A stretch of DNA of 64,000 nucleotides from the IMG/VR virus record IMGVR_UViG_3300037297_000066, positions 186,001-250,000 of that record; one strand, given 5' to 3'. Under the pieces are notes generated by a model. The model was not told the DNA's origin and did no database searches. It saw nothing but the letters and a program-made list of their open reading frames with translations. Made by a program: the position numbers and the translations under genes. Positions 1 to 64,000 of the stretch are shown here, piece after piece. Position 1 is the stretch's first letter. Each line of letters opens with the position of its first letter.

Positions 1-518
1 TCGTACCCCAGAAAGTTCAGAATAGCTCGGGTGATGTCGTCTTGAAGGAAGCTCCGGCCTTGAGCGACTCGAAACTGGAGCTCCTCCGGTGAAAGCAAGT
101 GGCTCCCGGCCAACGCTAGCCTCTGGTACACCGCAACGTCCCACTCACCATCATCAGGACGGTACCACGTAGCCGCAGCGCCCAAGAAGTACTCCCCTAA
201 CCTAGAGCCCCCGTGGAATGCCTCCTCAACCGCCTCCACCAAATGCACGTACCGGGCCCCCGGCTCGCCTCGGAAGGGCCCCTCATAGGAAGGCCCCGAC
301 TCCTTCCTCGACAGCGCTTCCATGATGAAAGGCGTTAGAGGGATCGGGATCTGACTTAGATCCTGAGGGATCTCCCTTCCGCTGGAAGTGACCGCCCACA
401 CAGTGAAGACCCCTCCCTTTGGAACCACTTGGATCTCGTACCAGGAAGTCGAATCCTCGCTCTCGGCTACCCTGTACATATCCGTTCCCACCAGCTTGCT
501 GGAAGCGACGATCTTCAT
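1..518 (-). CDS. Array paralogue 1 (3' end outside window)
   Basis: ATG at 518 overlaps stop of 515..1039 (ATGA); MKIVASS...IPIPLTPFIMEAL...LGEY...FRVAQGRSFLQDDITRAI matches family motifs. Confidence 0.85.
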   Translation of the reverse strand, partial: MKIVASSKLVGTDMYRVAESEDSTSWYEIQVVPKGGVFTVWAVTSSGREIPQDLSQIPIPLTPFIMEALSRKESGPSYEGPFRGEPGARYVHLVEAVEEAFHGGSRLGEYFLGAAATWYRPDDGEWDVAVYQRLALAGSHLLSPEELQFRVAQGRSFLQDDITRAILNFLGY

Positions 519-1039
519 GCCTGCCCCCGAGCCCTACTCACCACCTCCACAATGGCTCGGGTGATAGCCTCTGGAGAGTAGGCGTTTTCATGAGACCGAC
601 GTAATTGCCGTTCTTGCTCCGTCAAGTCTAGATGGTAATGGCTGACAACGTATTGGTACACCTCAGGATCCCAATCAGAATCACTGGGGTAGTGCCACCT
701 TTCCGCAGCCAAGTAACCCCCCAAGTTGTGCCAGAGCTCCACCTCCCTCTCAACCACACTCACCAACAGGTCGTAGCCATACTCAGGACCCTGAGGGTCT
801 CCTTGGAAGACCCCCTGGTAAGGCCCAAGCTCCCCTTTCGACAAGCTCAGAGCTTCCAGAATGGAGGGCAGCAGGAACAACGGTATAGCCCCAATCCGGA
901 CAGGAGAGCCCCCCTCAAGGACCTCGTAGAGATACACCACCATCCCCACCCGGATCTGGTAGCTAACCCGAGAGGCTCTGCTCTCAGCCACCGTGTAGGT
1001 GTCTAAGCCCTCCACGGTCTCAACGCCAATGAGCTTCAC
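515..1039 (-). CDS. Array paralogue 2
   Basis: IPLFLLPSILEAL, LGGY, YSPEAITRAIVEV. Confidence 0.85.
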   Translation of the reverse strand: MKLIGVETVEGLDTYTVAESRASRVSYQIRVGMVVYLYEVLEGGSPVRIGAIPLFLLPSILEALSLSKGELGPYQGVFQGDPQGPEYGYDLLVSVVEREVELWHNLGGYLAAERWHYPSDSDWDPEVYQYVVSHYHLDLTEQERQLRRSHENAYSPEAITRAIVEVVSRARGQA

Positions 1040-1599
1040 GGTTCAGGCTCCCGTAGCCGTGTCACCACCTCCACCACAGCCCGGGTGATGCTTTCCTGAC
1101 CGTACGTCTTACCCCTTATCAACCGAAACCGACACTCCCCGTTGGTAAGTCGGTACATATCGTTGTTCACCACATAGAGGTATTGACTTCGAGTCCAGTC
1201 CGACCTCCGAGGGTTGACCCAGTTGTTGACAGTGCGAGAATGCCGGTAGGTACCAAGGCCGCTCGATCTCGACTGAGCAAAAGCCGCCTCCACTTGCCCG
1301 ACTAACCTTTTGTAACTCGCAGAACGATCCCCAGGCTCCTCCCCAAAGGACCCCACACAAGGGACCTGCTCGCCCCGGGTGGCCTCCAGGATGAACGGAG
1401 TCAGAAAGATCGGAATCGAGTTCAACCGGATTGGGTGCCCTTCCAAAGACGCCCAGTGCCACACCTGGTAGGACCCTCGCCCTCTTTCAGGGCCATCGGT
1501 CCGATAGACACGGATCTCGTAGCCCTCAGACTCAGACTCATCAACGGCTACCCGATAAGTGTCGAGACCGTCTTGCCTGTGCTTCCCAATGAAATGCAT
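1036..1599 (-). CDS. Array paralogue 3
   Basis: IPIFLTPFILEA, LGTY, YGQESITRAVVEV; class-B promoter upstream. Confidence 0.85.
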   Translation of the reverse strand: MHFIGKHRQDGLDTYRVAVDESESEGYEIRVYRTDGPERGRGSYQVWHWASLEGHPIRLNSIPIFLTPFILEATRGEQVPCVGSFGEEPGDRSASYKRLVGQVEAAFAQSRSSGLGTYRHSRTVNNWVNPRRSDWTRSQYLYVVNNDMYRLTNGECRFRLIRGKTYGQESITRAVVEVVTRLREPEP

Positions 1600-1604
1600 C
1601 CATC

Positions 1605-2162
1605 CTACCGTACACCAAGAGACGCCCCAAACCGCCGACTAAGTACCTCCAGGACCGCTTGGGTGATCTCCGCTTGAGTGAACCGCATCCCCAGTCGAAG
1701 CCGAAACTGAACCTCTTCAGCTGTGAAAAAGTACCCCTCACTCATCGCTACCCCCCGGTAAGCCTCCTCACTCCACCCAACCTGGCCCGGCTCATACCAA
1801 TCCCCCTCAAACGTTCGGTAACTCCCCAACGCAACACCACTAGACTCACTCTCTTCCTCGATCATTTGAACCAGGGCAGCGTAGTCGGAGCTCCCCCCAC
1901 CCTCCCTAAAAGGGCCCTCCCCACACGGGGCAGGCTCAGCAGCCAACAACTGCAAAATGAACGTAACTAGTCCCTCGGGTAGCCAGTCTGCCGCCCCGAA
2001 GAAACGATTCCCACTCCGACGTTGAAGCACATCGAAATGCCTTCCTCCTTCTGAGCCCTTACGGCGAACCAAGATCTTGTAGGCAGTGGTGCCCGGCCCC
2101 TCCGAGACCTCACAAACCATCACGTGACCGCTGTTATTGAACTCGGTGATCCCAAAGCCCAC
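1605..2162 (-). CDS. Array paralogue 4
   Basis: GTG 2162 follows upstream stop; LGSY, FRLRLGMRFTQAEITQAVLEV. Confidence 0.8.
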   Translation of the reverse strand: MGFGITEFNNSGHVMVCEVSEGPGTTAYKILVRRKGSEGGRHFDVLQRRSGNRFFGAADWLPEGLVTFILQLLAAEPAPCGEGPFREGGGSSDYAALVQMIEEESESSGVALGSYRTFEGDWYEPGQVGWSEEAYRGVAMSEGYFFTAEEVQFRLRLGMRFTQAEITQAVLEVLSRRFGASLGVR

Positions 2163-2166
2163 TACC

Positions 2167-2775
2167 TTACTCCCTACTGCGACGCTCGTACAACACGTCC
2201 AAAACAGCCTGGGCAATGTCCTCACGACTGTAGCCGTCCTGGTACGCAGTGGCATAGAAATTCAGCTCATCCGGCCGAAGCTGAACCGGGGGCCGCAGTG
2301 CCTCAAAGTAACCAGCCTGAGACCAATCAGGGTCGGAAAACATAACCCACCCACCCCCACGCCTGGGATACGCCCCCGTCACAGTCCCCACACTGACAGA
2401 CCTGTGCGCCCACAACCTCAAGTGCTCAAGGTCGAGATCGTTAGCATCGTACCCTGACTCACTACCATCCTCGTAGTCCCAGGCAGGCTCCCCTCTCCAC
2501 ACACCCTCAGGAATAGTGCCCTCCGGCACTCCCCCAGCCTCCTGACAAACCCAAAGGATCGATGTGAGCAGGCTCATGGGCCAAAACAGCTCCAACTCCC
2601 ACCCTTGGGGGGCCAACCGACGGATTTGAACCACCGGGGAACTCTTCGGGTCAACCTGAACCTCAACCCGGTACCTGCAGCTCGTGTCCTCGGACCACAC
2701 CACCTCACGTTGGTAGATCTGAGTGGCCCCCTCCTGCCTCGTGGAATCTCGTCCAGCGACTACAATCCAGGTCAC
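2167..2775 (-). CDS. Array paralogue 5
   Basis: GAY, W..P.W, YSREDIAQAVLDV. Confidence 0.8.
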   Translation of the reverse strand: MTWIVVAGRDSTRQEGATQIYQREVVWSEDTSCRYRVEVQVDPKSSPVVQIRRLAPQGWELELFWPMSLLTSILWVCQEAGGVPEGTIPEGVWRGEPAWDYEDGSESGYDANDLDLEHLRLWAHRSVSVGTVTGAYPRRGGGWVMFSDPDWSQAGYFEALRPPVQLRPDELNFYATAYQDGYSREDIAQAVLDVLYERRSRE

Positions 2776-3350
2776 TGACGCCCCCTACCGTGGCTCATCA
2801 AGCGTGCCTCAGTTTCCCGGAAGACCCGTATCCGAACCCGGTCACCAACGAAAGGCCCCTGACGAGTCAGCACGGCCACCCGAAACATACCCCGGTCCAA
2901 AACCCGGACCCATGCGTGGAAGAAGCCAGCATCGTTCACCCACATCGCTCGAACAATCCCGTAGAACTCTTGATACTCACGCCCACGAGCATCCACAAGG
3001 TAGTTTACTCCCTCCTCCCACTCGACGTGGCTCCCTAATGACTCACGCACCAGCGGCTCCTCCTCTACCCCCTGAACAGCCTGAGGGTCGGAAAACGCTC
3101 CCATCTGGTCCGGCCTACGAACCTCCGAGAACGCCTTCATGATGAAGGGCAACAACTTCTCTGGGATGGTATGAAGCACAATGCGGCGCCAGCTCATGTC
3201 CTGATCTTGAACGTAGACCTCGAATTGGTACGGGTGATGGATCTGGGTGGGAGAGTAAACCCACAGCTCGTACCGGGGCCAACCCTCCAGAGTCTCACCG
3301 ATCACGTAGACCGTTTTGACCCCCTCACACTGGGTGTCGAGAATATGCAC
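2772..3350 (-). CDS. Array paralogue 6 (family N-domain, different C-terminus)
   Basis: MHILDT..VYVIGE..IPEKLLPFIMKAF..GAF; lacks the QEEITRA tail. Confidence 0.75.
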   Translation of the reverse strand: MHILDTQCEGVKTVYVIGETLEGWPRYELWVYSPTQIHHPYQFEVYVQDQDMSWRRIVLHTIPEKLLPFIMKAFSEVRRPDQMGAFSDPQAVQGVEEEPLVRESLGSHVEWEEGVNYLVDARGREYQEFYGIVRAMWVNDAGFFHAWVRVLDRGMFRVAVLTRQGPFVGDRVRIRVFRETEARLMSHGRGRQ

Positions 3351-4186
3351 TAGAACGGAACCTGCCTGTCGTGGATCGCCTGAATCACAGCCTCAGTGAT
3401 AGCCTCTTGGCCGTAGGCAGGTTCATGCTCATGCCTAAACCTACGCTCACCTCCGCTCAAAAAGATAGGGAGTATCTGGACCGTGCGCCGGTACTCACCA
3501 GGATCCCAAAGGATATTCCAAGCCGACATGAACTCCCCATCAACCAGAAGATAGTTTCCTAACCTCTGGCCTTCGTTCAAGGCCCTCTCAACCAACGCCC
3601 CCAATCGAACGGGGGGCTCAGTCTGAACAACAGGCTCGGGAATACGAGACGCCCCCACCACTTCCAAGATCGCTTCCGTGATCTCATCCTGGCTGAACAC
3701 CCTCCCATGGTCCCGCCGAAAACACTCCTCGGGAATGTCCGAGGCTCCTACACCATGCGTGTAAGCGTTCCGGTACTCAGCCTCATCCCAGTCGGAATCT
3801 CTAATCCCGTGCCAGACCTCGTCGGCATAATAACCCCCCAAATCCACCCCCCTCTCCAGGGCCTCACCCACCCGGTCCCTCAGGTAGGACAAGGCCCGAT
3901 CCAATGAGGCGGTGTGGCCCACCGGTTCCTGAAAGAGCTCTTCCTGGCAAGAAGTAGGCTGGCTCAGAGCTTGTAGGATGAACGGCACCAAGAAGAGAGG
4001 CACCATGTCGATCGGCTGAGAAACCCCTCTAACCGTAGCTCGATGACGCACCTGGTATGCATCCCCTTCCTCCGCAGGATCCAAAGGAGGAACTACCCAG
4101 ATCTCATACCAAGAAACAGAGTCCTCCCGCTCGGCCACTTTGAAGGCTTTCCCCTTGACGAGCTTCTGCAGCGGGATGAACAACAT
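3350..4186 (-). CDS. Array paralogue 7, duplicated C-domain
   Basis: FSQDEITEAILEV and YGQEAITEAVIQA; leaderless start after GGTGTATGGT. Confidence 0.85.
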   Translation of the reverse strand: MLFIPLQKLVKGKAFKVAEREDSVSWYEIWVVPPLDPAEEGDAYQVRHRATVRGVSQPIDMVPLFLVPFILQALSQPTSCQEELFQEPVGHTASLDRALSYLRDRVGEALERGVDLGGYYADEVWHGIRDSDWDEAEYRNAYTHGVGASDIPEECFRRDHGRVFSQDEITEAILEVVGASRIPEPVVQTEPPVRLGALVERALNEGQRLGNYLLVDGEFMSAWNILWDPGEYRRTVQILPIFLSGGERRFRHEHEPAYGQEAITEAVIQAIHDRQVPF

Positions 4187-4207
4187 GCCCTCACCATACA
4201 CCACAGG

Positions 4208-4756
4208 TCAAATCCCCATTCGCCTCAAAACCCTCAGGATGGCCTGCGTGATCTCATCCTGAAAGAAACTCCGACCCCACATGATCCGAAACCGGAGCTC
4301 ATCCAGGGAGGGATTATCACCGGCATCCTCAACCGTCTCCCGGTACTCGTCAGCGTCCCACCCCTCATCACCAGGAAAGAACCAGTCCCCTTGAAGGGAG
4401 CCCGTAGGATAGGCCCCCAAGGCAAGATCATCCTCTCCCAAAGCCCTCTCTACAGCTGTCTCCAAAGCGGACTCTGAAGTAACTTCCCCGCTGGAAGCCT
4501 CACCCCCGAAAGGCCCCTCTTTTACCGAAACACGCTCCCACTCCAACACCTGGAGCGCAAATGGTACCAAGCAGGCCGGAAGCCCCTTCAGAGGGACAAC
4601 CTGCCCATACCGTAACTGCTTGGCCGCATGTACCCGTAGACTGGTCTCGCTCTCAGCCGGACGAACCATCAGGTGGTACGGACCAGCGTCACCCTCTTCC
4701 TCCCCAATGAGGTAAACCCTACCTTGATGGGAGTGCTCAACCCCGATGATCTTCAT
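4208..4756 (-). CDS. Array paralogue 8
   Basis: LGAY, FRIMWGRSFFQDEITQAI. Confidence 0.85.
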   Translation of the reverse strand: MKIIGVEHSHQGRVYLIGEEEGDAGPYHLMVRPAESETSLRVHAAKQLRYGQVVPLKGLPACLVPFALQVLEWERVSVKEGPFGGEASSGEVTSESALETAVERALGEDDLALGAYPTGSLQGDWFFPGDEGWDADEYRETVEDAGDNPSLDELRFRIMWGRSFFQDEITQAILRVLRRMGI

Positions 4757-5343
4757 GTGTCCAAAAAGCTCCGAAGAATTTCGTCTATGACGGCCATAAT
4801 AGCCCGGGTGATCTCCTCCTGCGTAAACCGAGCCCCCTGAGTGAGCCGGAATACCACCTCCTCAGAGCTGAGCTGAGAGGGTCGCTCTCTCACAACCGCC
4901 AGGTACTCCTGGAGCTCCCACTGGGGAACCGTAAACCTAACCCATATAGGAGGCCCCATCCCGATCCGGTTGGAGTTGGAATAAGCCCCAAGCCACTGTC
5001 CCTGATGTATAACCTGAGCCACCTCGTGCCTCAATGCCCCCACATCAGGTGTGTAGTCCTCAGGCTCATCCCCAAACGCTCCCCCCTTGGGTAATCCGGA
5101 CCTCAACCCAAAATTGGTCACCTGCAGGATGAACGGGACGAGAAAGCTGGGAACCACTCCCAGGCGGTTAGGGGGACCCCCAGCGCCATTCTGATGAAAG
5201 ACCGCAAAGTGCTCCCTGTCACCCCCAGGGTTGTACACCCGGATCACGTAGACGTAGGGAGACTCATCATCCTCCGTTACCTTGTAGACAGCCGGGTTGA
5301 ACCCCGTCTCGGTGCCTTTACGCTCGGTACTGAGTATCCTCAC
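4753..5343 (-). CDS. Array paralogue 9
   Basis: GTG 6 nt after GGTGTATGGT; FRLTQGARFTQEEITRAI. Confidence 0.85.
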   Translation of the reverse strand: MRILSTERKGTETGFNPAVYKVTEDDESPYVYVIRVYNPGGDREHFAVFHQNGAGGPPNRLGVVPSFLVPFILQVTNFGLRSGLPKGGAFGDEPEDYTPDVGALRHEVAQVIHQGQWLGAYSNSNRIGMGPPIWVRFTVPQWELQEYLAVVRERPSQLSSEEVVFRLTQGARFTQEEITRAIMAVIDEILRSFLDT

Positions 5344-5362
5344 TCCCCCACCATACACCAAA

Positions 5363-5923
5363 TCACCCCGGGCCCCGCCATTTCCCCACCACCTCCACAA
5401 TGGCTCGGGTGATCTCGTCTTGATTGAAGGTCCGGCCCCACTCTAACCGAAACCGGATCTCAGCCGAGGAACTCTCCTCCCCCCAGTTGATTACACGCTC
5501 TCGGTACTCATCAGGATCCCACTCTGGATCCTGATGATTGCGTCGTACCATCCAGCCGTCCTGCCGGGTGGTATCACGTATGTAATAGGACCCTAAATCT
5601 ACCCTATCCAAAACCCCCCTAACCGCCTCCAGGAGCTCCGAGTAGTCCCGGGTGGCCCATCCCTTAGCTTCCTCCCCAAACGCTCCCACAGGGGCAGTAG
5701 GGGGCCCTCCAAGCGCTTCCAGGATGAAGGGCAGCAAAAAGGACGGAGTCCGTTCTAGTTTTACACTGGGACCACCCCGAGAGTTACGACGGTAGGTAGC
5801 AAAGTGAGCCCCCATGGACGAACGAAGCACCTCAATCCGATAGGTCTCTTCAGATGCCTCGTCCTCGGCCAGAACATACAAAGTCGTGTCCCTACTCGGG
5901 AGCACCTCGATGATCCGCATCAC
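5363..5923 (-). CDS. Array paralogue 10
   Basis: LGSY, FRLEWGRTFNQDEITRAIVEV; close to paralogue 12. Confidence 0.85.
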   Translation of the reverse strand: MMRIIEVLPSRDTTLYVLAEDEASEETYRIEVLRSSMGAHFATYRRNSRGGPSVKLERTPSFLLPFILEALGGPPTAPVGAFGEEAKGWATRDYSELLEAVRGVLDRVDLGSYYIRDTTRQDGWMVRRNHQDPEWDPDEYRERVINWGEESSSAEIRFRLEWGRTFNQDEITRAIVEVVGKWRGPG

Positions 5924-5929
5924 TCTCCC

Positions 5930-6727
5930 CTACCTGGCACGACCCAGCAGCCCCTGCACCACCAAGTCGGTGATCAATGCCTGGCTATGCCCAAAGCCGT
6001 TTTCACTGCGGAACTGACGCTCCTCCCGAGTCAGATTGTGGGTAAAATAGGTGGCTGTGTGCCGATACCGCTCAGCATCCCAGACAGCATCCTCAGGGTA
6101 AGTCCACACCCCCTCATTATCGCTCGGGTAGGCCCCCAAAGGCACACCCTCGTTCAAAGCGTCGAAAACCCGGGTTCGGAGCGGGGCCTCCTGCCCAGAT
6201 CCTTCAGAATTAGGCCCACGAGCCTGAGCCTGCTCCAGCACAACCTCCACAACCGCCTCCGTAATGGCCTCCTGGGTTAACATCTGGCCGGGGTGGAGCC
6301 TAAATTGGATCTCATTGTCAGCAAGATGGTAGCCCTCGTTCAAACTCACACGCCGGTACTCGTTGGCATCCCACCTGGGATTGCTGGGCATTATCCACCC
6401 AGAATCAGGAGGCCCGGTCTGATAGGTCCCAAAACCAACACCTGTGTCCCTGATCAACCGAACCAGATCCGAAGGGTCCCCCGAAAGGGACTCCCCCGAG
6501 AACTCACTCCCCACCCGAGCCCGAGTGGAAACCACTTCCAGAATGAACGGAAGCAAAGCCACCGGGATGGTCTGGAGCCTTACACAGTCCTCCCGCTCGC
6601 AACGGTAGATCTCTAAAAAGCTGTTTTCCTGATAAAAACATAGCTCGTATTTCGGCCGGCAATCCGGACCCTCCCCAATCACGTAGATCTTAGAAGTCCC
6701 CCTTCGCCTGGTGTCGAGTATCCTCAC
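5930..6727 (-). CDS. Array paralogue 11, duplicated C-domain
   Basis: TQEAITEAVVEV and HSQALITDLVV; leaderless GTG. Confidence 0.85.
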   Translation of the reverse strand: MRILDTRRRGTSKIYVIGEGPDCRPKYELCFYQENSFLEIYRCEREDCVRLQTIPVALLPFILEVVSTRARVGSEFSGESLSGDPSDLVRLIRDTGVGFGTYQTGPPDSGWIMPSNPRWDANEYRRVSLNEGYHLADNEIQFRLHPGQMLTQEAITEAVVEVVLEQAQARGPNSEGSGQEAPLRTRVFDALNEGVPLGAYPSDNEGVWTYPEDAVWDAERYRHTATYFTHNLTREERQFRSENGFGHSQALITDLVVQGLLGRAR

Positions 6728-6746
6728 TCCCCCACCATACACCGAC

Positions 6747-7619
6747 TTACCCCGGGCTCGAACCAGAGTCCGTGCCCCCAATAATCCCGCTCTCCCGCAA
6801 CTCCTCCACCACAGCCCGGGTGATGGCCTCACTCCCATAGCTCGAAATAGCACCCCTGAACCGTCGCTCCCCTTCGCTCAAATCTACGTTGGAATGACGG
6901 GCCACCCGCTCATAAACCTCAGATACCCAGCACACCATCTCAGGGGTAACCCATTGACCGTTCAGAGATAGATAGGACCCTAGGGATACCCCAGAGCTCA
7001 AAGCTTCACTCACCCTGGCCCTCAACATCCCAAGGGAAGGCGCCTCCTCCACACTCCTATCCCTCCACCGGGGCTCAGCCAGTACCTCCACAATGGCCCG
7101 AGTGATCTCATCCTGGCCAAAGGTCCGGCCCCACAAAAGTCGGAACTCTAGCTCCTCAGGTGAAAGCTCGGCCCCAGACTCGGAAACATAGTCTAGGTAC
7201 TCTGCCTCGTCCCACCCAGGATCGTCCCTGTAGCGAAACGTATACCCCGGTCGCTGCTCTGGCCTAGGAACCGGATAGCTCCCAAGGTAAGGGCCCTCCT
7301 CCAAAGCTGCTCTCGCTACCTCCAAAAGCTCCTGGTAGTCGTGGGTGACCCAACCCCTAGGCTCTTCCCCAAACGCCCCAGTCGGGAACCCGAAGCCATC
7401 CCCGAGCACCTGAAGCACACAAGGCATCAGGAAGGAAGGGACATGCTCCATTTTCACACTGGGACCCCCACGGGCCTGACGGCAGTAGACAGCGAAGTAA
7501 AGCGTTCCCCTCGCACCCCTCATTACCTCAATCCGATAGGTCTCCTCAGACTCCTCGTCCTCAGCCAGTCTGTAGTGGGTCCTATTCTCACCCCGGATGG
7601 TGTCGATGACCCGTAGCAT
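6747..7619 (-). CDS. Array paralogue 12, duplicated C-domain
   Basis: FGQDEITRAIVEV and YGSEAITRAVVEE; leaderless ATG. Confidence 0.85.
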   Translation of the reverse strand: MLRVIDTIRGENRTHYRLAEDEESEETYRIEVMRGARGTLYFAVYCRQARGGPSVKMEHVPSFLMPCVLQVLGDGFGFPTGAFGEEPRGWVTHDYQELLEVARAALEEGPYLGSYPVPRPEQRPGYTFRYRDDPGWDEAEYLDYVSESGAELSPEELEFRLLWGRTFGQDEITRAIVEVLAEPRWRDRSVEEAPSLGMLRARVSEALSSGVSLGSYLSLNGQWVTPEMVCWVSEVYERVARHSNVDLSEGERRFRGAISSYGSEAITRAVVEELRESGIIGGTDSGSSPG

Positions 7620-7641
7620 GCCCCCACCATACACCAGAACC

Positions 7642-8190
7642 TCAGGGGAACGTCCCCACTCGCTCCCCCAAGAGCAGGAGAACCTCCCGGGTGATCTCCT
7701 CCTGCGTAAACCGAGCCCCATGGCGAAGCCGAAACCGAACCTCCTCCGGCGTGAGTAGATTCCCCCAATACTGAACTACCCTCTCGTACTCCTCAGAATC
7801 CCACCCCTCACGCCCGGGCTCGGACCACCCCCCTCCATGGACCCTCTGGTAGCTCCCTAGCTCTACCCCCACCTCCTGGAAAAACTCCTCAACCAGCTGG
7901 GCCAGAGAGTCCGGGCCCTCAGGAGCGTCTAGAAATGGGCCCTCATAAGCCCCAGGGTCCTCCCCCATGGCCTGTAGGACAAAAGGCACCAGTCTGAATG
8001 GAACGGCCTTCAACTCTACCCACGCAACCCCAAAATCGCTCCGATAGTAGATGTGGACAAACCCGAGCTCCTGAGTGGAAGGGGCCGGACGTACCCAAAT
8101 CCGAAACAGAATGGGAGAACCCTCGCTCTCCCCTACCGTGTGGACGAAAGTCAGGTCCTCAGACCGCTGCTCGACCTTGAGAATGCGCAC
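7642..8190 (-). CDS. Array paralogue 13
   Basis: FRLRHGARFTQEEITREV; leaderless GTG. Confidence 0.85.
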   Translation of the reverse strand: MRILKVEQRSEDLTFVHTVGESEGSPILFRIWVRPAPSTQELGFVHIYYRSDFGVAWVELKAVPFRLVPFVLQAMGEDPGAYEGPFLDAPEGPDSLAQLVEEFFQEVGVELGSYQRVHGGGWSEPGREGWDSEEYERVVQYWGNLLTPEEVRFRLRHGARFTQEEITREVLLLLGERVGTFP

Positions 8191-8225
8191 CCCTTCACCA
8201 TACACGAGCACACCCCCACTCCTCC

Positions 8226-8267
8226 AGGGGGAAGAACCCTTGCGGGATGAGAAGAGTCCTTCCCCCT
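8226..8267 (-). repeat. Hairpin E copy 1 (16-bp stem, loop CTCATCCCGC)
   Basis: Fully paired on minus strand with G-U pairs; same loop as 9295-9336. Confidence 0.7.
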
Positions 8268-8307
8268 CCAACTTGACCCTTTAACCCAAACCTGTGAGAA
8301 TTGGCCC

Positions 8308-8514
8308 ATGGCCCCAAAACCTGACCTGGCCTCAGTCTTCAAGGCGCTAGACGCTCACGACCTGCCCTTCCTGTCCAATATGGGCCAAAGCACCGCCCAC
8401 CTCCTGGACGAGAATAACCCCAACGGGGTGGTCGTCCTCCGGGATGAGAGAGGAAATGACCGCCTCTACATGCCCCGTAGCGTCTGGGATGAGCTACGAG
8501 CTGGCAGATGCTAG
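8308..8514 (+). CDS. Hypothetical protein
   Basis: 68-aa ORF filling the gap, opposite to the array. Confidence 0.55.
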   Translation: MAPKPDLASVFKALDAHDLPFLSNMGQSTAHLLDENNPNGVVVLRDERGNDRLYMPRSVWDELRAGRC

Positions 8515-8829
8515 CGAGTTCAGAATCTCTGCCACAATGGCATCGGAGATCTCCTCCTGGTCGTAATACCGCCCCCAAACAAAGCGGAACTGAAGTTCAC
8601 CATCTAGCAATAGACTGGGAGCCTCTGCAACCGTGTCCAGATAGTCAACTAAACTCCACCCACCCGTAGCTGGAGTCACCAGGGGGAAGTCTTCCCCTTC
8701 CCCCTCAGATCCATAGAACTGACCAAGCTCTACCCCATTTTCCAAGGCTTGTTTCACCGAAGCCTGAAGATCCCCATCAAGAGTCGTGTCAATAGAGTCA
8801 TCAAACGGACCCTTAGGCAAAACCAGCAT
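8494..8829 (-). CDS. Array paralogue 14 (C-domain only)
   Basis: GPF, LGQFY, FRFVWGRYYDQEEISDAI. Confidence 0.8.
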   Translation of the reverse strand: MLVLPKGPFDDSIDTTLDGDLQASVKQALENGVELGQFYGSEGEGEDFPLVTPATGGWSLVDYLDTVAEAPSLLLDGELQFRFVWGRYYDQEEISDAIVAEILNSLASASS

Positions 8830-9245
8830 CAGTGGTCCGTAAGGGCCCGCTTGAGCCCCTGGTACAACGCCTCTACCCTCGGCCAGTTCAACCCCATCAA
8901 GGGAACCTTCAGTTGAGCAGTCCCCACCCGGACCTTCACACCCTCACTGTCGGCTATGACCAGTGAAAGATGCTTCGGGTCCCAGCACAACCATACGGGT
9001 CGCCCCAAACGCTCCAGAGCCCCCTCCACATCACAAAAGGGTAGCTTGTCGTCATCTACGACCGTCCCCCGATACTCGATGCCCAGTAGCTGAGCTAGTA
9101 CCTCCCCCAGCCCCGTAGAACGGCCCTTTCCCCATACCTCGTCCCGGTAGGTCTCGTAGACCACCCCGAAAGCTTCCGGGGGCTCAGCCCTCTTCCAACC
9201 CTCCTGGGTCGGTACGTAGACCTTTGTGTCGTCTCGGATGCCCAT
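8829..9245 (-). CDS. Hypothetical protein
   Basis: ATG 6 nt after GGTGTACAGT. Confidence 0.75.
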   Translation of the reverse strand: MGIRDDTKVYVPTQEGWKRAEPPEAFGVVYETYRDEVWGKGRSTGLGEVLAQLLGIEYRGTVVDDDKLPFCDVEGALERLGRPVWLCWDPKHLSLVIADSEGVKVRVGTAQLKVPLMGLNWPRVEALYQGLKRALTDH

Positions 9246-9294
9246 GGCCTGACTGTACACCACAAGAGAGCTCCCCCGAAAGGGCTCAGGCCCA

Positions 9295-9336
9295 AGGGAG
9301 AAGATTCCTTGCGGGATGAGAAGGTTCCTTCCCCCC
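9295..9336 (-). repeat. Hairpin E copy 2
   Basis: Same 10-nt loop, stem sequence differs but still pairs. Confidence 0.7.
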
Positions 9337-9421
9337 TCACACCCCTCCCCCCATGGGGATGGCCCGGCGTAGCCCCGCCACCCCCCACAGAACTTAGCTA
9401 GGTAAGGGCTGTGAGCGGCCC
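9336..9421 (-). ncRNA. Candidate structured element related to 17347-17492
   Basis: Shares CTCACA/TGTGAG outer stem, GTTCT(C)GTGGGGG(G)TGGCGGGGC and CCCATGG. Confidence 0.4.
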
Positions 9422-9651
9422 CCAAGGCCCGCTTCCTTCTTAGCTACCTCGATTACCTCAAGTACTAGCATTCGAAGGAGTACTTGAGACGTGGGAGGAA
9501 AATGGCCGATGAGCTCTTGGACACCCTCCAAACAAGCCCTCTGAAGCTCCCCCACTGATACTCCTTGGCGAAGCCCCACGCTGAGCTGTCGAGCTAGATC
9601 CATGAACATGGCTGTGTCTTTCTCTACCTGCTCTTCTTTCGAGATGGACAT
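9394..9651 (-). CDS. Hypothetical protein
   Basis: ATG 6 nt after GGTGTACGGT. Confidence 0.7.
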   Translation of the reverse strand: MSISKEEQVEKDTAMFMDLARQLSVGLRQGVSVGELQRACLEGVQELIGHFPPTSQVLLRMLVLEVIEVAKKEAGLGGRSQPLPS

Positions 9652-9699
9652 ACCCTCACCGTACACCAGCCTCCTGAGCCCCCTACTAGGTTTTCTTTG

Positions 9700-10320
9700 G
9701 GAGGCCCCTCCCCCAAAAGGTCCCCCAGGGAGGGGTTGGGGCCTATGTAGGCGTATTCTCTCAGGGTTTCGGGGAGGCGTAAAAATCCTGCGGACAAAAA
9801 GGCCGGACATTTCGTGATGAAGAATCTTAGGGAGGTTTTGTACGTAAAGCCGTCTTTTCCCGGGGTTTTTGGATATACCGGCTCATTGGCCGAATCCGGC
9901 CCATGGGCAAAGCAACGATCAGGCCAAGGCACAGCTTTGAGATTCTGTCAATATTATTCGACTCCGGCCCTACGAATCATTGGTCATACCGGCCCACGGG
10001 TCATTTTAGGGCCGGGGCCCGGGGCTTCGCCGGGGCCGACGGCTGGAGGTTGCCCTGTTGGGGGGAGGGCCGGGGAATGGCGGAATCGAAGCAAGGAATT
10101 GACAACTCCCTATTTGGAAGATCCGGAATTTGGAAATCCCTAAGTTGGGCATTGCCGAATTACAAAATGCACAATCCCACCGCCGGCCCCTGGTGGGGGG
10201 AACCGAGGTGGGATCAGGTAGACAAAAAGGTGAGCGGCCCGGCCCTGGGCGTGGGGGGGAAACGCCTCTGGGGCCAGACCGCTCTGGAGCCTCGACAGTA
10301 GATCGGGCAGGTCGCCTTGT
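9700..10320. other. Non-coding region with 7 CCGGCCC heptamers and A/T tracts (origin or terminus candidate)
   Basis: No convincing ORF; heptamers at 9896, 9964, 9989, 10009(-), 10067(-), 10183, 10239. Confidence 0.4.
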
Positions 10321-10326
10321 CCAGAC

Positions 10327-10378
10327 AAAACGACTGACCCCCTCCAGACACAGCAGCCAATGAGGGGGTCATAGTCGT
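10327..10378 (-). terminator. Intrinsic terminator-like hairpin
   Basis: ACGACT-AT-GACCCCCTC...GAGGGGGTC-AGTCGT followed by TTT on the minus strand. Confidence 0.65.
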
Positions 10379-10452
10379 ACGCAGAGACTCGATTATAGTG
10401 CTACTCGATAGGGCCTCCGTTCCTTGATGGTTGTAGGGTTGTTGTTACGCTC

Positions 10453-10686
10453 TCAGGAGAAGAAGTTGGTCTCGGTCCGGTCGTCGTACTGGTCCACGGC
10501 CTGGGCCCGGTACTTGCCGTCCGCACACAGGAACACTCGGCAGTAGGTCCCGAAGAGGATTCGGAACCCCCGGTACTTCTCGGTTCCGTCCGTGGTGTAC
10601 TCGTCGTCCAACCAATCGGTCTGGGGGCCAGTTCTCCAGCGGTTTCCGGTGTTCAGCTTGAAGCAGTGTTCGGCGTGGTGAGTCAT
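10453..10686 (-). CDS. Hypothetical protein (class-A cassette)
   Basis: ATG 6 nt after motif A. Confidence 0.8.
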   Translation of the reverse strand: MTHHAEHCFKLNTGNRWRTGPQTDWLDDEYTTDGTEKYRGFRILFGTYCRVFLCADGKYRAQAVDQYDDRTETNFFS

Positions 10687-10692
10687 GTCTCT

Positions 10693-10721
10693 ATTACACG
10701 TGAGAGGGTTGGATCTTAACC
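10693..10721 (-). promoter_or_regulatory. Class-A promoter 1
   Basis: GGTTAAGATC-N12-GTGTAAT, ATG after 6 nt. Confidence 0.8.
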
Positions 10722-10735
10722 CGGGCTCCTCGGAA

Positions 10736-11059
10736 TCAGTACGCCTCGGCCCAGCCGCCACACTTGGGGCACCGGATACGCTGACCGGGCCGGTAGCCGA
10801 AGGACAGGAGGTCCTCGCAGGCACCGCACTGGCACTCCCCGTTGCTGCTGCGTCGGGGCCGGGGGCTGCTGGTGCCCTTCGAGGATTCGGTCTGGACCAG
10901 GGTCACCTTGCCGTCGGTCCAGAGGACACGTTGCACTGTGGCTGTCCAGGTCTTGCCGGCCTTGGTGTTGATCTCGATGATGGCGCCTTGTTGAACTGAA
11001 CCCTGAACTCGGGCACCCCAGGAGCCGTCACGGAGCTTGGAGGGAGTTGCTTTCGTCAT
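10736..11059 (-). CDS. Small protein with Cys-rich Zn-binding C-terminus
   Basis: CQCGAC..CPKCG; motif A start. Confidence 0.8.
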   Translation of the reverse strand: MTKATPSKLRDGSWGARVQGSVQQGAIIEINTKAGKTWTATVQRVLWTDGKVTLVQTESSKGTSSPRPRRSSNGECQCGACEDLLSFGYRPGQRIRCPKCGGWAEAY

Positions 11060-11065
11060 GCCCTT

Positions 11066-11094
11066 ATTACACGTGAGGGGCTCCGATCTTAACC
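11066..11094 (-). promoter_or_regulatory. Class-A promoter 2
   Basis: Motif A, ATG after 6 nt. Confidence 0.8.
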
Positions 11095-11125
11095 CGGGCC
11101 CCTTTCAAAAAATCAGAGACGGCTG

Positions 11126-11154
11126 GGTTAAGATCCAACCCTCTCAGGTGTAGT
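11126..11154 (+). promoter_or_regulatory. Class-A promoter 3
   Basis: Motif A, ATG after 6 nt. Confidence 0.8.
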
Positions 11155-11160
11155 GAGATC

Positions 11161-11361
11161 ATGGCATACCCGTACAACAACTGGGCCATCAAGCACGACG
11201 AACTAGGATTCTACGACGGCACCCTCCACGGGAAGCCCTGGTTTGGGGCGGACCAGTATGACGCCCACGGCTACCGGACCCGGAAGGATGCCCAGGCTGT
11301 GATAGACGGGGACCCCGAAGGGTTCAAGAACGCCCGGCCAGTGAACCTGAAGAAGTTGTAG
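11161..11361 (+). CDS. Hypothetical protein (class-A cassette)
   Basis: Motif A start. Confidence 0.8.
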   Translation: MAYPYNNWAIKHDELGFYDGTLHGKPWFGADQYDAHGYRTRKDAQAVIDGDPEGFKNARPVNLKKL

Positions 11362-11524
11362 AGGGAAGCCCTGCTACGGCTCTGCCCAGAGCCTCCCCTA
11401 GGCTACCCTCAGGGAACAGGTCAGCAGCCCAGGCTCCTGCCTCTTGAATCTCAGCTCGAAGGCGACGCTTCCCAGCTGGGGTTCTGAGGTAGGCGGCCAG
11501 GGCCTGTTCTTCTTGTGGAGTCAT
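11324..11524 (-). CDS. Hypothetical protein
   Basis: MTPQEEQALAAYLRTPAGKRRL; last gene of a minus-strand operon. Confidence 0.6.
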   Translation of the reverse strand: MTPQEEQALAAYLRTPAGKRRLRAEIQEAGAWAADLFPEGSLGEALGRAVAGLPSTTSSGSLAGRS

Positions 11525-11530
11525 CTCGAC

Positions 11531-11578
11531 CCAGAGTAGGCCCCCAGGGAGGGGCTGTCTACTCCCTGGGGGCTCTGG
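11531..11578. terminator. Strong intergenic hairpin
   Basis: CCCCCAGGGAG/CTCCCTGGGGG 11-bp stem plus CCAGAG/CTCTGG. Confidence 0.55.
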
Positions 11579-11806
11579 TCAGATGTTGCGAATCAGGGCG
11601 TCCCGGCCCTTTCCAGTGGCAGCGTAGTGCCCCCTGGGGCCCCGGTGCACCCAGAGCTTCTTAGCCATCCTCAGGAGGGTAAGGGAGGCCCAGGCTGAGG
11701 CTGTCTGGGGAGGCTTGCCCCCGACGTCGATGCCCACCCGGGTGGGGGAGACGTAGCCGCCTTCGGCCACGAGATAGCCCAGGATGGCTTCTTCTTTGGA
11801 GGTCAT
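11579..11806 (-). CDS. Winged-helix-like DNA-binding protein
   Basis: AILGYL..SPTRVG..L.RM.K..V...RGHYAAT.KG. Confidence 0.65.
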   Translation of the reverse strand: MTSKEEAILGYLVAEGGYVSPTRVGIDVGGKPPQTASAWASLTLLRMAKKLWVHRGPRGHYAATGKGRDALIRNI

Positions 11807-12057
11807 GCGGCCTTCTTCTGGGACCGTTCCCGGCATTTCTTGAGTTGAGAGAGGATTGACTTGCCCTCCTCGGAGACTTCGTAGCGACGGCCGTGTTGGT
11901 CCACCAACCCGTGCCGAACCAACTTCTGGAGGGGAGAGGCGGCCCAGAGGGGGGCGATGCTATGGTGATGGTTACCGACCAAAACCCCGATCTTCGTGAG
12001 GGAGGTGGGGCCCCTGCGGGCCAGGAAGGCTAGGATCGATTCCTGTCGGAGGGTCAT
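11803..12057 (-). CDS. Winged-helix-like protein, paralogue of 11579
   Basis: SILAFL..LQKLVRHGLV..RRYEVSEEG. Confidence 0.65.
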   Translation of the reverse strand: MTLRQESILAFLARRGPTSLTKIGVLVGNHHHSIAPLWAASPLQKLVRHGLVDQHGRRYEVSEEGKSILSQLKKCRERSQKKAA

Positions 12058-12263
12058 CAGATCCTCACAATGGAGTCAGGGGCCACTCCGAAGTGGTCCA
12101 AGAGCCACTCTTCGGCCGTGTTCCTTCGGAGCTCGAAGGACAGGACGACCTCTCTGTTGCCCCCCACGATGTTGCTGGGCATGTCTGTGTGCAGGTAGAC
12201 CCGATCGACGCCCATCTTGTCGTAGACGACGTTGACCCGGGTGACTTGGAAGTGAGGAGTCAT
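12057..12263 (-). CDS. Hypothetical protein
   Basis: SD GAAAGGA upstream; downstream of class-A promoter 4. Confidence 0.75.
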   Translation of the reverse strand: MTPHFQVTRVNVVYDKMGVDRVYLHTDMPSNIVGGNREVVLSFELRRNTAEEWLLDHFGVAPDSIVRI

Positions 12264-12294
12264 TGGGTTCCTTTCAGGTGTGGAGCCTACTTCT

Positions 12295-12323
12295 ACTACA
12301 CGTGAGGGGGCTGGATCTTAACC
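12295..12323 (-). promoter_or_regulatory. Class-A promoter 4 (leadered)
   Basis: Motif A followed by about 25-nt leader with SD. Confidence 0.75.
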
Positions 12324-12324
12324 C

Positions 12325-12525
12325 TCACCGGAAGGTAACACTCCGACGCCTCTTGCACTCGACCAGAAGGCCCGCTGCCGACAGCTTCCGGAGGTAGCGG
12401 ATGGCCACCTCTCGGGAGGGGAGGCCCAAGGCTCTCCTGGCATCATGAGCCGTGAAGGGCCTGTCCGGGTAGACGCCTCGGAGGAAGTCAGCGTTCCGGG
12501 CGTCGTCCTGGGTTACCTTGGCCAT
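12325..12525 (-). CDS. Small HTH-like protein
   Basis: FTAHDARRALGLPS..RYLRKLSAAGLL; motif A start. Confidence 0.7.
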   Translation of the reverse strand: MAKVTQDDARNADFLRGVYPDRPFTAHDARRALGLPSREVAIRYLRKLSAAGLLVECKRRRSVTFR

Positions 12526-12531
12526 GCCCTT

Positions 12532-12560
12532 ATTACACGTGAGGGGGTTGGATCTTAACC
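12532..12560 (-). promoter_or_regulatory. Class-A promoter 5
   Basis: Motif A, ATG after 6 nt. Confidence 0.8.
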
Positions 12561-12577
12561 CTGATCGGAGAGAGGGG

Positions 12578-12769
12578 TCAGTCCTTCACGACCCGGGGCA
12601 TCATGCGAGCGGTAGCCCCGTACCTTCGGGCACGCTCGTTGGCCTGTTCTAGGGTGAGGCCCCGAGCTGAGATGTAGTGAGGCTCGCCCCCGATTCGGAC
12701 CTCCACGTGGTAGGTGGGCTCCTTGGGCTCCTCGGGGGAGATGTTCTTGGAAGTGTTGTCGGTTGCCAT
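12578..12769 (-). CDS. TYHVE..RGLTL..VVKD family protein
   Basis: Paralogue of 12940 and 13887; motif A start. Confidence 0.8.
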   Translation of the reverse strand: MATDNTSKNISPEEPKEPTYHVEVRIGGEPHYISARGLTLEQANERARRYGATARMMPRVVKD

Positions 12770-12775
12770 GCCCCT

Positions 12776-12804
12776 ATTACACGTGAGGGGGTTGGATCTT
12801 AACC
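12776..12804 (-). promoter_or_regulatory. Class-A promoter 6
   Basis: Motif A; perfect 12-bp hairpin GACCCCCGGGAG just upstream. Confidence 0.8.
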
Positions 12805-12906
12805 CTGAACGTAGTGACCCCCGGGAGTTTCTGAGGCTCCCGGGGGTCGGGGTTCGGAGTTCTAACAGATATACCCCACCATACACCGGAGCTCAGGGTT
12901 TGGAGC

Positions 12907-12943
12907 CAGGTTTTTTGAGGGGTCAGGTTTTTTGAGGGGTCAG
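12907..12943. repeat. 17-bp tandem duplication CAGGTTTTTTGAGGGGT
   Basis: Two adjacent copies at the gene end. Confidence 0.7.
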
Positions 12944-13263
12944 TCCTTCACGACCCAAGCTTTCATGGGATGGTACTTCTGAGCCCACCTCTGGGCCTCT
13001 TCGAGAGTACGCCCCCGAGGGGACACGACGACAGGGTAACTCCTCACATGGATCTCCACGTGAAAGGTGGGCTCTGGAGTGGGGTTCTTCTTGGCTTCCC
13101 ACCGGGCCAGGACGGCCTGGCACCGGGTGCAGTTGACGTGCTCCTTGGCGGACGTGGTGCTGTGAGCTCGTCGGTTCCCACACACGGGCCTTCCTCCCCC
13201 GGTTTGGGAGAAGTGCATCACGAGGCCCTTGCGGGTCTTTTTGCTGGGGGTGCCGGTTGCCAT
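12940..13263 (-). CDS. Zn-finger + VVKD family protein
   Basis: H..CG..CTRC then TFHVE..RGRTLEEA..VVKD. Confidence 0.8.
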   Translation of the reverse strand: MATGTPSKKTRKGLVMHFSQTGGGRPVCGNRRAHSTTSAKEHVNCTRCQAVLARWEAKKNPTPEPTFHVEIHVRSYPVVVSPRGRTLEEAQRWAQKYHPMKAWVVKD

Positions 13264-13269
13264 GCCCCT

Positions 13270-13298
13270 ATTACACGTGAGGGGGGCCGATCTTAACC
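13270..13298 (-). promoter_or_regulatory. Class-A promoter 7
   Basis: Motif A, ATG after 6 nt. Confidence 0.8.
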
Positions 13299-13432
13299 CG
13301 GCCCGTGGGTATAAAAACAGGCCCGACCCGAGACCCGAAGCACCCATAACTCCCCGTATGGGGGCCTCGGATCGGGGGAAAAACGGGGTGAATTTTCGAC
13401 CGGGGTTCGATATCAGAAATAGCCTGGCCCGG

Positions 13433-13461
13433 GGTTAAGATCCGAGGCTCCCAGGTGTATT
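13433..13461 (+). promoter_or_regulatory. Class-A promoter 8
   Basis: Motif A variant (GTGTATT), ATG after 6 nt. Confidence 0.75.
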
Positions 13462-13467
13462 AGGGGC

Positions 13468-13593
13468 ATGAGCAAGAAGACGATGGTCACCCTGGCTTGT
13501 TGGATGCTCGCCCTGGCAACCTCGTCTGCTCAGACACCCCCCAAGGCCCGGACAGTGGAGCTCGAAGCCACCCTGGTTCAGGCCACCCTGTGA
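13468..13593 (+). CDS. 41-aa signal-peptide-like protein (not in ORF track)
   Basis: MSKKTMVTLACWMLALATSSAQ...; motif A start. Confidence 0.65.
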   Translation: MSKKTMVTLACWMLALATSSAQTPPKARTVELEATLVQATL

Positions 13594-13601
13594 GGACCCC
13601 C

Positions 13602-13835
13602 ATGAACGCCTACCTGATTCACAAGGACAAGATGGCCCGGATCGCCTTCCCCGATGACGCCCCTTCCGAGGTAGTGGACCGGATCAAGCGGGCCGTGGCC
13701 TCCCACATGACCCACCCCGATGGGATCCGACGCCCGGAGATGAGGGTGTGTGGGTGCCGGGTCTACTGGGCCTCCCCACTGTACTACTCGGACGTCCCCT
13801 CGGACCGCATCGAGTCGGCCTCGGACTACGTCTGA
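13602..13835 (+). CDS. Hypothetical protein
   Basis: GAGG SD before MNAYLIH. Confidence 0.7.
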   Translation: MNAYLIHKDKMARIAFPDDAPSEVVDRIKRAVASHMTHPDGIRRPEMRVCGCRVYWASPLYYSDVPSDRIESASDYV

Positions 13836-13851
13836 GAATCGCTCCTCTCCG

Positions 13852-13880
13852 GGTTAAGATCCAACCCTCTCAGGTGTAGT
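13852..13880 (+). promoter_or_regulatory. Class-A promoter 9
   Basis: Identical to copies 3, 10, 11. Confidence 0.8.
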
Positions 13881-13886
13881 GAGATC

Positions 13887-14156
13887 ATGGCAAGAAAACC
13901 TCGTCCTGACTGCCCCAACTGTGGGCATTCCCGGTGGACCTACAGGCTGTCCCAGCACTACTGGGCTTGTCAGAGGTGCCATGCCACCTGGGCGACGAAC
14001 GCCTACCAGAACAGGCCCCAAACCTACCACGTGGAGACCCGTCCACGTTACTCCGTCTCCAAGCGGGGGCTCACTCTCGTCGAGGCCCAACACAAGGCCC
14101 GAAAGTACAACTCCACCCATTTCCCCCAAGCCCACGTCGTGAAGGACGCATCATGA
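13887..14156 (+). CDS. Zn-ribbon + VVKD family protein
   Basis: CPNCG..CQRC, TYHVE..RGLTL..VVKD. Confidence 0.8.
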   Translation: MARKPRPDCPNCGHSRWTYRLSQHYWACQRCHATWATNAYQNRPQTYHVETRPRYSVSKRGLTLVEAQHKARKYNSTHFPQAHVVKDAS

Positions 14157-14362
14157 ACAAGAACGAAGTTTGGAAACGCTACCGTCGAGGCGACCACATC
14201 ACGGACCACGAGCTGGAAGTGCTCCTCAAAGACACGAAGCGGGCTCTGGACTCCCTGGTCTACCGGAACGACTACGGAGTCGTCACCCTGGCCCTGGCTG
14301 CGGATGTGGCCGCCCTGGAGGGGTACCAGCGTTCCCGGGAAATCCGGAAGCTCGAAGGCTGA
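14153..14362 (+). CDS. Hypothetical protein
   Basis: ATGA overlap, SD AAGGA. Confidence 0.75.
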   Translation: MNKNEVWKRYRRGDHITDHELEVLLKDTKRALDSLVYRNDYGVVTLALAADVAALEGYQRSREIRKLEG

Positions 14363-14374
14363 GCCCCCTCTCCG

Positions 14375-14403
14375 GGTTAAGATCCAACCCTCTCAGGTGT
14401 AGT
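14375..14403 (+). promoter_or_regulatory. Class-A promoter 10
   Basis: Motif A, ATG after 6 nt. Confidence 0.8.
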
Positions 14404-14409
14404 GAGATC

Positions 14410-14637
14410 ATGGCACAGAACAAGACCCCTGGTGGATTCAAGGTAACCCCCGCCCGTGCTGGGCAACCCCCGGTGGGTTCCAAGGTGGCCGTCAAGGCCC
14501 GAGTCAACCCCCTGGACTGGCCCTACAAGGACCGGGAGGGGACGGTCCTCGGCTACTCGGTCCCCCACGGGTTTGCCGTCCTCTCCTCCCATGGAGAGGA
14601 GCTCCTCATCCACCCCGAGAACCTGGACCTGGTCTGA
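14410..14637 (+). CDS. Small SH3/KOW-like beta protein
   Basis: VGSKVAV..YKDREGTVLG..LIHPENLDLV. Confidence 0.7.
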   Translation: MAQNKTPGGFKVTPARAGQPPVGSKVAVKARVNPLDWPYKDREGTVLGYSVPHGFAVLSSHGEELLIHPENLDLV

Positions 14638-14655
14638 GCAGAAATCGTAGGCCCG

Positions 14656-14684
14656 GGTTAAGATCCAACCCTCTCAGGTGTAGT
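14656..14684 (+). promoter_or_regulatory. Class-A promoter 11
   Basis: Motif A, ATG after 6 nt. Confidence 0.8.
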
Positions 14685-14690
14685 GTAGGT

Positions 14691-14981
14691 ATGACCAACG
14701 CAACCCTCCGAATGGTCCCTCAGGAAGCGGTAGACCCCCGGACCACTGAGGCCCGCTACAGCCACCCAGCCGTCTGCCACTGGTTCCCGACCACGCAGGC
14801 TTGGACCTGGGACGGAGGGGATGCCCTGGTGGTCGTGACCGGCCACTGCCCCGAGGTTCAGCCCTACGTGATCCTCAGGGTCGAGGACAAGGTTCACGTG
14901 GTCCCCGCTGAGGGGCTCACCTCGGCCGCTAGGGCCTTCGGGCTCGACCTGGCTCTGGCCCCCCTCCCCGAGGAGAACTAA
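14691..14981 (+). CDS. Hypothetical protein
   Basis: Motif A start. Confidence 0.75.
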   Translation: MTNATLRMVPQEAVDPRTTEARYSHPAVCHWFPTTQAWTWDGGDALVVVTGHCPEVQPYVILRVEDKVHVVPAEGLTSAARAFGLDLALAPLPEEN

Positions 14982-15418
14982 TGCAGGTCGTCATCCTGAG
15001 AGGGCTCCCGGGGTCAGGCAAGAGCTACATGGCCCGTACCATTGAGGGGGCCGTGGTCTGCTCGACGGACGACTACTTCGTGGACGGGGACGGACACTAC
15101 AAGTGGGAGGGAGCCAAGGTCCACTGGGCTCACAAGCAGTGCTTCCGGAAGTTCCTGCGGACCCTCCAGGAGGGCACGGCTCAGGTGGTGATTGTGGACA
15201 ACACTAACCTCCTGGCTTGGGAGATCGCCCCCTACTACCAGCTGGCTGAGTCCCTCGGGCACCAGGTGGTGATTGTGACCATCGAGGCCCCGGTGGAGCT
15301 CTGCAAGCGTCGGAACGTCCACGAGTGCCCCCCTGAGGTCATCGACCGGAGATACCGGGCTATGGTCCTGGAGCAGCTACCCCCCTACTGGGAGCACATT
15401 GTTCACCGGGAGGGTTAA
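14981..15418 (+). CDS. AAA_33 / N4BP2-like P-loop (polynucleotide) kinase
   Basis: LRGLPGSGKS Walker A, STDDYF, IVDNTN, RNVH. Confidence 0.88.
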   Translation: MQVVILRGLPGSGKSYMARTIEGAVVCSTDDYFVDGDGHYKWEGAKVHWAHKQCFRKFLRTLQEGTAQVVIVDNTNLLAWEIAPYYQLAESLGHQVVIVTIEAPVELCKRRNVHECPPEVIDRRYRAMVLEQLPPYWEHIVHREG

Positions 15419-15441
15419 GATCTGGGCCCCTCACGTGTAGT
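15413..15441 (+). promoter_or_regulatory. Class-A promoter 12 (no start codon at +1)
   Basis: Motif A; predicted +1 at G15448. Confidence 0.75.
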
Positions 15442-15447
15442 TATGGT

Positions 15448-15633
15448 GAACGGACGACATACCAGGACACGCCGAGAACAGCCTAGTGAGAGGTTCTGAC
15501 CGGCAGCGGCCCACGGGGGCGGGGAGATCTAGGCCCTGGAGAAACCCTTTGACAGATCCCCCCGAGGCCGGGCCTCATTAGCGGTCAGTCAGTCTCGGTA
15601 CTGGGGTCTCGCCTTGTGGGTTCTATGTCGTTC
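15448..15633. ncRNA. Candidate convergent sRNA pair with long central hairpin
   Basis: Two facing class-A promoters; both predicted transcripts start GAACG..ACATA; nested stems 15496-15588. Confidence 0.55.
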
Positions 15634-15639
15634 CCTTCC

Positions 15640-15668
15640 ATTACACGTGAGGCCCTCAGATCTTAACC
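15640..15668 (-). promoter_or_regulatory. Class-A promoter 13 (no start codon at +1)
   Basis: Motif A; predicted +1 at 15633. Confidence 0.75.
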
Positions 15669-15856
15669 TGAGGGGGGCGGAAATTACGCTTTGACCCCGG
15701 GAGGCTCCCGCACCGATCGCAACACTCCCCGGGCTGTCCCTGGGAGTCGGTGCAGAGGACCCCTTCCCGGGGGAGGGGGCGGCCACAGTTTGAGCAGTGG
15801 CGGCCCTGCCAGTAGGAGGGGTCGGGGGAGGGAGGCTTGGGGGAGGCGTGGGGCAT
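15656..15856 (-). CDS. Small Cys-rich Zn-finger protein
   Basis: CSNCG..CCDRCG; motif A start. Confidence 0.7.
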   Translation of the reverse strand: MPHASPKPPSPDPSYWQGRHCSNCGRPLPREGVLCTDSQGQPGECCDRCGSLPGSKRNFRPPQVKI

Positions 15857-15862
15857 GTCCCT

Positions 15863-15891
15863 ACTACACGTGAAAGGGCCAGATCTTAACC
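15863..15891 (-). promoter_or_regulatory. Class-A promoter 14
   Basis: Motif A, ATG after 6 nt. Confidence 0.8.
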
Positions 15892-15896
15892 CATGG

Positions 15897-16058
15897 AGAA
15901 AGGAAAGCCCCAAGCAGGGGGCCAGGGGCTTTCCGGTATCCTGTCGATCAGCATGTCAAAAATTCCGGAGTCGATCCCGGATTACGCTTTAGCAGGCTAA
16001 CACCTACTTCGGAGGCCCTCTGGCCTGGGCTCTCGGTGCGGGTTCTTGATTCCTCATG
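15897..16058 (-). ncRNA. Candidate ~160-nt sRNA or 17-codon peptide transcript
   Basis: Promoter A15, micro-ORF 16004-16057, ends in GGAAAGCCCC/GGGGCTTTCC-TTT hairpin. Confidence 0.45.
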
Positions 16059-16064
16059 TTCTCT

Positions 16065-16093
16065 ACTACACGTGAGGGGCCCAGATCTTAACC
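16065..16093 (-). promoter_or_regulatory. Class-A promoter 15
   Basis: Motif A, ATG after 7 nt. Confidence 0.75.
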
Positions 16094-16350
16094 CGTGGTG
16101 TATGGTAGGTGTGTATTTCAGGTCTCTAAGGTAAGGAAGGGCTCCTCCGGGGGCCCTTCTCGCTATTTTCCCTTTGGACAGGCTCTAGACGCATGAGGGC
16201 AGTTCTACGCCGGCTTCGACGTCGGCTCATACTACGGTGGTACCAGCGGTGTGCCTGCTGTGGGAGGGTGTACTGTCGGGCTTCCCGTCGGGCCGGGGAC
16301 GGAGTATGCTCAGCCACCTGCCAGGTATTGATTGACTCAGGGACTGAGGT

Positions 16351-16536
16351 ATGGAGCTCACATACATCGCATCGACCGTCGGGGTGATAGTAGGACTTGC
16401 CCTTGGGTTGTGGGTGGGTGAGATCCGAAGTAGTCGAGCATACCGAAGAGGGGTTGAGGATGAGCACCGGAGGGCAGGCCGGTGTTGGGTGAGGCAGCAG
16501 GTCGAGGGGCAGCTGCCCCCCGGAGTAGGTCAGTAG
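16351..16536 (+). CDS. Small membrane protein
   Basis: N-terminal TM, AYRRGVEDE; GAGGT SD. Confidence 0.6.
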   Translation: MELTYIASTVGVIVGLALGLWVGEIRSSRAYRRGVEDEHRRAGRCWVRQQVEGQLPPGVGQ

Positions 16537-17035
16537 GCCAATCGACAATCGAGTGTCGATTTCGGTTGCCCGGGGTGGACGGGTGTGCCTGCGGTTCAAC
16601 CACCGGCCCGCCGTAAAAAAACCGCTCCATTAACTTTTTCGGTTGTACCGAGAGTGGAAATGGGCACATTCAATGTCCGTGAATCCAGAAACTGTCGGGG
16701 GGTCAAAATCCCAGTAATTCAGACCCTCCTTGGGGGGAGGGGGACCCTTTTGGAGTCCCTGAGCTCTGGAATGGATCTCGAAATTTTCTAGGGTTCGGAA
16801 ATTTCTGGGAGATCTGGGTTAAACCAGGGGTTTGGCTCATGCTCCCCTGGGGGGCCAAGCAGATTCCCTAGCCTGGGTTGGTAGTTCTGGGGGCCGTAGT
16901 GTACAGTGATGGAGGCAGGGCCCTCTTTTGTGCCCACCTCTTTGGCACCGGGTCCGTCATTGCCCGTTATCTTTCCGGGGGGTCCTGCCACTTACTTCTA
17001 GCCACGAGCCTTTTTTTAGGGCTACCTTCGGGGCC

Positions 17036-17290
17036 ATGGTCAACAACAAGAAGCCGGGCCGTCCCCCGACCCCCAAGAAGTCTCAGTTACTCCCTCCTCA
17101 AGTGACCACGGTTGCCCAATGGTACCGGACCGGACTTTTCAATAGCGAAGAGGAAGCCAGGGGGGCGTTCAGACTCGCTCACCAGCAAGGGCTCGATGGG
17201 ATGGGGACAGGGGTTTCGGCGTGGATGGGGTTGCACGAGCAGGAGTACGACTCCTGGATGCGAGACGACTCCCTCCCTCCGAAGAGGTAA
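17036..17290 (+). CDS. Hypothetical protein with AT-hook-like KPGRP
   Basis: MVNNKKPGRPP..WMGLHEQEYDSW. Confidence 0.7.
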   Translation: MVNNKKPGRPPTPKKSQLLPPQVTTVAQWYRTGLFNSEEEARGAFRLAHQQGLDGMGTGVSAWMGLHEQEYDSWMRDDSLPPKR

Positions 17291-17346
17291 CATTTCTCAG
17301 AGCCCGTCTCCTGACTCTATGAGGGGGCCCTGAGGGGTTTGGCTGA

Positions 17347-17498
17347 CCCGATGGGCCCTCACACCTCCAGGGGAGAGAAAGGCTCTCTGGGGGCGTTCTC
17401 GTGGGGGTGGCGGGGCCTTAGGGGTTGCATGGTTCCTCTGGGGTCCCGCCCTCTCCTAGGAGTCCCATGGTTCTGGGGGTGTGAGCCTCGGGATTTTT
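17347..17498 (+). ncRNA. Candidate multi-stem structured RNA
   Basis: 13-bp outer and 16-bp inner stems fully paired only with + strand G-U pairs; T-tract after. Confidence 0.55.
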
Positions 17499-17521
17499 GG
17501 CCCGGTGGACTTTTTGGCTAG

Positions 17522-18277
17522 TTAGGCCGTCTGGACTGGCCAGTAAAAGGCTTCCCCTTCCAGCTCGAACCTAGTACCGGGTTTGACTCGGTAGGAGGGG
17601 CTCTTGACGCCTACGAAGCGGACTTCCTCGCAATGGTATCTGAGGGCATCGAGGAGCACAGGCTCTTTGGGCCTACAACCGAACACATCGGTCACACGAT
17701 CTTGGAGGGTACCCAAGTCGAGGGTGTCCTCTTGCAGGAGGATAGCGACTTGTTTTTCCAGGTCATTTGGGGGGAGGAAGCGGAAGGGCCCTGAGGGTTC
17801 TTGGCTGAGGCGCAGCTGCAGGGTGAGCAGGGCATCTTCCCCACTCCTTGAGCCCAAGTTAGGCCATTTGTCTTTACGCAGGTCACGGCAGACTTTTTGG
17901 CCGTGGGTGAGGACCAAGGGGATGTCGTGGAGCAGGGCTGCTTCGAGGAGGGCTTCCCAATCCTCCGAGTCTTGGTGTTGGGTGAGGGCCAAGATGTCGT
18001 GGTAGGCGAGGTAGACCTGTTTCCAGGAGCGGCAATTGGAGAAGCAGGCCCCGAAGGTAGCGGCATCAATCAGGCAGAGGGCCAGTTCTTCGTCGTCCAG
18101 GGATTCGATGACCTCGACAGCTTGCCCCAGGGTGAGGAATTCTTCCTCTCCGAAGACGAGGGCTGTCAGGCAGGCAGCGGGGGTTATCTTCAGCAAGTCA
18201 GCCAGGGCTTGGAGGTTCTTCTGGAAGGCTTGGGGGTTGTTGACGGGCCATTCGAGGGAGATGGTTGTATTGGGCAT
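17522..18277 (-). CDS. Hypothetical protein
   Basis: 251 aa; ATG after GGTGTATGGT. Confidence 0.8.
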   Translation of the reverse strand: MPNTTISLEWPVNNPQAFQKNLQALADLLKITPAACLTALVFGEEEFLTLGQAVEVIESLDDEELALCLIDAATFGACFSNCRSWKQVYLAYHDILALTQHQDSEDWEALLEAALLHDIPLVLTHGQKVCRDLRKDKWPNLGSRSGEDALLTLQLRLSQEPSGPFRFLPPNDLEKQVAILLQEDTLDLGTLQDRVTDVFGCRPKEPVLLDALRYHCEEVRFVGVKSPSYRVKPGTRFELEGEAFYWPVQTA

Positions 18278-18296
18278 GCCTCACCATACACCGGGG

Positions 18297-18506
18297 CTAC
18301 CAGGCACCGACGTCGCAACTGATGCCTTGGGGCCAGGGGAGCTGGAGGAGGACTGGGCCATCTTCGTCTTGGGGACCTTCCACGACACAGAGGCCGCTCC
18401 CTCCCTCGATGAAAATGTGGGGGTCCTGGGCCCCCTGGGCTTTGGCTGTTTGGATGCAGTCTTGGAGGAGTTTCTCCCACCGGCGAGCCAGTTGTTTTTG
18501 GGTCAT
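18297..18506 (-). CDS. Hypothetical protein
   Basis: ATG 6 nt after GGTGTACCCT. Confidence 0.7.
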   Translation of the reverse strand: MTQKQLARRWEKLLQDCIQTAKAQGAQDPHIFIEGGSGLCVVEGPQDEDGPVLLQLPWPQGISCDVGAW

Positions 18507-18512
18507 GGGTAG

Positions 18513-18537
18513 AGGGTACACCGGTTTGGTGTATGGT
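18513..18537. promoter_or_regulatory. Back-to-back class-B promoter pair
   Basis: AGGGTACACC-ggttt-GGTGTATGGT between divergent ATGs. Confidence 0.7.
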
Positions 18538-18544
18538 GGAGGGT

Positions 18545-18817
18545 ATGTCGAAAAACTCAACGCAGCTCGACCAACTGCGAGCCGAGACGGGTGCCGCTTT
18601 GGAACGTTACGGAGTGGCTTGTATGTCTTTGGCCAAGGCGATGGTGGAATACGAAATGGAACATAGCTCGGTTCCTCCTCTCCACTACTCGAAAGACGAT
18701 CCCAGGATGACTCGTATCATCGCCGCTCACAGGGAGATCGATAGAACGGAGCGTCTTGCAAGAGAGGCCAAGGTCCGCCTCCAGGAGGCTGAGACTTCTT
18801 CAGAGGTGGTGGAGTAA
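18545..18817 (+). CDS. Hypothetical helical protein
   Basis: Class-B start. Confidence 0.75.
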   Translation: MSKNSTQLDQLRAETGAALERYGVACMSLAKAMVEYEMEHSSVPPLHYSKDDPRMTRIIAAHREIDRTERLAREAKVRLQEAETSSEVVE

Positions 18818-18844
18818 AAAGATCCCCAACTTGGGGATCTTTTT
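18816..18844. terminator. Bidirectional intrinsic terminator
   Basis: AAAAAGATCCCCAA-C-TTGGGGATCTTTTT perfect inverted repeat. Confidence 0.8.
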
Positions 18845-18861
18845 GGTGTACTCTCCTGGGG

Positions 18862-19115
18862 ATGGGAAGAAGAACGCTGCCCTGGCCTTTGGGGATGCCC
18901 CGGACTCGGGAGAACGAGCATTTGTACCAATCGCATGTGGCGTTGGTATTGGGTTGGCCGGTTCGGTCTTTCTGGCACTGGCTCAGGAGTTTTGGGGGAC
19001 GTTCATGAAGAGGGGAGTCAAGACGCAGCTTCTGGTGCTTGAGATTGCGGTACTCTTGGAGGGGGTGGCACTCATGTGGCATTTGGTCCACACGCATGGG
19101 GATTGGTTTTGGTGA
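18862..19115 (+). pseudogene. Two-TM membrane protein, possibly frameshifted
   Basis: Promoter-defined ATG 18862 is out of frame with the TM-coding frame ending 19115. Confidence 0.35.
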
Positions 19116-19214
19116 GCTTTGCCTCAAAAGGGGATTTTCTGGTTTGACAAGGCAAGCTTTTTCGGAAGAAATGAGGGGGAAACAACTCCAGCTCTGCGGT
19201 TTTAAGGCAGAGAC
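19116..19214 (-). repeat. ~99-bp dispersed repeat D, copy 1
   Basis: Near-identical to 40108-40206 and to the reverse complement of 43514-43611. Confidence 0.9.
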
Positions 19215-19215
19215 C

Positions 19216-19752
19216 TCAGTCAACCAGTAGGGGGTGGCAGTACATTGGGAAGCGGGTGAAGTCTATGGGGGGCCTCACCTGTTTCTCCCCTGAGGGTGGT
19301 TTCCAGTGGAGCTGCTCATCACGTTCATCGGGGAGGTAGGCCCACCCTGGGGGGATTTCTCGGGAGACGTAGACCCTGAGCTTGTTGTAGTTACCGATGT
19401 GACCATCTTGGAGTTCTTCTCGACGTAATTCGGGGGTGAACTCGGGGTCATGCCGGAGGGTAACCAGGTCGATAGCGTTGAGGTAGCAGATACCTTCTCT
19501 GTAGGAGAGGGTGTCTTGGAGTTCCTGGAGGGTAGCTCGGGTTAGATTTCCGGCTGCTGTCTCCATGGCTTGCCACATATCGAGTTCAGGCTCGGTGGCT
19601 TCTCGGGTCTCACTTTTCCAGCCTGCGTGTTCGGTGAGCCACCCGATGCGTACATGGGGGTTGGGGCTCATCTCGATGTGGAAGGCCAGGTGGCAGCGTC
19701 CGGCGATACGTTTGGCTCGGACGGTATGGGAATCCCAGGGCTCGTAGGGCAT
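19216..19752 (-). CDS. Hypothetical protein with capsid-like C-terminal segment
   Basis: YLNAIDLVTLR..REELQDGHIGNY..VYVSREIPPG; resemblance by eye only. Confidence 0.7.
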   Translation of the reverse strand: MPYEPWDSHTVRAKRIAGRCHLAFHIEMSPNPHVRIGWLTEHAGWKSETREATEPELDMWQAMETAAGNLTRATLQELQDTLSYREGICYLNAIDLVTLRHDPEFTPELRREELQDGHIGNYNKLRVYVSREIPPGWAYLPDERDEQLHWKPPSGEKQVRPPIDFTRFPMYCHPLLVD

Positions 19753-19826
19753 GGGCCCAGTCTACCATTTCCGGCCCCTGAGGGAGCTCTTGAGTCCCGG
19801 GGTTCGGAGATTTTCTGGGGGGTCCG

Positions 19827-19855
19827 GGTTAAGATCTGGGCTTCCCAGGTGTAGT
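19827..19855 (+). promoter_or_regulatory. Class-A promoter 16
   Basis: Motif A, ATG after 6 nt. Confidence 0.8.
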
Positions 19856-19861
19856 AGGGGC

Positions 19862-20080
19862 ATGGCTACAAAGTCCGAAACAACCTGGAGTACGGTTGTT
19901 GAAGCCAAGAAGGGTCTTCGCCAACATTTGGGGCGTCTCTCATGGCTCAAGGTGGTCACGGCTAGCTATGACGCTCAAGGCTACCACCTTCTGGTCAAGG
20001 TACGACGAATCGATGCTGAGGTACGGGCGGCCGTGGGGGAGACTTTCCAAGGGGTTCGGGTAAAGACCGAACTAGGGTAA
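19862..20080 (+). CDS. Small alpha/beta protein (F.G.PV family)
   Basis: Similar to 30557 and 31298. Confidence 0.75.
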   Translation: MATKSETTWSTVVEAKKGLRQHLGRLSWLKVVTASYDAQGYHLLVKVRRIDAEVRAAVGETFQGVRVKTELG

Positions 20081-20088
20081 GGCAAGGC

Positions 20089-20370
20089 ATGACCACGAAA
20101 GTTGTTCAAGAAGAGAGCTGGGAAAACGGTGATCTTAAGGTAGGCTTCAAGATCATCTGGGAGTCTGGGGAAGAAGGTTCTTCTGAGGGGGGCTACGTGG
20201 TAGAGGTTTTTGAGCTCCTGATCGGGCTACCTATTCGGGTGACCCGGTTGTCCCGGGCTTCTGACCTAGTAGTGGCGCTTTTTGCGTGTGAAGGGGTCAA
20301 GGCTGGGTTTTACGCTGCTGGGTTCAAGCCTTTGGTTGGTGTGGCTGGAGGAGAGCTGACCAGGTCATAA
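20089..20370 (+). CDS. Hypothetical protein
   Basis: Operonic ORF. Confidence 0.65.
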   Translation: MTTKVVQEESWENGDLKVGFKIIWESGEEGSSEGGYVVEVFELLIGLPIRVTRLSRASDLVVALFACEGVKAGFYAAGFKPLVGVAGGELTRS

Positions 20371-20391
20371 TCCCAGGCACAGGTAAGACGG

Positions 20392-20799
20392 TCACGGGAG
20401 CTCGGCGACTGCCTGAAGGAGCTCGGGTGAGGGGCGGATACTCTGGGGTTCAGGGTAGCTACAGAGGATTAGCTCGGTATCTGGGGTCAGGCTTTTGAGG
20501 AAGCGCCGGCACTCCTTGTAGACGGGGGAACCTTCCAGGGCTTTCAGGGCAGTTTCCAGCTGGTCTGGGTGGTCATTGAGGTTTTGGATGAGCCAGCATT
20601 GGAGCTCTTGGGGGGAGATTTCCAGATCTTGTATAGCCTGGAGCATTCGGTTGATGGGGGGTTCTAGTTTCCCCATGAGTTCCAGCAAGAAGGCGGTGAT
20701 TTCTTCACCGTCGAACTCTTCACACAGTTGTTCGGCGGCAGCTTCGGTCGAGGTGGTTTGGTCTTTGACCAGCTGTTCGATTCGTTGTTTCAGGTCCAT
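20392..20799 (-). CDS. Hypothetical helical protein
   Basis: 135 aa; GTGTAGAAT upstream. Confidence 0.7.
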   Translation of the reverse strand: MDLKQRIEQLVKDQTTSTEAAAEQLCEEFDGEEITAFLLELMGKLEPPINRMLQAIQDLEISPQELQCWLIQNLNDHPDQLETALKALEGSPVYKECRRFLKSLTPDTELILCSYPEPQSIRPSPELLQAVAELP

Positions 20800-20846
20800 G
20801 GGGTTTCTCGACGGGGATTCTACACGATTTGGTGTATGGTGGGGGT

Positions 20847-21161
20847 ATGTCTGATCCCCCGGTGACGAACGAAGAGGTTGAGTCCTTCTTGAAGGTGTCT
20901 TTGGAGCGTTCTAGAACTCCGAGGGAGGCCCTGGTGGTTTGGGAGGTCTGCCGTTTGGTTGACCACGGTCGAGCTCACCTGACTCCGCCGGGGGTTCCCC
21001 CCAGTTCCCCTAGAGATGCTTTTCCGCCGCTCCCAAAGATTCCGCTCACGTTCTTTTCCCTGGGTGGGGGCCTGACGCAGCGAATCAAGGTTTCCGAGTT
21101 GCTGTGGGTGACGGCAGCGGTGGGGGCTTTGATGGTACTTTGTTGGTTTCTAATCCACTGA
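20847..21161 (+). CDS. C-terminally anchored membrane protein
   Basis: Class-B start; C-terminal TM. Confidence 0.7.
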   Translation: MSDPPVTNEEVESFLKVSLERSRTPREALVVWEVCRLVDHGRAHLTPPGVPPSSPRDAFPPLPKIPLTFFSLGGGLTQRIKVSELLWVTAAVGALMVLCWFLIH

Positions 21162-21170
21162 GAGGTAGTC

Positions 21171-21515
21171 ATGACGGTTTTGAACGGGGACGGATCTCCT
21201 GATTGGGAGGTCATCGAGCCTTCCGACATGTTGTTTGCGGTGACTCTGGATGGTCGTGACCCGGAAGGGAACGAGATCGAGGATGGCCCCACGGTGATCA
21301 TGTGTCCCCGGGAGTACTGGGAGGAAAACCTAGAGTGTTGGGACGACGACATCGCCTACGACTGGGTAGAAGAGAACGTCCCGGAGGAGCTGGAGCAGGG
21401 GATGGAGTCCACGTTCTACTTCGACAACAGGGACGATTGGCCGAGCATCCGGGATCGTTTGTTGAAGGCGGGGTTCAAGGAAGAGCCTCGGCTTTGGGAG
21501 GCCCCACCTGGGTGA
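21171..21515 (+). CDS. Acidic hypothetical protein
   Basis: GAGGT SD; D/E-rich. Confidence 0.75.
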   Translation: MTVLNGDGSPDWEVIEPSDMLFAVTLDGRDPEGNEIEDGPTVIMCPREYWEENLECWDDDIAYDWVEENVPEELEQGMESTFYFDNRDDWPSIRDRLLKAGFKEEPRLWEAPPG

Positions 21516-21529
21516 ATGTGGGGAGTCCG

Positions 21530-21558
21530 GGTTAAGATCCGGGTCCCCCAGGTGTAGT
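21530..21558 (+). promoter_or_regulatory. Class-A promoter 17
   Basis: Motif A, ATG after 6 nt. Confidence 0.8.
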
Positions 21559-21564
21559 AGGGGC

Positions 21565-21960
21565 ATGGAAGAGACAAAGCCACAGGTTGTTTGGAGCAAG
21601 TTCGACTTCATTAAGAGGCGAGGGAACCGCTACACTTTCGAGAGCCCTTTGAGTATCGGAGTCGAAAAGTACCTCTACATCGAGATCTGGAAGCGTCCCC
21701 TGGGAGGGTGGACGGGCCGCCTCGGGGACGAACTGCTCCCCCCATTCACTGAGGTGAGGCCGGAGTCTTTGAACAGCGCCACCAAGGAAGCGGCTCTGAT
21801 AGAGCTTCTGGACTGTTGGAGGGAGGCCCGCTCGTACCTGTTGAAGCTGGGGATGCGCAATCGCAGATCAGCTTCTCGCAAGCCGAAACGTCGTACTATT
21901 CCCTCACACCTGAGGGTGATCGAGGGTGGGCGCCGGGACGATTCTCCATTTCGCTACTAG
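21565..21960 (+). CDS. Hypothetical protein, C-terminal LRVIEGG
   Basis: Motif A start. Confidence 0.8.
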   Translation: MEETKPQVVWSKFDFIKRRGNRYTFESPLSIGVEKYLYIEIWKRPLGGWTGRLGDELLPPFTEVRPESLNSATKEAALIELLDCWREARSYLLKLGMRNRRSASRKPKRRTIPSHLRVIEGGRRDDSPFRY

Positions 21961-21968
21961 GTACCACC

Positions 21969-22163
21969 ATGGACGACTTTCGATACCAACAGAAGCGGTT
22001 CTGCATTGGGGGCCCCCGGGGGAACAAGTTCCGGTACGGGTGCCCTTGCTGCCGGATCATTGGGGACCCGGTTCGGTTCCGGCGGGCCACTCGCAAGTGG
22101 GCGAAGGGGCGTCTGCGAGGGACTACGTCCCAGTTCCTACGCAACTGGGAGAGTCAGTACTAG
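21969..22163 (+). CDS. Small basic CPCC protein
   Basis: IGGPRG..CPCC. Confidence 0.65.
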   Translation: MDDFRYQQKRFCIGGPRGNKFRYGCPCCRIIGDPVRFRRATRKWAKGRLRGTTSQFLRNWESQY

Positions 22164-22172
22164 GGGGATCCT

Positions 22173-22376
22173 TTGACCCTACACGAGCGAATCGCTGAGG
22201 CCCTGGGCTGGAGCGTAGAGCAAGTCCAACAGTTCAACTTCCAGCAGCTCCGGGAGCTCGTGAGTTCGGTCTCCCCAAAGCTTGCTTGGGAGCTCACCTG
22301 TCTGATCCGGGGCGGGGGATACATTCTGGGGGCACCCCTTCGGGGCCCAGAGAAAAACCCCGGCGTGTGGGGGTAA
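22173..22376 (+). CDS. Hypothetical protein
   Basis: LHERIAEALGWS. Confidence 0.65.
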   Translation: MTLHERIAEALGWSVEQVQQFNFQQLRELVSSVSPKLAWELTCLIRGGGYILGAPLRGPEKNPGVWG

Positions 22377-22414
22377 ACCAGACACCGGGGGGGTTAAGAG
22401 GGATTTCTAGGCCC

Positions 22415-22894
22415 TCAAGAGGGAAGCCTAGGCTTGGAGCTCGGGGTTGTCAAACTTCCCCTAGGCATCGGGGTTTCGAGAGGCTTCGAAACGGATGTGA
22501 GAGCAGGTTTCGGGGGTGTAGGGGTATCAAAGGGGGCCCAGAGCTCCAGCAGGTGCTGGAACCTGGCTTGCAGGAACTTCCGGACTTCCGGTTCATCCGC
22601 CTGGCAAACCTCGACTTCGAGACCGGCGTGAGAGCCCTTCCCCTGGAAGAAGACGAAGATCTTCAAGAGGCCGTCTCGGTAGTAGGGGTCGGGACCCGGT
22701 TGGTAGCCTTCTTCTGTTGAATCGGTCCAATCCCACCGGAAGACCAGGCTTCTAGAGGGGCAGGAGCCCTCCCAATCGGAGAGGAAGTCTGCCCAGGATC
22801 GGTAGTGTTCGTTGGGGGACCCACTGCTACCGGTACCGTAGTAATGGTCTCCGGTGCAATAGCCCGGGTGGTCAACTTCCCACAGGTGAGTCAT
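22415..22894 (-). CDS. Phage hypothetical protein
   Basis: HLWEVDHP.YC..LVFRWDW. Confidence 0.75.
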   Translation of the reverse strand: MTHLWEVDHPGYCTGDHYYGTGSSGSPNEHYRSWADFLSDWEGSCPSRSLVFRWDWTDSTEEGYQPGPDPYYRDGLLKIFVFFQGKGSHAGLEVEVCQADEPEVRKFLQARFQHLLELWAPFDTPTPPKPALTSVSKPLETPMPRGSLTTPSSKPRLPS

Positions 22895-22900
22895 GGATCC

Positions 22901-23452
22901 TCACGGGGAGCAGTTTAGGCGGGAGTCATACCACTTAAGGAGTGCTTTCAGAAGGCGGGGCCCTTCCTTGAACCAGAACTTGGGACTGGCCGAGCAGACG
23001 TGGAAGCCCACGAGGTTAGACTGGGCCACGACTCTCCAAGGTACCCGTACGGTGTACCCCCACTTGGCCCCTTCCTCTGGGGCGATGTCCGTATAGTAGT
23101 TGCTGGGAGCGGGTTCTTTGAAGGCTAGGATATCCAGGAGCCGTTGGAAGTCTTCTTGGATGACCTCAGAGGGTAGGGCATTCACAGCCACAACGTCGAT
23201 GAAGCTAGTGACTTCGTTGTCCCCGAGGGGGATGACGGTTTTTCTGTCCACCAGTTTGACATCCCACTGGTCGAAGTGATCCTTGTCGATTTGGGTGGTG
23301 AGGGGGAAGCCAGACTTGCCGTGGTCGTAGTGGAAGAAGTGGTCTGCCTCGGAGGGTTCAAGGCTAGGATTTGGGCCAGAACCGTGACAGTGCCCCGGCA
23401 GAGCTGGGTGTTTTTCGTAGTTGCGTAGAATGTGTTGGGCAGAGAGGTACAT
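22901..23452 (-). CDS. Hypothetical protein
   Basis: Long ORF; start uncertain (23452 or 23470). Confidence 0.7.
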   Translation of the reverse strand: MYLSAQHILRNYEKHPALPGHCHGSGPNPSLEPSEADHFFHYDHGKSGFPLTTQIDKDHFDQWDVKLVDRKTVIPLGDNEVTSFIDVVAVNALPSEVIQEDFQRLLDILAFKEPAPSNYYTDIAPEEGAKWGYTVRVPWRVVAQSNLVGFHVCSASPKFWFKEGPRLLKALLKWYDSRLNCSP

Positions 23453-23484
23453 CGCTTTCTCTTTTATCACAATGGTTGGGTGTC

Positions 23485-24039
23485 ATGCAGAAAATCGCCA
23501 ATTCTGATGAGCTCCAGGTAGAACTCCAAAGGATTCTAGCTACATGTCGAGGCCCAGATCGACCAAGCCGTATTTTGATCGCTAGGGACTTGAGAGTTCT
23601 CGCTCATTGTCTTGTGGCGATGGAGCATCCGTCCGAAGAAGCCAAGAAGAAGTACCTCAGTGAGCATCCGGACGCTGATCCCAAAAACCATACGGTGAAG
23701 GATGGGGGTGTGGACAAGGCGCAAGGGGCTGTCAACGATTGGCTGAAAAAGAACCCAAAGGTCATGATGGGATTGATTCAGTCAATGTCTTCGGAAGCCA
23801 AGAAGGACAAACAACCGTTCGGGATGAGAGACGCCCGTTCTGCTTTGAAAGCTTGGTTCGATGGTAAGGAGCCTTCGGATCCGAAAGGTAAAGCGGCTTG
23901 GCGTTACATGACCTCAGACAAAGGCAAGAAAGCCTTAGGGAAGCTCACCAAGGGAGTGGGAGACGCTCTGAAGAAGGGTGGGGGGAAGGTCGGCTTCCGA
24001 GACATTGCCAAGGCCGTAGATACCTGGATGAGCTATTAG
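23485..24039 (+). CDS. MQKIA-leader protein, Lys-rich
   Basis: N-terminus shared with 35694. Confidence 0.8.
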   Translation: MQKIANSDELQVELQRILATCRGPDRPSRILIARDLRVLAHCLVAMEHPSEEAKKKYLSEHPDADPKNHTVKDGGVDKAQGAVNDWLKKNPKVMMGLIQSMSSEAKKDKQPFGMRDARSALKAWFDGKEPSDPKGKAAWRYMTSDKGKKALGKLTKGVGDALKKGGGKVGFRDIAKAVDTWMSY

Positions 24040-24061
24040 AGAGGTTGCCAATCTCGGGAGC

Positions 24062-24394
24062 TCAAGAACCTTTTCTAACGGCTTTCTCGAAGCGTTCCAA
24101 AGCTTTGAGTTCCCCTTGGAGCTTTTTCCGGAGCTCTCTTTTCCGAAAGGCTAGACCTCGGAGGTAGTCCCGATAGGCCACATCCAAGGCTTCGAAGGGG
24201 TCAGAAAGAATACGATCCAGGGTACTCCCTCTTTCGTTATCCTGGGGGTGTGAGACATGGGCGACCCATCCATCCCTGTTCACGGGCCAAGCTCTGAATC
24301 TCAGACGGGAGGAGGGTTTAGACTTGAGGATGCCGGGTTCGGAGTGATCGACCGTCATCCCTTTCCAAGTGGATCTGGGCTTACTTGTGCTCAT
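24062..24394 (-). CDS. W.G..S..RL / AL..AY coiled-tail family protein
   Basis: Paralogue of 24391, 32056, 43133. Confidence 0.75.
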   Translation of the reverse strand: MSTSKPRSTWKGMTVDHSEPGILKSKPSSRLRFRAWPVNRDGWVAHVSHPQDNERGSTLDRILSDPFEALDVAYRDYLRGLAFRKRELRKKLQGELKALERFEKAVRKGS

Positions 24395-24762
24395 GAGATC
24401 GGGTCTTCCTGGGCAGCCTTCTCGAAGCGCTCAATGTCCTTGAGGTCTTTCTGAAGCGTCCTCCTTCTTCGGGCTAGCTTCTGGAGGTAGTTTTGGTGAG
24501 CGGCTTTGAGGGCAGCCTGGGGCTCGGAGCACAAGCCTTTTTGGCACCAGCCCACGTTTTCTGTGGTGAAGGGATCTCTCGGGTGTCGGATCTCGGCACC
24601 CCACCATTTAGCTTTCTCTGGAGCAGCGGCGACCCAGTTTCTACCATCCAAACCATAGAGCCAGACGTACAAACGAGCACTGGGCTTTGACCGGTAACTG
24701 GCTGCTTCCCCTTTGTGGAGACGGATACCATTCCAGGCTGTAGGGATCTCTGGAGTACTCAC
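24391..24762 (-). CDS. Same family protein
   Basis: GTGA overlap; SKPSARL, ERFEKA. Confidence 0.75.
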   Translation of the reverse strand: MSTPEIPTAWNGIRLHKGEAASYRSKPSARLYVWLYGLDGRNWVAAAPEKAKWWGAEIRHPRDPFTTENVGWCQKGLCSEPQAALKAAHQNYLQKLARRRRTLQKDLKDIERFEKAAQEDPIS

Positions 24763-25349
24763 AGGACGCCTTCGGCTTTCTCCACGAGTTCTCGCATGGC
24801 TTGGCGAATGGGCTCCATAGCTTTGGTGAGGCCGGGTTTGGCCAGCTTCTTGATTCGTTCTTCGTAACCTTTCGTACCAACGCTTGCCTTTTTCATGAGC
24901 TCCATCCAATTGGGAAGGGTGGAGAGCATACTGTGTGAAGCCTCCTCGGGGTAGACATAGACTCCGAACGTATCCACTTGGCACCAGTGGAGGCGTTCAG
25001 GGACCTTCCGTTTGTATTCGGGTCCTATGACGGGCCACGACTCGAACCCATCGTAGCGGAGGTAAGGGACGGGTACGGGGAAGGGTTTCTCAACCTCATT
25101 GATAGAGAAGCCTCGTTGCCGCCGGCCCCAGTTGAGGGCAACCCACCGGAGAATGGCGAAGACGAACTCCTTGGGGACCCCATGGGTGGTGGAGTATTTG
25201 AGCCCGAGCCTTCCCTTCTCGACCCACCAGGGGGATCCGTAGGGCCACTTGAAGACTTCCAGGGGTTCGGGGGTGTGTTTTTCTAGGAACTCACCCACCT
25301 GTTCGGCTTTTCGGGGGGAACGACAAACGACTTCGAGACTGGCGCCCAT
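24759..25349 (-). CDS. MGASL..RYDGFE.WPV family protein
   Basis: Paralogue of 32436; class-B start. Confidence 0.8.
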   Translation of the reverse strand: MGASLEVVCRSPRKAEQVGEFLEKHTPEPLEVFKWPYGSPWWVEKGRLGLKYSTTHGVPKEFVFAILRWVALNWGRRQRGFSINEVEKPFPVPVPYLRYDGFESWPVIGPEYKRKVPERLHWCQVDTFGVYVYPEEASHSMLSTLPNWMELMKKASVGTKGYEERIKKLAKPGLTKAMEPIRQAMRELVEKAEGVL

Positions 25350-25397
25350 GGGGGCACTATACACCGGAGCGGGTCACTTGTGGTGTACAGTTGACTT

Positions 25398-25610
25398 ATG
25401 TTACGGGTGAACATGTTGTCCAAACCAAGAAGAGCCGGTCCCACTCCTCCTCTGCTCTTAGGGGCTTTTCTGGCTTTGACCATCATCTTCATGTCGGTGT
25501 GGGCGACCCTGCACAACCCAGATGTGAAACCTGTTGTGGAGGACAATCTTGGGGCTTCGCCTTGCATTTGCCAGTGCAAGTGTGAGCCGTGCCCTTCGGT
25601 CAGGGAGTGA
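25398..25610 (+). CDS. Small membrane protein with CxCxCxC
   Basis: Class-B start, TM. Confidence 0.65.
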   Translation: MLRVNMLSKPRRAGPTPPLLLGAFLALTIIFMSVWATLHNPDVKPVVEDNLGASPCICQCKCEPCPSVRE

Positions 25611-25643
25611 CTTTTCATAGGTTTTGGGATAGCCTCCCGGACC

Positions 25644-25967
25644 ATGACGGAACGAAGGCTTGCTTGGACTCGGGAGCGACGGGCAGCTATGTGGGCGATA
25701 GTCGAGCTCACGAAGCTGATCGGGGACATCCGGAACCGGGATCTTGCCTGGGTAGAAGGAGATCTTCGGAGGCTTCGGGGGGACATTCGTCACCACCTGA
25801 AGCTCAAGGACAACTGTTCCAAATGCCAAGGACGGGGGCTCTGTCCTGGCAGGCCCATGCTTCATCCGGCCATTGGGCAGATCCCCTGCGATGTGATCTG
25901 CTCGGCTTGCTCAGGAACGGGTCAGGACCCCAAGGAGGAGCTCAATCAGGAGGAAACTCTTCCTTGA
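25644..25967 (+). CDS. DnaJ-type CxxCxGxG Zn-finger protein
   Basis: CSKCQGRG..CSACSGTG. Confidence 0.7.
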   Translation: MTERRLAWTRERRAAMWAIVELTKLIGDIRNRDLAWVEGDLRRLRGDIRHHLKLKDNCSKCQGRGLCPGRPMLHPAIGQIPCDVICSACSGTGQDPKEELNQEETLP

Positions 25968-26148
25968 CGATGGCCGTGACGCTCAGGTGACCGGTGGGAC
26001 GGTACAGGCGAATCACATCGACAACCCTCCATCGCCCTTGTGTGAAGAGGATCACCTCTCCAATGCGAGGGCTTTCGGGAACGTCGTTGAAGTTATTCAG
26101 GAGAGCTCCATGGGGGGCGTCCATTCGAAATTCTAGGTAGATGCTCAT
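25942..26148 (-). CDS. Small beta protein
   Basis: PRIGEVI..WRVVDV; similar to 46228. Confidence 0.7.
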   Translation of the reverse strand: MSIYLEFRMDAPHGALLNNFNDVPESPRIGEVILFTQGRWRVVDVIRLYRPTGHLSVTAIVKEEFPPD

Positions 26149-26801
26149 TTGAAGAGTTTTTCCTTGAGAGCCTGGATATCGTCGAGGCAGAGGTATCGCT
26201 GACCGTGGAATATAGCAGCTTCTCTATGGTCCTCGGGAAGACACAAAACGTAGTCGATGAAGTCTTTGAGTTGTTTCTTGGGCCGTTTTTCCTTTAGGCC
26301 GTCATCTTCAGTCATCAGAGGCAGCAGCTTGTCGATCTGGTCGAAAACGGGTTTCAGGTCTGGACGCAGGTAAGGAGCGAAGAAGTCTCTACATTGTTGT
26401 TTGACACTCTCTCCTTGGAGGTGGGTGAGGGCCCGTTCGATGATAGCGATGGCTTCTTCGCTGTACATCTTGGAGAGAACGTTTCGTTCAAAGAGACGGG
26501 CCTTGGCGTACTCGGATCTAGACAAAAGAGTGGCCAAGGTAATGGCCTTTTCCTCCCGATCCTCTTCGAGGATTTCTTCCTCGGTCCAGGGGCGAATGAT
26601 GACTTTGACTCGTTGACCGTAAAAGAAGGCTGCCTCCTCCAGTTCCTCTTCGTTCAGGTACATGACGAGGTTCGTGCCTCTGGACACGACCTGCAGTCTT
26701 CCGGCGGCCTTCCTACTGAGGGGGTGTTGGTTGTTCTCGTCCGTACCGATGCTCTTGACGGTGCAGAAATCTAGGGAGATGCCTTTGGTGATGTTTTCCA
26801 T
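26145..26801 (-). CDS. Hypothetical protein
   Basis: ATG 26801 just after the upstream stop. Confidence 0.75.
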   Translation of the reverse strand: MENITKGISLDFCTVKSIGTDENNQHPLSRKAAGRLQVVSRGTNLVMYLNEEELEEAAFFYGQRVKVIIRPWTEEEILEEDREEKAITLATLLSRSEYAKARLFERNVLSKMYSEEAIAIIERALTHLQGESVKQQCRDFFAPYLRPDLKPVFDQIDKLLPLMTEDDGLKEKRPKKQLKDFIDYVLCLPEDHREAAIFHGQRYLCLDDIQALKEKLFK

Positions 26802-26809
26802 GATGGGGG

Positions 26810-27037
26810 CTACTTTCTGCGGACTTGAGCTAAAGTGTCTCGCAGATCTTCGTAGAGTCCCCGTACTTCGGGACTCATTCTTGATCCTCGATTGATCAAA
26901 GCAATGACGGTTTCGGCCTGCAGGATCTCGGCTTGTCTTTGGGTCACCTTGAGGGTCACCTTGTAGACGGTTTGCCGACTGGCCTTGGTTTCGTACTCTC
27001 TGCCCACGGGTGCGGGGTCTGCGAAGTCTTTGCTCAT
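26810..27037 (-). CDS. Hypothetical protein
   Basis: Class-B start. Confidence 0.7.
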   Translation of the reverse strand: MSKDFADPAPVGREYETKASRQTVYKVTLKVTQRQAEILQAETVIALINRGSRMSPEVRGLYEDLRDTLAQVRRK

Positions 27038-27117
27038 ACGCCTCACCATACACCGGGGGGTTGGGTTGACGGCTTGGATTCTGAGTTTTTGGTGTATGGT
27101 GGAAGAAGCGAGGAACG

Positions 27118-27417
27118 ATGCCCAGAAAACCAGTAATCATCTATCGGGAGAGCCTCACGTTACCAGGATTGGTAGGCAATCCCCGATCGAACACTTTGCT
27201 CAAAGCCTTCAACGAGGCATGGGGTTTCCCAGGGGGCGCCTGCCACAAGATTGAGGGAGGCCAGTACGTTGACGCAAAGCCTTTCCCTGAGGGGTTTGAG
27301 GAAGCCCAGGCTCAACTCTACAGATCCGAGCTTGTCTACGTAGAGGTCTCGGTCTACAAAGACGGATCTCGAAAGCTCAAACTCGTGGGCTCTCCGGAGA
27401 GGGATCATGACCGCTAG
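27118..27417 (+). CDS. Hypothetical protein
   Basis: Class-B promoter with short SD leader. Confidence 0.7.
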   Translation: MPRKPVIIYRESLTLPGLVGNPRSNTLLKAFNEAWGFPGGACHKIEGGQYVDAKPFPEGFEEAQAQLYRSELVYVEVSVYKDGSRKLKLVGSPERDHDR

Positions 27418-27787
27418 CCTTCCAGAGACGCTGACTTGGCGGGGACAGACCCTGAAGGATCTCAAGGAAATGAACCCTCAGGTGGGGGTGGAATACGTGG
27501 GGTATGTAGAGAGCTCCAAGATCAGCGTTTATTCGTGGGAGCCGGAGCCGGGTCTGCAGAGGATTTGGTACGCTAACATAGGAGCCTCTGGAACCGCTTA
27601 CGAAGAAGGCGGATGGGAGGCTGCCTTGGAAGAGGCTCTTCGAAGGCACAAAAAAGTCATTGCCAGTCACGAGAAGTTCTTGCAGGAAGCCCGTTGGCTG
27701 CAGGAAGTGTTGGATCCTACTTTCGATCCAAACCCCCCTCCAGAGCTTCCCCCTTTGGCGCCCCCCAAGGACTCGGGAGAGCGTTAG
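27407..27787 (+). CDS. Hypothetical protein
   Basis: LPETLTWRG..EAALEEA. Confidence 0.75.
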   Translation: MTASLPETLTWRGQTLKDLKEMNPQVGVEYVGYVESSKISVYSWEPEPGLQRIWYANIGASGTAYEEGGWEAALEEALRRHKKVIASHEKFLQEARWLQEVLDPTFDPNPPPELPPLAPPKDSGER

Positions 27788-27824
27788 TTCAGGTTGCTGA
27801 AGTATGGGGCAGGCCCTTAGGCCG

Positions 27825-27853
27825 GGTTAAGATCCAGCTCTCTCAGGTGTAAT
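27825..27853 (+). promoter_or_regulatory. Class-A promoter 18
   Basis: Motif A, ATG after 6 nt. Confidence 0.8.
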
Positions 27854-27859
27854 GTAGGC

Positions 27860-28036
27860 ATGGCTAAGAGAAGCAAGAGGCTACCGCCTCACTCACGCCC
27901 TTGTTGTTCGGACCCCCGTCCCGAATACCACAGCAGTTGGAAGGACGAGACGGGTCTTTGTGCCAACTGTGGCCGGAGGTACAGTCCCGGTACGGTGGCC
28001 TACTGGAGGAAGTACCCTCAGGGGCACAAGCGTTAG
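27860..28036 (+). CDS. 58-aa Zn-ribbon protein (not in ORF track)
   Basis: PCCSDP..CANCGRRY; motif A start. Confidence 0.75.
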   Translation: MAKRSKRLPPHSRPCCSDPRPEYHSSWKDETGLCANCGRRYSPGTVAYWRKYPQGHKR

Positions 28037-28114
28037 TTCAGGTTCGGCCCTCAACCTAAAACAGCGGGTCCCCTATTTTAGGTTGCTCAAGTAGCGACCT
28101 GGTGTACAGTGGGG

Positions 28115-28417
28115 GTGAGCAGGGGCTTCTTTTCAGACCTAATTCGGGGTCGTCTCGTGCTAAACGAAGCCCCTGCCAAACCCTTCATGCTGAAGCTACT
28201 GGAGAAGACGGTTGAAGCCCTCACAGGGGAGCCTGTAGAGGTCCTCAGGGCTCGGAGCCTGGAGGAGGGTCGTAGGCTGGCGGAGCTACGGAACGGGGCT
28301 CCTATGCGATTCTCGGGGGATCCAGAGGGTGTCATCCTTACCCACGAGAGGGTTGAGGCTGATTTGGACCGAGCTCTGGACCAAGATCCGCGTTTTGTGG
28401 ATCTTGGTGTACGGTAG
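28115..28417 (+). CDS. Hypothetical protein
   Basis: GTG after GGTGTACAGT. Confidence 0.65.
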   Translation: MSRGFFSDLIRGRLVLNEAPAKPFMLKLLEKTVEALTGEPVEVLRARSLEEGRRLAELRNGAPMRFSGDPEGVILTHERVEADLDRALDQDPRFVDLGVR

Positions 28418-28421
28418 GGGA

Positions 28422-28539
28422 GGCAGGGCCCTAGGGCTTTGGCAATCGGCTCCCGGGCTCCAACCCCGGGGGCCTTCTTCCGGGGGTCCTGCCACTAAAC
28501 TCCCCCGGTGTGTTGAGGACCTATCAGGGGGAGATTTTT
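28422..28539 (+). ncRNA. Candidate sRNA: promoter, stem and terminator
   Basis: GGTGTACGGT places +1 on the first base of stem GGCAGGGCCCT/GGGGTCCTGCC; second hairpin then TTTTT. Confidence 0.6.
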
Positions 28540-28548
28540 CAAGGTTCG

Positions 28549-28577
28549 GGTTAAGATCCGGCTCCCTCACGTGTAGT
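28549..28577 (+). promoter_or_regulatory. Class-A promoter 19
   Basis: Motif A, ATG after 6 nt. Confidence 0.8.
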
Positions 28578-28583
28578 AGGTAC

Positions 28584-28736
28584 ATGACGCAATATCCCGA
28601 AGCAATTCCTGGTGAGAGCCGTTACGTTGACTTCGACGAGGAGACCCAGTGCTGGGGCATCTTTGGAGAGGACAGCGGACACTGCTACGAGTTGTACAGT
28701 GACAGGCAGGAGGCTCGGGACCGGCTGCAATCGTAG
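28584..28736 (+). CDS. 50-aa acidic protein
   Basis: Motif A start. Confidence 0.75.
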   Translation: MTQYPEAIPGESRYVDFDEETQCWGIFGEDSGHCYELYSDRQEARDRLQS

Positions 28737-28747
28737 GATCATGGGCC

Positions 28748-28789
28748 GAGGGGTCCTTCTGGCTTCTTCATTCCCCAGAGGGGCCCCTC
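28748..28789 (+). terminator. 15-bp hairpin after the gene
   Basis: GAGGGGTCCTTCTGG/CCAGAGGGGCCCCTC, loop CTTCTTCATTCC. Confidence 0.55.
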
Positions 28790-28816
28790 TCCCACCACCT
28801 CCAAGAAAGGGTACAA

Positions 28817-29176
28817 GTGGCGCGTAAACACTTGATGCGTGTGGTTTTGAAAGAAGCTGGGCCGGTGGATCTCTACGGAGAGAAAGAGCTGTCGGTCGCT
28901 GACTACAGCCAGCTGTCGCAGATCGCCAAGACTCTTCAGGACGGAGGAGTCCAGTTCAAGGTGAAGCTGACAGATCCGAACATGGAGGTGTGGGTGCCGT
29001 CAGCCCAACAGTTTGTCGAGGCTCTCAGCTTGGTTGGTGACCCGAAGGCGGTTCTGGCTCAGGTCCAGTCGGTTATAGAGGGGCCTGCTTGCTCTGGTAG
29101 CGGGCCCCAATGCCCGGAGATGATGAGTAGGTTGGGCCGGTACCGTAGGCAGCACAGAAGCAAGGCGGCCAAGTAG
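28817..29176 (+). CDS. Hypothetical protein
   Basis: 119 aa; purine-rich SD. Confidence 0.7.
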   Translation: MARKHLMRVVLKEAGPVDLYGEKELSVADYSQLSQIAKTLQDGGVQFKVKLTDPNMEVWVPSAQQFVEALSLVGDPKAVLAQVQSVIEGPACSGSGPQCPEMMSRLGRYRRQHRSKAAK

Positions 29177-29237
29177 ACAGGGCTGTCCCCTGATCCCCTC
29201 CAGCTTTAAGCTTCAACCTCCTAACTGGAACAGGTCC

Positions 29238-29597
29238 ATGGGCAAAACAAGGATAGACTATCACGGTGGGGCGTCGAAAGAGGTATCCACCAAGGTTTGG
29301 TACCTAGAGGATATCCCCGACACTACCTTTTACCGTCAGCTGGAAGAGAGGGTTCGTCCGTTGGTGTACGTCCTACGTCAGCACGGTATCAACACTGAGA
29401 GCTCCTGTCACCACAGGGGGTACATTCAAGTTGATGGGAGTGCGTTCTCAAACAACGTCCATTTTTCTAGGGAGCTGTACTTCGCAATGTACGAGGTTAA
29501 CTGCCTACCCTACAACGTTCGGTGTGAACGGTACGTGGATGAGACGGGCCACTTCCACGAGATTTGCCGTATCCAGAGCGAGTTGTTGAAGATTTGA
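29238..29597 (+). CDS. Hypothetical protein (RPLV..L..G..T.SSC motif)
   Basis: Recurrent phage motif. Confidence 0.7.
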   Translation: MGKTRIDYHGGASKEVSTKVWYLEDIPDTTFYRQLEERVRPLVYVLRQHGINTESSCHHRGYIQVDGSAFSNNVHFSRELYFAMYEVNCLPYNVRCERYVDETGHFHEICRIQSELLKI

Positions 29598-29632
29598 GGC
29601 TCGTGTTCCAACCTCTCGGTGTATGGTGGGGC

Positions 29633-30499
29633 ATGCAGATCCGACAACTGAGCTACGAAGAAGCCGTCGAACGTCACCCCGAGCAGGTGCAAGCCATCAT
29701 CACGAAGCTCCGCAAGAGCAGGAGCAAGTCGAAGGAAACAGCCCCCGAGGCCATGAAGTGGAGCTACGAGTGTTCCGTCACGATTGAGGGCTCTGGACGC
29801 CTTGATCAGGTCTTGGCGGCATCTCAACGTATAAAGAGCATGTCCACGGAGGAGCAGATTGCTGACGAAGTGCGCCGGACTCACACCGCACTTTCAGGAT
29901 CGGCTGGGAGATGGGGATGGTCTGAGAAGGTTCCCAACCCTCCTGAGGTAGAGGAGAGGGTCAGAGCTCATTTCCGGGAGCGTGAAGAAGATCAGAAGAA
30001 GATGGATCAGATGTCCCCTGAGGAGCGGGAAGAGAGCTTCCAGGCGACTTTGGGAGCCTTCTTTGGGGGAGGGGGTGTGGCCCTCACCATGGGAGGGGGT
30101 GGCCGGGCCCAACTTTCTCGAACCCCTGAGGAGTTCAACCAGGCTCAGCAAAGGGGGCCCGGGGTGGGGGCCTTGAATCCGGATTTCGATGGGGAACCGG
30201 AGACGCTCAACTTTTTCGGAGTCGAGCTGACGTTGAACCAGCAAGCCTACCCGCAGGTAGCTTTCTGGGAGGGAACGTTGGATACGGGACCAGCGAGTCA
30301 AATCCGTGTCAAGCTGGAAAAGTTCCCTGAAAATCCCCTCATTCCTCGATATGCTGTGCTAGTTTCCTTCAAAGGGAAAACCCCTGCTCAGGTCTTCCAC
30401 ATGACATCCACTGGGAACTCTTGGGAGGATCTGCAGGAGCGATTCCGAAGTCAGGCTCAAGAGATTTCTAGAACTCTCAAGGTTCTCTGCGGGGAGTAG
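29633..30499 (+). CDS. Hypothetical protein
   Basis: Class-B start; PETLNFFG segment similar to 33908. Confidence 0.8.
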   Translation: MQIRQLSYEEAVERHPEQVQAIITKLRKSRSKSKETAPEAMKWSYECSVTIEGSGRLDQVLAASQRIKSMSTEEQIADEVRRTHTALSGSAGRWGWSEKVPNPPEVEERVRAHFREREEDQKKMDQMSPEEREESFQATLGAFFGGGGVALTMGGGGRAQLSRTPEEFNQAQQRGPGVGALNPDFDGEPETLNFFGVELTLNQQAYPQVAFWEGTLDTGPASQIRVKLEKFPENPLIPRYAVLVSFKGKTPAQVFHMTSTGNSWEDLQERFRSQAQEISRTLKVLCGE

Positions 30500-30556
30500 G
30501 CCGAGGCTTCTCAACCTACGGACATTCTGGTTGTGGGTTCAGAGTCGGCATATACC

Positions 30557-30802
30557 TCAGAAGCTTAAGGCGCTGAAGGATCCCCGAAGCTTGAACTTGC
30601 TACTGGTGACAACGGGGTGGCCTTCGAAGATGTGAGGCACCTGGACTTGCACGGGTGCCTCGGGGACATTCGGTTTGAGGACGGCGAGCAGGGTGGTCTT
30701 GCCTTCGGTGTCTTGGACGAAGCCTGTGTGGTCGAGCCAAGGCTTTGGTCCGATTCGTTTTCGGAGTCTCCAAGCGGCCTGCAAAGCTTCGTGGGAGGTC
30801 AT
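30557..30802 (-). CDS. F.G.PV family protein
   Basis: Class-B start; PHIFEGHPV. Confidence 0.7.
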   Translation of the reverse strand: MTSHEALQAAWRLRKRIGPKPWLDHTGFVQDTEGKTTLLAVLKPNVPEAPVQVQVPHIFEGHPVVTSSKFKLRGSFSALSF

Positions 30803-30845
30803 GTTTGGACTATACACCAGGACCTCTTGCAGGTAGGGTAGACAA

Positions 30846-31028
30846 ATGGCGGGAGACGACTCCAAACAGCTTCAAGAGGCTATCGACCATTGTTTGGAGA
30901 AAGCCAAGGGTGGGAGCAAGTGTGCTCAAGATCACGCTCAGCTAGCCTACTGGCTCATCGAGCTTCGAGAATGCAGAAAGGTATCTGGGAATGGCAACCG
31001 GCGTAGGACTGATTCTTCAGGAACGTAA
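30846..31028 (+). CDS. Small phage protein
   Basis: EAIDHC..CAQDHAQLAYWLIEL. Confidence 0.7.
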   Translation: MAGDDSKQLQEAIDHCLEKAKGGSKCAQDHAQLAYWLIELRECRKVSGNGNRRRTDSSGT

Positions 31029-31332
31029 CCGTCAGATCGAAGAAGAGGGGTGGACGCCCGAGCATGACGATGAGCACACGGGGGGAGAGCTAGCTTTGGT
31101 AGCAGCTTTGTTTGCCTCTCCGATGGATCTGTTTCGTCGTTCCCGGTCAGGGTTAGGCTACAGTGACCCGTGGCCCGAAGACTGGGACCGTAGGTGGGAC
31201 AAGCGCACTACGGTCGTGGATACTTCGAGCAGAATCAAGGTACTCGTCAAAGCGGGAGCCTTGATCGCTGCAGAGATCGACCGGCTACAAAGAGAACTCA
31301 GGGCTGAGACGGAGGATTCCCAGCCTTCATGA
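30991..31332 (+). CDS. Conserved phage protein (EGWTPEHDD family)
   Basis: ERNRQIEEEGWTPEHDDEH..GELA..LVKAGALIAAEIDRL. Confidence 0.85.
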   Translation: MATGVGLILQERNRQIEEEGWTPEHDDEHTGGELALVAALFASPMDLFRRSRSGLGYSDPWPEDWDRRWDKRTTVVDTSSRIKVLVKAGALIAAEIDRLQRELRAETEDSQPS

Positions 31333-31525
31333 CGTGAGCCAGAAGGGGGATACCTTCAAACTCTGAGGGGAGTCCGTCAATGGTCTTCTGGTCCTTGACG
31401 AAGACTCGGATTCGGAACCCGTCTTGGTTCAATGACAGGTTCGAAGCCACGACTCCCAGGTTTGAGTCCTGTTGCTTCTGGAATCGGTACAGGGACTGCA
31501 ACTTCTCTGGGTACTGGTCGATCAC
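31298..31525 (-). CDS. F.G.PV family protein
   Basis: LPSEFEGIPL. Confidence 0.65.
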   Translation of the reverse strand: MIDQYPEKLQSLYRFQKQQDSNLGVVASNLSLNQDGFRIRVFVKDQKTIDGLPSEFEGIPLLAHVMKAGNPPSQP

Positions 31526-31535
31526 GGGGGCCCCT

Positions 31536-31731
31536 TCAGTGGGTGGTTGATTCTGGCTTTCCCAGGTCTACCCATTGAGAGATAGACCGCAAGACGCCCA
31601 TGACAGATCGGGCTCGGTAAGCTCGGGTTTGCATGGTATGGATGTCCCATATGGGAAGGTTGGCATTCTCCATGGCCTGGGTAGCGACCTGGATCAGGGA
31701 TTCCTTGGAGAGCTCGGGAGGAGCGGGCGCC
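31536..31731 (-). CDS. Hypothetical protein
   Basis: GAGGGAG SD before MAPAPP. Confidence 0.55.
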
Positions 31732-31767
31732 ATGGGTCTCCCTCGGGGATTGTAGGCCCGCACAGGT

Positions 31768-32034
31768 TCAGTCCTCTTCCCGGGATGTCAGGGGCATCCC
31801 CACGGCCTTCATGGAGGGGAGCAACTGTTTGGACGTCTGGGGACACCCACAGTGGGGGCAGTAGAAGATCCGGGGATCTGAGCGTGGGTGGTAGGTGAAA
31901 CTCTCGTGGCAGTTGTAGCACTGCACGTCTAGCTCACACACAGATCCTCTCATGCGTTGAAACACGGCGGTGATAGCTGTGGGATCGGCTTTAGGTTTGG
32001 GAGCGTTAGCGGTAGTCAATGTAAGACCCCTCAA
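31768..32034 (-). CDS. Zn-ribbon protein
   Basis: CYNC..CPHCG. Confidence 0.65.
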   Translation of the reverse strand: MRGLTLTTANAPKPKADPTAITAVFQRMRGSVCELDVQCYNCHESFTYHPRSDPRIFYCPHCGCPQTSKQLLPSMKAVGMPLTSREED

Positions 32035-32055
32035 GATGATAGTTGAGCTATTTCA

Positions 32056-32427
32056 CTATAACAGATGGTTCTTGCATCGGGCCCAACGCTCTAGCTCTCT
32101 TTGAGCTTCTTTCTCATGCTGTTCTAGTTTCCTGACGCACTGTCGATAGGCATCTTCGAGGGCTACGTGGGCGTCTCGGAAAACTCGGGTAGTGATGCCT
32201 CGGATAGAGGGTTCTTTGGGGTACTTTACCTCGGCTTCCCACCGAACAATGGGATTGTCTTTCGTGGGGTTGTTGCAGATGTGATTCTCAACATCCAAGC
32301 CATAGACCCGAAACCAGAGTCGAGCTGTTTTAGCGGACGTCAGGAAGCCTGGGTGAGGGCGGTAGACCTTCATTTTCCTCCACCATTGGGGGACTAGCAT
32401 GGAGGCTGTTTTTCTGGATTTTGCCAT
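32056..32427 (-). CDS. Coiled-tail family protein
   Basis: Paralogue of 24391. Confidence 0.75.
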   Translation of the reverse strand: MAKSRKTASMLVPQWWRKMKVYRPHPGFLTSAKTARLWFRVYGLDVENHICNNPTKDNPIVRWEAEVKYPKEPSIRGITTRVFRDAHVALEDAYRQCVRKLEQHEKEAQRELERWARCKNHLL

Positions 32428-32435
32428 GGGTATTC

Positions 32436-33020
32436 TCAGATGGTCATTAGACAGGGAAGGATACCTCTCAAGGCGGTTCGAACTGGCTCTAGTCGTTCTT
32501 CCAGGAGGGGGCCCGCTGCTTCTTCTAGTCGGTCGTAGATCCCGGGAGTGTGGGGTTGGCACTCGTAGTAGATCTTCTCGGTGTCTGGGTAGTCCTTGAT
32601 GAGGGGGTAAGTCCTTCCGAGTTGAATGGGGAGTCCCAGCTCATCCACTCTACACCACTGGAGAGAGGAAGTGACTACGTGAGAGTAATCGGGTGCTAGC
32701 ACCGGCCAATTCTCGAACCCATCATACCGAACGTAAGGTACCGGTTGAGGGAACGGGTTCGGGGCTTCTCGGATCTTGAAGCTCCGTTGCCGCCGGCCGT
32801 AGTTGCAGGCAATCCAACGGAGAACGGCATAGACGAAGACTTTGGGCGCTCCGTAGTAGTTGGAGTACTTGATGCCCAGGTGACGTTTGTTTAACCGCCA
32901 GAAGGGGCGTTCAGAATGTCCCAAGTAGCTAAGGTGCCGAGGGGTGTACTTGTCGAGAGTTTGATGGATTTGAGTAGCTTCTTGGGGGGATCGGAAGACG
33001 ACGGCTAGAGAAGCACCCAT
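32436..33020 (-). CDS. MGASL family protein
   Basis: Paralogue of 24759. Confidence 0.8.
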   Translation of the reverse strand: MGASLAVVFRSPQEATQIHQTLDKYTPRHLSYLGHSERPFWRLNKRHLGIKYSNYYGAPKVFVYAVLRWIACNYGRRQRSFKIREAPNPFPQPVPYVRYDGFENWPVLAPDYSHVVTSSLQWCRVDELGLPIQLGRTYPLIKDYPDTEKIYYECQPHTPGIYDRLEEAAGPLLEERLEPVRTALRGILPCLMTI

Positions 33021-33028
33021 GGCTCGCC

Positions 33029-33469
33029 TCAATTGGGTTTGGGGTCTCCTGCTACCATATCCTGGAGGTCGGACTCCATTTCCGGGTGAATGGCAGCGGC
33101 CGTAGCCATGGTTAAGAGTTTCCAAGGGCTGAGTTGTCTCCAACCTCCGGATTCTTTCATTTCCTGTAGGACTCCCCGAGGATCTTCAGTGATACGACGA
33201 GCGATCTCATCTCGTTGTTCGGTGGTAGTGATGTAGGGTCGCATGGGTTTCAAGGTTGACTTGGCGGCCATGAGTTGAAACCGAATCCAACAGTTTCCTA
33301 CGGTGAATCCCAACCACGAGTCGGAGGCGTTGGTGCCAGTGTGGTTCTTTTGCACCACCGGGCTTTCGAAACGGATAGCTGCGGTGCACACTGCTGTGAA
33401 GAAGGCGCAGATGTTGTTGAAGTCGAAGACTTCAAGGGACTGGGGGGAAGGTTTCTGGTCGGTCATCAT
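33029..33469 (-). CDS. Hypothetical protein
   Basis: AGGTGG SD; resembles 42114. Confidence 0.7.
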   Translation of the reverse strand: MMTDQKPSPQSLEVFDFNNICAFFTAVCTAAIRFESPVVQKNHTGTNASDSWLGFTVGNCWIRFQLMAAKSTLKPMRPYITTTEQRDEIARRITEDPRGVLQEMKESGGWRQLSPWKLLTMATAAAIHPEMESDLQDMVAGDPKPN

Positions 33470-33659
33470 ACCACCTGTATCTGAAGTAGAGTTTCCAAAC
33501 GAGTCGGTAAAGAGAACGTTGGGTGCCTTCGTGGAACTGCCAGCAGCGCCGGTCCATCCAGTCAAGAACACGCAACGCCCCAGCTTTGATGAAGTAGGAG
33601 GGGGGCCGGTTAGCCCTTCGGGTATTGTGTTCGAGAGGCTCCCAAACCCACCCGCTCAT
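33432..33659 (-). CDS. Hypothetical protein
   Basis: TAATG coupling. Confidence 0.55.
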   Translation of the reverse strand: MSGWVWEPLEHNTRRANRPPSYFIKAGALRVLDWMDRRCWQFHEGTQRSLYRLVWKLYFRYRWYDDRPETFPPVP

Positions 33660-33847
33660 TAGTCCCCCTGAAGGCTGTTGTTGAGAGAGTTGTTGATGCT
33701 CCACTCACCGTACGAAGCGGCGCAACTAATGACCACGCTGAAAATGAAGATACAGACGGAGATGACGGTCGCCCCAACCTTCATGATCTTTCGTCTTCGC
33801 CGGCCGCCTTCCAGAAGCTTCTGTTCCAAATCGCCAAGGTCTGTCAT
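33659..33847 (-). CDS. Small membrane protein
   Basis: Class-B start; single TM. Confidence 0.7.
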   Translation of the reverse strand: MTDLGDLEQKLLEGGRRRRKIMKVGATVISVCIFIFSVVISCAASYGEWSINNSLNNSLQGD

Positions 33848-33907
33848 GCCAGAGACTATACACCAGAAAGAAGCTCTTCAATCCCGAACTTTGGTGTATC
33901 ATGAACT

Positions 33908-34447
33908 ATGCCTGAGCTTCCTGAAAAACTGTCGTTCTTTGGTCACGATCTTCTGAAAAAGACCCTCTACCCAGCAGAGGACGGGTACACCATTTGGGAA
34001 GGGGAGTTCGTACTCGCTGGCAGCAAATGGCGAGTGAAAGCTCACTGGATGCCAGAGAACCGGCGAACCTTAGGTCACACGAAGCCGTGGTATATGGACG
34101 TTTCTTTTGAGGGAGGGAGCTCGATGGGTTCCGGGGACACCTGGGAAGAAGCCCAGGCTGACTTCTGGAATCGGGTGAAGCCGACACGGGATACTCTCGA
34201 TGCTCTCAAGTACCCCCCTGAGAGGTATTCGGACTACTTGGAAACAGGTCTTCGCTACATCCTTTCCACAGCCATAATCGAACCCATGCATTCCAAAGAT
34301 CGGGCGACGGCGGCTTATGCTGCGGTGATGCTCCAGAAGCTTGGGTACGAGGTGGAGGAGAGCATCCTTCAGGAGCTCGGATCCAAGGGAGGGACGGACC
34401 TTGACCAACTGGCCGAAGTCCGGGATCAGATGGGGCAATTCGAGTAA
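33908..34447 (+). CDS. Hypothetical protein
   Basis: Class-B start (TATCAT). Confidence 0.8.
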   Translation: MPELPEKLSFFGHDLLKKTLYPAEDGYTIWEGEFVLAGSKWRVKAHWMPENRRTLGHTKPWYMDVSFEGGSSMGSGDTWEEAQADFWNRVKPTRDTLDALKYPPERYSDYLETGLRYILSTAIIEPMHSKDRATAAYAAVMLQKLGYEVEESILQELGSKGGTDLDQLAEVRDQMGQFE

Positions 34448-34501
34448 TCCCGAGTTCACAGGGAGATTCCGATCCCACTCGAACTGGTGTATGGTGGGGG
34501 C

Positions 34502-34753
34502 ATGCGGTTCGACGAACAGGTACGTGTCAGCAGAGAAACAGCCCAAACCGTGTGTTCGGCCGAAAACCTAGTTGGGGGAGTCCGAGCAACGGCTGAGTGC
34601 AAAGGTCTAGGGTGGCTTTGCTACTCTGCCGAGGGCCGGCACTACATCGCCATGTATCTGGAAGGGGAGAGTGTCGATCTGGACAGCGTCTTCGAGGCGG
34701 ATAAGGACGACATTCTGCTCTACAGCATTGATCCCAAAGAGGTTTTTCAGTGA
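34502..34753 (+). CDS. Hypothetical protein
   Basis: Class-B start. Confidence 0.75.
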   Translation: MRFDEQVRVSRETAQTVCSAENLVGGVRATAECKGLGWLCYSAEGRHYIAMYLEGESVDLDSVFEADKDDILLYSIDPKEVFQ

Positions 34754-35298
34754 CCTGCATCGCTGCTATTGCGGCAAATGGCGTAGTCTGGATGGGAGGG
34801 GATTCCCAAGGGACCTACGAGAACAGCAACTCCATCATTTCTCTCAAGACCCCCAAGGTTTTCCGGATAGGGCCTTACCTGGTTGGAAACTGCGGGACGC
34901 TTCTCGTCGGGAATTCGTTGCTGTACCACACGGAGTTGCCGGACCCTCCCAAGACGGGACTCATGCGATTCCTTTCTCACAAGGTGGTTCCCGTTTTCAG
35001 GAAGAGTCTTCAGGAAAGAGGGAATTCGTACGGCTTCCCTGGCACCACAGGCATTTTGCTAGGCGTTCTGGGAAAGCTGTTCATGATTGATGCGAACTCG
35101 CAGCACTACGAGGTTCGAGAAAGCTACCACGCCATTGGCACCGGGGAGGCCGTTGCTCGGGGATCCCTCCACACTTCGGCTTGCCTGTGTCCTAAAAAGA
35201 GCCCCAAGGTTCGTCTCAAGCTGGCTTTAGAAACGGCCGAGAAGTACAACAACAGTGTTCGGGGGCCCTTCGTCATCCTTCGAGGAGCGCATGTTTGA
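34750..35298 (+). CDS. HslV/proteasome-beta-like Ntn threonine peptidase
   Basis: N-terminal MTCIAA, GGDSQ, K, AIGTG..ARG. Confidence 0.8.
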   Translation: MTCIAAIAANGVVWMGGDSQGTYENSNSIISLKTPKVFRIGPYLVGNCGTLLVGNSLLYHTELPDPPKTGLMRFLSHKVVPVFRKSLQERGNSYGFPGTTGILLGVLGKLFMIDANSQHYEVRESYHAIGTGEAVARGSLHTSACLCPKKSPKVRLKLALETAEKYNNSVRGPFVILRGAHV

Positions 35299-35491
35299 GG
35301 GGGCCTCGCCGGCTGAGCTTGATCCCGAGGGGGTTTGGGAAGAGCCTCCCAAGCAGGTTTCCAACTATTCTCCGGTCCGGGACTGGGGACTTTGGGTGGT
35401 GGGACTGACGGTACCTGTGACGTTCTTGGTGTTGTGGACCCTATGGCACTTCTTTCCAGGGGTATGGGATTGGCTGCAGAGTCCCTTGTGA
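35291..35491 (+). CDS. Small membrane protein
   Basis: GAGGAG SD; TM. Confidence 0.7.
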   Translation: MFEGASPAELDPEGVWEEPPKQVSNYSPVRDWGLWVVGLTVPVTFLVLWTLWHFFPGVWDWLQSPL

Positions 35492-35519
35492 AGCCTTCCT
35501 AAGCCTTCCAGGGATGTGG

Positions 35520-35672
35520 GCCCAGGAAGAGAGGGGAACGCAACAGGGCCCCTCCTCGTCGGACTATGGTACTATGCCGGCGGGGTCCCCAGAGTACCCA
35601 GTCTTCAACTCCGAGAAATCCCCTTCTGGGGGCCCCGTTTCTTAGGCCGGCGTTCCGAATTCTCTTGTGGGC
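35520..35672 (+). ncRNA. Candidate structured RNA with stem related to 17409 and 28422
   Basis: GGCGGGGTCCCCAGAG/TTCTGGGGGCCCCGTT 16 bp with G-U; outer GGAACGC/GCGTTCC and GCCCA/TGGGC. Confidence 0.5.
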
Positions 35673-35693
35673 AACCTATCGGCAGAGGTTGTC

Positions 35694-36158
35694 ATGCAGA
35701 AGATCGCTGGTCCCCGAGAACTCCAGGCCGAGCTCCACCGACTCTTGGAGCAGGTGAAGACGAACCCCAACCGGGCAGAGCTGGCTCAGGAGCTGAGGAC
35801 CCTGGTGGCGAGGCTGGACAAGACGTCCAACTGGTGGACGACTGTCCTTTTCCGGGACAACAACAACACGTTCAACTTGACGGTAGCTGGAGGGATGACT
35901 CCCGGGGGGTGGTCATCCCTCGACTACGTGCTGGGCGAGTTGAACGGCCGCATCAAGAAGGCGATGAGTCAGACCCAGACGTATCTGGAGGGCCTGGGCT
36001 ACCAATTCCGCTCTGCTCCTCATCGAGTCATGGGAGACGACAAAAAGGAAAAGTACGTAGGGTGGGCTACCTACGGACTCAAGCCCCAGGATCGGGACCT
36101 GCAAGCGGACCTCAAGGCCAGTCCGGTGAAGGCGTACATCCGAGAAGGTGGGATGTAG
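35694..36158 (+). CDS. MQKIA-leader protein
   Basis: N-terminus shared with 23485. Confidence 0.8.
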   Translation: MQKIAGPRELQAELHRLLEQVKTNPNRAELAQELRTLVARLDKTSNWWTTVLFRDNNNTFNLTVAGGMTPGGWSSLDYVLGELNGRIKKAMSQTQTYLEGLGYQFRSAPHRVMGDDKKEKYVGWATYGLKPQDRDLQADLKASPVKAYIREGGM

Positions 36159-36182
36159 ACCCTCCTGGGGGGATCACGGTGT

Positions 36183-36659
36183 CTAGCTGACAGGGATCGG
36201 CGGCAGGGTAGCCAGGAAGTTCCTGAGGGTTTTCTCAAACAAGTTGAGCTGCCCACTGAGCCAGAGAACCTGCTTGGCGATCATGTCGTAGTCGCCCTCC
36301 TGGTTAAGGCGCAGCATGACTCCTGCTTGCATCTCACGCTCGAAGGGACGGGGGCTGCCCCTGCGGCAGGTGTAGCCGTAGACTAGAGCTAGCCCGTTCT
36401 CTTCAGGCTTCCCCTTGCAGTTGGTTCGTACACACAGGTAGACGTCATATTCTCCTGAGGGTGTGACATACTGAAGGTCCTTCAGAATGGGCCACTCCTT
36501 GGTCTTGATCTGGGCTGGCCATTCCTTGGTGAGGTAGACACAGATCTTTGGGAGCGCCTCGTATTCCTTGGGAGACTCAGGCCGTTTGGCTTTGGCCACA
36601 GCCTTCTGCAGGTTTTTCTTGGTGGGGGCCTTCTTGGCTCTTGTGTTGGTACGTGTCAT
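36183..36659 (-). CDS. Hypothetical protein, Lys-rich N-terminus
   Basis: Class-B start. Confidence 0.75.
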   Translation of the reverse strand: MTRTNTRAKKAPTKKNLQKAVAKAKRPESPKEYEALPKICVYLTKEWPAQIKTKEWPILKDLQYVTPSGEYDVYLCVRTNCKGKPEENGLALVYGYTCRRGSPRPFEREMQAGVMLRLNQEGDYDMIAKQVLWLSGQLNLFEKTLRNFLATLPPIPVS

Positions 36660-36698
36660 GCCGCTACCATACACCAACTCTCAGGACAGGAGCGTGGA

Positions 36699-37214
36699 AT
36701 GTTGGGAGTGGAGGCCCAGAAGGCTTACGACGTAGCATGCAAGTATGATCGCTCGATCAAGGCCACGGATCCCAGGCTGTGTCGGATGGTTATCATTCGG
36801 GACACTGATGAGATGACCAGCATGGTTTTCGATCGGGCTTTCGTTGTAGTCTACAAGGCACACTACCTGGTTTTCACGGAGCACCAGGGGTTTCATGTCT
36901 TCGACCGAAACACATACGACGTGTTGCAGCTGCTACGGAGAGTCATCCAGCCCCTGGACAATCAACGAGCGTTCGATGAGGATCCTCCAGGACCCTGGCC
37001 CGGAGAGATGTGCCGACGATGTGGGAAACGCAACACGGTAGGCTTCACGGTTTCTGACGAGCTCTGGACCAAGGTAGTTGGGGACCCCCACACAGTCAGG
37101 TGTTTGACCTGTTTTGACGAAGAGGCTCAGGAGAAGGGTGTACGGTACACAGGTCAGGACATTCTGGAGTTCTACCCTGTATCTTGGAGCGATTGGGAAG
37201 ATGATGACGCCTGA
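36699..37214 (+). CDS. Hypothetical protein with C-terminal CxxC..CxxC
   Basis: CRRCG..CLTC. Confidence 0.7.
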   Translation: MLGVEAQKAYDVACKYDRSIKATDPRLCRMVIIRDTDEMTSMVFDRAFVVVYKAHYLVFTEHQGFHVFDRNTYDVLQLLRRVIQPLDNQRAFDEDPPGPWPGEMCRRCGKRNTVGFTVSDELWTKVVGDPHTVRCLTCFDEEAQEKGVRYTGQDILEFYPVSWSDWEDDDA

Positions 37215-37491
37215 ACACACGAAGCAGTTGCTGAGAAACTATCGAAAGCTTTTGGCGAGGTATGGCGCTAACAAGCTCGCTCCGGATTCTCCTTCACTAA
37301 CAGGAGGCTACTACACCACAGTTCAGAAACTAGAACACATGGCTTGGATGTGCGAGGAAGCTTTGACGTTCGTCGATGAGAAGTTCGACAAAGCTCAGAG
37401 ATGGTTGGGGTTCATCCAGGGGATCCTGTGGGCCACCAACCTGAAGACCATCTCCAAGATGCGAGACGAGAGCCGGTCCCCTGAACTGTAG
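37201..37491 (+). CDS. Conserved phage protein
   Basis: HMAWMC..DKAQRWLGFIQG. Confidence 0.8.
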   Translation: MMTPEHTKQLLRNYRKLLARYGANKLAPDSPSLTGGYYTTVQKLEHMAWMCEEALTFVDEKFDKAQRWLGFIQGILWATNLKTISKMRDESRSPEL

Positions 37492-37499
37492 GATAAGCT

Positions 37500-38186
37500 A
37501 TGTCGAATCTGTACGATACGGTCAAGGAGCTCAAGAGCCGTTACCATAGCTTCGGAAAGGATGTGAATCTTGAGGAAGGCCCCACAACCGTAGAAGTTTC
37601 GACCTACGATCTCGCCCGGCTCTTTGCGGTTTTTGACGTTGAACCCCCTCCGATTCGGGAACCTTGGGAGGGCTCCCCTCTTCGGGAAGCTTCCGCTCGT
37701 CTCGCCCGAGCCATCACTCCTCTTCTGGACGGAACTCGGGGGCATTTAGATCTTTACGAGCTCCATAGAGCTCATGAGGCTTGTCTAGAAGCCTTGAAGA
37801 CGGATGCCGAGCTGGAACGCTTGTCAAAGACTCACCCGTCTGATGAGGACATCGATCTTGCTCGTATCGAGGGCGGTATTGTCACCCTTCAGCATATGAG
37901 TGAAGATCTAGAAGAGAAAAGAGGGTTGGGAGGTTTGGATATCTCGGACGTGTTCGAAAGCCTACGGGAAATGTACAAGGCTTTGAAGGCCCAGTTCGAC
38001 ATCCAGAATGGCGACCGAGAGAAGCGTGCTCAAGAAGTGCGGAAGGTATTGGACCTGCTGGGTTCATTGGGGGTAAGCAACCCCAACGTCGAGGCCGCCT
38101 TGTACACTCTGGCCAATGCGGGTCCGCCTCCTGGAAGAGAGACTCAGGCTACCTCAGCCAGTCTGGGCTTGAAGGACTCTGAGTGA
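37500..38186 (+). CDS. Hypothetical helical protein
   Basis: 228-aa ORF in operon. Confidence 0.75.
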   Translation: MSNLYDTVKELKSRYHSFGKDVNLEEGPTTVEVSTYDLARLFAVFDVEPPPIREPWEGSPLREASARLARAITPLLDGTRGHLDLYELHRAHEACLEALKTDAELERLSKTHPSDEDIDLARIEGGIVTLQHMSEDLEEKRGLGGLDISDVFESLREMYKALKAQFDIQNGDREKRAQEVRKVLDLLGSLGVSNPNVEAALYTLANAGPPPGRETQATSASLGLKDSE

Positions 38187-38518
38187 ACGAGATCCGTCTG
38201 TTTCCCTGGGAGTTAGATTCGATGGGAGAGTATTCTTGTACTCTCCCCTCATGCACGACTCTCTGGAAGATGTGGAAGTGTGACAAGAATGCCTACCGCA
38301 ACATTCCAGGAGAGAAGCGGTTGGAACCTCACTGGGTAGTGGGACAGTACGTTCCTCACCTTGGGGGTGATCCGAAACTAGTGAGCATCCGGTGGTTTGA
38401 AGTCAAGCTCAGGGAAGGGCCCAAGCCGCTTGGTTGGGTAGCCCCTGACTGGAGCAACCATCAACCACGTGCTCAGACGTTGCCCCACTCGAAATCGGAG
38501 TCTTCTTGTACCAACTGA
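38183..38518 (+). CDS. Phage hypothetical protein
   Basis: EYSCTLPS.T..KMWK. Confidence 0.75.
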   Translation: MNEIRLFPWELDSMGEYSCTLPSCTTLWKMWKCDKNAYRNIPGEKRLEPHWVVGQYVPHLGGDPKLVSIRWFEVKLREGPKPLGWVAPDWSNHQPRAQTLPHSKSESSCTN

Positions 38519-38724
38519 ACCTTGTAACCTTTACCGGTCCCCACTTCTGAGGCCGGAAAGTCTACAAGGCGTCCGATGCCTTTGACTTCCAGTAGGAGAT
38601 AAATACCGTACCCGCCATGAACGAAGACGGCCACGATTCGCCCAATCCTTCCTTGGAGATCGGACTTGGAGCTGGACTTGTCGAACCTGACTTTCCGGTT
38701 CAGTAGGTTGCTCTGCACTGACAT
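38473..38724 (-). CDS. Small SH3-like protein
   Basis: RKVRF..LQGRIGRIVAV; GGAGG SD. Confidence 0.7.
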   Translation of the reverse strand: MSVQSNLLNRKVRFDKSSSKSDLQGRIGRIVAVFVHGGYGIYLLLEVKGIGRLVDFPASEVGTGKGYKVQLVQEDSDFEWGNV

Positions 38725-39449
38725 GGCCCACCTTCCTTGCCGCTATTGTAGAGAACCGTGTAGATAGTGTTACCGGGAATCAGCTGGTAGAGACGCTGCC
38801 CTTTCTTGCCCTTGCTGACGTTGACTAGCCCGATCTGGACTAGTCCGGTGAGAGCTTTGAGGACATCGGTCCGGCTGTATTCAACACGCCCAGACCATGT
38901 GGTCTCATCCAAGATCTTCTTGAACGGAAGGGGTTCTTTTCGGTTCTTGAAAATAGCTACGTACACAGCGTAGGTCACTTGGGGGAGTCCTTCGGGAAGG
39001 GAGTGACACCAGTACAGATCCCTGTCGCTGAACCAGAATACAGTTCCAGGGCGTACTGTCCAGGGGCCTTCTCTACTTCCGACGCAGCACTTGGAAGCCG
39101 CTTCTTCGATGGTGTTTCGAGAGATTCGGGCTCCGAAGCGTCTCTCCAGTTCTGCCTGCAGGAAGGAGCAGCTGACGGGACTTCTACTATAGGCCGATCT
39201 TCCGTAGATGTCCGGTAGCTCGTTTCCTCCCCCTATGAGCATGGCGATGTGAACGAAGAGGGGGTAGCACATGGTTCCCGGGGAGAACCTATCAGGATAG
39301 AGCCTTTGTTCGGACTTCTCGGCCATCTCGTGGATGGTTAGTAGGTCGTGGTCCGGAAAATGGTTCTTCCAGAGCTCGACGGCCCGAGCGATAGGGAGGG
39401 ATTCTGGGGTAGAGGCGATGATCTTGGCAGCTTGCTGAAGTGTGAACAT
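38700..39449 (-). CDS. Protein with C-terminal winged helix
   Basis: DVLKALTGLVQIGLV..RLYQL; class-B start. Confidence 0.7.
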   Translation of the reverse strand: MFTLQQAAKIIASTPESLPIARAVELWKNHFPDHDLLTIHEMAEKSEQRLYPDRFSPGTMCYPLFVHIAMLIGGGNELPDIYGRSAYSRSPVSCSFLQAELERRFGARISRNTIEEAASKCCVGSREGPWTVRPGTVFWFSDRDLYWCHSLPEGLPQVTYAVYVAIFKNRKEPLPFKKILDETTWSGRVEYSRTDVLKALTGLVQIGLVNVSKGKKGQRLYQLIPGNTIYTVLYNSGKEGGPCQCRATY

Positions 39450-39527
39450 GCCTAACCATACACCGGTCGTCCGGGTCCCCGTTCCAGGTTTTGAGTTTCC
39501 AGGATCTTGCTATGATTTCGCAGGGGC

Positions 39528-40103
39528 ATGTCTCTCTCTACTCGGGTCGCTGCCAAATACGCTGCCAAGGTACAGCGGTCGGCAGTGATCAAGGCTGTCA
39601 AAGAAGCCTTCCTTCGGAGCGGGGGAAACACTCGACTCTTGCAGCAAGATCGAACCCCCGCTTCTATCCCTCTCCTGAGTTTCTGGTGGCCCGAGCGAGC
39701 GGGGTCCAATCTGGATTGGAGCCACTTCACCCAGTTGCTCCAGGCTGGCGGCCTGAAGATCAAAGAGAAGCGTCCCAATGCTGTGAAGGTCGAGTACCCT
39801 GAGCAAACCAAGCCTTCAAAGTCCCGAGGGTTACCTGAAGGCACAGCAGGGTATGTTTGGGCAGGGGTGTTGGCAGGAGCCTACCTGCACGGGAGCCCAA
39901 AGGAAGATCGTTCGGAGCTAAATCACGCTATTTGGGTGGATGCACGAGGTGACTGGCTTGGAGAGAAGACCGCCTGCAACAAGATCAGATTGGATCGGAT
40001 GGCTGACGTAGGCGGTCAGAAATCTCCGTTCTGTTCGGCTTGCGAGTCTAGGGTACGAAGACTCAAGCAGCCCCACCTCCCTAAGTTTGAGAACTTGATC
40101 TAG
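39528..40103 (+). CDS. Hypothetical protein, N-terminal LSTRVAAKY motif
   Basis: 191 aa; C-terminal H..C..CSAC. Confidence 0.75.
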   Translation: MSLSTRVAAKYAAKVQRSAVIKAVKEAFLRSGGNTRLLQQDRTPASIPLLSFWWPERAGSNLDWSHFTQLLQAGGLKIKEKRPNAVKVEYPEQTKPSKSRGLPEGTAGYVWAGVLAGAYLHGSPKEDRSELNHAIWVDARGDWLGEKTACNKIRLDRMADVGGQKSPFCSACESRVRRLKQPHLPKFENLI

Positions 40104-40107
40104 ATAG

Positions 40108-40206
40108 GCTTTGCCTCAAAAGGGGTGATTCTGGTTTGACAAGGCAAGCTTTTTCGGAAGAAATTAGGGAGAAGTAACGCCAGCTCTGCGGCTCACAAGC
40201 AGAGAC
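40108..40206 (-). repeat. Dispersed repeat D, copy 2
   Basis: Loop differs, stem CTCTGC/GCAGAG conserved. Confidence 0.9.
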
Positions 40207-40238
40207 ATCTAGACAGCTCTCACCAAGGAGAGGGGTCC

Positions 40239-40958
40239 TCATCTAGCAGAGGTATTCGAACACCTTTCCAGCATAAGCATGGCTTGTTTGGAAGGGGAGT
40301 ACTTACGAACGACTTCGGGCCACCCTTTTTCCAAGAGTGTGCTGGCAAGCTCAAATGCCAAGTACACGTCTATGGAGATTGAGATGGTACCGTCTGTGAC
40401 CAGGAAGGTATCTTTGCTTTCGGGCTGCAGTTCAATCGTCTTGTTGCCACTCCCGATAATTTTGCCTGAAAAAGGCCACTCTAGGGGAGCTCGTTCAGGA
40501 ATCATTGGGAGGGGGCCCCAGAGGACGTCTCGCTCGTCTTGAATGAGCACTGAATGTGGAGGAGTGTCTTTAGGGTCGTTCAAGACTCTCAGATTAGGGC
40601 CCCGGGGTCTCGTGTTATGGAAAGGATCGGGTATGTGTATGTCTGGAGTTACGTAGACAGTTCTTGTTCTTAGGTCCAGAGCTTCGATGAGAGCCACGTA
40701 AGTGCAGACACGGTCTACCAAAGCGGCTTCAAGTCCTTCTTCGTACAGACGAAGGGAGGTCACCCGAGTGGGTACCGGCCCTTCTTCACGAAGGGGTGAC
40801 AGGTAGCCCACCTTTTGATCCATGTGTGCTACTCGCCAGGGGAACCCACTTTGATCCAACAGTTTGGTCTTGAGAGGGATGACAGGGTTTTTGAAACAAA
40901 CGGCTACGCAGGGTTGGCAGCTTGTGATCTCAGTATCGATCTTGATCTTTGGAGCCAT
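40239..40958 (-). CDS. Hypothetical protein
   Basis: Class-B start (TATAGT). Confidence 0.75.
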   Translation of the reverse strand: MAPKIKIDTEITSCQPCVAVCFKNPVIPLKTKLLDQSGFPWRVAHMDQKVGYLSPLREEGPVPTRVTSLRLYEEGLEAALVDRVCTYVALIEALDLRTRTVYVTPDIHIPDPFHNTRPRGPNLRVLNDPKDTPPHSVLIQDERDVLWGPLPMIPERAPLEWPFSGKIIGSGNKTIELQPESKDTFLVTDGTISISIDVYLAFELASTLLEKGWPEVVRKYSPSKQAMLMLERCSNTSAR

Positions 40959-41018
40959 GTCGGTACTATACACCTACTCTGAAGGCCGAGGGGGTCTTTT
41001 GGTGTACGGTGGATTGCA

Positions 41019-41336
41019 ATGCCTAAACCCCCTGGTGAGTTGACGAACAAGGACGACATCTTCATCACAGTGAAGGTGTGCAAGAGGCCCGTTCCGTCCA
41101 GCCATGTGGTTGAGTTGACGGGCCTCCATTTGGGGACCGTCAACCGAAGACTCGGGGAACTGGTGAAGGAGGGGAAGCTTCTTCGGCAGTACCTTTACCC
41201 AGAGGGGAAGCATCGAGGAGAGTTCTACTACCGGCTGCCTGGGGTGGCTCCTTTGAAACTGCCGCCCAAGCAGTTCAACTGCAAGACCGTTCGAATCCGT
41301 CGAGCTAAAGGACTCTCTACCAAGGGGAACCGGTGA
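41019..41336 (+). CDS. Winged-helix DNA-binding protein
   Basis: VVELTGLHLGTVNRRLGELVKEGKL. Confidence 0.75.
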   Translation: MPKPPGELTNKDDIFITVKVCKRPVPSSHVVELTGLHLGTVNRRLGELVKEGKLLRQYLYPEGKHRGEFYYRLPGVAPLKLPPKQFNCKTVRIRRAKGLSTKGNR

Positions 41337-41758
41337 GTAACATTGTAAGGTTGCTGGGAGAAGGAGGTTCCCGAAAAGTCTACCTTCTCAGGTCAGGGAA
41401 TGTTTTGAAGATCGAGAAAGATGTTTGTATCGCAGACAACGATGTTGAAGCTCGGATCTACCAATTAGCAAGAGAGTTAGGACTGCAACATCGGTTAGCT
41501 CAATGCCACCTGCGTTCCGACGGACTCGTAATGGAGTACGTAGACACCACTGCGCAATGTTTGGGTAAAAAGCTTCCTGTGTGGACCAGGTTGATCGACA
41601 ACAACCAAGTGGGGTTCAACCGAAAGGGTGTGTTGGTGGCTTATGACTACACCAACCTTTTACCTCAGGAACCTGCCGTCTACTTTGACGGCTCTCGTTT
41701 CTCAGTAAAATCTGAGAAGGAAGCGTTGGAGGAAACCCTTCGTCTGATGCAGAAATAG
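41333..41758 (+). CDS. Minimal protein-kinase-like protein
   Basis: LGEGGSRKVY, VLK, N..E, LVMEY, NNQVG, YDY. Confidence 0.65.
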   Translation: MSNIVRLLGEGGSRKVYLLRSGNVLKIEKDVCIADNDVEARIYQLARELGLQHRLAQCHLRSDGLVMEYVDTTAQCLGKKLPVWTRLIDNNQVGFNRKGVLVAYDYTNLLPQEPAVYFDGSRFSVKSEKEALEETLRLMQK

Positions 41759-41807
41759 GCTTTTTTCGCTTGTTTAAGTGACCTACTTACTGGTATAGAG
41801 TTGATCA

Positions 41808-41932
41808 ATCGCTGGGTGGGGCAAGGTCCCATCCGTCAACCGTCGGAATCGACCGAATGGAGTGATGTGACAGGGAGAGTCACCTGGGGTGGTCCCGCCC
41901 AGAAAACACGGGACTCAATCACAGGTGGAATA
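41808..41932 (+). promoter_or_regulatory. Structured 5' leader with GGA-loop hairpins
   Basis: Hairpins GTCG-GAAT-CGAC and GTGAC-AGGGAGA-GTCAC among others. Confidence 0.4.
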
Positions 41933-42121
41933 ATGGACGAACTACCGACTGTCAATCTCCAGGAACTCGAACGTCTAGCAATTCAGCAAGCCCTCCGGCA
42001 AGTGGACGGTAATCGAGTAGCGGCCGCCAAGTTGCTGGGGATCGGAAGAGCCACTCTTTACCGGAAGCTGCAAGAACTGAGGAATTCCGGGATCAGTGTC
42101 GAGTCTAGTAGAGATGTCTGA
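41933..42121 (+). CDS. Stand-alone Fis-family HTH (HTH_8) protein
   Basis: LQELERLAIQQAL..GNRVAAAKLLGIGRATLYRKL. Confidence 0.9.
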   Translation: MDELPTVNLQELERLAIQQALRQVDGNRVAAAKLLGIGRATLYRKLQELRNSGISVESSRDV

Positions 42122-42467
42122 TCACACTTGTTCCAGCTTGGACGAATACCTGGCTGCTTTGAAAGCCCAAGTGGCTGCTCACGGAAAAGGGCAGTTGGAG
42201 GCGTTCGACCAACTGCACTGCCTCACAGTGGGGTTCAAGTCCCCCTCGGGCACGTGGTCTCTCCCCTTGGGAGCCCTCAAGCGAGCTTTCCAAACCGACA
42301 CGTGGAGAAGGAATACCGAGCTGGAAAACACGTACCGTAGAATGGGAGGAACAACTCCCTTGCAGACGATGACTCGTACCCCTCCAAGGGAAGAGCTCGT
42401 GTCCTCGTATCTTAAGCGTGTACGGGAAGCCATTGAAGACGGGGAGAAAGACTACCTAGCTCGGTAG
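42114..42467 (+). CDS. Hypothetical protein
   Basis: Overlap coupling. Confidence 0.7.
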   Translation: MSDHTCSSLDEYLAALKAQVAAHGKGQLEAFDQLHCLTVGFKSPSGTWSLPLGALKRAFQTDTWRRNTELENTYRRMGGTTPLQTMTRTPPREELVSSYLKRVREAIEDGEKDYLAR

Positions 42468-42487
42468 TCTCTTTCTACTTTCGCTGG

Positions 42488-42556
42488 AGTGCCTCTGGGA
42501 GGGAGGCCCCGCCTCGTTACCCAGTCCCCCCGCAGTCCCCTCCCAGAGGCACTTTT
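42488..42556 (+). terminator. 16-bp stem, long C-rich loop, T-tract
   Basis: AGTGCCTCTGGGAGGG/CCCTCCCAGAGGCACT-TTT. Confidence 0.7.
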
Positions 42557-42582
42557 CGACCGTGGCCGAATTGTATGGGGAG

Positions 42583-42611
42583 GGTTAAGATCTGGGCCCC
42601 TCGGGTGTAGT
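42583..42611 (+). promoter_or_regulatory. Class-A promoter 20 (ATT at the start position)
   Basis: Motif A; 5' part identical to copy 12. Confidence 0.65.
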
Positions 42612-42676
42612 GAGGGTATTGGCCAAGCCACTTTCGTAAGGCAGGCCAGATAGCCGGTGTACAGTCGAGGTGACCA

Positions 42677-42901
42677 GTGTCCGATCAAACCCAAGATCCC
42701 AACGACCTGATTGACGAGGCAGAGGAGAGTCTTCGAGAGTGCGTGAAGACTCTCAAAGCTCTTAGGAAGGCTGCTCCCAGTCTGGAACCCGTTCTTCGAG
42801 TTTACACGTTGGGGAATCTGGAAGCGTTTCTGGAGGAGCGGCAGCCAGGGTCGATCAGCGACCTTCGGGACCGTCTGGAGGAAGACGAATGCGACGCATA
42901 G
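42677..42901 (+). CDS. Hypothetical protein
   Basis: Class-B promoter plus GAGGTG SD. Confidence 0.7.
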   Translation: MSDQTQDPNDLIDEAEESLRECVKTLKALRKAAPSLEPVLRVYTLGNLEAFLEERQPGSISDLRDRLEEDECDA

Positions 42902-43122
42902 TCAAGAGCCGACCCACGAAGCAGAACATCTGGGTTCAACGGAGCAAGACCGGGATAAACAGCTTCGTCATCGTGGTTCAGAACCATAAGCACCTCCCGG
43001 GATCAATGATCGACGGGAAGTTCGTGAGCCGCCTGTCAGCGAACCAGAACCACGCCATCACCCGAGCCATCAAGGCAGAAGACTTCGCTCCTTGTTGGGC
43101 GATCCCCGCTAACACGAGGTAA
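42889..43122 (+). CDS. Hypothetical protein
   Basis: GGAGG SD. Confidence 0.6.
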   Translation: MRRIVKSRPTKQNIWVQRSKTGINSFVIVVQNHKHLPGSMIDGKFVSRLSANQNHAITRAIKAEDFAPCWAIPANTR

Positions 43123-43132
43123 CCAGGCAACC

Positions 43133-43501
43133 ATGAGCAAGAGAAGTCGAGTGAGGCGCATCCAGAAGTGGAGGGGGCACAGGGTTCGGTACGTGTGCGC
43201 TGGATGGGTGAAGAGTCTGAAGACGGCCAAACCCTTGCAGTTCGAGGCTACGGCTGTTCGCAACTACTCCTTGTACGGCCCCTCCGAAAACACAAACCGT
43301 TGGCGGGTTTCAATCTGCCATTCCAAGTTCCCTAGCATAGGGGGTTTCACAGTTTACGAAGGCGTCGAAGGTCTGGAGGCGGCCTTGGAAGCGGCCTACA
43401 AGGATCTCCAAAACAAACTCTGGAAGGAACGAGATCGACTGCATGAGGAGGAGCGTACTTTGCTTAAAGCTCTCAAGGACCTGCTCTGGGTCACCCCTTG
43501 A
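43133..43501 (+). CDS. Coiled-tail family protein
   Basis: KWRG..AALEAAY. Confidence 0.75.
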   Translation: MSKRSRVRRIQKWRGHRVRYVCAGWVKSLKTAKPLQFEATAVRNYSLYGPSENTNRWRVSICHSKFPSIGGFTVYEGVEGLEAALEAAYKDLQNKLWKERDRLHEEERTLLKALKDLLWVTP

Positions 43502-43513
43502 AAACCCGAGGTA

Positions 43514-43611
43514 GTCTCTGCCTTAAAACCGCAGAGATGGCGTTGTTTCTCCTCATTTCTTCCGAAAAAGCTTGCCTTGTCAAGCCAGAATCACCCCTTT
43601 TGAGGCAAAGC
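43514..43611 (+). repeat. Dispersed repeat D, copy 3 (inverted)
   Basis: Reverse complement of copies 1 and 2. Confidence 0.9.
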
Positions 43612-43625
43612 CCCCGAGGTACAAC

Positions 43626-43910
43626 ATGAAGATCGAACGAATTCTGTGGGAAAGAGTGGCAGTGGTGTGTTCCTGTAACCCCGAACACAACGAGGAGTTT
43701 TCGAACGCCACTGTCACAGTACAACCCCAGGTGAACGGCGTTGAGATTCGAGAAGAAGGGGTTTCCAGACAGGGGCGGTCCGCTTTGTACGCCAAAGCCA
43801 AACTGAAGGCCCTGACTTCGAACAGCCTGGTGTTCGAGGCATGCTGGTGGTCGGCGCCTGTCAAGGGAGAGGCGGTATTCGTCCCCGTGACGATCACAGC
43901 CACCTTCTAA
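43626..43910 (+). CDS. Hypothetical beta protein
   Basis: GAGGT SD. Confidence 0.7.
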   Translation: MKIERILWERVAVVCSCNPEHNEEFSNATVTVQPQVNGVEIREEGVSRQGRSALYAKAKLKALTSNSLVFEACWWSAPVKGEAVFVPVTITATF

Positions 43911-43947
43911 ACGATAGTGTTTTCTACCTCTCGCACATGATACTCCA

Positions 43948-44166
43948 ATGCGTTGCAACTTCTGTGGTGGGGTGGCCCTCCCGGCTACGGGCTGTGCGTA
44001 CGGCCCCCGAACCATCTCTTGCTGGAGGTGTACGCTGGAGTGTTGGAAGTGGGTTCGGCAGCACACAACCCGTCGGAGTAGAAAGTGGCCTAACCTCTCT
44101 TTCTACGAAGCGGCCGGCAAGTACGGACCTGGGACTATCTGGCCTGTGAAAAACAGGAGCTCCTGA
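43948..44166 (+). CDS. Small Zn-finger protein
   Basis: CNFCG..CWRC. Confidence 0.65.
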   Translation: MRCNFCGGVALPATGCAYGPRTISCWRCTLECWKWVRQHTTRRSRKWPNLSFYEAAGKYGPGTIWPVKNRSS

Positions 44167-44255
44167 ACCCGTCTTGGTGTAGGGTTCCATGAGGCTCTTG
44201 CTTGCTTCTGGTGGGGAGCCTCTGAACACAGACCCACCAGAAGCGCATCCACAGT

Positions 44256-44549
44256 GTGACGCCCATGCCCAAAGACTCAGAGCTTCCTCCCCTTCCCCAT
44301 ATGAACGGAAACTACACAGATAAACCCTCCTATGGTTGTGCTCTCACTGCGATCATTTTGCTGGTAGTGTTGGTGGGAGTCGTGTTGTTCTGTGGTCTCC
44401 GATCTGACCAGATCAAGGAAGAGCACAACCGGTTCCGGGAGAAGTGTAGGGCTGAAGGGGGCGTTACCTACTACCAGGATTTGGAGAACAACGTTGGCAA
44501 GCTGGTGTGCGTGAAAGGGGGTACCGAACGTGTCGTCGAAGACAGGTGA
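44256..44549 (+). CDS. Membrane-anchored protein with Cys pair
   Basis: TM; CRAEGG..LVCV. Confidence 0.7.
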   Translation: MTPMPKDSELPPLPHMNGNYTDKPSYGCALTAIILLVVLVGVVLFCGLRSDQIKEEHNRFREKCRAEGGVTYYQDLENNVGKLVCVKGGTERVVEDR

Positions 44550-44712
44550 CAAGGCCCGAGCTCGATGGAGTCTCGGGGGCTCCTACCCAGGGAGTGCCTA
44601 TGACCTTTCGAACCGTGCCAAACCCGAGCGTCCTAAAATCAAGCATCACGGGCCCCGCAACTCCCCGGGCCCGGGGAGCGCCTACGATCTTTCGACTCGT
44701 CCAAAGTGGTAA
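44530..44712 (+). CDS. 60-aa protein with duplicated PGSAYDLS
   Basis: The two repeat copies differ only at synonymous positions. Confidence 0.6.
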   Translation: MSSKTGDKARARWSLGGSYPGSAYDLSNRAKPERPKIKHHGPRNSPGPGSAYDLSTRPKW

Positions 44713-44736
44713 TTCTCTTTTCCTATTGCCTAGGTA

Positions 44737-45291
44737 ATGACCCAGAGAACTGCCAAAGGCCGAGTAGACATCAAGATCGAGGGATGGGGCGGGGCACGCA
44801 AGATTCCTGTGAAACAGCTCAGGAATTTCGCCAAGGATGTCCTCACCATACCCCAAGCAGGCTTCGACAGCTTCGGACAAAAAGTCCAACTGGACGACAA
44901 GTACCTGGCCAAGCTGAAGGCTGTCGTCGAGAAACATGGCTTGAGGTTGGGTCCTCAAGAGAAGGCCCGAAGCTACTGGGGGCCGAAGGATACGAAGGTT
45001 GCTGTGATCGCTGTTCGCTACGCTGTTGAACAGCAAAGGCGTGAGGCGGCAGCCAAGAAGCCTGTTGAGTTCACACGGGTGGTGTTGATGAAGAACAAGG
45101 AGGGGAAGGTTCTGAAGAAGCCTTTGCTTCAGAAATTCGTCAAAGAGGTCCAACAAGCCATCCCTGAAGCTACTTGGCAAGCAGCTTCAGACGCCCTTGT
45201 GATCCCTAAAAAGTCTCGAAAGAAGCTCACCCCGATCTTGACCAAGTACTGGGTGAACATTCAGTATGAGAGGTTCGACCACAACGAGTAG
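44737..45291 (+). CDS. Lys-rich hypothetical protein
   Basis: 184-aa ORF. Confidence 0.75.
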   Translation: MTQRTAKGRVDIKIEGWGGARKIPVKQLRNFAKDVLTIPQAGFDSFGQKVQLDDKYLAKLKAVVEKHGLRLGPQEKARSYWGPKDTKVAVIAVRYAVEQQRREAAAKKPVEFTRVVLMKNKEGKVLKKPLLQKFVKEVQQAIPEATWQAASDALVIPKKSRKKLTPILTKYWVNIQYERFDHNE

Positions 45292-45424
45292 CCCCGAGCT
45301 TGGGGGTGGTTGATGCCAGAGTACATACAAGACAACAGTCCTGAGGCCACGGGGGAGTGGGTGCAGTGGAACGACCCGGGGACCACGGGAGAATTTGTCT
45401 ACTGGGTGCCGCCTTCAAGGGTGT

Positions 45425-45871
45425 ATGCTCTTGGGCATGATCACTTTCGAGGAAGCACAGAAGTGGCATCGGCGGTTCACGTGGGACGACCGCATCACGC
45501 CGGGGGCCGCTAGAATCAGCGTGGATGTCAGTGGCTCGGGGCTGTACCAAGCGTTGGGCTCGGCCGTTGCTCTGCAGAAGAACCAGGGGAAGATCCCTCA
45601 GGTCATCCTGATCCCTTGGGCCTGGGCTGCCCTTCTTTCGGAGTTCTCGCACGAGCATTTCTCGAAAGGTGGTCGGCTGAAGGACCTTACGCTCTGCTAC
45701 AGCGACTACGATCCATTGCTGTGGGGCTACTTTGCGCTCTTCCAGGGAATCGATGTCTTTGCCAGCCATCTCGTCAGTTCCAGACAGTTTCCCGCTTGTG
45801 TGTGCGCCAGTCGGGACCCCCACCAAATGAACGAGGGGGAGAACCTCGTCATCCTGGAAGAAGCTACGTAG
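45425..45871 (+). CDS. Hypothetical protein (possible capsid-like segment)
   Basis: LLWGYFALFQGIDVFASHLV; start uncertain. Confidence 0.55.
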   Translation: MLLGMITFEEAQKWHRRFTWDDRITPGAARISVDVSGSGLYQALGSAVALQKNQGKIPQVILIPWAWAALLSEFSHEHFSKGGRLKDLTLCYSDYDPLLWGYFALFQGIDVFASHLVSSRQFPACVCASRDPHQMNEGENLVILEEAT

Positions 45872-46193
45872 CCCCTGGGTAGTAGTTTCGGGGCAGATGC
45901 TCATCGTAGTCTACCAAGCGCCAGTGATCGATTTGCTGACTGCTCAGCTCAGATCGCATCTGGACGAGCCTCTTCCGTTCTTTTTCGGGAAGGTTCTTCC
46001 AGAGCTCGTTTTGTCCGTAGTACGAGGGGCCTGCCAGGGTTCCTGTCACCCAGGTGAGGTAGCGTTTCCCACAGATCTCTCGTACGGAGATTTGGGGTTC
46101 TGGCCCTAATCGCTCGGCGAACCGAAGGGTTTGGTCTTCCCCATGCTTCTTGATGATAGGTTCCAGATCGTAAATGAAGAGTCCGATTGGCAT
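45864..46193 (-). CDS. Hypothetical protein
   Basis: Class-B start. Confidence 0.75.
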   Translation of the reverse strand: MPIGLFIYDLEPIIKKHGEDQTLRFAERLGPEPQISVREICGKRYLTWVTGTLAGPSYYGQNELWKNLPEKERKRLVQMRSELSSQQIDHWRLVDYDEHLPRNYYPGAT

Positions 46194-46199
46194 GCTGGT

Positions 46200-46222
46200 A
46201 CCGTACACCGCCGGTGTACAAT
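46200..46222. promoter_or_regulatory. Back-to-back class-B promoters 3 bp apart
   Basis: ACCGTACACC-gcc-GGTGTACAAT between ATGs at 46193 and 46228. Confidence 0.75.
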
Positions 46223-46227
46223 GAGGT

Positions 46228-46413
46228 ATGATCAGATTGGAAGTCCGAGACGTAACAGGAACCATCCTGAAACCCTTTACTTCGGTGGACGCGGTCCCTC
46301 CAACAGGAGCTCAGATGCGGTTCAACCGTGTTGCCTACAAGATCGTTCACCAAGAATGGGAATACGAAGGGGTATACCCCATCGTCAGGCTGTTCGTCCG
46401 AAAAGCAAAGTAG
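46228..46413 (+). CDS. Small beta protein
   Basis: Class-B start. Confidence 0.75.
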   Translation: MIRLEVRDVTGTILKPFTSVDAVPPTGAQMRFNRVAYKIVHQEWEYEGVYPIVRLFVRKAK

Positions 46414-46436
46414 CTCACCTGTAAGCGAGATAGAGC

Positions 46437-48020
46437 ATGCCTGAGCTCTCTAAAGCTTTGGAGGAGAATCTTCATGCCGCTGTGAAGACAGCCAGAGAGA
46501 AGCACATAGCTATCTGGAAAGAGGCGCTGGAGGAGCACCAGAACCATCCGAGCTTTAGGACCAAACAAGACCCAATAAAAAGGCTACTTGGGTTCACCTG
46601 TGAGTGTGGGGGAAGTGTTCAGGAGTGGATGGTTGATGTCTGCGACCTGAAGAGAGTGGAAAAAGAAGCTCGTCAAAGATTGATGAGAATCCTGCATAAC
46701 AAGCGGAACTGTGGGAACAAGGCCAGAAAACGGAAAGCTCGTAGGGCTCAGGTCAAAGCCTGGTCTATACTCTGTCGGCATCTCACTCGGGAACAGAAGC
46801 GAGAACTACGCCACCTCCAACGGTTCCAAGTCCAAGGACAGGATGGGAAAACTTACGAAATACGTTCCAACAACATCCACAACATCCGACGCTTGGACGA
46901 GGAGGGGGAGCCTGACTACGCTTTCTGTCTCGTGACCAACACTCAGGTCTCTGGAACGGTCCCCATCTTCGACACCATCTTGACCCAGAAGGTGTTGTTG
47001 GAAGGGGCCCTCCGAGTCTTCTTGGAAACAGCGCACGCTGAGAGTCTGAAAACAGGGGAGATTTTCGAGAACGGACTCCACCTGATCGATGCTTCGAAGA
47101 CTCCCAAAGTTATTTGGAAGCGAGGCTCTTTAGGAGAAGTGTTGAGGACAGCCCGTGAGACTCGTAACCTACAAGTAGTCACGAAACCTCGGATCTGGAG
47201 GCTATGCGATAGGGGGACTCCCGAGATTTTGACGATTGACGTGGTCTACGCTGATGCCACTTACGACACTCTTGAAGGGGTGGGGTGGGTACTAGATCCG
47301 GAACTAGGAGTGACTGTCCAGTTCGGAGATCTGCTGAAGGTCCCCCCTATCACCAAACCAGACACTCGAAAGTGCCTCATCAAACTATTCACAGGTGTCC
47401 CTGCTTCTGTTTACCCCACCTTTGACCAAGTACTGAATCACTTTCGAACGGCTGATTTGCCCTGGATGTTCACCCTCTCCCATCCGATGACAGAGTACCC
47501 TGACAAGATACGAGGGGTGTTCCGAATCGAAGACAAGCTTCTTCCCGTGGGGAAAATCTACTGCCTGTCAGAAGCCTCGATGGTGGGCATGCACGTGGTT
47601 TGGCAAGAGAGTGATGACCGAGGCTTTGCCCTCTTCAACCTGAATGGTATCTGCATCTACGAGACTGGGATATGTCGAAGAAAACTGCTAAGGCCAGTAC
47701 CAAGAAGCCGGCTAAGAAGCGTCAGTCGAAGCCGAGGCCACAACAAGCAAAAGCACCGGCCAAGGCCAAGAAGAAGCCCGCCAAATCGAAGGCTCAGCCG
47801 AAGCGTGTTGCCAAGAAAGCGGCCAAGAGGCAGACTCGAAAGTCCCAGCCCCAGCCGAGGAAACCCCAGTCCCTCCCTGAAGGCTTCTTGCTCAAGGTCG
47901 AATGGGACCCGGAGAGTAGTGAAGACAAGCAAGTTGCTAACCGCATCTACCAAAGGCAGTGTAGAGCCCGACATCGCCTGTACACCATTGCCAAGGATGG
48001 GAAAATTGGAGAACGTCTAA
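46437..48020 (+). CDS. Multidomain hypothetical protein (3' end overlaps next gene)
   Basis: LTREQ..FQVQGQDGKTYEI..D.ILTQKVLLE domain. Confidence 0.75.
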   Translation: MPELSKALEENLHAAVKTAREKHIAIWKEALEEHQNHPSFRTKQDPIKRLLGFTCECGGSVQEWMVDVCDLKRVEKEARQRLMRILHNKRNCGNKARKRKARRAQVKAWSILCRHLTREQKRELRHLQRFQVQGQDGKTYEIRSNNIHNIRRLDEEGEPDYAFCLVTNTQVSGTVPIFDTILTQKVLLEGALRVFLETAHAESLKTGEIFENGLHLIDASKTPKVIWKRGSLGEVLRTARETRNLQVVTKPRIWRLCDRGTPEILTIDVVYADATYDTLEGVGWVLDPELGVTVQFGDLLKVPPITKPDTRKCLIKLFTGVPASVYPTFDQVLNHFRTADLPWMFTLSHPMTEYPDKIRGVFRIEDKLLPVGKIYCLSEASMVGMHVVWQESDDRGFALFNLNGICIYETGICRRKLLRPVPRSRLRSVSRSRGHNKQKHRPRPRRSPPNRRLSRSVLPRKRPRGRLESPSPSRGNPSPSLKASCSRSNGTRRVVKTSKLLTASTKGSVEPDIACTPLPRMGKLENV

Positions 48021-48109
48021 CTACCTTCAACGAGAAGGCAGGGGCGTTCATGGTACTCAGGGGATTCACGGTTTGGGATCAAATTCAGGAGAATACCAAT
48101 GAAGCATGA
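47672..48109 (+). CDS. Histone H1-like Lys/Ala-rich protein
   Basis: KKTAKA/KKPAKK repeats; ends TVWDQI. Confidence 0.75.
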   Translation: MSKKTAKASTKKPAKKRQSKPRPQQAKAPAKAKKKPAKSKAQPKRVAKKAAKRQTRKSQPQPRKPQSLPEGFLLKVEWDPESSEDKQVANRIYQRQCRARHRLYTIAKDGKIGERLTTFNEKAGAFMVLRGFTVWDQIQENTNEA

Positions 48110-48326
48110 GATGAACATCTTAGGACAAGAAGGCCACACCTGCTGCACTTGGGACCCGAGCAACCCCGAAAGTGTGTCCGCTGCCAATGAGACCTTCGAA
48201 GGGTTGAGATCCCAAGGCTATCGAGCGGCTGCCATGAACGCTGATGGATCTACGGGGTCTTTCGTGGAGAGTTTCGATCCTAGTTCTGAGAACATCCTGT
48301 TCGTCCTTCCCGTTGTGGGAGGGTAG
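48099..48326 (+). CDS. Small protein ending in di-Gly
   Basis: TWDP..A..TF..L..GY..FDP..PVVGG. Confidence 0.8.
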   Translation: MKHEMNILGQEGHTCCTWDPSNPESVSAANETFEGLRSQGYRAAAMNADGSTGSFVESFDPSSENILFVLPVVGG

Positions 48327-48360
48327 ACCGTGTTCGTGGGGCTCACCCTTTGGTGACGTC

Positions 48361-48648
48361 GTGCTTAGAGTCGTCGGGAAGACTGAAGAAGGTCAGCTCA
48401 TAGTAGCGGGTGTCTACCGCTACTACGAAACGACGGGGCTACCCCTCGACGTGATGTTTGATTGCCTTCGTCAGAAGGGGGCCATCCCTGACTGGTTGAC
48501 CTTTTACGTGGAGGCTGTCCGAGCCGGGATGAAGCACGAACGCATCCTGGCCAAGCTGGATCCAGCCCTCGTTGACGCTTACGGTTTCGCCTTCCGAGAC
48601 GTTGTGATAGAACGTTTGGAACTGGTGACTCGTCATTGGACGGAGTAG
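48361..48648 (+). CDS. Alanyl-tRNA-synthetase-fragment-like protein
   Basis: GVYRYYETTGLPLD..DW..F resembles AlaRS F.LYDTYGFP.D. Confidence 0.5.
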   Translation: MLRVVGKTEEGQLIVAGVYRYYETTGLPLDVMFDCLRQKGAIPDWLTFYVEAVRAGMKHERILAKLDPALVDAYGFAFRDVVIERLELVTRHWTE

Positions 48649-48652
48649 CGCT

Positions 48653-49219
48653 ATGGAACGACGAACGATCATGAAGGTTTTGGGCTTGCTTCCTTTCGCA
48701 GGGGGCCTTTCAGCAAAGCCTGCTAGAGCTAGTTTCGAGCCCGATGAATCCGAAGGGATTTCCTACGTCTGGCTGGCTCGCACAGGACCTGAGGATTTCG
48801 AGAGACAGCTACAGTCAAAGGGGTCTGCCATTTGGTGGAACTGTCCTCTCCAACGCAGGTTCCAAGAGGGTATAGAAGAGTCGGAAGCCAAGTTGCGTAG
48901 GCGGGGCCTCCAACCCATCTTGGAAGGGCCTTTTCACTTCATGTTTCGCCAAGGGGAGGAGCGAGAACCGTGGGGCGGTCCTGCTTGGAACGAGCCGCTT
49001 CATTTGGAAAATGCCGGAATCATCTTCAGGGATCGCCGGTGGGGAACCATCCTTCGGGCTTTTGACTTGAGGCGAAGGGCCTTGTGCTCGGAGCTCATGA
49101 CCCCGAAAACAGGAATGTCCTTCCGTGCCTACGACGAACTTGCAGAGAAGAGGTTTGGATGGCCCACGGAGGTTTGTGCCTGCTACAAGGTTCGTAAGCT
49201 GCCTGGCTTTGCAGGGTGA
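48653..49219 (+). CDS. Protein with Tat-like signal
   Basis: MERRTIMK..PARA; paralogue of 49232. Confidence 0.7.
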   Translation: MERRTIMKVLGLLPFAGGLSAKPARASFEPDESEGISYVWLARTGPEDFERQLQSKGSAIWWNCPLQRRFQEGIEESEAKLRRRGLQPILEGPFHFMFRQGEEREPWGGPAWNEPLHLENAGIIFRDRRWGTILRAFDLRRRALCSELMTPKTGMSFRAYDELAEKRFGWPTEVCACYKVRKLPGFAG

Positions 49220-49231
49220 GGGCAGGCTTTC

Positions 49232-49714
49232 ATGCCAATCAGAGCCTACGCCATTCCAGGGAGGTGTTGCGAACAAGCCATCGTGGTGTGGTCTACAGTC
49301 CTAGGCCCTTCTGACTTCAAACAATCTAACTGGGGAGGCCAACCTTTTTTCACAGGCTGCATCAAAGGCAAGTTCGAGCAGGGCATGCAAGAGACACTGG
49401 GTTGGATGAAGCTCAAAGGTCTAGAGGTTGTTCCTGATAGCTACATCAACTTTGTGTTTCAGCGGCAGGAAGAACCTTGGGGAGATAGATCGCTCAAAGA
49501 CACTCTAGTAGCAGAAGCGAAAGGCAGCTTGGGAGAGAGACGTTTCGACATTGTGGACCGAGCCTGGCAAATACTGGATACGGAGGCTAGCGTACGTCTA
49601 CGACCTCCAGAGCCAGGCAAAACACCCTCAAGTTCCCGAGGGGCTGCTATGGAGGCTTTCGGGTTGCCTGATGGTTTGGAAGTATCGATCTTGGCTAGGA
49701 CCATCGAACCATGA
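49232..49714 (+). CDS. Paralogue of 48653 without signal
   Basis: GP.DF..GL....F.F..EPWG. Confidence 0.7.
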   Translation: MPIRAYAIPGRCCEQAIVVWSTVLGPSDFKQSNWGGQPFFTGCIKGKFEQGMQETLGWMKLKGLEVVPDSYINFVFQRQEEPWGDRSLKDTLVAEAKGSLGERRFDIVDRAWQILDTEASVRLRPPEPGKTPSSSRGAAMEAFGLPDGLEVSILARTIEP

Positions 49715-50613
49715 CTGACTTCATCTTCGATTGTGAGACCGGGGACCCGGACGACATTCTCACCGTTATCCTGCTCGCTACGCACCCTAGGAGCCGTCTC
49801 AGGGCCGTTACGGTAACCCCGGGGACCCGAGGCCAGGTCGGGGTCGTAAAGCACGTCTTGGGGCTCCTAGGGCTCCCCAAGGTGCCAGTGGGGTCAGCCA
49901 AGCCGGACCACCCCAAGAACTGCGTCTCGGATTTCCACTACCACTGGCTTGGAAGGGATATTCCGGACGCTGAGCCGGATGGTTACGGCTACGAAATCAT
50001 CCACGACGTTCTGGTGCCTCCGCCGGGGCTCATCGTGGAGGATTACGGCCCGAGAGGAGAAATCGAGCCCGTCACCATTGTGACAGGGGCTCCTCTCACG
50101 AACATCTGGGAGGCTATCAAGCACGGGGTTCGTATTCCCAGCATCTACATCCAGGGAGGATTCGCCGGAGACAACCTGGTGGCCCCTGAGGACCGGCTAG
50201 AGAAGTTTGCTGGGAAGACGACGGTAGCCACCTGGAACCTGGGAGGCAACTCTAAGGCAGCGGAGGGGGTTCTTGCTTCTGGCTTGGTAGGAGAACGACA
50301 CCTAATCGGGAAGAACATCTGTCACGGAGTGACCTACACGGCCGAACTTCACGAGAAGGTCAAGCAGGTCGATCACCTGGAGGTGTTGGCCTCAGCAATG
50401 ACCTCTTATCGGGCTCGTCACAGTCACAACAAGGCGCTCCACGATCCTCTGGCAGCATGCACAGCCCTTGACCCAAGCATCTGTACGTTCGTCGAAGCCC
50501 AGGTCTACCGGGAGAAGGGGCAGTGGGGATCCCGAGCTATGGCTGGGACTGACACTTGGGTAGCGGTCAAGCATGACCAAGAGCGGTTCGAGCAAGTGTT
50601 CCTGGGAGGCTGA
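49711..50613 (+). CDS. Inosine-uridine-type nucleoside hydrolase
   Basis: DCETGDPDD, TGAPLTN, TWN, LHDP. Confidence 0.88.
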   Translation: MTDFIFDCETGDPDDILTVILLATHPRSRLRAVTVTPGTRGQVGVVKHVLGLLGLPKVPVGSAKPDHPKNCVSDFHYHWLGRDIPDAEPDGYGYEIIHDVLVPPPGLIVEDYGPRGEIEPVTIVTGAPLTNIWEAIKHGVRIPSIYIQGGFAGDNLVAPEDRLEKFAGKTTVATWNLGGNSKAAEGVLASGLVGERHLIGKNICHGVTYTAELHEKVKQVDHLEVLASAMTSYRARHSHNKALHDPLAACTALDPSICTFVEAQVYREKGQWGSRAMAGTDTWVAVKHDQERFEQVFLGG

Positions 50614-50614
50614 G

Positions 50615-51001
50615 ATGAAGACGAGCGTAATCCAAAGCAAGCTGAAGGAGATCGTAGGGAACGAACCCAACAGATACCAAAAGGCTGTCGTTGCACTGAG
50701 AAAGGGAGCGTTGCAACTTCAAGAGGCGATGGGAAAGCCTTTCAAAGTGTGGTTCAAACCGAGCGAATTTTGCAGCGAGCACCACATACGGTTTCATCTG
50801 AAGGTGGTGTCTGAGGGGAAGCTCGACGAGACTCTTTTCTCAGCCCTCGTGTCTTCTGAAGGATTCCCCATCGTCTTCAGAGACCACAACTACGAACGCC
50901 AGGCTTCTTGTGCTGGAAAAGTCGGAGCTTGTATGGCGGAGATGCTGAACAACCCGAGTCTGAATCTACGTCTTCGGGGAATCCTGATTCTCGGGAGGTG
51001 A
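50615..51001 (+). CDS. Hypothetical protein
   Basis: GGAGG SD. Confidence 0.7.
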   Translation: MKTSVIQSKLKEIVGNEPNRYQKAVVALRKGALQLQEAMGKPFKVWFKPSEFCSEHHIRFHLKVVSEGKLDETLFSALVSSEGFPIVFRDHNYERQASCAGKVGACMAEMLNNPSLNLRLRGILILGR

Positions 51002-51376
51002 GCTTGGGCTAGGAGGTAGCTCTCCTACGGCCACACAGAAGGCTCTAACCACTGCCTTGGCCTCATCAGTGACTGGATTTTCAGCCACCCGTCGGGCAGA
51101 AAGGGTCACTCGGAAGTATCGGTATGTGGGGCTCTCCCAGTAACCGCTGCCAGCCGTCTTCAACATACGCAGCCCATTCCGGAAATCTGGGCAGTGGGGC
51201 CTGCCTGGTCCATTGTACGTGGTCCACTGCTTAGCCCAGGAGTTCCCCTCAGAGGCGGCCTTCCTCACTACCTCTGTGAAGATGTAGTCACAAGCCAGAA
51301 AGCTGGGTTCTGGCAGCGTGTTACAGATAGCAACTGCTAACTCTTCGGCTATCTTGAGAACCTTCGACTCATCCAT
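50966..51376 (-). CDS. Hypothetical protein
   Basis: 136-aa ORF. Confidence 0.65.
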   Translation of the reverse strand: MDESKVLKIAEELAVAICNTLPEPSFLACDYIFTEVVRKAASEGNSWAKQWTTYNGPGRPHCPDFRNGLRMLKTAGSGYWESPTYRYFRVTLSARRVAENPVTDEAKAVVRAFCVAVGELPPSPSSPPENQDSPKT

Positions 51377-51573
51377 GGGACTACCCCTCTTGGACGAAGG
51401 AGCCTCCCCAACCTATGAAGGATCGACCCCCTGGACTGCAACCTTTCTACTTCATCAACCAAGTCCAGGCTCAAGTCAATGAGATCTACGGCCCCACTGT
51501 GTTTTTTGAGCCAGGCCCGTAAAGCCTCAGGATCCGATGAGGTTACCCATCTAGCAGAACGCTTCAGTTGCAT
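51349..51573 (-). CDS. Hypothetical protein
   Basis: Class-B start. Confidence 0.65.
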   Translation of the reverse strand: MQLKRSARWVTSSDPEALRAWLKKHSGAVDLIDLSLDLVDEVERLQSRGSILHRLGRLLRPRGVVPWMSRRFSR

Positions 51574-51609
51574 GCCTAACCATACACTCTCTGGTGTATG
51601 GTGCTAGCT

Positions 51610-51786
51610 ATGAAACGCTTCAAAGCAGTCGCTGTCCTCAACACGGATACCAACGAGAGGTTTGCCCAGGAACTGGAAAGGGCCTTGAACGGACTGGATT
51701 CTGAGGGGTACGATCCGGACTCTGGCTTCAGCTACCAGAATGGCAACCATGTGGTGATCGTAGGAAAAAGGAAGCCCTGTAAATGA
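51610..51786 (+). CDS. Small protein, DUF4177-like
   Basis: LERALN.LDSEGY; class-B start. Confidence 0.65.
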   Translation: MKRFKAVAVLNTDTNERFAQELERALNGLDSEGYDPDSGFSYQNGNHVVIVGKRKPCK

Positions 51787-52598
51787 ACCGACTGATTTTC
51801 GTTACTCTTGCGTTGCTGCTGTCCGCTTGCGAGAGGACCCAGCCCCCCACCTTTTTCGATCAGCTCCTGGACGCCTCCCCTCCTCAGAGCCCTTGGAGTT
51901 TGGAAGAAATTCTCTACTCTCACAATGTGGAGTGGCCCACGCTACCCATCGTGGAAGGGGCGTGGTGTGCTATGGACACCATGTACTGGTGGCACCGGGC
52001 AGAAGCCTCTTTGGACAAGGATGCCTTGGTTCTCGACAAGGAGGACGGAGAGTGGCACCTGTGGGTCTACAGCTACATATGGGATCTAGGCAATGATCCG
52101 GTACCGGGACGAGGCACAGACATATGGTCTACGGTTCACTGTAAGATCAACCCAGAACTCAAACGGTTGCAGGACTTGTCCGATGACATTCCCTGGAAAC
52201 GAAACCAGTTCGAGTTCTACCAAAACCACTACTGGGGAATGTGTGAGAGGGCGCATTCCGATGATGAGCGGGTCACAGGGTGGAGTCGATCTTTGATTAG
52301 GCTGCAAGGGTTAGGAGGACGAGTAACGCTGAGCATTGGAAGCGTTGACAGGCTCTTCTCACAAGATCCTATAGAGGAGGAAGACCGGATCTCAGGAGGG
52401 TGGGCTGAGATGGGAACCTGCCCCTGGATCGACCACCCTTACCCGAAAGAGGAGTTGACCTCGAAAGACCGGGACCGAGTCAAGAAGTGGGTCTGGTCAC
52501 CGTTGGGAGAAGACGCTGAGCTAGACGACACGGCTGAAGAGGCTACGGCCCGGACTCGTGAGTACATCGAAAGCCAGAATTCTCTTTTGCACCAGTGA
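51783..52598 (+). CDS. Lipoprotein
   Basis: Signal with lipobox LSAC. Confidence 0.8.
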   Translation: MNRLIFVTLALLLSACERTQPPTFFDQLLDASPPQSPWSLEEILYSHNVEWPTLPIVEGAWCAMDTMYWWHRAEASLDKDALVLDKEDGEWHLWVYSYIWDLGNDPVPGRGTDIWSTVHCKINPELKRLQDLSDDIPWKRNQFEFYQNHYWGMCERAHSDDERVTGWSRSLIRLQGLGGRVTLSIGSVDRLFSQDPIEEEDRISGGWAEMGTCPWIDHPYPKEELTSKDRDRVKKWVWSPLGEDAELDDTAEEATARTREYIESQNSLLHQ

Positions 52599-52783
52599 TT
52601 ATGATGAGCAGCCGAACTCGAAACCTGATCTTTGCTTACCGTCAGAACAACCCTGCTCTGCCGTGGAAGGACTTACTTGAGCTCATCTCCAAAGAGGTTG
52701 GAGTTCCCGAAGAGGTGGTCAGCAAGGTGCTTCTGGACCGCCTACGGTTGGAAGCTTTGGTAGGCCCTGTCGCTTTCGTATGA
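52595..52783 (+). CDS. Small hypothetical protein
   Basis: GTGA overlap. Confidence 0.6.
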   Translation: MIMMSSRTRNLIFAYRQNNPALPWKDLLELISKEVGVPEEVVSKVLLDRLRLEALVGPVAFV

Positions 52784-52816
52784 CTGAACTCACCTACGTT
52801 AGTGTACAGTCAGAGC

Positions 52817-53203
52817 ATGGGTGTTTTCGGAAACAGGTCTCACGTAGTCAAGTGGCATTCTGAAATCCCTCCCGAAAGGGCGGATGCCAAACCCTCTATC
52901 CAGGCAGGGAATCCTGATCCGACTTTCTTCAAGATCCAACAGTTCCTATCCATCGGTAGATACACCGCTGTACGGATTCGTTACCCTACCTGCACCAACT
53001 ACCAAGGAATGAAGATCCTAGTCTACGAGGCCACCCAAGAACAGGTTGAGAAGCAACGTGCCTTAGATCCCCACTTCTCGGAGAATGCTATGTTCTTCTC
53101 TCCAGTGGCTCGGTTTGAACCTACGGACAAAGGTTGGGGCCTGGCCCGCAAGTTCATGGAGGCTCTCACCCCCACTGTGTGGGACCAGATAGTCGAGGAG
53201 TAG
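52817..53203 (+). CDS. Phage protein, C-terminal TVWDQI
   Basis: NPDP..YP.CTNY.G.KILVY..DPHF..PVARFEPT..GW. Confidence 0.8.
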   Translation: MGVFGNRSHVVKWHSEIPPERADAKPSIQAGNPDPTFFKIQQFLSIGRYTAVRIRYPTCTNYQGMKILVYEATQEQVEKQRALDPHFSENAMFFSPVARFEPTDKGWGLARKFMEALTPTVWDQIVEE

Positions 53204-53210
53204 TAACGGC

Positions 53211-53657
53211 CTAAGCTGGCAGCTCTGGAAGCCGGGCTTTCCAGGATTCTCTTAGAGCTTGTCTGCGATCGTTAACGAACTGCTGCAGTTCTCTGTCTAG
53301 CTGTTTGAACTGAGTGATCCTCATTCGAAGGATCCGAGCCGTTCCTGACTCAGTGTCGTAGAGAGCTACCCCGAACCGAAGATTTTTCGGATTATCGGCT
53401 AGGACGGCGTTGTCTTGACCCAAAGCCTCTAGGTAGGCATCAAGGTCAACATCTTCGACTGAAGGAGAAAGTTCCTTCCCAAGGAAGGGCCAGACGACGC
53501 GAAGGCTTTCCTCATCCTCGGGCTTCCCGCGGAAACCCACGTAGCCGAGACAAGCCCGTTCAGGCTCATCTGCTGAAACTACAGACCATCCTTCTGCTCG
53601 CAGCCTGGCCGCTTCCTGCAGGAGGCTCTCCCCGCTGGATACGATTCTAATCTCCAT
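53211..53657 (-). CDS. Hypothetical protein
   Basis: 148-aa ORF. Confidence 0.7.
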   Translation of the reverse strand: MEIRIVSSGESLLQEAARLRAEGWSVVSADEPERACLGYVGFRGKPEDEESLRVVWPFLGKELSPSVEDVDLDAYLEALGQDNAVLADNPKNLRFGVALYDTESGTARILRMRITQFKQLDRELQQFVNDRRQALRESWKARLPELPA

Positions 53658-53687
53658 AGTATCTATGGAGATTTCACAAATAGATCC

Positions 53688-54332
53688 TCAAAGGCGGGGA
53701 GCAACCCCTAGAGCTTTTCGTTCTTCGGGGGTTAGCTTTTGGAGGCCCGAGGCTTGGAGTTCCCGTCTCTTTTGAGTCTCTTCCGATGCGTAGTCATCCC
53801 CGATCTCGAATTTGAAAGAGGGTTGCCGAGAGTCGAAGATTGACACAGTACCGTCTCCCCAAACCATGATGGTCCAGTGCTGAATCTCTCCCTTCCCTTC
53901 CCCGATCTCGTACTTGAGATAGTCTTCAGCGACACGAAGCTTTGTGAACACTCCTAGGGCCTCGTAGCCCCCTTTGGGAGTCACCACGTAACCTGTGACG
54001 ACGTGTCCTTGACTTTGGGGGTGACGGAACTTCATGCTTTCCCTCTTTCTGCGGTTTTCCGCTCTTCGCCTACGTCGTTTAGCAGTTCGAGAATACTGCT
54101 TGTAGTCAGAAATCCCACTGAACACAATCTCTTGTTCGGTATGTGGGGTCTTCCCAACGGGCCCCCGAACGATGACATCGTCTAGCTTGCCCCACGGACG
54201 AAGGGCCTCTTCATCCAGGGAGCGTTGTTTGACGATACCCACGGCTTCAGTGATGTTGTTTGCTTGCAGGTAGCCGGTGTGTTCAGTGCCGGCACACCCG
54301 GCGCTACTGGAGACGATTTGATACTTTGGCAT
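53688..54332 (-). CDS. Hypothetical protein (possible two-gene fusion)
   Basis: Internal M after a basic tract; ends LQKLTPEERKALG. Confidence 0.7.
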   Translation of the reverse strand: MPKYQIVSSSAGCAGTEHTGYLQANNITEAVGIVKQRSLDEEALRPWGKLDDVIVRGPVGKTPHTEQEIVFSGISDYKQYSRTAKRRRRRAENRRKRESMKFRHPQSQGHVVTGYVVTPKGGYEALGVFTKLRVAEDYLKYEIGEGKGEIQHWTIMVWGDGTVSIFDSRQPSFKFEIGDDYASEETQKRRELQASGLQKLTPEERKALGVAPRL

Positions 54333-54598
54333 CAGGCCCTCTGGTTGTGTCGCTTGAGACGGCGGCGTTCTCGCTTGGAAAGGAAGGGCTCCACTTCCAG
54401 GTCCCTGCAGGTGAAGGTCTTCCCTTGGTTTGGACAGCTGGCCCCATGGCCTTTTTCGAACCTAGGATGGTAGTACTCTCCTCTCCCACTACAAGGTTCA
54501 AGGTCTCTCATGATAACCCCGCAGCCTTTGCAGACAGCCCTTCGGTAGACACCGTGGGGCCCATCGGGGAAGTTCTGCCCTCGGTTGAGCGTGTCCAT
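54332..54598 (-). CDS. Small Zn-binding protein
   Basis: CKGC..H..C; class-B start. Confidence 0.7.
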   Translation of the reverse strand: MDTLNRGQNFPDGPHGVYRRAVCKGCGVIMRDLEPCSGRGEYYHPRFEKGHGASCPNQGKTFTCRDLEVEPFLSKRERRRLKRHNQRA

Positions 54599-54606
54599 CC
54601 TCCTCA

Positions 54607-54629
54607 CCATACACCAACTGGTGTATGGT
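54607..54629. promoter_or_regulatory. Back-to-back class-B promoters
   Basis: ACCATACACC-aact-GGTGTATGGT. Confidence 0.75.
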
Positions 54630-54634
54630 GTACC

Positions 54635-55150
54635 ATGCTCAAGAACTTTCCCGTAATGGAACTCTCGGAAGCGATAGAGAACATCGGCGTGGCAGCCAAG
54701 GTCAAGGCAGAGCCTGGTTGGTACACTGTAATTGGGCTGCCCCTGACTGAGGAAGATTCTGAAGTCCTTACCGAAGAAGGGAAGAAGGCCGACACGCAGT
54801 TGTTAGTCTTCGAGATCAAGGAATGGGGCCTGCCCAATCCTCTCATTCGTCCAGAAACCACGGTCCCCAAGCCTGACCTTTCTCTGTTTGGCCTTGAAAA
54901 GATGGAAGTCACTCCGGATCTGGTGAAGCTGACCATGAAAAACCTTCCGGCGTGGTTGCCTCTTCACCCAAACGATTCCTCGAAGTTCCTTGCTCCTTTG
55001 CTGACCGTTGCGATCTACTCTCCTGGGGAGGTAGCGAGTGCTGAAGAAGCCTTGGCCCGAACTCAAAAGTCGCTGAAGGCAGCGACTGAAGGCTTGAAGG
55101 CAGAGGACTCTACAGGAGATCTGTTCGGGGACTTGTTCAGGAGGGGCTGA
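54635..55150 (+). CDS. Hypothetical protein
   Basis: Class-B start. Confidence 0.75.
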   Translation: MLKNFPVMELSEAIENIGVAAKVKAEPGWYTVIGLPLTEEDSEVLTEEGKKADTQLLVFEIKEWGLPNPLIRPETTVPKPDLSLFGLEKMEVTPDLVKLTMKNLPAWLPLHPNDSSKFLAPLLTVAIYSPGEVASAEEALARTQKSLKAATEGLKAEDSTGDLFGDLFRRG

Positions 55151-55452
55151 TGGGCTGGGCTTCTGCTCACATAGCCTCTCTCCAAGAAGGCAAGACCGTG
55201 TCCTTTCGGCCCCGGGGAAACTCGATGGCTCCTCGAATCAGGTCGGGTCAGCTCTGTACCGTGGAGCCCGTGGAGCCCGATGCAATCCGGAAGGGGGACA
55301 TCGTCCTGTGCAAGGTCAGGGGCTCGGAATACCTGCATCTGGTAAAATCAGTCCAGGGGCGCCGCTTCCTCATCGGGAACAACCGAGGAGGTATCAACGG
55401 ATGGATTGGTTCTACCAGTGTATTTGGCCGGCTGACCAAAGTGGAGACGTAG
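55150..55452 (+). CDS. S24/S26 peptidase-like protein
   Basis: GNSMAP.I.SG, GDIVL, YLHLV, GNN. Confidence 0.75.
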   Translation: MGWASAHIASLQEGKTVSFRPRGNSMAPRIRSGQLCTVEPVEPDAIRKGDIVLCKVRGSEYLHLVKSVQGRRFLIGNNRGGINGWIGSTSVFGRLTKVET

Positions 55453-55552
55453 GTATCCGTCGAACTCTCCTCTCGAACAAGCCTCTACCTAGCATGAGCT
55501 GCCGTGGGCTACTTGTTGCATTTTTTCTTCCTGAATGGTGTAGGATTTCTTC

Positions 55553-56299
55553 GTGAGCCTCCCTGATCTGAGAGTAGAGAAAGCCTACATCCTCCACCGG
55601 GAAGACTACCCCATCAACGCTGTGGCCAGTACGGCCTTGCACGGTTTCCAGGAGCTGGGGATTGAGACGGCCCCCATCCACGGATTTGGGGACATCCAGG
55701 AGCTAACAGACCTGGGGCCCACTGTGATGGTGGAAGGGTGGCTCCAAACCGTCTGGGAGGCCCTGGAGAGGGTGGGTATCAAACCCCCTCCTCCCCTCGA
55801 CTACCCAGAGGAGCTGAGACCATTTCTAGGGAGAGATCTCTGGAAGGATACTCTGGGGAACGTCCGACGAGGAGTTCAGAAGGTCTTCGTCAAACCTGTG
55901 AAGGCCAAACTTTTCACCGGAGTCATATGGGACGGGGGCTGGGAAGCTCGTCGAAGAACAGTGACTTGCGACGACTCCACCGAGGTCTGGGTAGCCTCTA
56001 CTCTTGAGTTCAAGGCTGAGTTTCGGGCCTTTGTTCTGGATGGCCGGTTGCTGGATGTACGGAGGTACAAGGGGGATTGGTGGCACTCGCCTTCTCGAAA
56101 GGTGGTCGAGGCCGCCGTGAAACGCTACAAATCTGCCCCACGAGCCTATTGCCTAGATTTCGGCGTGACGAAAGACCGGTTCACCTGTCTGGTGGAAGCC
56201 AATGACGGATACGCCTTCGGGCACTACGGACTGCACCACGTCCTTCTGGCCAGGATGCTAGCTGCCAGGTGGGAGGAACTCACCAATTCACTTGTGTAG
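55553..56299 (+). CDS. ATP-grasp domain protein (DUF4343/R2K-like)
   Basis: DYPEEL..LGR, FVKP..KLFTG, EFR.FV, DFG, LVEAND. Confidence 0.85.
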   Translation: MSLPDLRVEKAYILHREDYPINAVASTALHGFQELGIETAPIHGFGDIQELTDLGPTVMVEGWLQTVWEALERVGIKPPPPLDYPEELRPFLGRDLWKDTLGNVRRGVQKVFVKPVKAKLFTGVIWDGGWEARRRTVTCDDSTEVWVASTLEFKAEFRAFVLDGRLLDVRRYKGDWWHSPSRKVVEAAVKRYKSAPRAYCLDFGVTKDRFTCLVEANDGYAFGHYGLHHVLLARMLAARWEELTNSLV

Positions 56300-56395
56300 A
56301 CGGATAGGTAGGAGCGGCCGTCCCCGGGAGGTTGCTGTCTCCTGATGGCCAGTGCGCCAAGCCTCTCTGTCCCAGTGTGTTCCTCCCGGGGACCT

Positions 56396-56737
56396 TTACC
56401 CCTCAGGCCACGACCCACAATCGTAAAGCTCCTTTTCAGAAGCGTGTGGCGGGATCTTCCTCTTGGCGGAGAGTCCCCCATGCTCTTGGAAGAGCTTGCC
56501 GATAGGACAAGGCTTTCCTCGTTTGGGAAGGAAATCTGGGTCGTAGTTGGAGTTTCCGTAGATGTGGCAGGGGCTGCCCTTGAACCAGGACTCCCCGTGG
56601 ACGGCACAGCAGGCTTGAGAGCCCTCAAAGGATAGGTGGGGGCACTGACGTCCTTCGGGTTTCAGAACAGCCTTGTCTTCGATCCTAATGACGACGGCCA
56701 TGGTGATACAGCAGTTTCCGCAACGCTGGCAGATCAT
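56396..56737 (-). CDS. YkgJ-like CxxCxxCC protein
   Basis: CQRCGNCC..CPHL..CAVH. Confidence 0.8.
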   Translation of the reverse strand: MICQRCGNCCITMAVVIRIEDKAVLKPEGRQCPHLSFEGSQACCAVHGESWFKGSPCHIYGNSNYDPDFLPKRGKPCPIGKLFQEHGGLSAKRKIPPHASEKELYDCGSWPEG

Positions 56738-56800
56738 AGGCAAGTCTCCTGAGGCAGATACTCTACCCTACCGTACACCACTTGGTGTATGGTCCCTCCT

Positions 56801-57091
56801 ATGAAACGGTACTTGCTGCTGCTGTGCCTTCTGGCGTTGGGGTGCGAGGAGCGGGTTGTTACCAAAGCTGACACAGCTGCTTCAGCTTCAGCCGTGATTT
56901 CAGCTTCTGCACAACCACAGGTTTCCAAGGCTCCACCCCCTCCCCCTTGTATGGATACCCTCTACAATTTGGCCAACTACAAGTCCATCCAATGCAGCTC
57001 GAACCAAACTATGGGGGTTCCTGCCAACGGAGTGGTAGTATGCAGGTGCAAGGAACAACCGTATCCAACCGGAGAGGACGCTCTAGAATGA
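56801..57091 (+). CDS. Cys-rich lipoprotein 1
   Basis: LALGC lipobox; C.D..C..Q..CRC. Confidence 0.85.
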   Translation: MKRYLLLLCLLALGCEERVVTKADTAASASAVISASAQPQVSKAPPPPPCMDTLYNLANYKSIQCSSNQTMGVPANGVVVCRCKEQPYPTGEDALE

Positions 57092-57327
57092 AAGCTCTAC
57101 TGTTCTTGGTTGCTTTGACACTCCTGGGGTGCGAGTACTCCCCTGGGAACAATGAAAAGGAGAAGCCTTGCCAGGATGCCCTCATCAAATTGGACTCTTG
57201 GACGGTATCTGCTGTCGTTTGCCGGGACAACCAAGAGATGAAGATCTTGGATCAAGAACGAGTCCTCTGCATGTGCAAGGATTCGAAGAGCCTGGTCTCC
57301 TCTTCCAAGGAGCTCGAAGCCAAATGA
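57088..57327 (+). CDS. Cys-rich lipoprotein 2
   Basis: LLGC; same Cys pattern; ATGA overlap. Confidence 0.85.
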   Translation: MKALLFLVALTLLGCEYSPGNNEKEKPCQDALIKLDSWTVSAVVCRDNQEMKILDQERVLCMCKDSKSLVSSSKELEAK

Positions 57328-57617
57328 AAGCTCTGCTACTCCTGGTTACTTTGTTTGTCTGGGGATGCGAAGCCTCATCCTCCATCAAAGGTTCCGAAGA
57401 CAAGTGCAAAGACTCAGTCATCAAGCTTGCTACTATAGGCGGCCAAACCAGGGAGTGCCAACCTGGTCAACAGATCGAGAAGGTGAACGACAACACCTTT
57501 TTGTGCCGTTGCAAGACTCCTGCTTCTGTCCAAGCGGTTGGGGTCCCTGCTCCTGTCCAAGCGGTTGTTGCTGAACCAGCTCCTGAACCTGCTGAAGAGG
57601 AAGGCGGCTTGGAGTAG
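57324..57617 (+). CDS. Cys-rich lipoprotein 3
   Basis: VWGC; same Cys pattern; ATGA overlap. Confidence 0.85.
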   Translation: MKALLLLVTLFVWGCEASSSIKGSEDKCKDSVIKLATIGGQTRECQPGQQIEKVNDNTFLCRCKTPASVQAVGVPAPVQAVVAEPAPEPAEEEGGLE

Positions 57618-57627
57618 GGTCCTAAGC

Positions 57628-58386
57628 GTGTACTGGTTGAGCCTTGACTGGGACTTCTTCTGTCGGGAAGAGTCGGAGTGGGACTGGGGCCACGCCGAAA
57701 CGGACTTGTTCCAGACAGCTGTGTGGGAGATCCGAGCCGCACAACTAGAAAACCCTCGCAAGACTACAGCTCTCCTTCCGTACCCAAAGCCTTTTCTCAA
57801 GCGACTGGCTGCTCATCTCGACTTCGAGGGATGTCGGTTCCTCCAGGCAGCTGACAGCCACAAATACGCTTTTCGTACCTTCGAAGAAGCCTACGAGGGG
57901 ACCATCCTTCAGATAGATGCCCACCACGACATTGCCTACAGCGCCCGGGACACGGTGGACCCGAACAAAGTGGACTGCTCTAACTGGTTAATCCAGAGAC
58001 TGGCCAGTAGACCAAACCTCAAGCTCGTAGTGGTGTACCCTCCTTGGAAAGGGCTTAGGGAGGCCGCCGACATCCATCGGTTGGTACCCCAGGAAATCCT
58101 GTCTAGGGTGGAGTTTCGGGTATGGCCTAATTTGCCGCCACCAGGAACTGTCTCTGGAGCGTTTTGCTGTCGTTCAGGAGGCTGGGCTCCCCCCTGGCAT
58201 GATAGGGCCTTCACGAGGTTCCTAGCCGGGCTAGAAGAGGTGTGTGGGTGTAGCCGGCAGATGGTTCAGGAGCTCCCCGTCCGGAAGTTCTCCTGGAAGA
58301 GGGTCAAGGCCCTTGCTGGGGGAATAGCCTCCTTGAAAGACCCCACTTCCACGGCCCGGGACCGAATCTTAGAGGGTGTAGTGTAG
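57628..58386 (+). CDS. Arginase/UPF0489-like metallohydrolase
   Basis: SLDWDFF, DSH, IDAHHD, CSNW. Confidence 0.7.
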   Translation: MYWLSLDWDFFCREESEWDWGHAETDLFQTAVWEIRAAQLENPRKTTALLPYPKPFLKRLAAHLDFEGCRFLQAADSHKYAFRTFEEAYEGTILQIDAHHDIAYSARDTVDPNKVDCSNWLIQRLASRPNLKLVVVYPPWKGLREAADIHRLVPQEILSRVEFRVWPNLPPPGTVSGAFCCRSGGWAPPWHDRAFTRFLAGLEEVCGCSRQMVQELPVRKFSWKRVKALAGGIASLKDPTSTARDRILEGVV

Positions 58387-58410
58387 AGCGTTGCTCTGGT
58401 AGAGTGGGCC

Positions 58411-59340
58411 ATGGCCAACTATCCTTTCAAGTCTGCCAGAGACGCTCTCCTGAGGGCCTCGGAGAAAGCGAAGTCCAGCCACCCGGAAATAGACACTCCG
58501 TTGTCTCGGGAAGATATCGCTCTTTTGCTCCAGCACATGCGGCCCCCGTGCAAGCTCCATGGTCTGTGCTCTGGGGAACTCGAAGATGTGCCTCCAGCCA
58601 CACGGGCGTTCTACCTTCCGGAGACGGGACACACCTGGTACTTCTGTGATGAGTGCGACTTCGACGATGAGCATTTCGAAGATCACAGAGAGGAGTTGGA
58701 AGTCTGTTACGGAAAGTGGCCGCCTGCTTTCTTGGTCACTGACCTGCCGTGGGCAGATGCGATTCGCAGAGCTCAGAAGGCTCTGGATCCTGAGGGATGG
58801 TTCGAGAAGCAACGACAAGCCTATCTCAAGAACCAGCAGTACTTGGAGAGCATGAAAGACTGGCCGGAAACAACCGACCTTCAAGTTTCCGTTCGGCAAG
58901 CCTTTCTCTCTCTGGCCCATGCGTTGAAGCCCTGGCTACCCCAAGCCAGTTACTGCCCTGCCACTACACACGTTCTAGACGATTACGAAACATGGCGGGA
59001 CCTTGGACTGGCCCAAGAGGTGGTTGAGGTGGAGAGTCGAATCCTTTTCCTGACCTCGAAGGACAACAAGGTAGGGGTAACCCTAACGCCTATTCACATC
59101 CTGAGAAAAGGACGGTTCTCCGCTATCCTGACCTTCAACATGTTTCCTAGTGCAGGATCCAAGTCGGAGATGAATCTTTCTTGGAGGCAACAGATCGTAG
59201 TGCGCCGAACAGACTCTCAGGCCATAATTGCAGAACTCCAAGGTAGTCGCTGGAAGGGAACGCCCCTAGCCGAGCTTCTCAGAAAGGATCTGGCCCAATG
59301 TTTGTCAGAGACGGAACCAAGTACGGTGGCCCCGGACTGA
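58411..59340 (+). CDS. Hypothetical protein
   Basis: 309 aa; GGTAGAGT 5 nt before ATG. Confidence 0.8.
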   Translation: MANYPFKSARDALLRASEKAKSSHPEIDTPLSREDIALLLQHMRPPCKLHGLCSGELEDVPPATRAFYLPETGHTWYFCDECDFDDEHFEDHREELEVCYGKWPPAFLVTDLPWADAIRRAQKALDPEGWFEKQRQAYLKNQQYLESMKDWPETTDLQVSVRQAFLSLAHALKPWLPQASYCPATTHVLDDYETWRDLGLAQEVVEVESRILFLTSKDNKVGVTLTPIHILRKGRFSAILTFNMFPSAGSKSEMNLSWRQQIVVRRTDSQAIIAELQGSRWKGTPLAELLRKDLAQCLSETEPSTVAPD

Positions 59341-59544
59341 GCGAATGCTACCGCCCCTCGGAGGCTGACCCCGTCGTCGAGGTGGTGGTGGGTAAAGTCA
59401 GTTCCCGGCCTGACTACATGACAGTTTCTCAGTGTCGTCGTAGGCTCGACCAGGTCCTGGGGTTGCTGGAGTGGCACTCGAACGAGTTCGACGAGGATCA
59501 GCTCACATTCCTCAGGACCGAAGCTGACCATCTGAAGAAAGCGC

Positions 59545-59973
59545 TCAAACTCTGAGGGGCAAGTACCTTCGGAGTTCCTCGGGGGGATCCCACCAATCTT
59601 CTAGTTGAGGGGCTAGCTCTTCTTCGTACTTGGGATCGACATACCAGATTCCGAATCGAACCAGCCTTGGTTTGCCGGGGCCCAGGTAGAGAGGGCGTCT
59701 TATGGTCACCATGAGGACACCCGTTTTGCGTCGTAGTTTCTTGGCGACCTTTTTGATGTCTCCACGGACGTGAGTAACCGGTGCCTGTAACATGTGAGGG
59801 GCCACCCTCAAGAACCCGACAGGGCGCCAGCAAAGCTTCTTAGGCTCTTCAGGATAGAGCTGATGTCCACAAGTTTTGCAGCGTTTGACCAGGTTTGCCC
59901 ACATCATACTCTCCGGCGGACAGTCCGTTACTACATGGGCAGCATCAGAAACCTTGTCGTAGTAGACTCGCAT
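59545..59973 (-). CDS. Hypothetical protein
   Basis: ATG 6 nt after GTGTATAAT. Confidence 0.75.
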   Translation of the reverse strand: MRVYYDKVSDAAHVVTDCPPESMMWANLVKRCKTCGHQLYPEEPKKLCWRPVGFLRVAPHMLQAPVTHVRGDIKKVAKKLRRKTGVLMVTIRRPLYLGPGKPRLVRFGIWYVDPKYEEELAPQLEDWWDPPEELRRYLPLRV

Positions 59974-59980
59974 GGCCGGA

Positions 59981-60301
59981 TTATACACTAGTACGAGCGA
60001 CGAGGCCCTCTGCCACCAAGGCATCTAGCAGCAGGGACATGTGACCGCTTTCCTTGTTGTCCCATTCGCAGACGATCTCACAGCCTTGGAACACTCCGTT
60101 TGCTCGAAGACGTTTGACCCGGGGCCTCACAACCGTGTCTCGGTTCAAGCCCAGGAAACGAGCAATCCTGTCAGCGTTGGGGCCCACCTGAAGGGAGGCC
60201 AACAAGATTCTGACGCTGTCCTTCACGGGGAAGTTGTCTTCAGAGAAGAAGGGATCCTGAAGAATCCTCTCAATCTCCTGCAATGTCTGCTCTTTGCTCA
60301 C
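59981..60301 (-). CDS. HTH-like protein
   Basis: RIARFLGLNR..RLRANGV; class-B start. Confidence 0.7.
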   Translation of the reverse strand: MSKEQTLQEIERILQDPFFSEDNFPVKDSVRILLASLQVGPNADRIARFLGLNRDTVVRPRVKRLRANGVFQGCEIVCEWDNKESGHMSLLLDALVAEGLVARTSV

Positions 60302-60356
60302 GCCCTACCATACACCAGTTGGTGTACAGTAGGCACATGGCTCTTGGAGAAGGTTC

Positions 60357-60827
60357 GTGATCATTCGAGTCAAGCGTTTCCGGGGAGAGCCTGCTGTGTG
60401 GAGGGTAATACCCGTTTGGGATGAGTGCCCTCAGTCTTTGGTGTTGGCCACCCCCATTGACAACACTGTCAGTGATTACAACGGGATAATGGTCAGCTCA
60501 GGCCCCGAGGGCGTTCTCAACGAACCTGTAATCCTCAAACCGGATGATAATACCATATGGGAAGGGGACACATACGGGTTGTACTACCTCAGCTTGCAAA
60601 ACCAGAGCTGGTTCGTAACCGATGACGAATGGGATAGGTACGTTGTGGAGCTCCTGGCTTACAAAGGGTATCTCAAGATTGGCATGTTTTCTCACGGACA
60701 CGAGGCCCACAGGATGGAGGTGTGGTATCCTCTTCCCCAGAACTTTAGACCCGGAAAGCCCCTCCCCCATCAGGAAGTTCCCACCAGTTGGGAACGCTTG
60801 CTCAATGTACCAAGAGTGGATCACTAG
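60357..60827 (+). CDS. Hypothetical protein, C-terminal PTSWERL
   Basis: Coupled to a 7-codon leaderless uORF (60337-60360). Confidence 0.7.
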   Translation: MIIRVKRFRGEPAVWRVIPVWDECPQSLVLATPIDNTVSDYNGIMVSSGPEGVLNEPVILKPDDNTIWEGDTYGLYYLSLQNQSWFVTDDEWDRYVVELLAYKGYLKIGMFSHGHEAHRMEVWYPLPQNFRPGKPLPHQEVPTSWERLLNVPRVDH

Positions 60828-60846
60828 GTGGAGAGCTAACTCTCCG

Positions 60847-61104
60847 ATGGCTCAAGGGAGCTGCAGGTCGGCAGCTCTGAAGATGGCAGCCGCCTTTCCG
60901 GAGCTACGAGTAGCTCAAGGATGGGTAAGCATCCCCGCCGTCAATGGCCTGTCTCGGTTGCAGCCCATCCCGGGGGCAATCATGGTGGTGGGGCAGAAAG
61001 CCAGGGCCACTCATTGGTGGTGTGTGGCTCCCGACGGAAGCGTGTGGGACCCAACTGGTGATCAGTTCACCCTGATCTACGAGTACATCGAAGCCAAGCC
61101 ATGA
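60847..61104 (+). CDS. Minimal papain/transglutaminase-like protein
   Basis: Cys (GSC), His (HWW), Asp (DPT..QF) in triad order. Confidence 0.6.
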   Translation: MAQGSCRSAALKMAAAFPELRVAQGWVSIPAVNGLSRLQPIPGAIMVVGQKARATHWWCVAPDGSVWDPTGDQFTLIYEYIEAKP

Positions 61105-61316
61105 CCTGGTCTTGCCCGACCTGTGGAGCTCGGCACAACGATCCTCCCATCTGGGTAGTCCCGGTAGCCTTTGTTGGGGACCATCGTTCCATCTTCTACT
61201 GCTGTCAGTGTGATGCCCAGATCTGTATCCGTTGCTACGTGGAGCACACTGAGAAACAACACCCAAGACGATTCACCAGTTGGTTGGGACAAGACCGGAA
61301 GCGCCGGAAGTTCTAG
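61101..61316 (+). CDS. Zn-finger protein
   Basis: CPTC, CCQC, CIRC..H..H. Confidence 0.7.
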   Translation: MTWSCPTCGARHNDPPIWVVPVAFVGDHRSIFYCCQCDAQICIRCYVEHTEKQHPRRFTSWLGQDRKRRKF

Positions 61317-62257
61317 GTCCTCCAGCTCGGAGGGAACTCGCTTTGTCCCCGAAGGAGATTCTGGTCTAGCTCAACGAGCTCCAGGTAGTCCTCTACGGTG
61401 TCGAACTCTTTCATTGCGTCGGGACCGTAGTAGGCCCCCGCCAGAGCTCCCGTGATGGCGGCATTGGTGTCAGTGTCCCCTCCTCCATGCACGGCCATGT
61501 GGACGGCATCCTTGAAGCTCTCTGTAGCCAGGAAGCAGTAAAAGGCGGCCGGCACTGATTCCGTGACACAAGCCCCCGTTCCCATGTCTATTAAAGTGGC
61601 CAAAGAGGACTCCTTACGAGCCTTTATGGCCGCTGTTCGGACACCTTTGACCACTTTGTACAGGTGCTCGTTCTGCAGCTGGAAGGCTCTGGACACCAGG
61701 TGGTGGTCGAGCGTTTCCAACACGTAGGCCGGGACATCCTGTTTCTGGATCCCAAGCCGGGCGTAGAAGACTCCCAAGGCCACGATTGCCGCTCCGATCT
61801 TGGCCTCCATACTGTCGTGGGTCAAAGCTGAATCTTGGGAGGCTACTGCGATGATCTTGTTCGGGTCTCGGAAAAACATCCCAATGGGGGCGGCCCTCAT
61901 AGCAGATCCATTGCCTTTCGACCCTTTGATTCCTGGGTCAGGGTACCCTCGCAGTATCCGTCGAAGAGCGTGGTTGGTGGTGTCTCCGATCCCTCGGAGA
62001 TCTTTAGACTTGTACCACTCAAGGTAGCTCTGGCTGACCTCGTGGGGATCAAACTCGTTGCATTGCAACAAACTTTGAGCCAAGGCCCGAGCCATCTTGG
62101 TATCATCGGTCCACTGGCCAGCTTTCAAGTTAGCGTTGATGGGGCTGACGCTGTCTCGGAATCGCCCATCCCAGTTCATCAGGTTTTTGCCCGTGAAGTG
62201 GTGAGTCTCGAAGGGCATTCCGAGAGCATCCCCAATGGCTAGTCCGAGTACGCTCAT
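61313..62257 (-). CDS. ADP-ribosylglycohydrolase (DraG/ARH family)
   Basis: GDALG, WTDDT, GNGSAMR, TH, GGDTDTNAAITGALAGA; GAGGAG SD. Confidence 0.93.
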   Translation of the reverse strand: MSVLGLAIGDALGMPFETHHFTGKNLMNWDGRFRDSVSPINANLKAGQWTDDTKMARALAQSLLQCNEFDPHEVSQSYLEWYKSKDLRGIGDTTNHALRRILRGYPDPGIKGSKGNGSAMRAAPIGMFFRDPNKIIAVASQDSALTHDSMEAKIGAAIVALGVFYARLGIQKQDVPAYVLETLDHHLVSRAFQLQNEHLYKVVKGVRTAAIKARKESSLATLIDMGTGACVTESVPAAFYCFLATESFKDAVHMAVHGGGDTDTNAAITGALAGAYYGPDAMKEFDTVEDYLELVELDQNLLRGQSEFPPSWRT

Positions 62258-62310
62258 GGAAGACTCCTCAAAGTCGATCTCCAATTTTGTCAAACGGTGT
62301 ACAGTAAGGC

Positions 62311-62724
62311 GTGGCTCTAGGCAAGTACGGTACTCACGGGATTCAGTGTGTTTGTGGAGCGGTAGAACAACTAGCAACACTCGGCAAACACCGGTACGAC
62401 AGACAGCCCCAACAATACCTTCCCAAAGGCTGGTCTCGATGGGGCTGGAAGTACTTTCTCTGTGACAAGTGTTCCGAAAACAAGGACCTCCTGGAAGAAC
62501 TGCATCACTCCTACGTATCCCTCAGTATCAAATCAAACTCAGGGTCCTGGTGTGTAGATCTGGTCGAAGGCGGAGTGAACCTCTGCAAAGAGGAGACCGT
62601 TGTGCTTCGAGTGGAGCCTCGGGAGCCTGTGGTTTACCTTCTGGGGGAACCTTTCGACGGAGGCGTGGAGGAAGCTTTAGCGTCTTCCTTGGCCAAGAGC
62701 TGGTTGGCTGAGAACGGAGGCTGA
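62311..62724 (+). CDS. Zn-binding hypothetical protein
   Basis: CVCG..CDKC; class-B start. Confidence 0.7.
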   Translation: MALGKYGTHGIQCVCGAVEQLATLGKHRYDRQPQQYLPKGWSRWGWKYFLCDKCSENKDLLEELHHSYVSLSIKSNSGSWCVDLVEGGVNLCKEETVVLRVEPREPVVYLLGEPFDGGVEEALASSLAKSWLAENGG

Positions 62725-62726
62725 CC

Positions 62727-63767
62727 ATGGGCCCTGAAGAGCTCCGAAAACTCCGGGAGAAAGCAGCCGACTTGCAAGAAGAGATGCTCTCTCATTTACC
62801 TCCAGCTCAGCGAGTGTGCCCTCCCAAACGTGATCTTGTCGAGATGGGGAAGGCTCTTTGGACGCAGAGTTACCGTCATAGTCAGGATGATGGAGAAGCT
62901 TTCGGCCACCTTTTCTGGTGGTTCCGAGAGATGGCTAAACTGAAGCCCGAGATAGTGCCTTTGGCCTCGGCTTTCATTTTCCTGCCTCAAGAGCAGATCC
63001 TGCAGTGGTGGTCAGCTCGATGGGCAGACCAAGGGTTTCCCACCTTTCAGCTCGGTCACAAGTACGCTGCTGCCCTCATGGCCACTATGGTGCGGCCCCA
63101 GGATGTGCAGGACATCAGACCTCCCTTCAAGGCGTTCTTAATCGAGGTACCCAAAGGGTTGTTGAGCGTCTGTCACACTGAACAGGACAAGCAGTACCCC
63201 ATCATCAAAGTTGCCGTGCACTACAATCTCCGGCCAGATGGTGAAGCGTCTTGGAACTACTCAGCCTTGACCGAAGGCCCAGTCACTACTTGGAAGCATG
63301 GGCTTCCCACAAAGGTTTTGGCAGGCGAAGAGTTTGAAGGAGCTATGGAGGACTGGGAAAGCTACTCTTTCGCTTTCGAATGGGGCGATCAGGACGAAAG
63401 GGTCAACGCTCTAATTTCTCGTCTCATTGTGGGCGTTTGCTTGACGGCTTCCTCTCCGGACGAATCCAAGCCCGTAGGCAAGGGCCACCAGAAGTCTGCG
63501 GGCCAGCTTCGAGAGGGCCCGGAGCCTGAGGTACGTACCTACGTGTTGGGGAAGCCTATCAAGCTAGACGTGCGGCAGGCCATCAAGGACTACGTGGCCG
63601 GAGGTATCAGGAAGAGCCCGAGTGTCCAGACGCTCGTGAGAGGGCACTGGAAGAGGCAACCCCACGGACCTCGCTCATCCCTTCGGAAGTGGATATGGAG
63701 AGAGCCTTTCTGGCGAGGACTTGAGAACGCTCCTATCCTGTGTCGCCCCCACCAGATTGGGGAGTGA
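62727..63767 (+). CDS. Conserved phage protein with C-terminal VRGHW motif
   Basis: VRGHWKRQPHGP..RKWIW.EPFWRG. Confidence 0.85.
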   Translation: MGPEELRKLREKAADLQEEMLSHLPPAQRVCPPKRDLVEMGKALWTQSYRHSQDDGEAFGHLFWWFREMAKLKPEIVPLASAFIFLPQEQILQWWSARWADQGFPTFQLGHKYAAALMATMVRPQDVQDIRPPFKAFLIEVPKGLLSVCHTEQDKQYPIIKVAVHYNLRPDGEASWNYSALTEGPVTTWKHGLPTKVLAGEEFEGAMEDWESYSFAFEWGDQDERVNALISRLIVGVCLTASSPDESKPVGKGHQKSAGQLREGPEPEVRTYVLGKPIKLDVRQAIKDYVAGGIRKSPSVQTLVRGHWKRQPHGPRSSLRKWIWREPFWRGLENAPILCRPHQIGE

Positions 63768-63773
63768 TTCCTG

Positions 63774-64000
63774 GTGCTGCACAAGACTAAAAGAGACTCA
63801 CCCTCCCGAACTCTTTGTGGGGTATCCATCGACCATCTTGAGGGAGATGACACGTATACCTGCCTGTCCCTTTCTATGGGAGAGGACACCTGTCCCTTGT
63901 GTCACAGTCTCCAGGGATTTGAGGAAGATCTGGAAACTCTTTCGGACCAACAGGCTACTTGTGAAGAGAGATGCAACATTCTGGAAAGAGAAGTAGGCTT
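63774..64000 (+). CDS. Zn-finger protein, runs off the window
   Basis: MLHKT..TLCG..TCPLC, open to the window end. Confidence 0.55.
   Translation, partial: MLHKTKRDSPSRTLCGVSIDHLEGDDTYTCLSLSMGEDTCPLCHSLQGFEEDLETLSDQQATCEERCNILEREVG

What the first reader, a model, noticed from the sequence alone, without database searches (positions are those of the whole stretch)
15413..15668. Two facing class-A promoters enclosing a non-coding long hairpin: a sense/antisense sRNA pair
Seen: promoters 12 (+) and 13 (-) converge over 186 bp with no start codon at either predicted +1. Both transcripts would begin alike (GAACGGACGACATAC vs GAACGACATAG), with about 45 nt of A/C-rich sequence containing CGAGA. 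They then enter a shared nested hairpin (CTGACCG/CGGTCAG, GGCCC/GGGCC, CGGGG(A)GATCT/AGATCCCCCG; 15496-15588). Inference: two early sRNAs sharing a bidirectional terminator, or a dsRNA/decoy RNA.
Basis: partly seen in the sequence, partly recalled or inferred. Interest (0 to 1): 0.8.

Follow-up and report, generated by a model that had tools for sequence, protein, structure and literature searches.

The report
Facing orphan promoters around a palindrome
In a 437-kb uncultivated wetland phage, two copies of the phage's own 39-copy promoter point at each other across a 186-base imperfect palindrome with no gene in it, so they probably make a pair of overlapping untranslated RNAs, but no transcript data could be found and it has no normal terminator.

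Summary
The motif GGGTTAAGATC-N9-CA[C/G]GTGTA occurs 20 times in the window (0.08 expected) and about 39 times in the 437,331-bp phage genome. In 28 of the 39 copies a start codon lies 9-10 nt after the motif, which suggests leaderless mRNAs of 41-279 codons. The copies at 15415-15439 (+) and 15642-15666 (-) face each other. Their predicted starts (15448, 15633) are 186 nt apart and neither has a start codon. Between them lies a significant imperfect palindrome.

A non-coding payload is well supported. A shared bidirectional terminator is not: the hairpin has no U-tract on either strand, while canonical terminators lie about 300 nt away. No RNA runs were listed and Rfam gave no match. The element is real DNA in independent assemblies, but only in close strains; one related lineage lacks it.

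My best reading (confidence 0.38) is a convergent, mutually antisense pair of untranslated RNAs at the junction of two convergent operons. Rivals are a junction hairpin, a decayed cassette relic, an origin-related element and micro-ORFs. I rate it a new variant of a known kind, interest moderate.

The parts
15412..15441 (+). Promoter copy P(+). The core motif is at 15415-15439. The TAA inside GGTTAAGATC is the stop codon of the upstream kinase-like gene.
   Evidence: Matches the pattern with 0 mismatches. It is one of 39 copies in the genome. It is a 100% inverted repeat of 16065-16094 (I2).
15448..15495 (+). Predicted 5' tail of transcript A (GAACGGACGACATACC...CCGAGAAC...). It is A/C-rich, T-poor and mostly unpaired when the RNA is cut after the hairpin.
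   Evidence: The +1 is inferred from the fixed 9-10-nt motif-to-ATG distance. Composition is and the fold.
15496..15588 (.). Core of the imperfect palindrome: a nested G+C-rich hairpin that forms on both strands. Neither strand has a U-tract after it. The apex (15531-15547) is the only part that differs in the variant strains.
   Evidence: Minimum-energy folds are -42.4 and -45.7 kcal/mol, z = -1.3 and -1.8. The apex differences at 15533, 15542 and 15543 (plus 15540 in X10) are.
15589..15633 (-). Predicted 5' tail of transcript B (GAACGACATAGAACCCACAAGGCGAGACCCCAG...). It carries a motif shared with the neighbouring small unit U.
   Evidence: similarity of B to U, p about 0.004; the motif occurs only twice in the genome.
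15640..15668 (-). Promoter copy P(-). The core motif is at 15642-15666. It overlaps the stop codon of the Zn-ribbon gene.
   Evidence: Matches the pattern with 0 mismatches.
15443..15499 (+). 18-codon ORF MVNGRHTRTRREQPSERF. Its ATG lies 5 nt upstream of the predicted +1. An in-frame GTG at 15446 would give 17 codons.
   Evidence: It is probably not translated from P(+).
15585..15641 (-). Mirror 18-codon ORF MEGNDIEPTRRDPSTETD. Its ATG lies inside the -10-like part of P(-).
   Evidence: In the X10 strain, ATG becomes GTG and a 2-nt insertion gives a stop after 6 codons.
14981..15418 (+). Left flanking gene: a 145-aa P-loop kinase-like protein (AAA_33; phrog ATPase / polynucleotide kinase). It is the last gene of the plus-strand operon that runs into the element.
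15656..15856 (-). Right flanking gene: a 66-aa Zn-ribbon-like protein read from promoter 15865-15889 (-). It has no terminator before the element.
   Evidence: In L018 the changes within its cysteine motifs are synonymous.
15897..16091 (-). Neighbouring unit U: promoter at 16067-16091, a 161-nt RNA with a 17-codon leaderless ORF, and two canonical terminators. It is a paralogue of B's 5' tail and shows what a terminated short RNA looks like in this phage.
16135..16160 (+). The strongest canonical terminator in the 9-23 kb region. It lies on the plus strand, and the nearest copy of this promoter motif upstream of it on that strand is P(+) at 15415.

Best explanation
The element is a self-contained non-coding module. 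Two copies of the phage's own high-copy promoter face each other across an imperfect palindrome, and it sits exactly where a plus-strand operon (ending with the kinase-like gene) and a minus-strand operon (ending with the Zn-ribbon gene) meet.

Proposed mechanism (all steps inferred):
- Each promoter launches an untranslated RNA. Its first 45 nt or so are A/C-rich and single-stranded, and it then enters the G+C-rich nested hairpin.
- The hairpin has no U-tract, so the polymerases are not released as they would be at a canonical terminator. They run toward each other.
- The products are therefore mutually antisense RNAs. They are complementary over at least the 93-nt hairpin and over up to 186 nt. 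Each is also antisense to the read-through 3' end of the opposing operon.
- The likely effect is regulatory or insulating: polymerase collision plus RNA duplex formation and cleavage. This would limit antisense read-through between the two operons. The free 5' tails might also act in trans.

What is shown: the promoter copies, the lack of coding capacity, the palindrome and hairpin, the lack of a U-tract, and the modularity.
What is inferred: that the promoters fire, where the RNAs end, and what they do.
For: - Both motifs match the consensus fully and have a purine at the predicted +1.
- They are the only 2 of 39 copies without a downstream protein ORF. The other promoter-proximal ORFs are 41-279 codons, or a leadered gene follows.
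- The spacer is a significant imperfect palindrome. In RNAs cut after the hairpin, the 5' tails stay unpaired.
- The module keeps both promoters in strain L018/X10, even though an extra promoter + 71-aa gene cassette is inserted between the kinase gene and P(+). P(+) therefore belongs to the element and not to the upstream gene.
- Between the window and L018 there are 0 differences in about 190 nt of arms, against about 3-4% in the flanks.
- B's tail shares a 22-24-nt motif with the neighbouring unit U, with a 2-nt length difference that breaks the reading frame. The similarity is therefore at nucleotide level. U itself looks like a terminated small RNA.
- Neither flanking operon has a terminator before the element.
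Against: - There is no transcript evidence of any kind; no RNA run was listed.
- Hairpin energy is barely better than shuffles, z = -1.3 to -1.8.
- The element is found only in near-identical strains. In the X5 lineage nothing was laid at >=80% likeness (zero depth over 15456-15840) and a different leaderless gene follows P(+). The element is therefore dispensable and no covariation test was possible.
- The low divergence of the arms could come from a recent recombination block. Difference-free stretches of about 126 nt also occur in the flanking sequence.
- The apex changes can be read as helix building or helix loss, each p about 0.03, so the direction is unknown.
- The polymerase that reads the motif is unidentified.
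- Rfam has no match.
Confidence: 0.38

Rival explanations
1. Junction hairpin. The functional part is the G+C-rich nested hairpin. It would serve as the common 3'-end, stabilising or processing structure, or as a non-canonical two-way terminator, for the two convergent operons. The two promoters would be secondary: extra barriers against read-through, or simply cassette borders.
For: The kinase operon and the Zn-ribbon gene both lack any terminator before the element, so both must transcribe into it. The hairpin forms on both strands. Its stems are unchanged in the variant strains.
Against: There is no U-tract on either side, while the same phage uses canonical hairpin + T-run terminators nearby and more often than shuffles (28 vs 14.8 +/- 3.5). 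This reading does not explain why two full-consensus promoters, with homologous 45-nt tails, are kept pointing into the hairpin.
Confidence: 0.2
2. Relic of cassette shuffling. A U-like cassette (promoter + short payload) was duplicated to give B and then duplicated in inverted orientation to give A, and both have decayed. The promoters stay at consensus only through gene conversion with the other ~37 copies. The element has no function of its own.
For: Promoter-bounded cassettes are clearly the unit of gain and loss. L018 and X10 have an extra cassette exactly at the promoter, and X5 has a different gene after the same promoter and no element. B is a paralogue of U. The two arms are about 65-70% alike, as expected after decay of an inverted duplication. 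The module is dispensable in a related lineage.
Against: Both promoters and the arms are better conserved than the flanking protein genes between strains. Two strong orphan promoters firing antisense into neighbouring genes should be costly if they are useless.
Confidence: 0.2
3. DNA-level element tied to replication. The orphan promoters would prime or activate an origin, or the palindrome would act as a cruciform or protein-binding site. From my own knowledge, the models are the T7 phiOL/phiOR orphan promoters, or ColE1 RNA II/RNA I, where two facing promoters about 108 bp apart make an untranslated primer and its antisense.
For: The element lies in the trough of the genome-wide cumulative GC skew. 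The global minimum is at genome 195,726, which is window position about 9,726, with a plateau to about 16,000. The sign of the skew there does not follow gene orientation. Four GATC sites, as AGATCT/AGATCC, are placed symmetrically in the element.
Against: The sharp skew switch is at about 9.7 kb, 5.7 kb away from the element. The element is G+C-rich (about 62%) and has no A+T-rich unwinding stretch. In my own reading of the sequence I saw no iterons, and the repeat search of 15300-16200 reported no tandem repeat family inside the element. A related lineage lacks the element, which is unexpected for an essential origin.
Confidence: 0.08
4. Micro-protein genes. The 17-18-codon ORFs (15443/15446-15499 on the plus strand; 15641-15585 on the minus strand) would be translated, like the 17-codon leaderless ORF of unit U.
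For: Both arms carry an ORF of the same length ending at the homologous TGA. They share T-R-R-[E/D] and P-S, with an Arg codon CGC against AGG. U has a 17-codon ORF with its ATG at the canonical +10 position.
Against: Both ATGs lie upstream of the predicted +1. The minus-strand ORF is cut to 6 codons in strain X10. B and U are similar at nucleotide level but out of frame with each other. Every other promoter-proximal ORF has >=41 codons.
Confidence: 0.06
5. Type I toxin-antitoxin-like pair: convergent promoters giving a small toxin mRNA and an antisense RNA that overlap at their 3' ends.
For: The architecture alone: convergent small transcripts with overlapping 3' ends.
Against: No hydrophobic small ORF exists on either strand. 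All candidates have a mean Kyte-Doolittle hydropathy <=0.3 and are Arg/Pro/Gly-rich. There is no shared intrinsic terminator.
Confidence: 0.02

Closest known systems
ColE1-type RNA II / RNA I (facing promoters about 108 bp apart; from my own knowledge)
   Same: Two face-to-face promoters 100-200 bp apart. Both products are untranslated, structured and mutually complementary. There is no ORF between the promoters.
   Different: There is no evidence of an origin here. The skew switch is 5.7 kb away. RNA I ends at an intrinsic terminator, whereas this element has none. Here the two RNAs are also homologous to each other because the spacer is a palindrome. The setting is a 437-kb phage, not a plasmid.
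Face-to-face pR/pL switch of coliphage 186 and P2, and transcriptional interference between convergent promoters in general (PMC5001618)
   Same: Convergent promoters close enough to interfere with each other through collision or 'sitting-duck' effects.
   Different: Those promoters drive protein-coding operons beyond each other and are controlled by repressors. Here both promoters belong to the same class, no protein gene follows either one, and no regulator is known.
Phage cis-antisense small RNAs (lambda oop, P22 sar; from my own knowledge)
   Same: A short untranslated RNA read against a neighbouring transcript from a dedicated promoter.
   Different: Those are single antisense RNAs with intrinsic terminators that target a defined mRNA. 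Here there is a symmetric pair and no terminator.
Type I toxin-antitoxin loci with convergent transcripts (par of pAD1, bsrG/SR4; from my own knowledge)
   Same: Convergent small transcripts that overlap at their 3' ends.
   Different: There is no hydrophobic toxin ORF and no shared intrinsic terminator.
Bidirectional intrinsic terminator
   Same: A G+C-rich hairpin between convergent transcription units that forms on both strands.
   Different: It lacks the flanking A-tract/U-tract. It is much longer (93 nt, nested). It is flanked by promoters that point into it.
6S RNA (Rfam RF00013)
   Same: If transcript A ran its full 186 nt, it would be an end-to-end imperfect hairpin of about the size of 6S RNA.
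   Different: No Rfam match even at E <= 10. The fold has many small internal loops and no large central bubble.

Membership tests
Promoter family of this phage (GGGTTAAGATC-N9-CA[C/G]GTGTA) | Full match to the 25-nt motif, including the upstream GG(G) | tested here: met
   Both copies have 0 mismatches. The upstream bases are GGG for P(+) and AGG for P(-).
Promoter family of this phage (GGGTTAAGATC-N9-CA[C/G]GTGTA) | A start codon 9-10 nt after the motif (leaderless gene), or a leader followed by a protein ORF | tested here: not met
   28 of 39 copies have a start at +9/+10 and the others have leadered genes. The two copies of the finding have neither.
Promoter family of this phage (GGGTTAAGATC-N9-CA[C/G]GTGTA) | Actual initiation of transcription at the predicted +1 | not testable with these tools
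   No RNA run was listed. The polymerase or sigma factor that reads the motif is unidentified.
Bidirectional intrinsic terminator | A stable G+C-rich hairpin on both strands | tested here: met
   -42.4 and -45.7 kcal/mol for 15496-15588, although z is only -1.3 and -1.8.
Bidirectional intrinsic terminator | A U-tract directly 3' of the stem on both strands | tested here: not met
   The tails are TCAGTCTCGG (plus strand) and AACCTCTCAC (minus strand). The terminator scan did not flag the hairpin, but it did flag 15981-15964, 15923-15906 and 16135-16160 nearby.
Cis-antisense RNA pair (ColE1 RNA I/II-like) | Two facing promoters with overlapping, untranslated, complementary products | tested here: inconclusive
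   The geometry and the lack of ORFs are met. The existence and the ends of the transcripts are untested.
Cis-antisense RNA pair (ColE1 RNA I/II-like) | Link to a replication origin or a defined target gene | tested here: inconclusive
   The element lies in the skew trough but 5.7 kb from the switch. Its only certain complements are the read-through 3' ends of the flanking operons.
Type I toxin-antitoxin | A small hydrophobic (membrane) peptide ORF on one transcript | tested here: not met
   All ORFs of >=12 codons are hydrophilic or neutral, with hydropathy from -1.94 to 0.3.
6S RNA | A match to the Rfam covariance model; a large central bubble | tested here: not met
   No hit at E <= 10 or at the gathering score. 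The fold has only small internal loops.
Any Rfam family | A covariance-model match | tested here: not met
   Only two chance-level miRNA hits, E = 3.5 and 8.7. Nothing in the window reaches a gathering score.

The most novel reading that the evidence does not exclude
Early in infection the two facing promoters would produce either a perfect double-stranded RNA of about 186 bp or a 186-nt end-to-end hairpin RNA. That RNA would act as a decoy or sponge, for example by titrating a host double-strand-specific nuclease or an RNA-sensing defence, or by binding RNA polymerase in the manner of 6S RNA. This would be a purpose-built 'dsRNA generator' cassette in a huge phage.
Probability: 0.06. Interest if true: 0.8.

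Novelty: new variant of a known kind. Interest (0 to 1): 0.42.

Why it matters
Non-coding RNAs of lytic and huge phages are almost unmapped. The phiKZ differential RNA-seq study, for example, predicted one small RNA and could not confirm it by northern blot (PMC8244752).

This locus gives a sharply defined and testable case:
- a phage with a 39-copy, nearly invariant promoter that mostly drives leaderless small genes;
- one 680-bp island where three of four such promoters carry non-coding or 17-codon payloads;
- two of those three arranged head-on over a palindrome.

If the RNAs exist, the locus would show how a huge phage uses convergent transcription, rather than terminators, to separate or regulate opposing operons. 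It would also provide a natural symmetric antisense pair. If the RNAs do not exist, the locus documents how promoter-bounded cassettes shuffle and decay in such genomes.

Tried and rejected
- Rfam, at permissive E-values on 14500-16700 and at gathering scores on the whole window: nothing.
- Sigma-70 consensus promoter scan: 0 sites. The motif is not a textbook sigma-70 promoter.
- blastn of 14900-16200 against 50,697 phage records: no match.
- Promoter motif in IMG/VR viral contigs: only single, chance-level hits.
- Promoter motif in GTDB genomes: 4 single hits, so no host or prophage lead.
- Promoter motif in metagenome contigs: this found the close strain in Ga0272441/Ga0272442. That gave the L018 comparison, but no relatives distant enough for covariation.
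- Kinase-gene relatives: one 36%-identical copy in a 472-kb phage (L008), with a different context and no element. The GTGTAGG repeats I noticed there are not enriched in that genome, 17 vs 12 in the control.
All others are <50% identical.
- RNA sequencing runs: none listed.
- blastn-short of the element against its own genome: only the 18-nt GGGAACGACAYAGAA match at genome 140425-140442, which is the leader of a protein gene, so there is no third copy.
- Phage RNA polymerase or sigma factor: no match to the multisubunit Rpb1-domain-2 family PF00623. The T7-type search (PF00940) was uninformative because its control also failed. One sub-threshold Sigma70_r2 match was found.
- Type I toxin: rejected, no hydrophobic ORF.
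- Apex 'covariation': the three strain differences all fall in one 5-6-bp helix. They are equally unusual as helix building or helix loss (p about 0.03 each way). With no outgroup, they are not evidence of selection.
- Inversion of the spacer: no supporting joints in the laid contigs. The only 'opposite strands' joint is a 34-nt promoter cross-match at a contig end.
Full report
WHERE THE WINDOW LIES

The window is bases 186,001-250,000 of a 437,331-bp IMG/VR virus record with direct terminal repeats, estimated 100% complete. DNA runs that hold the region come from wetland, marsh and marine-sediment metagenomes. The closest sequences are strain-level variants, 93-98% identical, in the metagenomes Ga0272441 and Ga0272442. 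Nothing similar is in the 50,697 GenBank phage records.

THE PROMOTER FAMILY

- The motif TTAAGATC-N9-CA[C/G]GTGTA, usually preceded by GGG, occurs 20 times in the window against 0.08 expected. It occurs 34 times exactly in the genome and 39 times at <=1 mismatch.
- The positions next to the motif are also conserved..GGGTTAAGATCcgggcCcCTCAcGTGTAgTaggggcATGg.
- In 28 of the 39 copies a start codon lies 9 or 10 nt after GTGTA, and the ORFs that follow have 41-279 codons. Two more copies have an ATG at +12 or +16, and six have a leader of about 15-60 nt before a protein gene.
- A fixed and very short distance leaves no room for a Shine-Dalgarno spacer. The natural reading is a promoter whose +1 is the A of the ATG, giving leaderless mRNA. 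That is an inference; no transcript data exist.
- Which polymerase reads the motif is unknown. It does not fit the sigma-70 consensus scan. No match to the multisubunit Rpb1-domain-2 family (PF00623) was found. The T7-type search (PF00940) was uninformative because its control also failed. The only sigma-like match is sub-threshold.
- Hairpin + T-run terminators are about twice as frequent as in shuffles (28 vs 14.8 +/- 3.5). This suggests, but does not prove, a bacterial-type polymerase.

THE OBSERVATION

- P(+) is at 15415-15439 and P(-) at 15642-15666, both with 0 mismatches.
- Applying the +9 register puts the starts at G15448 and G15633, 186 nt apart, with no start codon at either.
- The transcripts would begin GAACGGACGACATAC and GAACGACATAG. 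Each has a 45-48-nt A/C-rich, T-poor tail containing CGAGA.
- The nested hairpin CTGACCG/CGGTCAG, GGCCC/GGGCC, CGGGG(A)GATCT/AGATCCCCCG (15496-15588) is the minimum-energy structure on both strands.
Aligning the left half to the reverse complement of the right half scores 28 against -4.8 +/- 8.2, reached by 0 of 1000 shuffles. Either strand folds end to end into one long hairpin.
- The folding energies are not impressive for 62% G+C, with z = -1.3 to -1.8. The evidence for structure therefore rests on the symmetry and not on the free energy.
- The DNA is real. Contigs from separate runs and assemblies span it: X3 with 0 differences over 15208-15728, X10, and L018.

IS IT NON-CODING?

- These are the only two of 39 promoter copies with nothing to express.
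- The ORFs inside the element are 16-31 codons, hydrophilic or Arg/Pro/Gly-rich.
- The two mirror 18-codon ORFs (15443-15499 on the plus strand, 15641-15585 on the minus strand) have the same length and end at the homologous TGA. However, both ATGs lie upstream of the predicted +1.
- In strain X10 the minus-strand ORF changes from ATG to GTG and gains a 2-nt insertion that stops it after 6 codons.
- A GTG at 15446, two bases before the predicted +1, could give a 17-codon leaderless ORF on the plus strand. I cannot exclude this, and it is kept as a low-probability rival.

THE SURROUNDINGS

- On the left, a series of plus-strand promoter + small-gene cassettes (13435, 13854, 14377, 14658) ends with a 145-aa P-loop kinase-like gene at 14981-15418. 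Its TAA stop is the TAA of the P(+) motif.
- On the right, three minus-strand cassettes follow one another with 202-223-nt spacing (D1).
  - P16067 drives unit U, a 161-nt RNA with a 17-codon leaderless ORF and two canonical hairpin + T-run terminators.
  - P15865 drives a 66-aa Zn-ribbon-like protein. Its changes in L018 are synonymous within the cysteine motifs.
  - P15642 is transcript B of the finding.
- The element therefore sits exactly where two convergent transcription units meet, and neither unit has a terminator before it.
- B's 5' tail shares AGAACCCRCA(N1-3)CGAGASCCCAG with U (p about 0.004). These are the only two copies in the genome, and they lie at nearly the same distance from their promoters. 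A 2-nt length difference breaks the reading frame, so the similarity is at nucleotide level.
- This 680-bp island thus holds three of the genome's promoter copies whose payloads are non-coding or micro-ORF, and it holds all such copies in the genome.
- The GGGAACGACAYAGAA start of B recurs once, at genome 140,425-140,442. There it is simply the 30-nt leader of a protein gene.

THE TERMINATOR QUESTION

- The hairpin has no U-tract on either strand. The sequence after the outer stem is TCAGTCTCGG on the plus strand and AACCTCTCAC on the minus strand.
- The terminator scan does not flag the hairpin. It does flag 15981-15964 and 15923-15906 (minus strand, in U) and 16135-16160 on the plus strand, the best-scoring terminator in 14 kb.
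- The phage therefore has ordinary terminators and does not use one here.
- The nearest copy of this promoter motif upstream of the plus-strand terminator at 16135 is P(+) itself. This fits a plus-strand transcript that can run antisense through B, the Zn-ribbon gene and U. It is only circumstantial, because the phage has a second promoter class (see below).

VARIATION AMONG STRAINS

- In L018, and likewise in run X10, an extra cassette is inserted between the kinase gene and P(+). It consists of a promoter plus a 71-aa leaderless gene, 242 nt in all. The element keeps both of its own promoters. The module is therefore discrete.
- In the X5 lineage the same promoter is followed by a different leaderless gene, and nothing was laid on 15456-15840 at >=80% likeness. 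The element and the Zn-ribbon gene are therefore dispensable accessory DNA. Promoters are the breakpoints of cassette exchange.
- Between the window and L018 there are 22 differences in 15412-16207 and 48 in 14365-15441. Only 3 fall in the 202-nt element, all at the apex (15533 G>T, 15542 and 15543 A>G). The roughly 190 nt of arms have none, where about 6-7 would be expected.
- This is suggestive of constraint. However, difference-free runs of about 126 nt also occur in the flanking sequence, so a recent recombination block is an alternative explanation.
- The three apex differences all lie in one 5-6-bp helix that exists in L018 and X10 and not in the window. Random triple substitutions reach that effect in about 3% of trials in either direction. 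Without an outgroup I cannot say whether a helix was built or lost, so I draw no conclusion about selection from them.

WHAT IT MOST LIKELY IS

The element is a non-coding, promoter-flanked palindromic module whose two promoters fire toward each other. With no U-tract terminator, the result would be colliding polymerases and mutually antisense RNAs. These RNAs are also antisense to the read-through tails of the two opposing operons. The effect would be an insulating or regulatory junction, possibly with trans-acting 5' tails that carry the CAC..CGAGA motif shared with U. Only the sequence features are shown; firing, RNA ends and function are inferred.

Rivals:
- Junction hairpin (0.20). The hairpin alone is the functional 3'-end structure for the two operons.
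- Decayed cassette relic (0.20). The element is the remains of an inverted duplication of a U-like cassette, with the promoters kept at consensus by gene conversion. Cassette turnover and absence in X5 support this.
- Origin-related or DNA-level element (0.08). The locus lies in the genome-wide GC-skew trough, and the skew there is independent of gene orientation. Against it, the sharp switch is at about 9.7 kb, 5.7 kb away, the element is G+C-rich, and in my own reading of the sequence I saw no iterons.
- Micro-ORFs (0.06).
- A type I toxin-antitoxin pair (0.02), rejected for lack of a hydrophobic ORF.

COMPARISON WITH WHAT IS KNOWN

From my own knowledge, the nearest architecture is ColE1 RNA II/RNA I, with facing promoters about 108 bp apart and untranslated complementary RNAs. 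Also close are convergent-promoter interference switches such as pR/pL of phage 186 (PMC5001618), phage antisense RNAs (oop, sar) and convergent type I toxin-antitoxin loci. The element differs from all of them in four ways:
- it is symmetric, with two copies of the same promoter class and homologous arms;
- it lacks any terminator;
- it lacks a coding partner;
- it sits in a huge lytic-type phage.

It matches no Rfam family. I therefore rate it a new variant of a known kind and not a member of any named family.

VERDICT

Interest is moderate (0.42). The anatomy is clean and unusual, but there is no expression evidence, no deep conservation, and a credible relic explanation.

Noticed in passing
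window 10695-28575 and 42585; genome-wide 39 copies (e.g. genome 64825, 140446-144438, 174229-176906, 183766-184197, 252685-268553): A nearly invariant 28-nt promoter motif, GGGTTAAGATC-N9-CA[C/G]GTGTA. In 28 of 39 copies a start codon follows exactly 9-10 nt later, which implies leaderless mRNAs for mostly small genes of 41-279 codons. Its internal TAA often serves as the stop codon of the upstream gene. In the 10.7-16.1 kb cluster, five of the six plus-strand copies carry CAGGTG and all minus-strand copies carry CACGTG.
   Followed up: partly
window 15897-16091 (-): Unit U: a consensus promoter, a 17-codon leaderless ORF (MRNQEPAPRAQARGPPK) and two canonical terminator hairpins. It looks like a 161-nt small RNA or a micro-peptide gene. 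Its 5' part is a paralogue of transcript B of the finding, and its ORF part is unchanged in L018.
   Followed up: partly
window 19116-19214 (-), 40107-40206 (-), 43512-43615 (+); genome 57083-57183, 147285-147383, 178596-178696; extra copies in L014:5507-5611, L015:4901-4998, L019:3548-3652: A dispersed repeat of about 100 nt. It starts with a terminator-like hairpin (TCTCTGC..GCAGAG followed by a T-rich stretch) and, in the copy I read, ends about 16 nt before an ATG. It looks like a terminator + promoter module of a second promoter class. Variant strains carry copies where this genome has none, so it is gained and lost like a small mobile element.
   Followed up: partly
L018:3257-3527 (inserted at window 15441/15412); run X10; run X5 at window 15441: Promoter-bounded cassette turnover. 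L018 and X10 carry an extra promoter + 71-aa leaderless gene between the kinase gene and the element. In X5 a different leaderless gene (MGKTTLET...) follows the same promoter. The promoters act as recombination breakpoints.
   Followed up: partly
window about 9,700 (genome 195,726); plateau to about 16,000: The genome-wide minimum of cumulative GC skew, with a sharp switch from -0.28 to +0.16 at about 9.7 kb. Minus-strand genes to the right of it (17522-18277, 19216-19752, 20392-20799, 26145-27140) have positive plus-strand skew, while minus-strand genes to the left have negative skew. The skew therefore does not follow gene orientation, and this is a candidate replication-origin region. The stretch at about 9810-10450 appears to be non-coding.
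   Followed up: partly
window 15412-15441 and 16065-16094: A perfect 30-bp inverted repeat, formed by two promoter copies, flanks a 623-bp segment that holds the element, the Zn-ribbon gene and unit U. It could allow inversion of the segment. No inversion joints were seen in the laid contigs.
   Followed up: partly
window 29528-29628 (+): ARAGORN calls a tRNA-Gly(GCC) that is 101 nt long, unusually long for a tRNA. It overlaps the start of a 311-aa ORF (29564-30499). It may contain an intron or be a false call.
   Followed up: no
genome 271310-272470 (L031:511-1671): A 386-aa ORF with a sub-threshold match to Sigma70 region 2 (15-17 bits; cut-off 24). It is the only sigma-like candidate found in the genome. 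No match to the multisubunit RNA-polymerase family tested (PF00623) was found, and the T7-type search (PF00940) was uninformative.
   Followed up: partly

What the first reader, a model, noticed from the sequence alone, without database searches (positions are those of the whole stretch)
17347..17498. Multi-branched RNA structure with strand-specific G-U pairing, with an inverted relative at 9336-9421
Seen: between convergent genes, a 13-bp outer stem (CTCACACCTCCAG/CTGGGGGTGTGAG) and a 16-bp inner stem pair completely only if G-U is allowed on the + strand, which points to RNA-level selection. A shorter relative (CTCACA../..TGTGAG, GTTCT-GTGGGGGGTGGCGGGGC, CCCATGG) lies on the minus strand at 9336-9421. 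The two copies point outward on either side of the class-A island.
Basis: partly seen in the sequence, partly recalled or inferred. Interest (0 to 1): 0.7.

Follow-up and report, generated by a model that had tools for sequence, protein, structure and literature searches.

The report
Branched RNA fold ending a phage transcript
A 150-base stretch of an uncultivated 437-kb phage folds, on one strand only, into an exceptionally stable three-armed RNA next to two U-runs; it most likely ends and protects the transcript of a small gene, and the proposed second copy is not a demonstrable relative.

Summary
The main observation holds. Window 17347-17498 (+) folds into a three-way junction of 58 pairs, 11 of them G-U (-91.7 kcal/mol, z -4.96; the 128-nt core z about -5.6 to -6.1). 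It is the lowest-energy 150-nt window in the whole 437-kb phage genome. The minus strand folds about 30 kcal/mol worse. The element starts 56 nt after the stop of an 84-aa gene, has no promoter-like motif in front, and closes one base before a U5 run. A second small hairpin and U5 run follow. An internal ORF is not conserved.

The claimed relative at 9336-9421 (-) fails every test. Its fold is no better than shuffles (z -1.5). The covariance model gives E 1.7. Two unrelated places in the genome align equally well, and its 5' arm lies in coding sequence. The real outward-facing structure on the left of the island is a strong minus-strand terminator at 10232-10284.

There is no Rfam match and no other copy. 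The only homologue is a 98%-identical strain, so covariation cannot be tested, and no RNA-seq run was listed. Best reading: an oversized intrinsic terminator and 3'-end stabiliser, possibly released as a phage sRNA. This is an ordinary kind of element in an unusually large form.

The parts
17347..17498 (+). The whole element: a three-way-junction fold plus the first U5 run.
   Evidence: MFE -91.7 kcal/mol, z -4.96; pair list; centroid has the same topology.
17358..17371 (+). P1 5' strand. It pairs with 17472-17485 (14 bp). An extension, 17347-17354 with 17486-17492, closes the fold one base before the U-run.
   Evidence: In the variant strain a 2-nt deletion in the 3' strand (17479-17480) weakens P1, but the junction persists.
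17372..17388 (+). P2: a 6-bp hairpin with loop GAAAG.
   Evidence: On its own it is not better than shuffles (z -1.58).
17390..17466 (+). P3: a hairpin of about 35 bp with loop UUGCAUGGUU. Its 5' strand (17389-17424) is also one of only two strict four-tract G-quadruplex motifs in the genome.
   Evidence: P3 alone -50.9 kcal/mol, z -4.72; G4 scan.
17467..17471 (+). Single-stranded junction AUGGU. CAUGGUUC occurs here (17466) and in the P3 loop (17428).
   Evidence: CAUGGUUC occurs only 19 times in the genome on both strands, two of them in the element.
17494..17498 (+). U5 run directly after the closing stem (terminator T1).
   Evidence: Sequence. The structure in front is the most stable before any T5 run in the genome: -105.7 against -79.2 for the next.
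17486..17515 (+). Alternative small hairpin, 17486-17508, plus a second U5 run at 17511-17515 (terminator T2). It shares the strand CCUCGGG with the P1 extension. The two competing partners, CCCGAUGG and CCCGGUGG, are 7/8 identical.
   Evidence: -9.2 kcal/mol, z -0.9: modest.
17296..17334 (+). Weak upstream hairpin in the 56-nt spacer.
   Evidence: -17.4 kcal/mol, z -1.88. One variant substitution (17297 T>G) breaks a pair.
17036..17290 (+). Upstream 84-aa gene, whose 3' UTR the element forms. It belongs to an uncharacterised small-protein family of mobile elements.
   Evidence: 17 homologues at 54-68% identity; no Pfam or PHROG hit. Homologues elsewhere lack the long downstream spacer.
16899..16909 (+). 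GTGTACAGTGA box, the putative promoter of this unit. It resembles the -10-like part of the island motif.
   Evidence: 7 matches in the genome to GTGTAC[AG]GT[GC]A. That it is a promoter is inferred, not tested.
17522..18277 (-). Convergent 251-aa gene of unknown function. There is no U-run for it on the minus strand.
   Evidence: sequence.
9336..9421 (-). The proposed 'copy 2'. It is not a demonstrable relative: a G-rich hairpin region between two minus-strand genes, without a U-run.
   Evidence: It is nearly invariant between strains: one substitution, 9354 T>C, which changes its CAUGG to CGUGG.
10224..10284 (-). The real left-hand outward terminator of the island: a 53-nt hairpin (10232-10284) plus a U5 run (10224-10228).
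   Evidence: -38.1 kcal/mol, z -5.29. It is the best local hairpin before any T5 run in the genome.

Best explanation
The element is the structured 3' end of the plus-strand transcript that carries the 84-aa gene 17036-17290.

Proposed mechanism: as RNA polymerase leaves the gene, P2 and then the long P3 hairpin fold. Transcription of the 3' strand of P1 closes a 146-nt three-way junction one base before a U5 run. This is the geometry of an intrinsic (Rho-independent) terminator. Polymerases that read through meet a second, small hairpin that re-uses the same CCUCGGG strand and is followed by another U5 run.

Expected result: transcription stops before it runs head-on into the convergent gene. 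The released RNA ends in a very stable, largely double-stranded domain that should block 3' exonucleases. That domain may persist as a roughly 150-nt 3'-UTR-derived phage sRNA.

Shown: the fold statistics, the strand specificity, the position behind a gene, the U-runs, the lack of coding conservation and the single-copy status. Inferred: transcription, termination, stabilisation and any release as an sRNA.
For: 1. Fold: z -4.96 to -6.06 on the plus strand against -2.27 on the minus strand. It is the lowest raw folding energy in the genome.
2. Position: it begins 56 nt after the stop of a plus-strand gene. No sigma-70-like site and no phage-motif promoter lies in between.
3. Terminator geometry: the stem closes at 17492, followed by A and U5; a second hairpin and U5 follow. 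It is the most stable structure in front of any T5 run in the genome.
4. Terminator use in this phage: terminator-like sites are enriched in this region, 23 found against 9.2 +/- 3.0 expected. The phage uses long hairpin-plus-U5 terminators elsewhere in the island, at 10232-10284 (-) and at 13317 (-).
5. Unusual gap: convergent junctions in this genome normally have a median gap of 13 nt, and this one has 231 nt.
6. Strain variant: of three substitutions, one is unpaired and two keep pairing on the plus strand only (G-U to A-U, G-C to G-U). The three-way junction is retained (-82.8 kcal/mol, z -3.13).
7. Not coding: the internal ORF 17351-17521 loses its ATG (17352 T>C) and is frameshifted by the 2-nt deletion in the variant.
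Against: There is no transcript data: no RNA run was listed. Covariation cannot be tested, since the only relatives are 98% identical. Two pair-keeping transitions out of two is not significant, because about half of random transitions keep a pair.

The surrounding block 16740-17545 is uniformly 98-99% identical, including synonymous sites of the gene. The element's conservation may therefore reflect recent shared ancestry of the block rather than constraint.

A terminator needs only a short hairpin, so a 146-nt branched fold is far more than termination requires. The small T2 hairpin alone is no better than shuffles. The variant's deletion weakens P1, the very stem that would trigger termination at T1. 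After correction for composition the fold ranks only 114th of 29,146.
Confidence: 0.5

Rival explanations
1. It is a stand-alone functional phage ncRNA, such as a sponge, decoy or protein-binding RNA. The three-way junction would be the functional body and the U-runs merely its own terminator. The two exposed CAUGGUUC motifs, in the P3 loop and the junction, would be the binding sites.
For: The fold is much larger and more stable than termination needs. CAUGGUUC occurs twice in 152 nt, both times single-stranded, against 19 copies in 875 kb of both strands. Giant phages are known to encode sRNAs of unknown function: 11 were reported in phage 201phi2-1, three of them intergenic (PMC11512511).
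Against: No promoter-like motif lies directly upstream. No Rfam family matches, even at E<=10. There is no second copy and no homologue outside one near-identical strain. No complementary target for the loops was found in the phage genome. There is no expression data.
Confidence: 0.2
2. It is a DNA-level or single-stranded-DNA element linked to the nearby replication origin or to recombination. Examples are a strand-specific priming hairpin, a G-quadruplex or R-loop-forming tract, or a recombination boundary.
For: The global GC-skew minimum and the gene-strand switch lie at window 9726, at the left edge of the same island. The fold is also significant with DNA parameters (-36.5 kcal/mol, z -3.84). 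Positions 17389-17424 are one of only two strict G4 motifs in the genome. G/C-run density peaks in this region. Strain mosaicism has a boundary at about 17545.
Against: The element is 7.7 kb from the skew minimum. A better origin candidate, non-coding 9667-10452 with a tandem repeat, lies there. The complementary C-rich strands inside the element favour a hairpin over a G4. The U-runs and the position behind a gene have a direct RNA explanation.
Confidence: 0.08
3. It has no dedicated function. It would be a by-product of the G-run and C-run-rich, G/T-skewed sequence of this region, perhaps the remnant of a nested hairpin duplication, that happens to fold well.
For: After regression on composition it ranks 114th of 29,146 windows, and 67 other clusters in the genome reach similar residuals, many of them inside genes. 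The G-U share equals that of shuffles. The two halves share CCU..AGGGG and CAUGGUUC..CUGGGG strings, which suggests a duplication. The variant carries a stem-weakening deletion.
Against: Dinucleotide shuffles never reach the observed energy: 0 of 200 and 0 of 500, z -5 to -6. There are 11 G.U against 0 A.C appositions. The closing stem abuts a U-run. The 231-nt gap is atypical for convergent junctions here.
Confidence: 0.12
4. It is a small protein-coding gene: ORF 17351-17521, 56 aa, Gly/Trp-rich.
For: An open frame spans the element (17339-17521).
Against: The variant strain turns the ATG into ACG (17352 T>C) and shifts the frame by a 2-nt deletion at 17479. The in-house codon-usage gene caller did not call it.
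Confidence: 0.03

Closest known systems
Intrinsic (Rho-independent) transcription terminators, including the tandem or compound hairpin types described in GC-rich bacteria
   Same: A GC-rich stem closes directly before a U-run, downstream of a stop codon on the transcribed strand, with a second hairpin and U-run as back-up. The same phage has canonical long-hairpin terminators nearby.
   Different: The 'hairpin' is a 146-nt three-way junction with a 35-bp arm, more than ten times the size of a usual terminator stem-loop. The closing stem pairs bases 135 nt apart. It is one-directional: there is no A-tract upstream, so there is no U-run for the convergent gene.
3'-UTR-derived and intergenic sRNAs of giant phages (e.g. 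the 11 sRNAs reported for Pseudomonas phage 201phi2-1, PMC11512511)
   Same: A short, structured, terminator-ended non-coding region in a giant phage, of unknown function and without an Rfam family.
   Different: Those sRNAs were defined from transcript ends. Most are 5'-UTR-derived, and one is conserved across genera. Here there is no transcript evidence and no conservation beyond one strain.
RNase III processing and stabiliser hairpins between early genes of phage T7 (from general knowledge, not tested here)
   Same: Long, imperfect, G-U-containing duplexes at the ends of early phage messages, which leave a protective 3' hairpin.
   Different: No RNase III gene was found in the phage and the host is unknown. 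Cleavage is not testable here, and the branched shape differs from the T7 sites.
6S RNA (from general knowledge)
   Same: Similar length. The ends pair into a long rod that is interrupted in the middle.
   Different: No hit to the Rfam 6S models even at E<=10. The interruption is a small hairpin plus 5 nt, not a large open bubble.

Membership tests
Intrinsic terminator | A stable GC-rich stem ending 0-3 nt before a run of U on the transcribed strand | tested here: met
   The stem closes at 17492, then A and U5 (17494-17498). A second hairpin, 17486-17508, is followed by U5 at 17511-17515.
Intrinsic terminator | Lies downstream of a gene on the same strand, with no promoter in between | tested here: met
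   It starts 56 nt after the stop of 17036-17290 (+). No sigma-70-like or phage-motif site lies in between.
Intrinsic terminator | A simple local stem-loop (about 5-15 bp, small loop) | tested here: not met
   T1 is closed by a 146-nt three-way junction. Only the weak T2 hairpin (-9.2 kcal/mol, z -0.9) is simple.
Intrinsic terminator | RNA 3' ends map to the U-run | not testable with these tools
   No RNA run was listed for this sequence.
Any described RNA family (Rfam 15) | Match to a covariance model at the gathering score | tested here: not met
   0 matches in the 64-kb window. Nothing on the element even at E<=10.
Repeated element family (two inverted copies, MITE/REP-like) | A second copy recognisable by sequence and structure above background | tested here: not met
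   The covariance model finds only the element itself in 437 kb. The proposed copy 2 scores E 1.7. Its alignment score of 32 compares with 33 at two unrelated places.
Conserved structured ncRNA | Compensatory base changes in homologues | tested here: inconclusive
   The only homologues are 98% identical. Two stem substitutions keep pairing by one-sided changes, and one 2-nt deletion weakens P1.
Small protein gene | Start codon and reading frame conserved in relatives | tested here: not met
   In the variant the ATG becomes ACG and the frame is shifted.
G-quadruplex motif | Four G-tracts of at least 4 with short loops | tested here: met
   17389-17424 is one of two such motifs in the genome. 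Actual G4 formation was not tested, and the C-rich partner strand competes.

The most novel reading that the evidence does not exclude
The element is a new class of phage-encoded stable RNA. A three-way-junction scaffold would display two identical single-stranded CAUGGUUC motifs. These resemble the AUGG start context of this phage's many leaderless early genes. The RNA would act in trans as a decoy or sponge for a host or phage factor that recognises such starts, or for a nuclease, at the boundary of the early-gene island next to the replication origin.
Probability: 0.12. Interest if true: 0.65.

Novelty: new member of a known kind. Interest (0 to 1): 0.3.

Why it matters
If the reading is right, this is an extreme example of how a huge, uncultivated phage insulates an early transcription unit from a convergent gene and stabilises its message. 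It is useful for annotating the phage and as a candidate strong terminator part, but it is not a new principle.

It would matter more if the 150-nt fold proved to be a stable trans-acting RNA, because functional RNAs of giant phages are almost unexplored.

The surroundings may be of more value than the element itself. They include a 40-copy promoter-like motif placed 8-9 nt before start codons (leaderless genes), an early-gene island sitting at the genome's GC-skew minimum, and several other gene-free, strongly folding stretches.

Tried and rejected
- Rfam at gathering score and at E<=10 found nothing on the element. Two other gene-free regions of the genome also gave nothing.
- tRNA/tmRNA scan: nothing at the element.
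- IMG/VR scans with both neighbouring proteins found no relatives.
- An IMG/VR scan with the G-rich 16-mer gave 76 unrelated chance hits; the covariance model finds nothing in them.
- An IMG/VR scan with the island motif gave 0 hits.
- A metagenome pattern scan for the two CAUGGUUC-containing segments found only the already known strain variant.
- GenBank phages by blastn: no match.
- The homologues of the 84-aa protein were fetched in seven look-ups. Outside the near-identical strain, none carries the long downstream spacer or the RNA.
- RNA sequencing runs: none listed.
- A search for complementary targets of the loops in the phage genome found none.
- Hammerhead or other ribozyme cores: the junction strands (0, 1 and 5 nt) lack the conserved cores, by reading, and there are no Rfam hits.
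- MITE or transposon end: single copy, and no target-site duplication.
- Coding ORF: rejected by the strain variant.
- A script to find a second copy of 9295-9332 in the genome timed out and was dropped.
- My first genome-wide 'structure before T5' scan overstates spans, because a 180-nt MFE tends to close its ends. It was used only for the energy ranking and complemented by the local-hairpin scan.

Full report
WHERE THE WINDOW LIES. The window is bases 186001-250000 of a 437,331-bp IMG/VR virus record with direct terminal repeats, rated complete. Wetland and marine-sediment metagenomes hold it. No RNA sequencing run that holds it was listed.

THE OBSERVATION. The minimum-energy fold of 17347-17498 (+) has three helices.
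- P1 pairs 17358-17371 with 17472-17485. An extension pairs 17347-17354 with 17486-17492.
- P2 is a 6-bp hairpin at 17372-17388.
- P3 is a hairpin of about 35 bp at 17390-17466, with loop UUGCAUGGUU.
- A 5-nt junction strand, AUGGU, joins P3 back to P1.

The fold has 58 pairs. Eleven are G-U, and no A.C apposition occurs.

Energies:
- Plus strand: -91.7 kcal/mol, z -4.96, 0 of 200 dinucleotide shuffles as good.
- 128-nt core: -80.8 kcal/mol, z -5.58; z -6.06 with 500 shuffles.
- P3 alone: z -4.72.
- Minus strand: -59.8 kcal/mol, z -2.27.
- Plus strand with G-U forbidden: -51.2 kcal/mol, about the same as the minus strand at -49.9.

The roughly 30 kcal/mol strand difference is therefore due to wobble pairs. 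In a scan of all 150-nt windows of the genome on both strands, this is the lowest raw energy. After regression on base composition it ranks 114th of 29,146. The share of G-U pairs (22%) equals that of shuffles (24%). G-U pairing as such reflects the G/T-rich strand. The evidence for single-strand selection is the z-score and the 11:0 excess of G.U over A.C.

THE PROPOSED SECOND COPY.
- Fold: z -1.53, with 15 of 200 shuffles as good; z -1.76 for 9320-9440.
- BLAST: E 0.45.
- Local alignment: score 32, while two unrelated places in the genome score 33.
- Covariance model: model R1, built from the element and its strain variant, finds only the element in the whole genome. With filters off it gives copy 2 9.5 bits, E 1.7, rank 14 in 30 kb.
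- Position: its 5' arm covers the last seven codons of an 85-aa gene at 9397-9651 (-). No U-run follows it.
- Pairing scheme: in the element, the shared block GUGGGGGUGGCGGGGC pairs with a distal C-rich strand. In copy 2 it pairs with the CCCCAUGG string.

The stretch 9307-9423 is nearly invariant between strains, while its flanks differ by about 10%. It may therefore be functional in its own right, but it is not a copy of the element. Its one substitution changes the 'shared' CAUGG to CGUGG.

CONTEXT. A crude codon-usage gene call and ORF lists place the element between an 84-aa gene at 17036-17290 (+) and a convergent 251-aa gene at 17522-18277 (-). Neither gene has a Pfam or PHROG match.

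The 84-aa protein belongs to a well-conserved, uncharacterised family with 17 homologues at 54-68% identity. The family is found beside integrases, resolvases and HTH genes in phages and other mobile elements. In those loci the gene is followed at once by the next gene, so the RNA is not a companion of the family.

In 24 of the 40 copies an ATG lies exactly 8-9 nt after GTGTA and opens an ORF of 41-279 codons. This looks like a promoter for leaderless small genes.

A related box, GTGTAC[AG]GT[GC]A, occurs seven times in the genome. Three of them flank the island and point outward, at 16899 (+), 9650 (-) and 9244 (-). The one at 16899 is the likely promoter of the unit that ends in the element. 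This is an inference. No promoter-like motif lies between the gene's stop and the element.

The global minimum of cumulative GC skew, and the switch of gene strand, lie at window 9726. The gene-free stretch 9667-10452, which contains a 15-nt tandem repeat, is the best origin candidate.

TERMINATOR GEOMETRY. The P1 extension closes at 17492 and is followed by A and U5 (17494-17498). In a longer fold, the same CCUCGGG strand instead pairs downstream with CCCGGUGG, forming a small hairpin that is followed by a second U5 at 17511-17515. The two competing partners, CCCGAUGG and CCCGGUGG, are 7/8 identical.
- The structure before 17494 is the most stable one in front of any T5 run in the genome: -105.7 against -79.2 for the next.
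- Terminator-like sites are enriched in this region: 23 against 9.2 +/- 3.0 expected.
- The best local hairpin-plus-U5 in the genome is on the minus strand at 10232-10284 (-38.1 kcal/mol, z -5.29). It ends the leftmost island unit.

Outward-facing terminal structures do therefore flank the island. The left one is an unrelated canonical terminator, not 9336-9421. On the minus strand the element has no U-run, so it is one-directional. Convergent junctions in this genome have a median gap of 13 nt. This gap is 231 nt, the seventh largest of 57.

RELATIVES AND VARIATION. No relatives beyond one near-identical strain were found in any collection searched.
- Rfam: nothing.
- GenBank phages: nothing.
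- IMG/VR: nothing related.
- JGI metagenome pattern scan: only the known variant.

A marine-sediment strain is 98% identical across the element (contigs L087 and L088, and runs X4, X6 and X8). Its differences are:
- 17352 T>C, an unpaired position.
- 17415 G>A, which turns a G-U pair into A-U.
- 17456 C>T, which turns a G-C pair into G-U.
- A 2-nt deletion at 17479-17480 in the 3' strand of P1.

The variant still folds into the same junction (-82.8 kcal/mol, z -3.13). Both stem substitutions keep pairing on the plus strand, whereas on the minus strand one would break a pair. About half of random transitions would do the same, so this is weak support.

The whole block from about 16740 to 17545 is 98-99% identical, including synonymous sites of the gene. 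The flanks differ by 10-20%, and synteny breaks at 17658. Low divergence of the element therefore cannot be read as constraint. The variant does dispose of the internal ORF 17351-17521: its ATG becomes ACG and its frame is shifted.

OTHER FEATURES OF THE ELEMENT.
- CAUGGUUC occurs twice, both times single-stranded: in the P3 loop at 17428 and in the junction at 17466. It occurs only 19 times in both strands of the genome.
- The strands next to the two copies are also alike. This suggests a nested duplication, and is consistent with two equivalent binding sites.
- No complementary target was found in the phage genome.
- The 5' strand of P3 is one of only two strict four-tract G-quadruplex motifs in the genome. 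Its C-rich partner strand makes the hairpin the likelier state.
- The fold is also significant with DNA parameters (z -3.84), so a single-stranded-DNA role cannot be excluded.
- No Pfam-recognisable RNA polymerase or RNase III is encoded by the phage. The PF00940 search is uninformative, because its controls did not ring either. This fits use of the host polymerase and hence U-run terminators, but the host is unknown.

INTERPRETATION. The best-supported reading (confidence about 0.5) is an oversized intrinsic terminator and 3'-end stabiliser of the small-gene transcript, with a back-up terminator, and possibly the source of a stable 3'-UTR-derived RNA. The size of the fold exceeds what termination needs. 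This keeps open a dedicated ncRNA function (about 0.2). Giant phages are known to make sRNAs of unknown function (PMC11512511). A DNA-level role near the origin (about 0.08), a functionless by-product of the G-run-rich sequence (about 0.12) and a small protein (about 0.03) are less likely.

It is not a member of any described RNA family. It has no second copy, and it is confined to one phage lineage.

VERDICT. The structure is real, strand-specific and statistically strong. The 'inverted relative' is not supported. The kind of element is ordinary (a terminator or 3'-UTR structure) in an unusual size. Interest is about 0.3. It would rise if transcript data showed a discrete stable RNA.

Noticed in passing
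window 10660-16100 and genome-wide (40 sites): The motif GGTTAAGATC-N7-CTCACGTGTA occurs 40 times in the phage. In 24 cases an ATG lies exactly 8-9 nt after GTGTA and opens an ORF of 41-279 codons. This looks like a promoter for leaderless small (early?) genes. The motif is absent from all other IMG/VR contigs.
   Followed up: partly
window 16899 (+), 9650 (-), 9244 (-): A second box, GTGTAC[AG]GT[GC]A, occurs 7 times in the genome. Three copies flank the island and point outward, each a few bases before an ATG.
   Followed up: partly
window 9667-10452: The global cumulative GC-skew minimum (9726) and the switch of gene strand fall here. The stretch is gene-free and holds a 15-nt tandem repeat at 10114-10148 and an AT-rich patch. 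It is a candidate replication origin.
   Followed up: partly
window 10224-10284 (-): The strongest canonical hairpin-plus-U5 terminator in the whole genome (-38.1 kcal/mol, z -5.29). It ends the leftmost island unit and points outward.
   Followed up: yes
window 11425-11505: An 81-nt near-perfect palindrome, which folds on both strands and gives chance miRNA-like Rfam hits. It lies after the small gene 11161-11361. Further strong hairpins reach to 11653.
   Followed up: no
genome 99418-101709, 108948-111115, 278619-280993 (outside the window; L093 covers the first two): Gene-free stretches of about 2.2-2.4 kb with several very strongly folding windows. The first two have no Rfam family and no tRNA.
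   Followed up: partly
window 15419-17035: A 1.6-kb stretch without a confident gene. It holds three leftward island motifs with only tiny ORFs, and a 157-aa minus-strand ORF (16126-16599). That ORF is called as a gene in the variant contigs, but the in-house codon-usage gene caller did not call it.
   Followed up: no
window 16740-17545 and 9307-9423: Strain mosaicism. These blocks are 98-99% identical in a marine-sediment strain, while the flanks differ by 10-20%. Synteny breaks at 17658. The variant also carries a second copy of 9295-9332 about 320 nt away.
   Followed up: partly
window 17036-17290: The 84-aa protein belongs to a tightly conserved, unnamed family (core EARGAFRLAxQQGLDGMG...WMGL..EYDxWMRDDSLP). 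The family is found next to integrases, resolvases and defence genes in mobile elements. The C-terminal half looks like a helix-turn-helix by eye.
   Followed up: partly
window 29528-29628: ARAGORN calls a tRNA-Gly(GCC) of 101 nt with the anticodon at position 39. This is unusually long, and it overlaps called ORFs. It could hold an intron or be a false call.
   Followed up: no
window 9000-19000: The density of G or C runs of at least 5 is about three times the genome mean here: 42-43 per 5 kb against a mean of 15.
   Followed up: no
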